A stretch of DNA of 64,000 bases, taken from Zygnema circumcarinatum SAG 698-1b. Taxonomy: Eukaryota; Plantae; Zygnematophyceae. The translations under genes and the position numbers were made by a program. Of the stretch, positions 1-64,000 are shown one piece after another. The stretch spans positions 2,136,525 through 2,200,524 of the forward strand of contig CM074816.1 in NCBI GenBank assembly GCA_037447605.1. The letters run 5' to 3'. How positions within the stretch are numbered: position 1 is the stretch's first letter; every line of letters begins with the position of its first letter. The notes beneath the pieces were generated by a model, which did not search any database, was not told the origin of the DNA, and saw only the letters and a program-made list of their open reading frames with translations.

Positions 1-33
1 GGGCTTGGGTTAGTCTCCGGACCTTGCGGACCC

Positions 34-67
34 AGGGGTCAGCCGGGCGTAGGGGTCAGCCGGGCGT
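34..67. repeat. 17-bp direct tandem duplication in the transporter 3' region
   Basis: AGGGGTCAGCCGGGCGT at 34-50 and 51-67. Confidence 0.85.
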
Positions 68-77
68 AGGTGCCACG

Positions 78-3000
78 TCAGAAAAGGTTGTGAGAACCCG
101 CTGAGAGGGACAGCACGGCTGTGTACGTCCCCGTCACGGCGCATACGCAGCCCACGGCCACAATGCCATAGTTCCAGGATCGCTCTGCCAACGTCAGCCT
201 TTCTCCGAAGATGCTGAGGTACGCCACTGAGGGGAAGACTATGCTGACCGCTCTGCACAATGGCACCATGCGGGGCTTGGCATCCTGAGCGTGCTTCTTC
301 GTCAGGAAGGAGGCAAGGACCCATATCCTTAGCCATCAACGGTCGCTCAAGGAGAGCCTATGCGGACTTTTGCTGTCGACAACCAAATTACGAACCAACC
401 ACGTCTGTGCAACCTTTAAGCCTACAAACACCAAATGGGATGGCTGGCAGACGACTCACAATGTGAGGCAACTTCCAATGACCGCCATAACCCCCGCAAA
501 AGCTGGAATAGAAGTGGCAAGGCCCTGCAGACACTCCCCCCAAGCGAGTCTCGTTAGGGAATATTTGCGGGCCAAACCAACACGTAAAAATTAGCTCTTC
601 TATGTCCCCTCAACCCAGCTTTGTCGGTCAGGGCATGAAGCTTCAAAACACAGCGTTACCAATGCAAGAAGGCCGAGAGTTGTTCGCGCTATCACACGAA
701 CTGATGGTTGCAGCTGCTGCACCTGCAGATTGGTCTGCACATCTGCATTGCAAGATACATCGCAAGCGTCAAGACCAGGTCATACTTAATCAAAAGGAAC
801 GTGACCCTACTTGCTCTAAGACGAGAGCTAAGGAACGCAGGCTCATGCCCGTTAGTGGGGGTCAGGATAGAAGCAGAAGTCAGTGGCCAAAGGAGTCGAA
901 ATCAAATCCTCTTCTAGGATAGCTAATGAAAAAAAAGGGAAAAAAAAAATAGCAACGACGAGACAGATTGGATGCAGGCACGATGAGTTTCACTTGCATG
1001 GAGTGGAATGCAAAACCTAAAACGATTCCACAGCGAGAGTCGATTCTGGCATAAACAGAAGGAAGTAATAAATAAGCATATATACAAGCAACCAAGGTTG
1101 GGAAATAGGAGAAAAGCCGCTCTGGGCAGGGGTTGGAAATAAAGGAAATTGGGAAATTCAATGACCATGTAAAGGAGGGAGATCTAGCACATGTGGAGCT
1201 GACTAGAAGGCAATGTGGAGAGAGGATGAGTCAAGCGTTAATGCCAGCAATTATTTCAAGTGAAAAGGGCTTATCAATGTTGAAAACTCAGTTCAGGTGG
1301 AATAAACTGGTCAAGAATGTAACTGCTAACCTCCGGACTGGAAGCGCTGAATGGCACCTTCAACACCACGAGCCACCGGCTCCAATGTCAAAGCAAACTG
1401 CAGTCAACCGAGGCCAGGCGGTCATACAGTGTAGCAATTGAAACGAGCCAGACGTCTGCCTCATCTGAGAAAGAAAATATCTACTCCTGGAATAGCGGCT
1501 GAAGGATTGAATGGTAATGATGTAAATTTTCGTTATGTCGTGTGAACCTTTTCAATCAAGGGCTTTCAGGCCTTCCCTCTAAGAATGCCACTGTGCTCTA
1601 GACTGCAGAACTACCAGTTTGCACACCTTCGTGAAGGGGTTGACCACAATTAGACTGCCGATTGTGCAGCCGCCACAGAAGGATGCATTTGACAACAGGT
1701 CAAAGAGGTAGTTAATAACGGAAGCCCAAAAAGAAAGCGCCTTCGTACCCAGAGATCAACACGCTATTCTCCTTAAAAAGGATCATCAGCTGGACCGAAG
1801 AATCACTAACGAGCCCATTCCTGTGTTAGTCTATAAGCATCCGGTTAGGAAAACGTAGCCTTCAACAAATGGGAATCCATACGATAAAAAGACTCTGGCT
1901 GGTTTCAACGTTCGGCAGCACCAAGTCTCCAATGCTGGTTCCGCAAATCGAGCGATAAAATGAATTTTGAAGGTGTAGGAAATGAATGGCAAAGACACCT
2001 GGTGGCAACAAGCGCTAACGGGCCCGGTGGGAGGTTGAGCGTAACCTCTTCCATAGCATTACTGCCATACATCTGCATAATAGCCTAACAAGAGCTGTCA
2101 GCAACAGGTTCACATTTGAGCATCCAGGGAAGTAGGCTTCCAATGGGCCACAAGAAGTTTCAGCTGTGCAATGACACAAAATCCTACAGCAGTTTGTAAC
2201 TCGTGCAGCAAGGAAGCCATAAGCGTTTCCGTACACCCTCATCAAACTATTGCATAGAGGATGGGCTCGAGAAAGACGGACTGCCTCCGTTATGGAAAGA
2301 TTATGGCAACCTGCCTGGTAGCCAAGCACACCAACAACAGCGCATACTCCTGCAACTATTACATAGCTGCACATGGAAACGCCCCCCAGAATTTGCTTCA
2401 ATAGGATTGCAGAGTAGAACATATGAGCTGGCAGTGCAGGCTCTGCAAGTGGCAGTGCTGCAAATCCCCTTTGAGCTCGAGCGCTAGGTTGATCTGCCAA
2501 CTGGCAGCAAAAACAAAAAAGCCCAGGCAGGGCAGTTGCACCTCCACATATCTGAATGCACACAGCAGGCGGCAGTGCCCTCACGCATAGTCCAGCATCT
2601 TGGGGTACAGCTCCGGCTCCTTCATGCTCGCCTGCACAAGGCGGTAACGAGCTTCAGACAGAGTTCAACACAGAGTTAAGAATCCTGGAATCACGTCCGG
2701 CAAAATACAGATCAGCAGCAGACCAAGGGAAGCATACGTGTTTGCACCTGTATGTTTGGAAACACGGCGTGGCCCGCATACACGAAGGAGAGTAACCCAA
2801 ATGTGAATGGCAGCATTTCCAGATTGAGCAGCGTCTGGCCAGGACCTTGAGGAAATCTGCACAGGCAGGACGGCAAATGTATAGGTGGCACACAGAATCT
2901 CTATGGCTGAAACCAGTGCAACAAGTAACAGGTTCTTCGGATGTTCACACTCCATATGATGGGAAGGTACCGACCACGTAGCACGTCAGGCAGGTTCAAT

Positions 3001-5202
3001 TAACAGATTTTAGTTTACAGTACATTGCAACCCGACACCAGCTTCAGGCTTGTCGTCCGACGAACAATTTTTCCAGTACCCTTCCCTCTGCACCAGATAG
3101 GAATTTGCTTTGATTGGCAAGTGCAACCCACACTCGAAGTATGCATCTCAGGTCTTGTAGTAATAAATCAGTGTGTTGGATGGAGAGGACGACGCGAAGA
3201 ACCTTCCCAGAAAACAAATCACTGATATGCCCATCCTCAAATGAGCCCATGAATTTGACTGACGAAAATGATTACACGAATGCAGCTGATTCCTAAGGAA
3301 TGACAGCGATACGGGAATGCAGTAAATGACGGGGAATATGGATATGAAGAGACAGAAGTGAAAGGGCAATTCCCCCCTCTGGCACGAATTGCCTGCAATT
3401 CTAAGTGAAGTTCACAAAATGTTAAGTTCTATAGTGATCACATGAGAGCTTATCTGGGAGAACACAGCTTAGTAGAATAGGTTGGTTAAAAGCGCTGCAT
3501 ATCTGGGTTACATTATTTCAAACTTTGAACCGGCAGTCGCCAAAGCCTTCTCTCCTCCTGCATGCCCTCACACATAGCATCTATACGTGGAGGCAAAAAC
3601 ATAACTGAGGACAACTTTGGAAGGGCGTGATATGTTTTGCTGCTTCACCAACAGATGGTGTAGCTCAGTTGCACAGGACACCGCAATTTGATAAATCTTG
3701 TCATATCTTGCCATACTCATGTGGAGAAAGCTAATCGAACATACCCTTCAGAACAGAATGTGAAGAGCAAAACTCCCAGTAGAGTAGCTGAGGCCGCCGC
3801 TCCCAATGCTCCCAGCGCAGCCAATGCGCTGTTCCCAGTAAGACCAACATGTCCGTGAATAACGACGACTCGTGCAATTTAAATCTCTAAGTACTTACAT
3901 AAAAAAATCAGCCTCGCCGGTAGGACACTGCAGATTACAGTAAAGAAACTGGGCAGCACACCTGAGGTCGGGCAGCCAGGTGGTAGGCAATAGCAGGAGT
4001 GCGCTCAGCAGCATATATTGTTGAGGGTCACCTCCAAAGAGCCTCGACAGGTTGTCCCCTGCTTTGATCGACAGGGACGACAAGCGCACATAACGAGTCG
4101 TAGATATCGGTCAGTAGTCAGAAAGCAGCGTTGTTCGCAGAAGCTAGCCCGACCAAACGTCATACTTTACAACACCAGGCAGGTCGTAGTTTTACCTTCT
4201 AAAATGAAGAACTGAGGAAACGCGGATGCACGAAGTCGAATTCAGTCCCATGCCAAACGTCACGAGAACATTAGCGCCACAAATTATTGCCCTTACTCAA
4301 CAGACTAGCTTGCATGATATACGCAAAAAGGCGCCGAGCTTGAGGCAATCCGAGAAGGGAGAATAAGAGATGATGAGCCTACGAGACCGCAGGTGCCGAG
4401 CAGCTCGACGTAGAGGACCGCGGTGACAACGCGGCGGCCGAGCGGGCCAAGGGCCGCCTCTCCGATGTCCTCGTAGCTCTGCAGGCCGCGCAGGGGCGGC
4501 GAGCCGGGCGGCGGGCGGCTGGCCAGCAGGCACATGCTCGCCTGGCAGCGCCCGAGGACCTTCCCCGTGTAGTTGGTGGCCGCGCCCAGGACTGCCAGCA
4601 CCGCCAATGCCGCCCAGCCGCCCTGCCGGAGAGCAAACGGTATGGAAAGCAGACCCACGCCGAGAAGAATGTTCACCGCATTCAAAAGCGCCTCGGTGAA
4701 GGACGTCCCTTTGCGGGCAGAGACTGCGTCCTGCTCACGAAAATCAGCTTGCTCAGGCAGGGCGTCAGGGATCCTTTCAGGCCCTTCAGCACCGCCGGAA
4801 AGAGAAGAAGTCACAGCATCTGAAAGGCTCTTCGCCAGAGTGGACGGGACGTAGGAAGGCTCAGCGGGGGAAGACGCCTGAGTAGTCGTAGGAATGGGCG
4901 GTCTGGAGGAGGATGAAGTTCTGTTAGAGGCCGCCCTGCAAGGTGCAAGCTGAGGTGCATAAACCTGTCCGCCCATCCCAGTCCACTCTGCGCTTTCGTC
5001 AGCGAGGGCAGCACAGGGAACATGAGGCAGAGACTGTACAGGCGGGTTTCTCATGGTAAAGAACGAGAAAAGGTGACACCTTTGCGGAAGGACGCAGGCG
5101 CAAGGAAGGGCGGGGGGCGGGGGCGCAGCGGAGGAGAGGTGAGGGCGGAGAAGAGAGGCAGGCGGGGAGGGCGACGGCCACGGCCACGGGTGCGGCCGCC
5201 AT
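78..5202 (-). CDS. AVT1: Amino-acid transporter, AVT1/Aa_trans (AAAP) family, multi-exon, with a transit-peptide-like N-terminal extension
   Basis: Exons resolved by hand: 5202-5080, 5033-~4383 (TSFTEALLNAVNILLGVGLLSIPFALRQGGW...SYEDIGEAALG), 4211-4196 (FFILEG), ~4074-3962 (DNL...LLPTTWLPDL), 3828-3745, ~2856-2749 (FGLLSFVYAGHAVFPNIQ), 2631-2585 (ASMKEP), 2366-2315, 2072-1999 (VTLNLP), 1654-1627 (VVNPFTK), 1397-1358 (FALTL), ~722-657, ~523-462 (IPAFAGVMAVIGS), 252-78 (IVFPSVAYL, stop 78-80). These motifs match the AVT1 family. One or two small linking exons are unresolved. Confidence 0.9.
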
Positions 5203-5207
5203 TCCGC

Positions 5208-5306
5208 CGCTCGCTCGCTCGCTCGCCGGACTGCCTGCCTGCTTGCCTGCCTGCTTGCCTGCCTGCCTGCCTGAGTGCCTGCCTGCCTGCCTGAGTGCCT
5301 GCCTGC
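5208..5306. repeat. (CGCT)n plus (CTGC)n tetranucleotide microsatellite upstream of the transporter ATG
   Basis: gctcgctcgctc followed by ctgcctgcct..., with CTT and GAG variants. Confidence 0.9.
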
Positions 5307-5663
5307 CCCCGTCCCGTCCCCCTCCCCGCCCGCGGTTCAGGGCCAGGGCAGGCCAGGGCAGGGCTTGGCGCCCGGCCGCCCTGCTCGAGGAGGGGCCCCC
5401 ATGGCGCCCCATGCCCTCATGACACCACAGCCCCATGGCCATGGCCATGACCCTGGCCCAGGCATCGTCAAATGTCAAATGGTTCCCTTAAGCAAAACTC
5501 AGGTTGTTCCCTTAAAGTCACTTCTTTCGTGTACGAATTCCGGTTCGGGATCCGCGGCTCCGCCGACCCCAGCCGTACCGAAATGCGTACCTAGCCAATG
5601 CTTAATTCGCCCGACAGGCTTACGAAATTGATTTGGCGATGGTCAAGGTCTGACTCCCCCTAT

Positions 5664-5689
5664 TACAGTAGGGGATTTCCCCTACTGTA
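5664..5689. repeat. Perfect 12-bp inverted repeat with 2-nt spacer, TA at both ends
   Basis: TACAGTAGGGGA-TT-TCCCCTACTGTA. Confidence 0.9.
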
Positions 5690-6012
5690 TTTGAGGCGTG
5701 CCCATGGTTGACGCGGCCGTACAGCGAGCGGTGCGCGAGTACGGTACGGGACGGGCGGAGGCGGCGGTTGGTGTGCCGCATGCGCATGGCCATGCATGCA
5801 TGCCATGGTCGAATGACGCCATGGGATGGGGGGGCATGGCATGGGATGTCGCGAGGCCAGAAGGGGGGATGGAGGGAGAGTGGCAGGGAGGGAGGGAGGG
5901 AGGAGCGACAGCCACCAACCAGGTGGGGCGGGCGCCTGGCGAGGGCGGGCGGGCGGGCGCGCGTCCATGGCGAGACGGAGCGAGTGAGCCGCGGCCGGCT
6001 GCGGGGTGGGCC

Positions 6013-22770
<16,758 letters not shown>

Positions 22771-23182
22771 CATGCCTCCACGTGCCGGCCCTGTCGCCCC
22801 GTCTCCCTTCACAGGCCTACAGTTTTGGTTCGCGCTGTGCCGCGCCTGCAATAATGCAGTTGCGTTGCTCTCGGGCGCAAGTCCTGAGGAGGACAGCACT
22901 CGTATAAGCCATTGGCCCGTAGCATTGTTTATATCAACTGTCGTTTTACAAATAGGCTCTGCGAGCGTGCAGTACTGCGAGGAGAGCACTAGCTTTTCTG
23001 GCTATACCAAGGCTCATCTTACATTGATTGGGGTTCTACCTCTTTGGAGCCTTTCTTAGCACTCGCACCTATCGTAGTCCGGCCTTTAGGTGATCTATGC
23101 TCCGACCTGCTCCAATCTGGCAAAGCAGCCAATGTAGAGCTCATTATGTACATTTAGTTGCCTCTTAATCTTGAATTGTCTG

Positions 23183-23246
23183 GAAGTAATCATTGTGATG
23201 TAGGACATTTTGAAGTAATTACTTTGATGTAAGATATTGTGAAATG
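23183..23246. repeat. Imperfect 29-bp tandem repeat in the AT-rich region between the convergent BEACH and HSP70 3' ends
   Basis: GAAGTAATCATTGTGATGTAGGACATTTT / GAAGTAATTACTTTGATGTAAGATATTGT / GAAATG. Confidence 0.6.
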
Positions 23247-23759
23247 CTTAAAGAAAAGCATGATCATCTCAATCTCCTGCCACAAAATCACGCATGCTAT
23301 TTGATTGGTTTTCACCTTTAGGCTTTTAGCAAGTTGCAGAGCAGAAGTGTCGTAAATGCCATTTGCAAATATGGGTGCGTTGCTTTGACAAGATTACGTT
23401 TTAGCGTACTCTCAAAAGCATGAATTTGCAACAACGCCGCATTATGATAATTTGCAACAGATTTCCGACTTCAAAAAAGATCGCAGTTTTGCCTCTCAAA
23501 ATCAACACCCGCCTTCTGATGAGATTAGCAGCAAGGACAAGTCTTGCTATCAAAACAAATGTTCACATCAAGAAAAACAGCTCTGTATCCCCTCCCTCCC
23601 CCGAACGCATATCGAAGTCAGGAACAAACAAATCTCCGCAATTGTGCGCGGGGCATGTCCGAGCGAACTCATCGAGTTCGCATCAGTGCGCACACTCGAC
23701 TGCAAACATCGCCGATCGCTGCTCCCAACGTTTCCGGCAACAGCGCGTGTTCGCAGCCT

Positions 23760-27085
<3,326 letters not shown>

Positions 27086-27305
27086 GGCCCAGGTGCTCGC
27101 AGCAGCACACGAGGGAAGAGTCGTCTCTGGAGAGTCTTCTCTTTCCCAACGAGTGCAGAGAGAGCCATCCGTGCCTCTCTCGGCGCGCCTTTAATCCCTA
27201 TCTCGCTCCCTCCGCGCCGCGCGGCGGCCATGCAGCCATGCACTGCGCGCTCCGGAGCATGCAGGCGCGCGGCGGCCATTGGGAGCTGAGCTGCTTCGCA
27301 CGAGC

Positions 27306-27320
27306 GGAAGGTTCTGGAAT
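27306..27320. promoter_or_regulatory. Perfect three-unit heat-shock element (nGAAn-nTTCn-nGAAn) upstream of HSP70
   Basis: gGAAg gTTCt gGAAt about 220 bp upstream of the HSP70 ATG; this is the canonical HSF binding geometry. Confidence 0.8.
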
Positions 27321-27349
27321 GCGCGGATGCGCGGCTTTGCTGCAAGAGT

Positions 27350-27403
27350 GCATGGCTGCATGCATGCATGCATGGCTGCGCGCATGGCTGCGCGCATGGC
27401 TGC
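27350..27403. repeat. GCATGGCTGC repeat array with (CATG)n RY-like core in the HSP70 promoter
   Basis: GCATGGCTGC at 27350, 27370, 27382 and 27394; an inverted copy at 27232-27241; CATGCATGCATGCATG at 27359-27374. Confidence 0.7.
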
Positions 27404-28313
27404 ATGCACAGCTGTGCTCGCACGCTTACTGCGCCGCCCTCGGCACAACTCGCGGGCGCCCAAACCGCGTAGATTATTGGCGAAACATTAGAAAACATCT
27501 AATTCGGAAGATTTGCAGACATGCAATATCAACATTCGATGCCATGAAATGTAGATTCACAAAGACAAATTGTGAAATCCAAGGTGAACCGGTCACAAAT
27601 GACTTAGAAACGAAAGAAAAGCTTTGAGACGAGCTCTGCTTCCATGCTTAACACCGCTGCTCTCAGGGTCTACTGACGCACGTCGCATGTGGCAAGTTGG
27701 CATTGGACACGACTGCAAATCGGAGGAACGGTGACGAACTTGTGGCTTTGTTGTGTTTTGGAGTGTTGTTGTGCTGAAGCTCTACAAAAGGCCAAATTTG
27801 GGTACTACATTACACACGGCAATGTTATTATGTTCACCCGCTTTGGTTTTTCGAGGTCATGTCAGCGCGGGGGGCCGCGGCAGTTTCGTTTCGGCTCGCT
27901 TGCGCGCTTGCTGCAGGCGGCGACCAGTCCTGCTGCTCCGCTTTCGAGCGCGCGCCGATCGGCAGACAGCGACCCGCGCTTGTCTCGCTCGCTCGCTCGC
28001 TGGCCGACGATGATGCCGCGGATGAAGCCCGCGAGCGAGAGGCGCCGAGGAACGACATCCAAGGAAGCGGTATCCAAGGAAAAAGCATTATCCGTCACGG
28101 AACAAGGATTGAAACGCAACAGCGACACAGCATGACATATAACGTGAGGGCTTTGAAGGGCCAATGCGTGTCCGGAGGGGAGGACCTGAAGAGGCTGCGA
28201 AGATCCACAGAAGGAAACTCCATAGAAAGCAAGAAAACGCTCCCTTTTAATAACGGCGAGAATATTTAAGTCATAAAGGATTCTTCAGACGGGGCCGGAG
28301 AAACCGGCAATCA

Positions 28314-31300
28314 CTACTCCTGCTTGTTGCCAGCGAGGATCAAGGAAATCTCCAACCCGCGACTGAACGCCTGGTTGAACATGAGCCGCGACTGGAAGGT
28401 GGAAACGAATGGGAACCACGAGAGGACGGCCACCGGCAGAAACAGCATGCTCCCCATGAGCGCGTCGTAAAGGCGAGCAAAAGCGCGCACTTGGCGCCAC
28501 AGCCCGATCGGTTCAAGAATGAACCTGAGGGCTATGGCGATCTGCAGGGGAGCAACAACGCGATGTCAGCCCCGTCCACAGACACCCCCGGCTCATGATG
28601 AAAGGCAGCAGTGCGATGCTGCAACATGCCCAGCCTTTAGTGGAGGGCCCGCATGCATCCGTGAAGGGCAGGAGGGCGCGGCGACCTGCAGGAGGCCCCA
28701 GCCGGTGGGGATGAACACGAGGACGCTCGCGAGGATGTCGCCCACCGAGAGTTTGGTCAGGATGACGAGGAGCACAAGGGTCACAATGACGCCGATGAAC
28801 AGACCGCTTTGAAGCAGACGCACTTGCAACTGGGCGTCCCATGTTCGACCCAAGTTTGACACCTGTTCCGACGCTTAATCGCATGTTAGCATTTGCTGCG
28901 AGTCAAAGCACGGTAATAAGCAACCTTACTTTTGTTAAAAAACAAAAAAAAACAGTGGCATAGCAAAAGGCAGGAAAGGAGAACTCACATAAAAGAGCAG
29001 GATGATGCCTGCCAGCACTATCCAGGAGACAGCGTAAACCTGCATGCGCATGCCGCACCTCAAAGCAACAGGTTACTAAGCTTTCAATTGCCTCAACGGC
29101 TGACACATTTTTTGCTTCAGATCAATTTCCACAACAGCATTCTAACGAGGAACAGCATGTCTATAGATGGAAAACACAGGAAAGACGAACTGCTGCACTG
29201 TGGAGCTGCAGTACTAATACAAGTCAGCCGCTGCTGGTCTGTTCGTACGCACCCAAATGCTTGTGTTGCCATCAGTGATGTCAAGGGAGTACACAATGCC
29301 ATACTGTTCCACCCACACCATCCCAACCACAACCAGTCGAATCATGAGCGCGGTGGTCAGTCCTGCACATACATGCCTTCATGACATATTTACGCAAAAA
29401 GTGGCCAATCCAATTTGTGGAAACCCTGACGTAAATTACAGTTACCGTCTCGGGCTGCAGCTGCAAACCGGATCTGCCTCGATCCATAGAAATCAGCATA
29501 TGTTAGCACTTGAACGATGACCTCGCGAAGGGAGATTTACTCTCCCTCGTTATGGTCGAAGCGAGAAGGGAAGGAATGCAGCCAAAGAAAAATCATGTGC
29601 GACACAGTTACTGGTATTCAAATCTCTGTGATACCTGTTTGGCACCTAATCTTGATTATCCAAGCACTGCTGTAGATTAAGCCTACACACCTGAAAAATG
29701 AAGAAGCGCAGACTAAGAATGACTTCCCAGAAGCTGTTTCGGACGTTTCGAATATGAGACTGCACGCGCACCAGTGAAAACGAAAAGGTGAAAACAGTGG
29801 AAGAGCACAAGGTATCGGTGATCAGATGCACCACGGCTGCCCGTTTGCTATTCGTAAACGGTGTGGTCTACCAACGGCAGGCCCTCACCAGCTCCTCCTC
29901 CCACCATGTCTCCCAGCTCATGTTGCCCTTCAGTCCGACCCCCCCCGTGTACAGCAGCCACGAGGTCCAATCGTCAAAGTCCTGCACCGTCCTGCTCCCT
30001 CCCCCGCCGCACCGCACACTCAGCGGACGCTCGCATGCTCAGAACTGGCCACACAGAACATAGCGCTCAGGAAGGCCCTGGGGGTGCACTTACTTTTGCC
30101 ATTCAAAGCCGGACGGATTGAAAATGAAAGGGCCAAAGCACCAGGAGACGACAAGGAACCACGAGGATATAGATAAGAAAATATACGCCGTTGTGCTCGC
30201 TGAGGAGCCATAGACAAGGTAGGTAATGAGCAGCATAGCCACCTCCAGCCTGCAGTGCCATTCCAGCCCAAACGAGTCGAAAATCACTTATAAATCCCGC
30301 TCCGTTTTTCGCATCTCATGTTTACCTCAAACCCACATGCCACATGTGCTAGTCGAAAAAGGCAGATGTACAAGAACACTCTTCCTTGAAGGCTTTGCAT
30401 TGAAACCCCCATCAAATTTAATCGCCCCTAAGTCAGCAGCTTCCTGTGCAGAGCAATCTGAGATTGAAATGGTTTTAAATGAGCCTTAAAAAGGAAAGAG
30501 GCGAACCCCTTAACAAAGTGACTTCGAGAATAGAGTCGATAAATTTCAGCAAACTTTTCGTGTCGTATAACAAAGCCACGGCCCGTTGAACGATACTTGG
30601 CACCTCCATGGAGGATGGTTCGACCAAAGTAGTGCGTACGAGTGCCAAGGGAAAAAGTGAAGAAGACGGAAGCAAGCTGGAGCTGCATGGTGATGAAGCT
30701 AACCACCGCCTGCAAGCAAGCAGGACCGCCCACATCGTTTAGTGAGCTGCCGGAGGATGAGAGGTACGAATTCTCAATGACTATTTTTCTAAAAACCAAA
30801 TCAAGAGTAAGCTTAATCATCGATAGGTTGCTCAAGAGAATGGTGGCATCGACCATTTTGAATCTGGGAACCACATGTGACTGCGCGACGAAGTGGCATT
30901 CATGCTGGAAGACCAATGCATGCTCTGTAGACATTATTCGAAAGAAAACGATCAAAACTAGCCCGACAGAGGAAGCATACCTCCACGATACCCTTTTCCA
31001 CGATAAATACAACAATCATGGGCACTGCGGTAAAGACGCCGATCTGCAATAGAAATTGCGAGCTTAAAGCCGCCTGCAAAGCAGCGTTGCCAAGAATATC
31101 CGCCCGCGCTTTGAGTGTCGCCTCTACCCCCGACAGCGCCTGCACCACCCGCCCAGCACTCCACTCGGTCTCTCAAGAATGGCGGGCAGTCCGGCAGCTC
31201 CTTGAGTGTCTCGTACGCAAGGGTCAATATCAAATCAGTTCAACATTGCACTGGCGATTGTGAGAATGCTTGCAGCGAGACGGAAGGGGACAACAAAAAA

Positions 31301-34300
31301 GGTAGAACTTTACCAGGTACACTTTGCCGTAGAGGAAGAAATAAACGCACCAGGCCGTGAGCTGAGCCTCCACCCAAAGCAGCCAAAATACAGGAAAACA
31401 TGTCACCAACAGAGATTATAGAGATGGGCTGGCAGAAAGAAGTGGAAAGAAAGCAAAACCGCCCCAGGGAAGGCAAACGATACTTAAAGCATTGCATGAG
31501 CCATAGCAGATCCATGGTTTTCGACACAACCATTCGTGCTCGGCCATTATCCCCAGGAACTTCTTCCATGGCCCTGCTTGTAACAGGCTCGATGCCAGCG
31601 ATCTTCCAAAAGAGAGTGTGAGCTCACCATTGTGGAGATATAGAAGCCAACAGAGGTGAAGTAGAAGGACAACATGCGGAAGAAGTCGAACTGCTGACCG
31701 AGCCGGTACACGTCCCGGGAGAGCATCTGCTCGCCGTTGCCGCTCGCCACCTTGGCCTCGAACAGCGCGATCTGGTTTAGCCCTACGTCGCGCCCCTTGC
31801 CCACCTGCAGCGCGTTCATAATCCGCATCATCATCAGAACACGCATCATTCACTTGTCATACACCAAACTACAAACCGTAGAACATTCACCTTCCATCCT
31901 GTCTTTCTCTCCTGTTCTCTAGAAATCGTACTATCAACGGCAAAGTTAAAGGAAAGAATAATTGTAGAGCAGAAGGCCGAGCAGAGCCGTGGGCTTGCCT
32001 GGATGTACTCGTGGTGGCTGACAGCGCCCTGCCGCAGAGTGGTGCTGAAGCCTGCCCCCCCGCACCCACCACCCATCAGCTCGCGCTCACTCAAAAGCTC
32101 TGCAAAGCAGGAATGCAGCTTGATTCCGGCAGCTATGATACCTGCGAAGATATCCTCTGATATGTTGATAGTCTTTGACGCTTTGCTAATGCCACCCCTG
32201 GTGATGTGGAAGAGGCGATCGAACACGTCTGGGTGTCCGTAGTGCATGCGAACCCTGCCCAATAACCAAGCCAGCATTTCCCACACGAACATCGAAGCAA
32301 TTGTTAGTAGACGTGCTGTCAACAAACATTCAAAAGCATTCCTATGAAGGACGCAGCCCATCATGCTTCAGCAATAACAGAACGACGTGGCAAAACATTA
32401 AACTGCAACTGAAGCGCGAGTGAAGGGCCGAGTGCAATACTTGAGTGGATAGGCAAGAAAGCGCTGCCCGAGCGTGACAAAACTCATCTCCTGGTATGAC
32501 ATAAAGGAAGCCAACGAAGAAACACTGCACCCTCCACCCCCACCATTTGTTTATGGTGCTTGCCATTGGCAACTCATCCTTTCGTAAAGCGAGATGTATT
32601 TGTACCAAATACAACATTTTGTGATTGTATAGGGTGGCACTGGCCCTTTCAAGCAGCCGCTTTATCGATTCCAAGGCCTTCAAATGATTGACTCTCGACT
32701 ACTTGTCTCACTGCCAATTGCGTGTCAAACATGCAATGCAAGAAATCGAGACAGCAGCGAAACCACTCGCTCAATCGCACGCTTCGTCGTACAGCTCTAA
32801 GAAACATTCGCACATGCTCTGCTGAACACAAGGCCCACCTGCCAGTGAAAACATGCTCCCTGACTCCCAAGATTGTAGGTTTGCGGATTCCGCCCACTCC
32901 TCTGAACTCCTCCAAGAGATTCCTCATCTTCAGCGCCTCTTCCAGATAGTTATCCTGCACACTTGCAGGCAAGGCAAGGCGGGCATCTCTTTCAGCCTCG
33001 GCCGGCGGCAAGGCGCGGCACTCGGTCTGGCAGACCGGGAGGGAGGGAGGGAGGGAGGGAGGGAGGGAGGGAGGCAGCCTTAAGAGGTGGGGCCCACCTG
33101 GTTCATGTCAATCGTCTGCAGAGCATCGCCGCGCGAAAAGATGATGGCATGGTTCTGGTTTTCCGGCTTCCCTTCTCCCTGCTTCGCAGGTCCAGGAAGT
33201 TTGACTTTGAAAATTTCCTGCAGGCCCCGTCAACAAAAAGGTTGGTGAACATGGGATGTCCCAGCTTGCCACTACAATCCTCTGCAGGGATAAGCATTAG
33301 AATCGATAAAAGGCTGAACCAGTGATGTGGATAGCGAAATCTTGCGACGACCGCAGACACAGTATTTCTTGAGGAAGGAGGAGGGGTTTCACCTGCTCTT
33401 GTCCAAAATTATCCACCTTCACTAACCGGGAATAATATTCCTTTATCTTCATTCTTGTGTCGCCCTCACCCACTGTGACTTCCACCTCATCTATGTACGC
33501 TACCCTCAGAGATCCATACCTGTTAATCACGAAAGAAAAAAATGCACACAAGCATGTTATGAGAGCGGAGATAGATCGGCAGTATGAAACCCGGACGCAA
33601 TTTGCAACAGTACGGGACACTCACCCCTTCATGAGTGCAAAGATTTCTGCGGCATTGCGATCCTTTCTCTCCTTCTGTTTCCCATAAATCTGACAAGTCA
33701 CCACATAAGTAAACTTCAGGTCCGCCAATGCCTCGGTTCGCGCGTTTCGGAACGCATTGCGATCTTCCTCCATGCTTGTCCTTGGAGATCCATATTCCAC
33801 ATCTGCTCAGCAGGGAGATACAACGACAAGCTCTAAGCCACATAAAACAAGTAATAACTGTCATGATCACCTTTTTTCCCGCTCACACGAAATGAAAAGC
33901 ACAGATAAACTGCAAGACTTTGCGGCTGTCTCCCAGCAATCTGCTCGCCTTCCTTCCGTTCCATGGACGCATGGGACCAACACATTCGAACATTCTGAAT
34001 ACCGCACACACGCGCATGGATCATCATTTCTCAGGAGAACAGAAGTTACCTGACGTTTTCCCCTCTTCTATGTACGCCAACAGCTGGAGAGCGCGATGGT
34101 AATATGTCATGCCACGCACTGCCAACCCCCCCAGAAAGCTGCTTTTGAATCAATACTTCAAGCTGCAGTAAGCGAACGGAGAATTCAAGGAGTTAATGGA
34201 AGTCCATGCTGACTACAAGACACCCCGCCGCACGTGCTGCCGCGGCAGCAGCCAATGAGAGACGGGCACCTGTCCTCGCGAGGGTCTGCCCGCGGAAGGA

Positions 34301-37300
34301 CGCCCACATGCGCAGGTCCACCAGGTCCTCCTCCTCCCTCCGCATCTTGGATTCCAGTTCCGCCTGCTTGCACCCGATGCGCTCCAAGAAATTTGCCCAC
34401 TCATCTGCAAAAACATGCACATGGATTGTACACGAGGATGACATATTGGAGGTCGAAATTGCACAAAAACAAGGAAGTGATGAAGCAGCATTCAAGAGAG
34501 AAACTGGAAGGCTTCCCCCACCAGGAAAGATCTTTTGCAGATAAAAAAGGATGGAAACGCCATCCTCGTTTTCTGCGCTCAGCTCCTTCATAGAATATGC
34601 CACAATCTCTTCATAGTACGGTGTCATAACGCTGCATAGCACAAACCAAACACTTTAGTGGAAATCTACTTCAAAGCTTGCGAGCCTTCCAAACGCGCGC
34701 CTCCCCCGATCGCAGCGCATGTCTTGCCCCACATGCATGCCACATGCATGCTGAAGGAGAAAACGGCTCACCAGAAGGGCAGCATGCGCTTGACGGGCGG
34801 CGCCTCCGGCATCTTCATGAAGAGCGAGTTCGTGAAAAATTCCAACCGCCGCCGAGCCTCGAGGTTGACAGGCACATCCAACGCCGAGTCCTTCACGGTC
34901 AGAAGCAGATGCAGCCGCTTGGCCTGCCCATCAAACATCCCATCCATCATGTTACGCTGTACTTCAAGCCACACTGCACTTGCAGTTCAAGTGTCTGCAC
35001 ACCGCTGCAGTCGAGTCAGTCGAGTCACTTGCAGTCGAGTTGACCCTAAGGAACTTGCAGTGCTGCAGGCCTATGTCTGCAGATGAAGAATGCAATACTT
35101 CAGCGTTTCTAAGTTTTATCAGGCTCCAATGAACGCCCTCCAGGTCTTGGCTTGATATTGAAGCAAATGAACTGACAAAAAGATCAGCAAATGCTTTACA
35201 AAAATGCGGAAACCTCATAGGATTACTACTTGAGACAGTGCAGGCTCACCGCGCCTGCATCTGTGGGCCATCGGATGGAAGAAAACAGCTGTGGACGGGT
35301 CTTGGCCTCTTGCATCAGAACACTGCTCTCCAGCTTCAGCCTGCGAGGCAGGATATCGCCCGACGGAAATAGGATGGAATGCGGTTAAGGACGAAACATG
35401 GTTCTTTCTGCTATTTCTCAAAATACATGGGATCGATAGGAAAGGGCTAAAAGGCTCCTTGAAATCTGAGGGCAGAATGACCAGTGAGCTGCAGCGGACA
35501 CTCCAAGGGTCGGATGAGGACCTGGTGTCCTCAGAGAGCAAGTCTCGGACGGCAGACTCGTAGAGATCTTGAAGGGCTTTCACCGCTTTCAGATTGCTAC
35601 TGTCATCCTGCCTTTGTACCTGAGACAAAAAACCCATCACAACATTCTCACAGATATGTCGCTCTTTCCTCAGCTCAGGTGGAACATCTAAAAATGGGGA
35701 CAAAGTGCAGCGTCTAGCTGCAGAGCTCAACAAAGAATTAGTAGGAAAGCTGCAGGAGGAGGCTGACCAGAATTGCAGTGAGGGCTGACAGCTTATTATG
35801 CACGGTCGGCAGGTTCTTCAAACGGAAGCTGGTCGCAAAACATTGGTCTCCGATGGCTGTTCCAATATCCGTAAATACTTCATGAATCACCCTGCGTCAC
35901 ATCCGCACCAAGCCATCAAGAAGCAAGCGTCAAATGGACAAATGCACAAGGTTAGCTGTGAGCGTTGTGTACTTCAAAACAAGGAACGAAGTGCTTCGTG
36001 ATTGAAGGAAGACCCTTTTTGCACCTTTGTTCGAAGGTCGGTCCACGACTAGAGTCTGCCACAAGATCCAAAAGAAACTTCTCCAACGTCTCATACAGCT
36101 CTGCCGCAGCACTTCGCATGTACTCGTCCTCGCAAACCTTCTTCCACAACTCGCCGTCTCCGCTCTTGTGTGCGACCGCGAGACCCATCGCGAGGAAGAT
36201 CTGCACCCAGACTCCCTTCAAACTCCCGCTCAAACCCACAAAAAAAAGTTCCGGGTTGGGTACCCCCCTGGTTGCTAGCTTCCACAGGCATGCATGGAAA
36301 AGGGCAACCTCACTCCGATAAAGTGGAAAGCCGGCCTCACCTGATTGGCTAGCAGAAAGAGGGGCCATTGCACCAACTGGCTCTCTCCAGAGTTGGACGG
36401 CATCAGCAGCAGGTCCACCTCCCTGCAAACCACCGGCACTTCAAAAGGTCACTCACAACCACAACCCCATCGACCAGTCTGCAAGCACGTTCCTTCCAGA
36501 TGCTGCTCATTACTTCCAAATTCCCAACAGAGTGAAAGAATGGCCATTTACACACCATCATCATGCATTTCTATCCCAACAAGGACTTCTTGAGAACGTG
36601 ATGGAAAGAAAAGGCTACGGTTCAATGAGATGAAGACATCAAAAGGTGACAATGTAGCAATTGCCGAGTGCGAGAGACAAGAGGGCGACATGACGCACTT
36701 GTTGCTGAGGTAGTCCTCCTCGCGCAGAGTGCGGATGATCTCGTTCCACGCCATGGCGAAGCGCCGCGCATTCTTCCGCCCACCCGCCTGCCATCGCACA
36801 ACGCACCGCTACCTCATAAACGTCACAGCTTTTGACGTCTTTAGTTTTGACAGCCCATTACACTACCTTGAAAGTTCGTTCATGAACATAAGCGACCAAG
36901 TCTGTACAGAGGCAGGCAACGCAGCCCCAACAAATTCCTTCTGGAATACCTCCGGTGGATTGTCTCCACTCACCTCAAAGGCTGAACCGAAGGACCTGGT
37001 GGTGGAGCTGCAAACAAAGGCGTCAAGCAGGCTGCCATCTCAGAATGCCATAATGGCTCAAGACTCTGAGAGTTTCTAACCACTCTTGACAGACAAGTTA
37101 CATCCGAGGGCGTCAAATGTTGAAATCATTTCAACACGAGAGGCACGTTTCAGCTCTTTCTTGAAATGCAGAACAAAAATCAAATAGTTTAACGGAAGCT
37201 GAGAAAGTTCATTCAAAAAACACTAACCCCGTACTTGCTCTCGACGAACTTCCATGTCCTGTAAAATACTTGCACCCGACTCTCACTACAATTGGCACAC

Positions 37301-40300
37301 AGCAAGATGAGTGTGCGGAAGACCCAGTCTGCCATACTGCGTCTTTTCGAAGGAGGTGAGAGGCTGCAGGTTGCGTGCGAACGCCTCCGGGAAGCTGCGA
37401 AAGCGCGCGCGAAGCATCCCCAGCGACCGGATCTGCCAACAGATCCGAGATCAGATTAGATTAAATGAGAGATGAGATTAGATTTGAGATGCTCCATCTG
37501 TCAACAGATGCAACTTTGAGCCTTTCTGGTGGGTCTTTCGGGCCGCATGGGACCGGTCAGGCAGCCCTGCCGGCGGTAAAGGGGAGGGAGGGGCCCACCT
37601 CTCCCAGATGCCACCAGGCCCCGATCACTCCCCCGCCAATGGCCGACAGCACCGTGTACCTGCACAAACTTCTCGTACTGGGCTCAACCACTGTCTGCCA
37701 AAATGAATCCGGTGGACATGTTTTCCTTTTGACAAGCTCAAGAAGGTTGTATCTACAGCTCCATTTTCGGTCGTCACAATGAATTTGGGGAAAACAGTAG
37801 GCAAGCTTGCAGCAAGCAAAGCAGCTTCGAGTTGGAAAGGAAGTTCACCAAATTTGAATGTCGAGCATATAGATCTGAAGGCCGAAGAGAAACCCCATGA
37901 TCAAAGAACCACCCGCCAACCCGCGTAAGTCAAGGCTGCTGTGTGAACAACTCACAAAGCGTTTGCATCATTTTCGAAGGATCTCGACGCAACAAAAGGA
38001 CACGCTCAGAAACCAAAATGAGGCAATGTACGGAGACTCTTTTGAAGACCCAGCATTACAGCCTTCCTTGCAGTGCACATCATGAAACACAGACTAAAAC
38101 CGCTTACTGTCATGACAGGTAGCCAGAGAGACGCAACAGTCAGCGCATTATGATTTCCTGCAGAAACACAAGGAGAAAACACAGATTGCCAAGTATAAAT
38201 TATTCAACCGCGGTACAGAACCACGAATACCAGAAAACTGCACGGTGAATGCAGAGAGAAATTAAAGAGGAAGGTACGAAAGAGCAAAGTGATCGCGATT
38301 GGTTGGCGGGCCCACCTCCCGAGACGAGGTCCCGCCATTGGTAGTTGATCTTCGCGAAGTTCACGACGTAGGACGTGGGGGTCACCAGCGGCCGCACCTG
38401 CATGCAATGCTCACTGCTCAACTTCCGCTGAAAATCCCTCAAAGAACGAGGGAGGCTACATACTTTTGTGAAGTCTAACGAGTTTGCATACCTGATAGTA
38501 ATAGCTGAATAGGAACTTGCAAACGAGTACAAGAAACCAGAAAGTCGAGTAACTGCACAGTTCGACCATCCCAGAGAGCTGCCTTGAGTTCTAACTATGG
38601 AAAAGCCAAATTATGAAGGCAACCAAGGCCACCAGCTTCTTTCCTTTCTCGCCATTTCACAAACTCTGAGCACTGCCTTAAGTGTTGCACACAGTAGACG
38701 TGCATAAGAAACACAGAACAAAACAAACAAACACATAAGGGAAGAACCTTTCTTGATTTCATGCAAGCACCCTGACATGAGATGAGAAAGCCAGAAAGCA
38801 GCGAGGGGGGAGTACTGACAGGACTGTGGAAAGCGTGCTTTCGTACATGCCCCTACCGACATACAAATCTTCCTGCACGACAACCCAGTTGGTGAATGGT
38901 TGTTTGTTCACTGCAACAAACCTCTGAATTTTTTCAAGCACTCCCTCACCACTCTCTGAGCATTTACGAAAGTCCATTCATGCTGGAGGTTTTTCCTTGC
39001 AGTTTCGAGACCAGGCACATTGGGCTGACTGCTGCAAATCATTCTTTACATCAGACATTGGACCATGTCAGTCTAATCTATGGTATCTCTCTCTGTACAT
39101 TTGAAACATCGTAAGATCCCATTCTACAAGTCTGAAACTGACTCAGCATGCAACCGAGTCTAAGCCTTCAGCCTTCGAGAAATTCGCAAAGAGCACAGAC
39201 AGTGTCCCTGACCCGGCTTGTTCTGCACGTGCAGGACATCACACCGATGCGCAAAGTAACGGAGCAAAGTAAGACACCAACGGACCAAGAGGCATACCTG
39301 GTAAAACCAGTTGAGGATTCTGAAAAACATCCAGTGGTCCACTTTATCTGTCTGCATACGGAGGCCGGCACAACGCCGGAACAAATTAATGATGACCCGC
39401 GGGACTGTGAAAGCAGCGAGGAGCACCGCGTACAGGCTCAGAAAGGGCCTCGACGAGTTGCCATACTCCTCCAGCATTTTGCTGACCCCCAAACCGCCCC
39501 CCAAACACGCGAAAACGACTTTCCTCAGCCCCCAGAAGCTCTGCATTCTCCACAACGACTGTCCGACAGCGGTGGCGAGCATAAGGAGTGCAATTGCTGC
39601 TTCGCCCCAAGCAAGGACAAGGGCAATGTCCGGCCGCTTTGGGTGGCTTACATGCATGTGTAGGTGAGCACGAGCGCCCACGTGGCGGCCAGCAAGAGGC
39701 GCAGCGCTTTGCGCAGGACGGCGGTCGGATGCATGCTGCGGTATGCGCCGACGGCCATCATCATGTCCGTACAGGCTACACTCCAACCCGTCCCCAATGC
39801 ACAGGGGGAACGTCAGAAACTGGAAGCGACTATCCAGGGCCGAAGGGAAGGCCAAGCCAATTCTCTGGCAATGAAGCAGAAGAAGACTACTCAATACTGT
39901 AGATACATCAATACCGGCCATGGCAACTCACCGCTTAAACACTGCATGATGGAAATAGTTGGAAAAATGGTGAGGACTTTCTCCAAAGTGTACAGGCTGT
40001 TGGATCCGCTAAAAGCGAGGATCACCATGGCCTGCGACCCACCAGACTTCGCCATTAACAACATTCTGGCCCACTCCTTGCGTGCAACTCTACTGAGACA
40101 CATGCCGACAAATGCAAGGAAAGTAGAACTGTGTCTAGAAACCGATTAGAACATGGCAATTTTTGAACAAAATGTTTCGTTGAGTAATTAAGGTTACTTG
40201 CTTAAGTCAAGTTATCCAAAATTAACCAGAATGAACAACAGTCAACTGGACGAAGTCATGAACATATCATTATGTACAAAAAAGGAATCCATGCGTTACA

Positions 40301-43300
40301 AGATAAATCACCTGCAACATAACAATCAAGAAAATCCACAGGCGATCAAAGCTGTGAAATATGTGCCAAAATGTTCGCCATTCCACAAAATTTGTCTTGC
40401 TCAAGCGGCGAGCTCGGTTGGTCGGAGGTTGACGCAATCTCGCAAAGGCCATTGGACCGTTGGAGGAAGGGGCCGCATCGTGAGATGAGCCGCTTTCCTG
40501 CCAGTTCGTGCACCCCAACCCGGGACTGGTCAGCTTCTACCACCGCCAACCAGCTGCAGATTCGGCAAACGTGTGAAGAGGAATCGTTTTGAAAGCATCA
40601 TCGCTCTTTCTAACGACTCGATCTACAGAAAGTCAGAAAAGCAGGACTTTGTGCTTTGTGAGGATTCAACGTGCTAGGCGTAGAAAACATGTCTTCAGCA
40701 ATTTACCAGCTTCCACTCAGTGCCAACCTAGAGGAGACTGAACTACCGCCGAATGAGCTCTCTGTTCCGAACTAGAGGACGAGAGTTTGCCAACTCTATC
40801 GAGAACCTACGTCAGCTGTTTCCCTTGGCAATCTCAACCGGTTGACAAACTAGACCACATGGTTCAGTCATTCCAGCCATCGTGTCTGCATGATCCATGA
40901 AAACCTAAGCCTCTGGAAGTCATGCAACATTCACCAGTGGAGTAGTGAAGAAGGCGTTGTGGAAATCTATGGGCCAGTTCAGCTCAAAACACCGATTAGA
41001 CCTGGTCAAAAGAAGAAACAACACAGCCCCAACGTCATTATCTCCTTCAGGAGGTCGAGGCTACCCCTGCTTCGACAGAATCGTAATTCAATCAAGTGAT
41101 GGTGCTTTGCACTTAACCAGAAATATTCGTTGAGATCGTCGTATGTCCTCCACGCTTGATGGCCCTTGGCCACCGTGCCGTGCCCCGCATAGTCCGCTTC
41201 CTGTCCAGCACAGCCGCAGAGAATCTCCATGAAGTAAAAACCTGCCGAAGGTCCACCGACAAGAATGAACGCAGGCGCAGCTTTCACAGAAAATCGCTCC
41301 AAGACTGACAACTTCATCGTCTCCAAGCTATCCGATGACTAGCCACTTTTTTGAAATCGCAGGATAAACTTTATGGGACTTGATATCCGAGAAAGGCTGC
41401 AGACTAGTCCGGCAACACACTCGCGGAACGCAACTGCGTCTTAGACTTCACATTCAGCCGCAACCGAAGCCGACTTTAATGATTTAACCAAGTGCCGAGT
41501 ATCCGATTACAGCGACGGTCGGCCTCGTCTACCCTTCATGTTCTCCCGGCCAGTTTTCAAACAACAACAGTAGACACAGCAAAACAAAACGAAAAACCAA
41601 ACCCACAGTCCCATTTTATGGCTAGGTTTGGGTGAGGACCTGCTTGATAACTTGATAAATGGGAGAAATAACGTTCTCAAGAAAAGCATACGGCCCTGGC
41701 TGAAGCTCCGATGCAGATCCGACAGCGATCGCGGCACTGCGCGTCGCAGTTTGCTTTTTCAAGATAGCGGACAGCTCTTCTGCCATCTGCTTTCCCGAAC
41801 AAACCCACACACAGGCGAGCATCGAATGGATACAAGTATTGTACCGAAATCCCAAAAAGAACTGGCCTGATGGCGTTTAGCAGCCATCTGCGACTCATAG
41901 TTGTTGTAGTTGTAATAATCATGCCTATGCATCACTTCATACCACTGCATACATTATGAAAGCGACGGTGGCTTGATCTTTCTTAAAAAGCTTTCTCACA
42001 GACACCGTAAGCATTCGTAAGCATTTCCATTGATGGATGCAGTGTGCGGCGCAGCACCCACCCGGTGGAAGAGGTAGCAGAGGCACTCCGGCAGGAAGCG
42101 CACGTTGGCGGCCTCCCCCCAAATGAGAAGGAACAGCGCGGCCTGCACCAGCTTCGGTATCTCCCCTTGCCCACTGCCCCCCTCCCCCCCGGCCGATCAA
42201 CGCCGGTCAACGCCGGTCAGCGCCGGTCAGCGCCAGCCCCCCCCCCTGGGGGGGACCGACTGGCAAGCGGAGGAACTGAACTGCAGTCGGCCGACGTACC
42301 TCGCATAGGTCCGATCAGCATGCACATAATCCGCCCATCGAGAAAAATTGTCCAACACCTTTTTGTACAGCTCGTCCACTGCCAGAGGCATTTTCTGCAG
42401 AAATTCCCCGAGCGCGCCCTCTCAGAAAAAAAACCCTTGAATCGAAACCACAAGGATGCTGAAGTAGTAGTTGCCTCAGGCGCATCACAGCAGTCGAAGT
42501 ACTTGTTTCACAAAAAGAAAAATAAAAAAGCAATCATTTGTAGTTAGCATGCCTGTAATCGATGCTGTTTTCTAATTTGCTCCAAATTCACAACCACTGC
42601 CAGCCTTTCCCAAGAGAAGCGGGGCGTGGGGGAGGCCGCACAATACACGAGCGACTCACATCTACGTTTGGAGGGACTATCAACCGAGTTTGAGTATTGG
42701 CTAGTAGCAGCACCACGTGCTCCCTTTGGTTGGCAACGTTGTCTTCCTGCGATGTCGCAACAACTTTCAAATCATTAAAAACAGGATAGATCACATACAG
42801 AAAAAAAATATCACTACAAAAGTAAGCGACTTCAGGAACGGCCTACACTATCAAGCGTTGAAGAAAATGCATTCCCTGCGCACAGGGGAGGACGAGGTTG
42901 GCTTCAGCGAGCACCTGAAATCCGAACACAAACTGCAAAAGTTCAAACACATCCGAAAACTGTGCACCGCTTTCTTTCCGCGGTAGTCCGGCTGTGCGGC
43001 CTATGTAGTCGATGGCAGTCCCAACCTGCGCAAAACACACTTTGCTTCAGAAGGATTTATTGAGACACTTCAGGTGACTGCAGGAGAACTCCTGGTCTGC
43101 ATTTCTAATTGTCAGACAGCAGCAATGCTCACGTGAACATAAAGAGCTGAATACACGCATGGTGCTAACCTCTTGTATCTCCAGAATTGGCGCTTCAGCA
43201 CCTGGAATATTCACAGGTACTATGTTGTACTTTTCCTTCTCAAGTTCGCGGGTCTTGGCAGCTGTCGCTTCAATTTGCTCAGTCAACTGCGCAAACGACC

Positions 43301-44613
43301 ATGCTCGTATGAAAATTGCCGCTTCTGGCAACACACCAGATTCCAACCCGCCACACCACACCCCATGCCTCTCGACTCCTTGCTCCTCCAGCAGCAAGGA
43401 CGAGCAGCCAACACATGTGACGTGCTAAAAACAGAGAGATGGGGTGACGGAGAGAAACGAAGGGGCACGCACCTCTTCAGGGACTTGTGCCGGTGTTCTC
43501 TCCTTAATCTCCTGCAGGACTTTGGCAAGAACTCGTGCTGTTTTCCAAGCTCTGCCAAGCTTTTCTCTGCCCAGCCACCGAAACTCCTTTTATTTGCGAC
43601 GTGCTTTTGGTAAGATAGCAAGAATAAATTCCCGAACGCTAGAAAGGGGTGGAAGAATTGCCAAACAGCTACCTGTTGTTATCCGGATCTTCTTCCAGTT
43701 TTTTTATGTGCTCTTTATAATGCTCAAAGAAATCCTGAATGGCCCTGACATCTGAAGACGGATCGGAGTGCTGGGTCCTCCGCATGCGTCGGCCCTGCAA
43801 GCTTTCACCGAACGATTAACATCAGTCGAGTAGCTGTTTGGCAAATTTTAGGCTCGGATTAGTCGCAAAAAATCTGTGGCCACCCAAATAATTTTCAGCA
43901 CTGGACCTCCTTTTTTATGCTATTAAAAATGGTGCCTCACATACTGCGGCAGTATTCAGTATGCCAGACTCCGTCCATACACGAATTGTAGAAGAAAGCC
44001 AAGATGACAAGCAATGCGTTGCCAGTATGAGTAATGAGTATGTCGCCCGCTACAAAAAAAGATAACCAGGCGCGGTTGCGAGTGAATGCAAACCACATTG
44101 GTTTCCCACTTTACTGCACAAAAATTCCTACCTTGAGAAGGCTATGAAGAGACGTTTTAAACTGCAGTACTCCGCGGCCGTCGGAGTTGGGGTCAAGCTG
44201 CATGGCTTGGTTGTACGCGAAGGTTGTCACTGCATTGCATTCAGAAATCCCGACTTAAAAAATCGAAACAAAAATATTGTAATGATAATGCGCATTTTAC
44301 CATGTTTATCAATGCCTCGCTCCAGGCATTTTGAAAAACGAACAATTAGTTACGTACGTATTCCAGCGACGGCAGAACCCTTCATGCTCTCCACCTCACT
44401 AGCCGCTGTGAGCGTTTCTCCAATGTCCGAGTTGTGGTCCAGCGCGGCCGGCAGCAGCCACGGGTCGTCCACGCGGCTGGCCGGCTCCAGCGAGCGCGCG
44501 GGCGCGGGCCGCGCCTCGCGGTCCTCCCTCTGCGCCTGCAACGCCGCGAGCAGGAGCCGCTCCCATGACCGCACCGCGGCGCTGCTGCTGCTGCTGCCGC
44601 TGACGGACTCCAT
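28314..44613 (-). CDS. CALS: Callose synthase (1,3-beta-glucan synthase, GT48), GSL8/GSL10 (CalS9/10)-type, many exons
   Basis: Exon 1 44613-44358 ([10 protein letters not shown]...[12 protein letters not shown]), followed by [26 protein letters not shown]|..[24 protein letters not shown]-like, [129 protein letters not shown]. It ends [21 protein letters not shown] (stop 28314-28316). The N- and C-terminal signatures fit the GSL8/10 clade. Confidence 0.95.
33037..33074. repeat. (GGGA)n microsatellite in a callose synthase intron
   Basis: About 9 copies of GGGA. Confidence 0.9.
42201..42255. repeat. 10-bp tandem repeat (CGCCGGTCAR)x3 followed by a C-run/G-run hairpin, intronic
   Basis: cgccggtcaa cgccggtcag cgccggtcag, then C10-T-G8. 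Confidence 0.75.
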
Positions 44614-44615
44614 GG

Positions 44616-44727
44616 CTCCCCTCCCCTCCCCTCCCCTCCCCTCCCCTCCCCTCCCCTTCCCTCCCCTCCCTCCCCTCCCTCCCCNNNNNNNNNNCCCTCC
44701 CTCCCCTCCCTCCCCTCCCTCCCCTCC
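44616..44727. repeat. (CCCT/CCCCT)n polypyrimidine tract (G-rich on the transcribed strand of the minus-strand callose synthase 5' leader)
   Basis: Low-complexity tract abutting the ATG at 44613, interrupted by the N gap. Confidence 0.9.
44685..44694. other. Assembly gap (10 N) inside a (CCCT)n tract
   Basis: Run of N at 44685-44694, flanked on both sides by CCCT/CCCCT repeats. Confidence 0.99.
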
Positions 44728-44830
44728 TCCGCGGCCTCCCCACTCTCGCTCCCTCTCTCGCCCCCTCTGATTGAGCGCGCACGGGCGCCAACTGGCGGAG
44801 GGAGGCGCTAGGTCAACGCCGCCTCCTGCC

Positions 44831-44850
44831 GTACGGTACGGTACTGTACG
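44831..44850. promoter_or_regulatory. Tandem GTAC array with 5-bp period (SBP/SPL-type core motif)
   Basis: GTACG GTACG GTACT GTACG. GTAC is the established core bound by SBP-domain factors; function here is inferred. Confidence 0.45.
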
Positions 44851-44915
44851 GTGCCGCGTTGACTTGCGCGTTGGACCGACCGCGCCGCTTCCGCGCTCCC
44901 GCGCTCGCTCCTCTC

Positions 44916-45010
44916 AGGGAGAGGGAGGGAGAGGGAGAGGGAGAGGGAGAGGGAGAGGGAGAGGGAGAGGGAGAGTGAGGGAGAGGGAGAGTGAGGGAGA
45001 GAGAGGGAAG
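44916..45010. repeat. (GAGGGA)n polypurine microsatellite upstream of the plus-strand callose synthase ATG
   Basis: gagagggagggagagggagaggg..., ending a few nt before the ATG at 45018. Confidence 0.9.
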
Positions 45011-45017
45011 GGCAGCC

Positions 45018-48000
45018 ATGGCGGCCGCACCCGCCGGGAGGGGCGGAGGCGCAGGCGTGTACAATATTGTTCCCGAGGACGCCTCCGCTCCGCATCCCGC
45101 CTTCGACATTGCCGAGGTGCTCCTCGTGCTCGCGCTGCCTACGGGCCCCTCGAGCTCAAACGAGCAATGCTCTTATTTTTTTCACTGAATTAAGCGTAAA
45201 AACTATGGCCTCTTTATTTTATTATTATTATCACCGGCAGGCAGTCTCCCCTCTCACGCTGGGCCCGCCCGCTTGAGCCTGTGCAACAGGTGAGAGCGGC
45301 CGCCTCTGCGCTGCGCGGAGTGCAGAACCTGCGCTGGCCCACCGGGCGCGCTCCGCAGAGGCGCGGCGCGGACGTTCTCGACTGGCTGGCGGCCATCTTC
45401 CGGTTCCAGGTGCGCCCCCGCCCCCCCCGCTCCGCTCCGCTCAGGGTCGCAGGGCACACACCGGCTGACGGCGGCGCAAGGGCGGGCCTTTGAGCGCAGA
45501 GTGGCAATGTGCGCAACCAGAGGGAGCATCTTTTGCTTTTGCTTTCCAACACTCAAATGCGCCTCTATCCACGCTCACCAACAAACGAGGTTCTCCACGA
45601 AGGACACTTCCCTGCCCGCCCTCCTTGTCGTTCCCTCGTTCTTTTCTCACCTCTTGGGCTTTGAAGCTACCCGCCTTAGTTTTGTTCAATGAAGAGAATT
45701 TGTACCAAAAACTGAAAGTTACATCATGGTCAGGGCAAGGTGTGGCTGGAGTTTGAATCAACGTTTTTTATTTTTTTTTGCATGCCTTCGTGGGCACAGC
45801 CTAGGTCTGAGGTGCATCTCAAGTCTGAAGTCGTCACTTCAGTCTGTGAGAAGCTCACGGCAAATTATACATCGTGGTGCAACTTCCTCCGTATAAAAGT
45901 GAACTTGCTGTGAGTCGCATCCCTTGACCTGCGCGTGCTTGCCGGCACTGAACGAAAATGAATTTTTTATTCAAGCTCGTTATTGCAAGAGCGTGGTAGC
46001 CAACAGAGTGGACCTTGTCAATGGCAGGCCAAGTGGGGGCCGCGCACTGGGGCGTCCGATGGAGCTGATTTATTGCGCACTCTACTTGCTTATTTGGGGA
46101 GAAGCCGCCAACGTGCGGTTTATGCCAGAATGCCTCTGCTATATTTTCCACCATGTGGGTCAGCCTTTCCCTCGCACTCCTTGTTCCTAAGATCAGCAGC
46201 TCGTTCGCTTGTTGAGGGGCCAGTAGGGCCACTGCAAACATACCTCGAGGCCTTTTCTTTTTGTCTGCTAACTTCAGAAATGTCTCAGTGTTTAATTTAA
46301 GCAGCAAGCGCCTTGGAGCTGACTGCAGATGGCTGGCGAAGTGAACGAGCTGGCAACGAGTTCACCTGCGTCGCTATTGACCGAACATTCAGTTCCACAG
46401 GACAGCCAAGGTGACGGCTTCCTCGAGCATGTCATCCAGCCTCTGTACAACATCGTCAAGGCGGTGAGTGCGATGTTGCCCTTTACTGTCGGGTCGGGCG
46501 AAGGCTGACAGGTAGGCCGGGCTTGCTTGCCGGAAACCGCGCGTTCTCAAGGGCGGGCTCCCTCTGCCTCTGCCTCTGCCTCTTATCATGACTCTTACTC
46601 TGCCTCTTGCGCGTGCAGGAGGCGGACAGCAGCCGCGATGGCAAAGCGCCGCACTGGGCGTGGCGGAACTACGACGATATGAACGAGTACTTCTGGTGGG
46701 CAGGCCATCGGCCAAACCCTCCAAGGGGTTCATGTGTCAGATCTTTCTGTCTGCCTTCGTACTCCCAGCAAATGATTATCGCGAAATCCGTACACTCATC
46801 GGAACAGGATTACGGTCCTCGAACTTGCTTGTGTCCTTTGCTAGAAAGTCTCTACCTCACCACTGTCCTTACGTCTGACTTGGTGTTCGAACTCGTGAGC
46901 GACACAGAAGCCGGTTCATTGCCTGTGGACAACAATAACATCGCTACGGTTTTCCTGTCCTTACTTGAAGCGTGGAGGCCTTGCAGGAATAAACGCTGTT
47001 TTCGCGAGATTGGTTGGCCTCTTCGCCTGACTGGCAGCTATTTTCTGCCACCTGTGAGTGCACAGTCCTCTGTAATTTGTAGAGAAGAGGGAGTCTCTTT
47101 TGAAAGCACAATTGAGGAAACACAATTGGAATGGTTTGTGCCCTTAATTGCTCCAAATGTGTGGATCTACTTTCGTGAATATTGTGTTGTCTCTGCTGCT
47201 TTCCGATATTCAAACTCGCATAAACGACTGTTCGCTTTTTAAACTGGCTTCGTCCTGCATTTACTCTGCAGTAAGACACCGATACTCCCACGGACGGTCC
47301 TTATTTTAATGCAGTGGATGGTCAGGTGATTTACTCACTGGGTGCTGAACGGAGAGGGCTTCGCAGGAGAAGCCGGGCAGGAAGGTGGGGAAGACGGGGT
47401 TCGTGGAGCAGAGGTCCTTTTTTAACCTCTTTCAAAGCTTCGACCGCGTGTGGGTCCTGCACGTGCTTATGTTCCAGGTGCTTCCGGGCGGGCTCCATCC
47501 TTCTTCCTGTGCTGTGAATGCGCCGCTTGCATTAGGATCATGATTGCACAAGGAAATGCCATTTGAGCAAGGTCCGGATTCTCATTCAGGAAGTATGCGA
47601 CGCGGGGTCTCTCGTTTGTATTGTAAGAAGTGGAGCGGACAAGATGAGAAAGATATCCTGTAATGCTGAGCAGATGGATATTCCATGACATCCATTAACA
47701 CTTTTCGCAGTATACACATTGACTAGACGAGCATACGTAGCCATTTCAGACATGAAAGTACCTCGATTTCTTTTGCCTCTAATTTTCTTTCCTTCAGAAT
47801 GGATGCATAGCAAATTCGTCTCCTTTGTGGAGTCCGCGATTCAACAGCGCCTATGTTTATCCCCGCCATTGACTGCCATTGACTGTTGGGAGCGAGCGCC
47901 ATGCATGTGCAGGCCCTTGCTCTCATCGCTTGGGACGCAGAAGCCGCGGACAGGACTCCATGGATGCAGCTCGCCAAGAGTCAGGACACAGTTGCCGTAC

Positions 48001-51000
48001 TGCTCACGTGCTTCATTACGTGGGCATTTCTACGTCTCATATTCGGTACGAAACTGAACCCAATCTTGCCACAACATTTTGTAAGTTTTGCCTTTTTGTT
48101 TGAACCTCCTCACGTTCACGCCTTTTGGACGACAGAACTCTACCATGGCCCTGCCAGCCTCCTATTTTGCCAAAGGGGAGTATCGTGCAAAATTGTCGCA
48201 TCTGCATCAGACAGTATACACTTGTCAGAGGCGTTTACAAGAAAGAACCAAGTGATTTGCTATTTCACCGCTTTGTGCATACGCATAGTGTGTACTTTAC
48301 ACGGGCAGCATTCTGCGGAAACGTTCACAGGCAATGTTAAGCAGAGAATCGCGGCTCCTAATGATGAATTTTGCCGTCATGCAGCCCTTCTGACGGTCGT
48401 ACTCCAGCGGCGGTTGGTGAAGCGTGAGACCCTCATGGTGGGCGTGCGCATGCTGCTAAAAATCGTCGTTGCGGCATTTTGGCTCATTTTCTTTTCCATC
48501 TGTTACTGGTAAGCTCCTTCTCAACGCTTTCAGTTGATGCATTTAGCCACGAAACGAACTCACAGATATCCGTTTTAAGGCATAGCACGTGGCATGATCT
48601 TTGCACGGTGAGGCGTTGTGCGCCGAATTCTTACTGCTGTTGTCCGCATTCTCTCATTAGACTACCATCCGGATGACAAATAACGTTTATCAGCGGACCC
48701 GTCCAACGGCTGCTCGAGTGCAATCACCTCTGTTGGCTGCCATGATCTGAATCCTAACACGTTCAGTACATAAGGAAACTGAGAGTTGCAGCGTTCTAGC
48801 GTATCCGAAACGACAAAGCTCTTATCGCGACTCAGCAACCACGACTGCAGACATGTGCAGAAGGATGATGGGACGTTCTCTGACTAGTGAGCCCATTCAT
48901 TCCCGGGTGTGCAGGCAGATGTGGCGGTACAGGCAGGCCGACCAGTACTGGTCCGGGCGCGCCCAGGGGCGGTTCCGCCTCTTCCTGTACGCCGCGGCCG
49001 CGTTCTGTCTCCCGCAGGCGCTGGGCCTGCTCGCCGCGCTGCTGCCATGGCTCGCACGCGCCATCGAGACCTCCGATTGGAGGGCGGCCTCTCTGCTCAC
49101 TTGGTGGTTTCAGGTGCGGTCCGGTCCTGCCTGCTCCCGCTCCCCCCTCGACCTTACCTTGAGGGTGTGGTGTGCTCACGGCTGGGCAGCCTCTCTCTGT
49201 GCAGAGCCATCTGTTTGTGGGCCGGGGGCTGCTGGAGAGCACGTGGGATACCATATGGTAGGCCCGCACCGCTGTTCAGGCTGCTTCGTACTAGATTCGG
49301 ACGCGTCTGTATGTCATATTCACAATGTAGGAAATAGTTGCTGTGCTGAAGTGTTGACCTTGAGTGGACTACTTTGATGCGACCTGCCTTGTCGCAGTTG
49401 CAGAGAATGAAAAACCAGATTGACGACATGTGCATGTGTGTGACAGTTGAAATGGGGCTTGATTTCTGGGAAAAACAGCTATTCGCTGTTCTGGATTATT
49501 CTACTCGCAGGCAAATTCAGCTTCAGCTACTTTCTGCAGGTTCCTTGTGGCTCTACACTCACAACTGTGCTGTACATGGAGGCGATGAATGCACTATACT
49601 GGTTACCTAATGGAGCTGGAATATGAAAATTTACGGCTTTAATTTCATAGCCCAGTTATGAAAGTCCAATAGAGGCTTTCGCTCAAGGGCGTTCTTCCTG
49701 TACAAAGGCACGGGCACGGCAAGGGCAAGGGCAAGGGGCAAGTGTTAGCAGGTCCTGAAGGTATTTGGTGAAGAATCTCCCTCACTGTCAAGGTGACGAG
49801 AGGAGATAGGTCGTCTTGACTGGCCTGGTCGTTCGGGTGGCAGATCAAGCCTATGGTGGCACCAACTCAGCAGCTGCTTGATCTCGAAGTTGTGTATCGC
49901 TGGCCCAATTTCAACACAGGAAGTGAGTTTTTTTGTACATTGCTCAACGCGTGGAACCATCAACTACCTATTGCATGAATCAAAACAGCGGCAAACCGGT
50001 GCTCCTCCACAGATGATGCTTTTGCGGGCAGCGCTGAGCTGAGCTGGGCGTCTGTGCGGCTGCAGAAAACGTGCTAGCGCTTATCTGCCTCTGGGCGCCG
50101 GCCATCCTGGTGGGCTGGCTCTCCTCCCTCTCCTCCCTCTCCTCCCTCTCCTCCCCCTCCTCCCTCTCCTCCCTCTCCTCCCTCTCCTCCCCCTCCTCCC
50201 TCTCCTCCCTCTCCTCCCTCCTCCCTCTCCTCCCTCTCCTCCCTCTCCTCCCCCTCCTCCCCCTCCTCCCTCTCCTCCCTCTCCTCCCTCTCCTCCCTCT
50301 CCTCCCTCTCCTCCCTCTCCTCCCTCTCCTCCCTCTCCTCCCTCTCCTCCCTCTGCTCCCGCTCCTCCCTCTCCTCCCTCTCCTCCAGCCAAGTGCAGGA
50401 CGGCTCGCTTATCGAACTTTTGGCGGGAAGAGAGGTGAGAGGTGGAGAGTGGGAACTGACTGCTGCCGGGACGCTGGCCGCAGGTCTATGTTATGGACAT
50501 ACAGATCTGGTATTCCGTGCTCTCGTCCGTAGTAGGCCTGCTCTCAGGCCTGTTCAAACATATCGGAGAGGTGCCTCCTGCTGCCTCTTTGTCTCCCTTC
50601 ATGCACCGCAGTCGAAGTGATGCCGAGCTTTCTTCTGACCGGTTTCAGGAAAGGCTTTAACAGTGAAGAAAGGACACACTTTTGACAGGTGTCATGTACT
50701 GGGGGTTCATCCACTGTTCCTACTCCTTCCCAGCCACAGTGGGCGTTTAGTGGCCAGCCCTAGTTGAGGGCTGTAGGAGGAAGCTCATGCGGGAGGGAGG
50801 ACTAAATTTGCTGTCGCAGGCCCGCAATGCCAAATTCTTGTTACTGCGCTTCCAGCATCTTCCCGATGCGGTCTCTTTCAACCTCACTGCCCCGGATGTC
50901 CTCCCTTTGAGGAGGTAAGGCAACAGTCTTGGGATATGGAACAGCGCTTCTGGATTCATGCCCTTGTTGAGAAACAGCTTTGGGCTCGTCATAGCGTGCT

Positions 51001-54000
51001 TTTCCAAAGGAGGAAATTTGCGAGAGGATGTGTGCAGGCGCGCGTTCCTCGGATGGTGGGGCGAGCTCAAACGTTATGGCGGCCAGCTCCGCCTGCGGTA
51101 CGGCCGCCTGCTACCGCAACCTGCCAAGGTGGCACGCGCACACCTCAGCCTGCACCTGCTCACACTCAAAATGGGAGGGCTCTTCTTTGCAGTGCTAGTA
51201 TCGTTGTGTACCCAAACTCTATGCGTGCGACCACCATGATGGACAAGAACGGTGCTTGGTTAGAAGCTGCTGCGAAGATGGTGTTGGAAACATCTTTACT
51301 GATTGACTTGTTGTGTTGGACACAGCGTGGAGACGCACGATTTGCGATTTTATGGAACGGAATTGTGGAGAGCTTCCGTGAAGAAGATCTGATCTCCAAT
51401 AGGTGCACCATCGTCTGCTATAACGTGGTGCTCATGTCCCAGATACTTTGGCCCATCCTCAATCTTTTTGTCCGCACGATTGCGCTTCATTTGATTGAAT
51501 TGGGGAAAGGCCCTTTTTCCTTCCTGCAGAGAAGTGGAGCTGCTGAAGATTCCCGAGCCCCTGTGGAGACTGTCCGTACCACAATGGCCAGCTCTACTTC
51601 TTGCAAATGAGGTGTGTGCAATCTCGCGGAAAGGCATCACCCACGGTAATTTAGCATACAGGACCTCCTTAGAGTAGCAGCTCTGTTGTATAATTGAGGC
51701 AAATGAGCGTTGTTGCTATTCTGCACGAGAATGTTTTCGTCTGCGCTGACGCATCTTTGGAAGGCAAACTTCTTCGTGGCACCTTTTTGTTCATAGTTCT
51801 TGCAAAACATAATCTGTTTCGGCATCAACACTGCGGACTTTAACTTGCTGGACAGGAGTTTCAGCACAGCTTTCAAAATTGCTCGCTGAATCCTTTTGAG
51901 TCATAGAACTCCAGAGAATAACTCGATCGCTCGTATTCTCTGCACTATCCCAGCATGCATGCTCTGCTCGCGTGTTGCAGAGCATCTTGCGAGATGCTCT
52001 GCGGCGCATGCTTCGTTGACAAGTTGTGGAGTCCCATGGCTTAGCACGAAAGCAGAGAGGCAGAGGCAACAAAGGTTTCTGACATTACTTCCCACCCGCA
52101 TGCAGCTGATGCGCGCTGTGACGCTAGCCAGCGCGTGGAGGGGCAGCAGCAGGAGCCTGTGGCGCCGGGTGTGCGCGAAGGAGTACCGCCGCTGTGCCGT
52201 TATCGAGAGCTACGAGGTCCTCAAGTGCGTGCTGCGGCGCATAGTGGCGGCGGAGGCGGAGCGGGCGATGCTCGCAAAGGTTGTGGAGGTAGTCGACGCG
52301 GCGACCGCTGCAGGCACAGGGCCCGACCACGACTTTGGAAAGTCCCTGCACGCGGAGGCCCTCCCTGCTGTCCGTACAAAGGTGGCGGACCTCCTTTGTG
52401 CCCTCAGCAAGCGGCCCGAGCAGGGGGCAGCCGGGGGAGTGGTGAAAGCTTTGCAGGACCTGCACGAGGTTGTGGTCAACGACCTTTTTAAGCCCGACGT
52501 TCTTCGCATGCTACAACAGCACAACGTTTTTCCGTCGTCTTCAGCTTCGCCTCTTTATGTTGATGCCATAACTCTTCCTGCGGCAACAGACGATGCTTTC
52601 TATAAGCAGGTTGTGCGGCTGCAGACGATTTTGACCACCAACACCCCGATGTTGCAAGTCCCGGCTAATCTCGAAGCTCGGCGGCGGATGGCCTTCTTTT
52701 GCAATTCTGTGTTCATGGACATGCCGTCAGCGCCGAAGGTGGAGCACATGCGCTCGTTCTGCGTGATGACGCCGTACTACAAGGAAACGGTCGCGTTCAA
52801 CAAGAAGGAGCTCACAACTGAGAACGAGGATGGCATCACCACTCTCTTCTATTTGCAGAAGATTTTTCCTGATGAGTGGGAAAACCTCGAGGAACGACTG
52901 GGATGCAAGCAACGTCAGATGTGGCAGATGGACGGCGGCCATGAAATTTGTCTATGGGCATCCTACCGGGGCCAAACATTGACTCGCACAGTACGAGGAA
53001 TGATGTATTATCGACGGGCTTTGGAGATGCAGGCATTGCTGGAGGAGGGAGAGGATGGGGACGAGCCATCAGGGTTCTTACGAGATTTGGGAGAGAGAAT
53101 TGCAGGCGAGGAAAGTGTCGCTCTCCTACCAATCCGCAGTCATGTCCAGAGGGCTCCGACTCAATCCGCACGGGCCCGGATGCTTTGCAATTTGAAGTAT
53201 ACATATGTGGTCACTTGCCAGGTGTATGGCAAGCAGAAGAAAGAAGGCGATCCCAAGGCCGCAGCCATCTTGGAATTAATGAAGAAGTATGAGGCACTGA
53301 GAGTGGCTTACGTTGATGACGAGGGCGGAGCAGTATACTCAGTTCTTGTCAAATGGGATTCCGTTACAATGGCAGAGCAGGAAGTGTATCGCGTGCGGTT
53401 GCCCGGACCCATGAAGCTGGGAGAGGGCAAGCCGGAGAACCAAAACCATGCCATCATTTTCACAAGAGGCGATGCTTTACAGACAATTGACATGAATCAG
53501 GTAGAGTGACCCCACAGACATGATTTTCACTGACAGGTGACAATTGGCACATTCGACATGGAGAATGTTTTTCATAGGCGTGTACCTCTCACGTGTTCGG
53601 TGTTCTAAGCCTGCCGGAGCCCACTGTTGAACAGCGATTCGCATGCCATTCTGCTGATTGTCGACCAGACGTAGGACGGCAGAATGTGGGCAGTGCCCCT
53701 AACCGCAGCAGCGGTGTGCAGGAAAACTATTTGGAGGAAGCCCTGAAGCTGCGTAACCTCCTTCAAGAGTTCGATCGTTTCGCCGGTGTGCGGCGGCCCG
53801 CCCTTTTGGGCCTGCGCGAGCACGTGTTCACGGGGGGCATCAGCTCGCTTGCAGGGCTCATGTCGGCGCAGGAGACGGCCTTTGTCACGCTCGGTCAGCG
53901 AGTGCTGGCAAACCCGCTCAAGGTCAGCAAGATGCTCCTTCTTCTACCTTCCTGCATAGAGGGGGCGGGCGGCGGGTTCAGTAAGGGTTCAGTAAGGGTT

Positions 54001-57000
54001 CAGTAAGGGTTCAGTAAGGGTTCAGTAAGGGTTCAGTTAGGGTTCAGTAAGGGTTCAGTAAGGGTTCAGTAAGGGTGAGGAAGGGGTGCCGCTTCTGGTG
54101 GGGGGGGCACTCACGGTTGTTCTCTGTCATGGCTGCGAGTTTTGGGTTTCTCCATTGACAACAGACTCTCTCCTTACACGTGCCAGGTCCGCATGCACTA
54201 TGGCCATCCTGACGTATTCGACCGCCTATGGTTTATCACACGGGGCGGCGTCAGTAAGGCGTCTCGCGTTATCAACATATCGGAGGACATATTCGCCGGA
54301 TTCAACTGCACACTTCGCGGCGGCACAGTCACTCATCACGAGTACATGCAGGTGGGCCATGGCTGCCGAAGCTGGCAGGGGAGGCTCCATGATCAGGCAC
54401 TTGTGGGAGAGTTAGTAGCCTTATCGCCTGAATCATTCGGGAAGACCGGCTGCTGAAGGCACAAAGCTGCACGGCCATGCTTACATTTCATTGCAAGCAG
54501 AGTGCAGTCAAGTCTCATGCATGCCCGTCTCGCTCCTCCTGTTGGGTCTTGTCCACTTGTCTTAATTGCGATGCACAGGATGGAGGTGGGACAAATGCGG
54601 GCTCAATTGAACAGCTTTGAGCACGTGTTTGCGTGTGGGGGTGGCGCAGGTGGGGAAAGGGCGCGATGTAGGGCTGAATCAAATAGCGCTTTTTGAAGCC
54701 AAAGTCGCCAGCGGCAACGGGGAGCAGACACTGTCCCGCGATGTATATCGGCTTGGTCACCGGCTTGATTTTTTCCGAATGCTATCTTTTTACTATACAT
54801 CCGTGGGGTTCTATGCATGCACGATGCTGACTGCTTTCACTGTATATGCGTTTCTATGGAGCCGATGCTACCTGGCATTATCAGGCGTGGAGGATGCGCT
54901 AGCATTGGATACAAACAAATTCAGTCAAAAAGCACTGATTACAGTGTTAAATCAGCAGTTCCTTGTGCAGGTAAGGGGAGGACCGCTATACAGTCTTCTA
55001 GTATATGCAAGCGGGCAGATGATGATGATGTGTTTGCCTCTAAATTGGCATTCTGGCTTTCACTGATGTTGTAATCTTCCACTGCCGTTGATGCAAGACC
55101 TTAAGGACAAGCATGAGAGTGAAGCGATGATTTATGTGTAGGCAGAAGTTCTGATGGGATAAAAGTTGTACATTGAAACTTTTTGAAGAAGGGCAGGAGT
55201 AATATACGCTGATTAGAGGCTGTTGCTCGAGCCTTACGGTGCGGATCGATTCAAATCTGCAGATTGGAATCTTCACCGCACTCCCCATGATTATGGAATA
55301 TGCCCTCGAGTTCGGGTTTCCAGCAGCATTGTGGGATTTCTTCCTGATGCAGCTCCAGTTGGCTTCTGTCTTTTTCACCTTCTCTCTGGGCACAAAAACA
55401 CACTACTATGGCCGCACTATACTCCATGGGGGTGCCAAGGTTGGCCGCCTCTCCCTCCCCCGCCTCAGAGAGGGCATCTATCTGTGATGCGCATGTGTAG
55501 GTTTATGGTTTTCAGGACATTTGGAATGAAGTCTCAGTGCGTTGGTGGTGTTGGGAGGGCTGCAGTACAGGGAAACAGGCCGCGGTTTTGTTGTCCGGCA
55601 CGAAACGTTTGCTGTGAACTATCGCATGTATGCACGGAGCCACTTCGTCAAGGCCTTCGAGCTCATGGTGCTACTTATTATTTACCAGTCGTACACGAAG
55701 CTCAGCTCGGGGCTTTCCTATTACCTCCTCACAATTGCATCCTGGTTTCTCGCTCTTTCCTGGATGATGGCACCCTTCGTATTCAATCCATCTGGGTTCG
55801 ATTGGCTGAAGATGGTAGATGATTGGAAAGATTTCTGTGCCTGGTTGTGGCGCAAAGGGGGGGTGTTGGCGAAGGAGGAGGATTGCTGGGAAGTTTGGTG
55901 GAAGGGGGAGAACATCCACCTGCGTACTACAGGCCCTTGGGGACTTGTCGCAGAGGCCGTTCTTGCACTGCGGTTCTTCTTGTTTCAGGTTAACCACTAG
56001 GCCGGCTCGCCAATGCATTGTTGCCCTGCTTTATATTACCCGATGCGTTGAAGCTGGGTATCCCTCCATCTCTTTCTGCTGCGTCTCGGTTCTCCTGTTT
56101 GTCAGGGTCTGTGCCTCAGAGCGGAGTTGTATTGCGGAGTCTCTTTGTTCCTATGCGAATGCTGACTAACTCGCACACGTGACATTTGTTTCTGTTCGTT
56201 TGCAATTCCCAATTCTGCCGTTCTGTTCGTCGCTGTGCTGCAATGCCACAGTGGGGAATCGTTTATCAGGCAAGTCTCTTGTCCTCTCACTGCGAATTTG
56301 TAAAGATCTCTACAGAAGCTTAGTGGGCAGGCTGCACCTAAGTGGTGGGGATCGTTTGGCTGCTCCATTCCAGACTACCTTCGTCTTTCCCTCTCCACGG
56401 CAGGAGGTTGGCGAATGGCGGAGGGCAACCCCTCCCCTTGTGCAGAAATCTTATTCTGATGAGATCACTTTTTGAGTGCTGATTTAGCGTTGTCTGTCTG
56501 CGTCTGCGCAGCTGCAAGTGACGTCAGGGAGCAGCAGCGTCCTCATCTACGTGTACTCGTGGGGCTACTTCGTGGTCCTCGCCTTCGTCTCCGTCACCTT
56601 GAGCGTTGCGAGGGAGCAGTTCTACGAGAAGCGGCACTTGACGTACAGAGTGGTGCAGCTTGCGGTGTTCCTCTGCGTGGCGGGAGCGGCCCTCGCCGCC
56701 CTCCTCCTCACGAGTTTTGACGTGCGGGACATCTTCGCGAGCGCGGTCGCGTTCCTGCCGACGGGGTGGGGCCTCCTCCAGCTCGCGCAGGTCCTCGCGG
56801 CGGCGCTGCCGGGGGGGGAGGAGTCGCGGCTGTGGGCCGCCGCGGTGGTGCCGACCGCGCAAGCGTACGAGCTGCTGCTCGCGGCCGCCGTGGCGCTGCC
56901 CGTGGCGGTGCTCTCATGGCTTCCGGGCGTGCAGGACATGCAGACGCGCATCCTCTTCAACCAGGCCTTCAGCCGCGGTCTGCAGATCTCTCGCATTCTA

Positions 57001-57030
57001 GTGGGGAAAAAACCCAACCCGGGATTCTGA
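45018..57030 (+). CDS. CALS: Callose synthase (GT48), GSL1/GSL5 (CalS11/12, PMR4)-type, about 29 exons, lacking the N-terminal Vta1-like region
   Basis: Starts MAAAPAGRGGGAGVYNIVPEDASAPHPAFDIAE|VRAAASAL...DVLDWLAAIFRFQ|SGNVRNQREH, matching the GSL5-type HPSLRFPEVRAAAAAL...DLLDWL. Later motifs: [49 protein letters not shown], a large exon 52106-53500 ([50 protein letters not shown]), [12 protein letters not shown]. Last exon 56512-57030 ([24 protein letters not shown]). Confidence 0.95.
50119..50386. repeat. (CTCCTCCCT)n 9-bp minisatellite, about 29 copies, intronic
   Basis: Begins about 10 nt after the donor at 50110 and has a few CTCCTCCCC variants. It generates the spurious (LLP)n, (EGG)n and (GRR)n ORFs. 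Confidence 0.95.
53974..54072. repeat. (GGGTTCAGTAA)9 11-bp tandem repeat, intronic
   Basis: Nine head-to-tail copies, one variant (GGGTTCAGTTA at 54029), inside the intron 53923-54186. Confidence 0.95.
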
Positions 57031-57437
57031 TTCTGGTTCTCGACGTAACATTGTAAAGGTTTCGGCCGACTCATTGGAAGCTTTTGTTATCCGTTTGTGG
57101 TCGTGCTGTTTCAGCCGAGAGGTGTTCGCAGAGGCATTGATGTGCTGTCGAGTAGGATAGGCTGTGGCCGACTCGTCCGCCGAGACATCACCTGACATGC
57201 ACTGATGGCTTCCAACGGAGCAATGCTACAAGTCAAGTCTTTGACATGTCCGGAACGCCACAAAACATTTTCATATCAACTCATCTAAAGGAAAAGGGAA
57301 TTTGCAAAATTTCAACGAGCAGCTGTTCACGCTGCTCGTCACAACTGAAGCAATGCCGCGCTTGAGGAAATAAGGACAAGATATTAGGCTTGCGACCCCC
57401 AGGGTCCCAACTGCATTTTTCTGCACCGATCTTTCTG

Positions 57438-60400
57438 TCACCGGTTCTGTGCCGGAGTACGGCACTCTTGAGGCACACCGAGGTCTCTCTCGACGTCGCG
57501 CCGTGCTCTCCTCCAGGGGTCGTTGTGCAGCTTGTAGTGTAGAGCCTGGCCAAGCAGAGGACAACACACAGCGCAACAGGCATCAGCCCTGCGACCTCGT
57601 CTGTAACGCACGCCAGTCGCCCCTCAATTACTGCTGACTTCAGCCACGCAGGCTGGCAGGCAGGCAGGGAGTCTGCCGGCACCTAACAACACATCAGCCG
57701 GGATTCATCCCACGAGTGGCGGCCGCTACACGCAAAGAAACCATTTGCAGAATTATTCCGCATTCCTTTCTTTCAATTTACCCCTCCCCATGCTCAACTC
57801 CGTGTACAGCAACAGCTGAGAAGCGACGCTGTCAGAAGTCAGAGAAACCCACCTGAAGAAGTGTGGCCACTGCGTCGTCATCCCGGAGCTCTTCAACCTT
57901 CTGTGCCCACATCTCGTTGTGCCCATACCATTCTCGCTGCCGCCGCGCTTCTAAGCGCGCTCCCGAAAGGTAGGACCACCGCTGCCAGACCGTGCGGATG
58001 GCTACCAGCATGGCCCGCACACGCTCCTCTGGAATGCCCTGTGGAGGGCGAGGAAACCAAGGTGAAAGATTAGACTGGCAGGTGAAACTTTCAGTGGTGC
58101 TAGATGCGCTTACATCGGAGCATTGTTTAGGGAGACCTGAGTGACAAAGAATGCACAACCAGATGAAATTGCATCCAGAGCGGTGCAGACCTTGTGAGAA
58201 GGGTTTGGGAAATCCCGTGCTACTGTAGTCGAACTCTTTGAAGAACACATTTCCATCTATGAAACCCACCTAGCAGCCCACTATGGATGTCAAATGCGCG
58301 ATTTCTTCAACTAAAATGCATTGAAGCAGCTAAGAACTTCTATAGCCTTGCCAGGGGGTGATCACGACGATGCCTCGCATGACAGGCCGAGTACGCCGAG
58401 CGCCGACCGTACAGCGCCGTAACACAAAGCTCACCTGCTGGTTGTCATTGCTCGATATCTCAAAGGAAGGAATTATCCTTCCAAGGAAGGAAGAAAGGGA
58501 GCAATCCAGACTAGGAAAAGTGAAGGAAGGAAGATGAGAGCGAACCTTGAGGATCTCAATCATGTTGGGAATGTCGGCCTCTGCCACACGCACTGTGAAG
58601 GAGGAAAAATCAAGTAGGTTCTCATATGCCATCTGGATGCCATCTTGGATAATGACAGGGATGCAGCCATGCAACATGCTATCCTCCATGCGGGCGCTGA
58701 AGCCATCTCCGGGAAACACGCCGCAGAAGCGTGACGACGACAACTGGCAAATGGCACCAACCCATCCACACCAATCACTTAGTTCCACTTTCGAGCAATG
58801 TTGAACTTAGGACAATGACTCCTCAAGCTCAGCCCAGAATCAGGCTACAAATCGGTCTCATCGACATGCTTGTAGACATGTGCGGTTTGCAACGGCACCG
58901 TAGTGATATCTTATAAACTCCTGATATGCGAGCAGTTTCTGGCTGATTGGCAAGCTAGGTGGCCGACAGAACATTGCGATGATGACGGCCGGATGTCACA
59001 GCCATCACAGCAGCAAAGGCAACGCAACAAACTAAGGACACTCGAAATGCCGCTTGCATTCGGAATCCAAAGTTATGGGGTGAGAATGCTTAACCCTTCA
59101 CAAACAAAGGATGACAAAATAACGAAAAAGAGAAACAACGACAAACAAAGCAACAACCAACCGAGAAAGTCGCTGTTCGACAAATGATATCAACTTAAGT
59201 GAAAAGATGATAGGTGATTACTGGAGATAAGAAGGTGAATAAGGAAGACGCAGGTGCTTGCACCCTCGCCTGGGAATTTAATCATTCGCGTACATTGTAA
59301 TACGGTTAGAGAAAAACGACGGATCTTCTTGCACATTCATCAGGCACATACCCAGTTGCTACGCAACAGCACAGTGAGAATGTGATTTTCTCCGTAACGG
59401 CGAGCAAAAGCATAAGTCTGCACGATGCCCGCACCTGCTCTCCGTACTCGTCAGACCGAAGATTCGTAACAATGACTCCATCCTCTGCTTTCAGTCCCAG
59501 CTTGCCCTGAATATTGGGAGTAGATGCGAAGTAAGCTGCCACCTTTTGCCGAATGCCCATACTGTACCTGCATTTCGCAACCACTTACCTTCATAAATCA
59601 TTGGATCATTGCATCATTGGAGATGTGCCATGTGTAGTGGTACTCAACCCAAGACACTGAGGGACTTCAGAAAATCCTTCATAAAACAACACTCAAACTG
59701 GGTCATTCCATCCAAAAAGATGCATACACAGGTGCAGCCCAATAGTTTATTTGTACATATGAACTTCCACTTTCTTCAACACACATGGCATATTTAGGTG
59801 GAGGCCGCCACTTGCGATGGACAAGGATCATATACACCTCAACCCCTCACAATCCAAGGATTGGTATTTTGCAAGTTTTGACAAACTAGAAGGTCAGAAA
59901 GGCCCGACTAGAAAATCACTTGCAGAAACAATCTCCAAGTTGGAGAGCGAACGAACAGTGTCTCCCTGTTGTCTCTTTTGTCTCTCCTCCATCCTAGAGC
60001 TCAGGCCTCACAAGAAGAGCTGATAGAGACAGGACTCCATTTTTCAACTCCCAAAGAATGAGAACTCAGGTTACCACAAAGTTGGGTGAGCCACCATACT
60101 CCGGCTCCGGTCGATCTCCATGGTCAGCCCCCAGGTTTCCATTGAAGTAGAAAAGAGTACGCCGCTCCTCGAAGGGCCTGCAGATGCTCTCAGGGGTTGC
60201 ACCACAGGCAACACGTCATAAACAGGTTAGCTAGCCCATAAAGATCCTAATTTTGAAGTCTTTCTCCCTGAAACAAACCGTACAGACTTTGACAAGCCAT
60301 AGGAACTTCCAAGCATGGATGCGCACTGTACCGAGGTACTACCACAGCAGTTTTCCATGCATGCCACAAACCCTGTCAATAAGATATGGCTTTCCGCTCA

Positions 60401-63400
60401 AAACAAAATTCGTCTGTCAAATCCTACGCTGAAAGGTTACATAGTGAAGCCATAGCTATCAAGGACCAAGATCTGGTCTGCTCCAACAAGGAATGCGAAC
60501 CGTGCCTGTTCCAGAACCGATTCTCGATGTGTCTCAAGTTCGGGGGCTTCCATGCGGGCATGACCAGGTCCTTGTCAGGGTCAAAGCACGAGTGGTTTCC
60601 TCGAACATTCCGAGGCATCACATCCCAATTGTCAGCCCTGTATGCCGTGGTAGAGTGCTTGTGGCTAGCCATTGTGTTGCCCCATGGAGAGAGCATTATG
60701 CTGCTTCGGATAGCTTGGGGAGCATAGCATGCGCCTTCGTCCCACGGGAAAACCTGCATTCAGTCGACAAGGTCAACACGGCGCACTTGCTTCAATATGG
60801 CACCTCTGTTTCAAGAATCTTCAGTTAGTAAAGAGAGAACTGGCGGAGCATGTCTACCTTCTGTGTTGAAAAGGTAGGGAGAACGAGAGGATTAATTTTG
60901 CTAGGAAAAATCTGGGATCTCACAGCAGCCTAATGGGTGATGTGCATCAACGTGCAGTGCATCCAACTTCGTATCACGACACGTGCACACTATAGCAACA
61001 GTAGGAAATGAAAGGTAGGAGCCAATTGATAGCCAGGAGCTTGTCTTTTGAAACTGTACGGCAGAAAAAGCAATCTTTACTAAAAGTAAAACAATTGAAC
61101 AATAGCGGTGCATGAGAGCCCACCCAGAGGTGATCCCGCCCGCCACTGCGATTCCAATAGGGATGCTCGCGGCTGATGTACGCATGAGAGCGCAGGATGA
61201 AGTCCGACGAGAAGTACGGCCGGACTCCTTTGAACTTACCCTGCACTCGCATGGAAGTTACTTTGACAACTGAGGTAAGGAAAGTGACGGCGTGCGCCAT
61301 TCTCATGGACAATATTGCACCCAACACAGATCGATGGGAGGGAGACGATAGAGTCTGGGATAGGCAGAGTCAGTACTGCATTCCATATGAGCAGCCAACA
61401 ACAGTTATTATGTGCAGTGCATCCTAATCTTCGCCCTTCGAGGATGAGCAAATGGACCTGCATGTTCATCCTTGGAGTTTCATCGGCGCGGCTGATGATG
61501 CATCCCGAGAGAACAGGCACATAGAAATAGTCAGCTTCATCGCCATTGGTTGTCCGGTGAACGCTTGACAATAATGACTCGTATATGATTAGCTGCAGCA
61601 CGAATCCCCACAAAAAACAGAGGTTGAGCTACTCTCCTACGAGGAGCTTTCTCAATACACTTTTGAAGCAGAAGCAGATCTCACTACTCCACCTTGTGTG
61701 AGGTAACCGTACCTCCATCCCGTAAAGCTGATGCCACACAAACTCCGTCATGTTTTCTGCATTGTACATCCATGGAACACAGTAGTCGCGTAGCAGCCGA
61801 CCCTGCACACAAACACAGCTGTAACATTGCAGTAAGGAGCTATGGCTGGCTATCCCATTTACATGGTAGACGCTCTTTGCTTGAGGAAATCTGAACCAGT
61901 GACCTTGACATCACTTTATTCCCACTTTGAATTCAAACCGGCTATAAGTATCATCGATAATCCCTTGTCCGGATAGGAGTGACTTCGATTCACCTGAAGG
62001 TGGTGAAAATTAAACTCTACGGGAAGGTCATAGACATAGATCAAGGGCCGTCGACGCTCCACGCGATATTGGGACCCTTTGGAAGTGGAGAAGAGGACGT
62101 TCTTCAAAGATTCCCATATGTTAGAGACTGGCTTCAAAGGAAAAGCGGAATCCCCCTCCAACCATGGAAGTCGCAAGTCCCCCTCCCGGGGGGAAGAGGC
62201 AGAAGGGACGCTGCAATCAATGCCGTACCATGCCTCCTCACACTGCTCTTTTGCAGTATCCAGAATTTTTTTCATGAATGTCATGGCACATCAAAGTCAA
62301 ACAGGGCAGCTGCACGTGAGCACGTCATTTCAGATCAAACGCATCCAAGGACGAGACTGCTGGCAGACTGTCTAAACGCCATGTGAAATTGAGCTTTCGG
62401 ATCAGTGATTCCTCACACAAAACCCTGCCGAGAATCTTCATCCTCTCATGTTTCACATAAAGTACCCAGCAAAGAATAATTTCTCAAACTCTAACACTCA
62501 CAAGCCTTCTCCTTTGGTCAACACGATCAGTTCACCACCCTGGCACTCTCCAAGAGATAAGATCCATAGCATTCCGCAAGCAAGACCCCTCCCCTTTACT
62601 TCAGCAAGTAAGAAGCTGACACCTGGCAGTATCCGTTGTTGCAGGTGCCATGCCTGCTGCACCCATTGACGCAGTACGGCTGAGTGGCGATTTCGCAGAG
62701 GTCTCCCGCCTGCCCGTCGAAGGGGCAGCCGCAGTACTTGCGAGGGCGCGCCCTGCCGCGGGGAGAGGCGAAGCACCATCCCGGCTCGGCGGGGTCGGGG
62801 GAAAAGAGGTCATCGAGCAGCTGTTGGGTCCAAATCACTCCTCCGCTTCTGCACACTCGTCCCCAACCTCCATCGCCATCTGAACCCTGCCAACGTGACT
62901 TAAGAGTCTTCAGGAGTTATGCAAAGTTAAGATGGAGTTCATCACGATTTCTGCATCGCATTCAGCAGATTTTGATACGAGGTTCGATTCATTCTTGAAT
63001 GATTGAGTTCAAACAACCATCTCCAGAGTGGTTGGAAAACTGACAAGCATAAACCGGACTGGTGACTCAACCCGCCTCTTTAGCAAAAGAAAGTACTATA
63101 GAGTGCCCCCCCTGACACTAACGTCTTAAAATGTCCTGTAATGTAAAGTAATTTTCAGTTATAGCCGGTGAACGAGCCACCAGTTTGATGACTTCAGATT
63201 CTGTCTCTAAGAGAGATCACTTACAGCTGAATTGTACCGCACTGTTCGACAATGGGCCGCATAGGATATGGAGTGTCAGGTCCACATCGACACATTGCAG
63301 TCTGTTTGTCGCAGAAAGCAAGGCAAGCTGACACAACCCAAGGGGCTAGCTCCTGCGTAGCATTACGAATGGGCTTGTAATTGCATTCCAGCTCATCCAA

Positions 63401-63748
63401 CTCTGCACAGTCTGAGCCTGCATACAACCGACACGCCGTTTCAACTGGTAAAAAGGTTCCTAATGCGCTGTCAGGAGAAAGGGGTGACAGAAGCAAATAA
63501 ACAAGGGCAAGAGCTATTTTTTTCCATTCTCCTGCTTGATTTGGTGGGGGAGGAAGGGGTGGGGAGGGGGGATGACGAAGGAGGTGCAACAACAGGGATA
63601 GTGACAGAAGTAACATAAAACGGAAGGAAGACGGAAGACCTGCGATCAATATGACATGAAAATCATGATGTCTGGCTAATGAAAAAACAGCCAAACCAGT
63701 CAGCCAGCCAGACCTGGAGACTAACGCCATTGGCTCAAAAATGATCAT
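57438..63748 (-). CDS. Exostosin-family (GT47) glycosyltransferase with N-terminal EGF-like/Cys-rich modules (At3g57630-like); start codon uncertain
   Basis: WVVSACLAFCD...MCRCG...YPMRP..EQCG (63419-63237), YCGCPFDG...YCVNGCSRHGTCNNGYCQ, CEEAWYGIDCS...RPLIYVYDLPVEFN, IYESLLSSVHRTTNGDEADYFYVPV, HPYWNRSGGRDHLW, FPWDEGACYAP, CFDPDKDLVMP, LFYFNGNLG, YSMGIRQK, FCGVFPGDGFSARMEDSMLHGCIPVIIQDG, DDAVATLLQ|ALHYKLHNDPWRR...GVPQEC (last exon 57545-57438). The 5' end could be ATG 63748 or 63730, or could lie outside the window. Confidence 0.88.
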
Positions 63749-64000
63749 TGTTTACAAGTTGACGTTGGTGTGTGAAGATGCGTGTGGGAACTCTCCTCTT
63801 ATTAAATCGTGTTTGGGCTAAAAAGCTTGAAAATGAAACGAGTAGAAATAATTGAAAAAGCCAAAGGCTTTGACATCAGAAAAGCTCAGGAAACTCATCT
63901 AATACATTGTCCTCGGCTTAAGATTTCCTTCAGCTCAATTAACATTCCAAGTCAGAGGATGCTCACTTAGCCTCGAAAAAAATAATCGGAGGACGAAAAG

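Follow-up and report, generated by a model that had tools for sequence, protein, structure and literature searches.

Two callose synthase genes of different clades lie head-to-head in Zygnema circumcarinatum and very likely share a bidirectional promoter

Organization of the locus

The window, i.e. the whole stretch of 64,000 nt of Zygnema circumcarinatum DNA that was analysed, contains two complete GT48 callose synthase genes, which are arranged head-to-head and diverge from an intergenic spacer of 404 bp (Table 1). The start codons and the spacer length given in the initial annotation were recovered exactly: the minus-strand gene begins at the CAT at 44611-44613, which is an ATG on its own strand, and the plus-strand gene at the ATG at 45018-45020; both starts are in a GCCATGG context, and the 404 nt between them include a run of N. 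The interval that had been drawn around the pair, from 44358 to 45116, corresponds to the outer ends of the two first exons. Both coding sequences are complete, with stop codons at 28316-28314 for the minus-strand gene and at 57028-57030 for the plus-strand gene. A second head-to-head gene pair with a short spacer is found elsewhere in the window, at 5054-6013.

Table 1. Coordinates of the features of the callose synthase locus, counted from the first nucleotide of the window
Feature	Position	Strand	Basis or remark
Clade B callose synthase gene (CalS9/10 = GSL10/GSL8 type)	28314..44613	-	tblastn, Pfam, tree placement
Clade B gene, coding exon 1	44358..44613	-	~85 aa, begins MESVSG; translation
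Intergenic spacer: putative bidirectional promoter and both 5' leaders	44614..45017	.	404 nt written, 394 read
(GGGGA)n/(GGGA)n microsatellite on the minus-gene sense strand, G-quadruplex-type, holding the assembly gap	44616..44755	-	TRF, G4 regex
10-N assembly gap, in the left microsatellite and 72 nt upstream of the minus-strand start	44685..44694	.	N run
Central dyad, inverted GTCAACGC/GCGTTGAC arms enclosing the fourfold GTAC array	44812..44863	.	Inverted repeat, DNA fold
(AGGGAG)n microsatellite on the plus-gene sense strand, G-quadruplex-type	44916..45005	+	TRF, G4 regex
Clade C gene, coding exon 1, 33 aa, MAAAPAGRGGGAGVYNIVPEDASAPHPAFDIAE	45018..45116	+	Translation; donor GT at 45117
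Clade C callose synthase gene (CalS11/12 = GSL1/GSL5 type)	45018..57030	+	tblastn, database matches, tree placement

Structure of the two genes

Exon pieces were never joined, and database searches, Pfam scans and trees were carried out on single exons. An alignment of the exon pieces to a Mesostigma scaffold left the fragments scattered and was not used.

The minus-strand gene comprises at least 37 coding exons and at least 36 introns, and in tblastn it is collinear with the CalS9 reference from residue 72 to residue 1900, with no stops within exons. Its second exon (44132-44245) matches CalS9 residues 72-100, and exons matching residues 72-337 lie upstream of the FKS1_dom1 domain (PF14288, on 41999-42154), forming a long N-terminal region; this long N-terminus before FKS1_dom1, together with the many introns, is a trait of clade B. 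Near the N-terminus there is also a W-E/D-R-L motif, which we take to be typical of long-form callose synthases. The Glucan_synthase domain (PF02364) was found on the exons at 30428-31012 and 31846-32361 (E about 1e-22) and at 30452-30715 (E = 1.2e-21), while Vta1 was not detected by Pfam on the single short exons of this gene, a negative that is uninformative. A database search with exon 1 gave no match.

The plus-strand gene has about 22-25 exons and some 20 or more introns, with one large exon at about 52106-53500, which would mark a block loss of about 9 introns. The gene is collinear in tblastn with Cannabis CalS12, the protein type that also gives its best database matches, from residue 48, where exon 2 starts to align, to residue 1767, again with no stops within exons; FKS1_dom1 is found on 46005-46178 and Glucan_synthase on the exon at 51896-53506 (E = 2.9e-73). 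A search with the 537-aa exon returned no database match above 56% identity, and a metagenome scan gave only a 44% match and a partial match of 69%. The shortened N-terminus proposed for this gene is borne out: the ~180-aa leader is missing, an in-frame stop is present 14 codons upstream of the ATG and YNIVP occurs 15 residues from the start, the position near the start where YNI(I/V)P marks a clade-C type N-terminus. Moreover, with the neighbouring gene only 404 bp away, further coding exons could not be accommodated upstream. The intron-poor structure that is typical of land-plant clade C genes, and which does not define the clade, is not seen here. From their domains and full-length collinearity both genes belong to the GT48 callose synthases, and beta-1,3-glucan synthase activity is predicted for their products.

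Clade assignment

Each gene was placed exhaustively on a fixed reference tree, with its exon pieces entered as separate rows within one clade, and the placements were compared by the AU test. For the 33 pieces of the minus-strand gene the best position is the clade B stem, the runner-up being 24 lnL units worse and all the 50 other branches rejected (AU <= 0.0023); placement on the Closterium branch, which belongs to clade A, is 122 units worse, and on the C stem 26.7. Raw BLAST scores gave clade A 1905 bits versus 1812 bits for clade B, and a clade A assignment on this basis was rejected, BLAST being unsuited as a classifier here since clade A is slow-evolving and was represented by 15 references versus 2. 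Thus, the GSL8/10 type proposed for the minus-strand gene holds, but it needed the tree, raw similarity being ambiguous. For the 22 pieces of the plus-strand gene the best position is the stem that unites Adiantum with angiosperm CalS11/12; the runner-up is 17.6 lnL units worse (AU <= 0.013), and placement on the B stem or the B+C stem costs 89 units, in agreement with the GSL1/5 type originally suggested.

The two AU-supported placements are separate, one in clade B and the other in clade C, as the initial annotation had claimed. Neighbouring paralogues are usually young duplicates, and the pair could be taken for a recent tandem inverted duplication within Zygnema, with both copies in one clade; however, the AU test rejects both placements that this would entail, at the costs given above for the plus-strand gene on the B stem and the minus-strand gene on the C stem, and the genes differ in N-terminal architecture and in intron number. 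The young-paralogue explanation is refuted by the clade placements, and the probability that we leave to it is negligible.

Anatomy of the spacer

The gap announced in the initial annotation is indeed a stretch of 10 N, the sole N run of the window. It is non-coding and interrupts a single CCCCT/CCCT microsatellite, which is present on either flank, and TRF reports a single period-9 array (44619-44727) that reads across it. Since the same repeat is found on both sides and the array spans the gap, the gap seems to stand for a repeat whose length the assembly did not capture rather than for a junction between unrelated loci; repeat length at the gap is probably the sole uncertainty, hence the 404 nt of the spacer are given as written. 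An assembly artefact, with the gap joining non-neighbouring contigs or hiding several kb and therefore no short shared promoter, is very unlikely. It is true that the gap falls between the two genes, that joins made by scaffolders occur where contigs end in microsatellites and that searches of sequence databases and metagenomes with the exons revealed no independent contig spanning the spacer; nevertheless, both flanks carry the same CCCT/CCCCT array and the period-9 array spans the gap, the published Zygnema annotation (PMC9915684) lists two callose synthase genes with consecutive ids, and the symmetry of the spacer around its dyad holds whatever the gap contains.

Directly upstream of both starts the sense strand is G/A-rich, in line with the G-rich tracts of the initial annotation. 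The left microsatellite consists of CTCCC x14 and CCCTCCCCT x11 (TRF rows 44616-44684, 44619-44727 and 44697-44755) and ends 3 nt from the minus ATG, while the right one consists of AGGGAG x15 (15.3 copies by TRF) and ends 12 nt from the plus ATG. GC skew switches from -1.0 to +1.0 across the spacer, and a G4 regex matches 44618-44684 and 44695-44724 on the left and 44917-45012 on the right; the mirrored purine-rich tracts preceding each ATG are thus predicted to be prone to G-quadruplex folding. Purine/pyrimidine microsatellites are frequent throughout the window.

Between the two microsatellites there is a non-repeat core (44756-44915, centre 44835.5) that contains the central dyad, an inverted repeat with 26-nt arms and no spacer, centred at 44837/44838, whose DNA fold has a computed energy of -21.9 kcal/mol (z = -2.96). 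The fourfold GTAC array placed near the midpoint by the initial annotation lies inside it, at 44831-44849, with GTAC at 44831, 44836, 44841 and 44846 (GTACG x4.4 by TRF); by shuffling, even a three-copy array is expected only 0.01 times per window. The dyad also carries two mutually inverted TTGACY sites, which read TTGACC on the minus and TTGACT on the plus strand. Their occurrence twice in 400 bp is only mildly unexpected, and the counts of CGCG-box and TTGACY are within expectation for 400 bp of GC-rich DNA. A motif scan of the GC-rich spacer (44614-45017) found neither a TATA box nor CCAAT. Both strands are free of ATG from one start codon to the other; an ATG-free core is not unusual, being found likewise in 11% of shuffles.

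A putative shared promoter

The divergent starts are 404 nt apart, microsatellite length at the gap permitting, and fall within the 1 kb by which bidirectional promoters are defined. From this geometry and from the published co-expression described below, the spacer of about 400 bp is most likely a single bidirectional promoter, TATA-less and GC-rich. Transcription would start on either side of the central dyad, in which the inverted TTGACY pair encloses the four GTAC cores, and would proceed away from it, in each gene through a leader whose sense strand is rich in G and prone to G-quadruplex folding; with such a common control region and outward transcription, both genes would be switched on together. 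The W-box-like and the GTAC (SBP-type) sites are candidates for the binding of the transcription factors involved.

Some information on expression is available from PMC9915684, where the callose synthase homologs Zci_11575 and Zci_11576 of Zygnema circumcarinatum, which have consecutive ids, both fall in co-expression cluster 117, a cluster that also holds LRR, calcium-signalling and PP2C genes; the published RNA-seq data cover 19 conditions. These two are probably the pair described here, or its counterpart in a sister strain. On how the two genes are oriented, whether they share a promoter, which clades they belong to and how they originated, the passages covered of PMC9915684 are silent. 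The co-regulated module put forward in the initial annotation is therefore backed indirectly, by two consecutive callose synthase genes in one cluster, while the match of these ids to the window is itself only probable. The heteromeric complex of the two proteins that was also put forward there is purely hypothetical.

Shared introns and origin of the pair

Common introns were sought by a phase-aware splice-site search, used in place of the boundaries of fragment alignments, which were too noisy. At least five introns are common to the two genes, 5 of the 14 resolved introns of the plus-strand gene having the exact position and phase of introns in the minus-strand gene. These common positions indicate that clade C would have arisen from an intron-bearing DNA copy, and not from a retrocopy. 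In the tree, B+C is the best-scoring topology (SH-aLRT 98; RELL 0.79-0.87), but the A+B alternative is not rejected (deltaLnL 8-13, AU 0.14-0.22); the sisterhood of B and C is not significant and could be due to long-branch attraction.

Synteny with bryophytes, by which the original proposal could be checked, was not found: by gene ids, adjacency of B and C genes is absent in Marchantia, Physcomitrium and Sphagnum, as it is in Ceratopteris and Ginkgo, and direct look-up found none around Cannabis CalS12 and one Adiantum clade C gene. The clade C genes of Cannabis and Adiantum are single-exon. In Arabidopsis, the loci AT2G36850, AT4G04970 and AT4G03550 (PMC5683620) indicate that B and C genes are unlinked. 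The callose synthase retrieved from Closterium belongs to clade A and is uninformative on B-C synteny. The ancient inverted duplication suggested in the initial annotation is thus plausible and unproven, with the common introns and the best tree on one side, and the lack of significance for B+C and of adjacency in land plants on the other.

The absence of B-C adjacency from all the land plants checked and the non-significant sisterhood would also fit a secondary juxtaposition, in which the two paralogues, at first unlinked, became head-to-head neighbours through a rearrangement that occurred later, in the Zygnema lineage; co-expression would then be a by-product of open chromatin and would say nothing on the origin of the two clades. 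Head-to-head pairs with short spacers seem to be common in this compact genome (e.g. 5054-6013), and such neighbourhoods can arise, as in Argentina anserina, where a clade A and a clade B callose synthase adjoin. Conversely, the chance adjacency of two particular genes can be roughly estimated at 1 in 10,000 for about 16,000-20,000 genes, the ancestral introns kept by the plus-strand gene show that it is not a relocated retrocopy, and in the best tree the two genes are orthologues of the sister-most clades. A secondary juxtaposition is therefore regarded as unlikely, although it deserves more weight than an assembly artefact.

As a whole, the locus is best explained by a real gene pair with a shared bidirectional promoter that originated by inverted duplication, a reading that we consider fairly probable. 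Clades B and C would most likely have been generated by a local inverted duplication before the split of Zygnematophyceae and land plants, and land plants would later have lost the linkage, their clade C genes being intronless and located elsewhere. A more detailed scenario, tentative and rather doubtful at present, is that the 3' four-fifths of an ancestral long-form gene were duplicated in inverted orientation and that the copy inserted head-to-head with its parent, at the parental promoter. A single event would then have yielded an N-terminally shortened clade C enzyme and its co-expression with the parent, and land plants would later have replaced this intron-rich, linked copy with an unlinked intronless retrocopy; if true, this replacement would explain why GSL1 and GSL5 are intron-poor and unlinked today.

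Significance

Clade B callose synthases act at the cell plate, at plasmodesmata and in pollen, while clade C enzymes produce wound and pathogen callose. To our knowledge, the origin of the shortened, intron-poor clade C is not settled. The locus may preserve an early state of this clade, intron-rich, with introns in common with clade B and physically joined to it, in the algae most closely related to land plants, and it speaks against a retrogene origin; whether clade C originated by local duplication can now be tested directly, by examining synteny in other streptophyte algae. The spacer also represents a compact natural element of 400 bp for studying the co-control of two genes of wall synthesis, and its candidate W-box-like and GTAC (SBP-type) sites could tie callose synthesis to algal stress signalling.

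Comparison with known systems

The Arabidopsis enzymes CalS9/GSL10 and CalS10/GSL8 of clade B, and CalS11/GSL1 and CalS12/GSL5 (PMR4) of clade C, belong to the same GT48 family and have the same domain order as the two Zygnema genes. However, B and C genes are linked neither in Arabidopsis nor in any other land plant that was checked, whereas in Zygnema they are head-to-head and 404 bp apart; clade C genes of land plants consist of a single exon or a few, while the Zygnema gene has about 20 or more introns. As in known bidirectional promoters, such as those of the CpG-island type with a GC-skew switch and that of the histone H2A-H2B pair, the starts at this locus are on opposite strands and within 1 kb of each other, the intervening DNA is TATA-less and GC-rich, and the G-rich strand is on the non-template side in both directions. 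Differently from those systems, the promoter described here is putative, its leaders are pure microsatellites and the two genes that it would serve are ancient paralogues of one enzyme family.

The two genes and their clades

Both genes that flank the spacer are complete callose synthases: one of clade B (CalS9/10, or GSL10/8 type) on the minus strand and one of clade C (CalS11/12, or GSL1/5 type) on the plus strand. Tblastn searches were run exon by exon, the exons never being joined into spliced proteins, with Cannabis callose synthase 12 (P0001), Argentina callose synthase 9 (P0008) and Magnolia callose synthase 8 (P0007) as references; the chains are collinear for both genes, and the Glucan_synthase and FKS1_dom1 domains (Pfam) were detected on exons of both. 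Besides this pair, no further GT48 sequence was found in the window. The first exon of the minus gene begins MESVSG..., that of the plus gene reads MAAAPAGRGGGAGVYNIVPEDASAPHPAFDIAE. An in-frame stop lies 14 codons upstream of the plus ATG, and the neighbouring gene, only 404 bp away, leaves no space for an N-terminal extension; the short, clade C type N-terminus is genuine.

Coordinates of the features at the callose synthase locus (window positions unless stated)
Feature	Position	Strand	Remarks
Minus gene	44613 to stop 28316-28314	-	P0008 residues 72-1900 matched; at least 37 coding exons
Minus-gene ATG	44613	-	GCCATGG context
Plus gene	45018 to stop 57028-57030	+	P0001 residues 48-1767 matched; about 22-25 exons
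Plus-gene ATG	45018	+	GCCATGG context
Spacer	44614-45017		404 nt as written; holds the sole N run of the window
C-rich microsatellite	44616-44755		CTCCC x14 + CCCTCCCCT x11; ends 3 nt from minus ATG
Period-9 array (TRF)	44619-44727		single array, crosses the gap
Gap	44685-44694		10 N; non-coding; 72 nt upstream of minus ATG
Non-repeat core	44756-44915
Dyad	44812-44837 + 44838-44863		arms without spacer; exact centre of non-repeat core
Four GTAC cores	44831-44849
AGGGAG x15 array	44916-45005		ends 12 nt from plus ATG
Large plus-gene exon	~52106-53500	+
Same block, minus gene	36340-33097	-	about nine introns
Plus-gene intronic tandem repeats	50119-50386, 53974-54076	+	long; CTCTCCTCC x30 and GGGTTCAGTAA x9.4
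Introns common to both genes	266, 849, 1304 (phase 0); 435.7, 821.7 (phase 2)		CalS9 coordinates

By raw similarity the plus gene is closest to clade C (C 1851 bits, A 1748, B 1486) and the minus gene is ambiguous (A 1905, B 1812, C 1604), and for this reason exon pieces were placed by likelihood on a fixed tree. In the reference tree of 31 full-length proteins (IQ-TREE, site-heterogeneous model), Chlorokybus and Mesostigma fall outside, clades B and C are sisters (SH-aLRT 98) and Closterium is sister to land-plant clade A (98). For placement, one gene at a time had its exon pieces, kept as separate rows within a single clade, attached to every branch of a fixed 27-taxon tree, and likelihoods under LG+F+G4 were compared with the AU test. 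With its 33 pieces, the minus gene is best placed on the clade B stem, the runner-up being 24 lnL units worse; all other branches are rejected (AU <= 0.0023), with the Closterium (clade A) branch 122 units worse. The plus gene (22 pieces) is best placed on the clade C stem, sister to Adiantum and angiosperm CalS11/12; its runner-up is 17.6 units worse (AU <= 0.013), and the B and B+C stems are 89 worse. The sets included a few misaligned pieces, whose possible effect is far exceeded by these margins. The GSL8/10-type and GSL1/5-type assignments initially made are thus correct, and the genes do not fall in the same clade. A young, Zygnema-specific duplication is excluded by the placements on the B and C stems.

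The intergenic spacer

Every sequence feature first described here (the ATGs with their GCCATGG contexts, the 404-bp spacer, the G-rich tracts and the 4x GTAC array) was re-found. The gap, which had raised doubts on distance and adjacency, lies within one repeat array, and its CCCT/CCCCT repeat is identical on each flank; by this sequence it is the signature of a repeat length left open, rather than a join of unrelated contigs. Adjacency is thereby favoured, but database searches found no independent contig across the spacer, and proof of continuity and of the true distance would need reads.

Since the C-rich array adjoins the minus ATG and the AGGGAG array the plus ATG, the sense strand immediately upstream of each start is G/A-rich, and GC skew, taken in 50-nt bins, changes from -1.0 to +1.0 over the spacer. 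On the sense strand of its own gene, each microsatellite conforms to the G-quadruplex pattern; the two are, one intronic array excepted, the longest such motifs in a window where purine/pyrimidine microsatellites are commonplace. No TATA box, CCAAT box or ATG on either strand was found in the spacer; as regards ATG this is not significant, 11% of core shuffles being free of it too. In the dyad, GGTCAA (TTGACC when read on the minus strand) and TTGACT enclose the four GTAC cores, the first of which reads CCGTACGG; as single-stranded DNA the dyad folds with z = -2.96, and all but 1 of 200 shuffles fold less well. For the GTAC array, even a three-copy version has an expectation of 0.01 per window; two TTGACY sites per 400 bp are mildly unexpected and no more. 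SBP/SPL/CRR1 proteins recognise sites with a GTAC core, and WRKY factors recognise the W-box TTGACY; the dyad copies of both motifs are candidate sites only.

A second head-to-head pair is present in the window, with ATGs at 5054 (-) and ~6013 (+), the plus member being a large BEACH/SPIRRIG-like gene. Its GC-rich spacer of ~960 bp contains a GTAC repeat, GTACGGTACGGGAC, at 5739 adjoining TTGACG, and G-quadruplex-type G/C runs on both strands, which hints that the two spacers may have a common promoter grammar.

Two consecutively numbered CALS homologs of Zygnema circumcarinatum, Zci_11575 and Zci_11576, are reported to belong to the same co-expression cluster, 117, in which genes for calcium signalling, PP2C and LRR proteins are said to abound (PMC9915684). 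Consecutive ids in a common cluster would be the pattern expected of a divergent pair on one promoter. The proposed co-regulated module fits these data, yet the ids are only presumed to be those of the window's genes, and database searches brought up no transcript of either gene.

Origin and conservation of the pair

It had also been proposed that the pair is the trace of an ancient inverted duplication. With the window pieces added, B+C is still the best arrangement (RELL 0.87); A+B is 13 lnL units worse and not rejected (AU 0.14), and 8 units worse without the pieces (AU 0.22). By a phase-aware search for splice sites, 29 minus-gene introns and 14 real plus-gene introns were resolved; five of the latter match minus-gene introns in position and phase, and at least two further introns are likely common to both. 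The introns bordering the large-exon block on either side have the same position and phase in both genes, and it looks as if the clade C gene lost a block of introns within an otherwise intron-rich structure. Land-plant clade C genes are intron-poor (PMC5683620), and those fetched are single uninterrupted exons (Cannabis, 5319 nt, L002:10001-15319; Adiantum, 5640 nt), whereas the algal gene is interrupted by about 20 introns or more. It follows that clade C started as an intron-bearing, DNA-level copy and that the intron poverty of land plants is secondary.

Land plants checked have not retained the arrangement, as indicated by gene ids and fetched loci. The three GT48 genes of Marchantia are each on a different chromosome (Mp3g24830, Mp4g17120, Mp2g04240; PMC12398305), no B-C neighbours were found by gene ids in Physcomitrium, Sphagnum, Ceratopteris or Ginkgo (PMC10879339 supplement), and there is no GT48-like sequence closer than 10 kb to Cannabis CalS12 or to one Adiantum clade C gene. 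Among streptophyte algae the comparison is limited to Closterium, the sole zygnematophyte examined, whose locus is a clade A gene and so uninformative on B-C adjacency. The annotated Closterium sp. NIES-65 model (L001:10001-32788; 2406 aa) has a GWT1 domain at its N-terminus and is probably two adjacent genes fused by annotation. In Argentina anserina (L003:1-30966), CalS9 is accompanied by a clade A gene (CalS3/GSL12-like, 1958 aa) 4.3 kb upstream, the two being in tandem on one strand; in a rosid, too, members of different callose synthase clades are therefore neighbours.

Taken as sequence, the locus is a true divergent pair of clade B and clade C callose synthases, very probably co-expressed from one putative bidirectional promoter. 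The pair is plausibly a relic of the local inverted duplication from which both clades arose: the best tree and the common introns speak for this origin, but it is not proven, given that the B+C grouping lacks significance and that no second lineage is known to have the pair. The value of the locus lies in the evolutionary clue it gives and in the compact, testable regulatory element it offers; as for its architecture, paralogues on a bidirectional promoter are an ordinary kind of arrangement.
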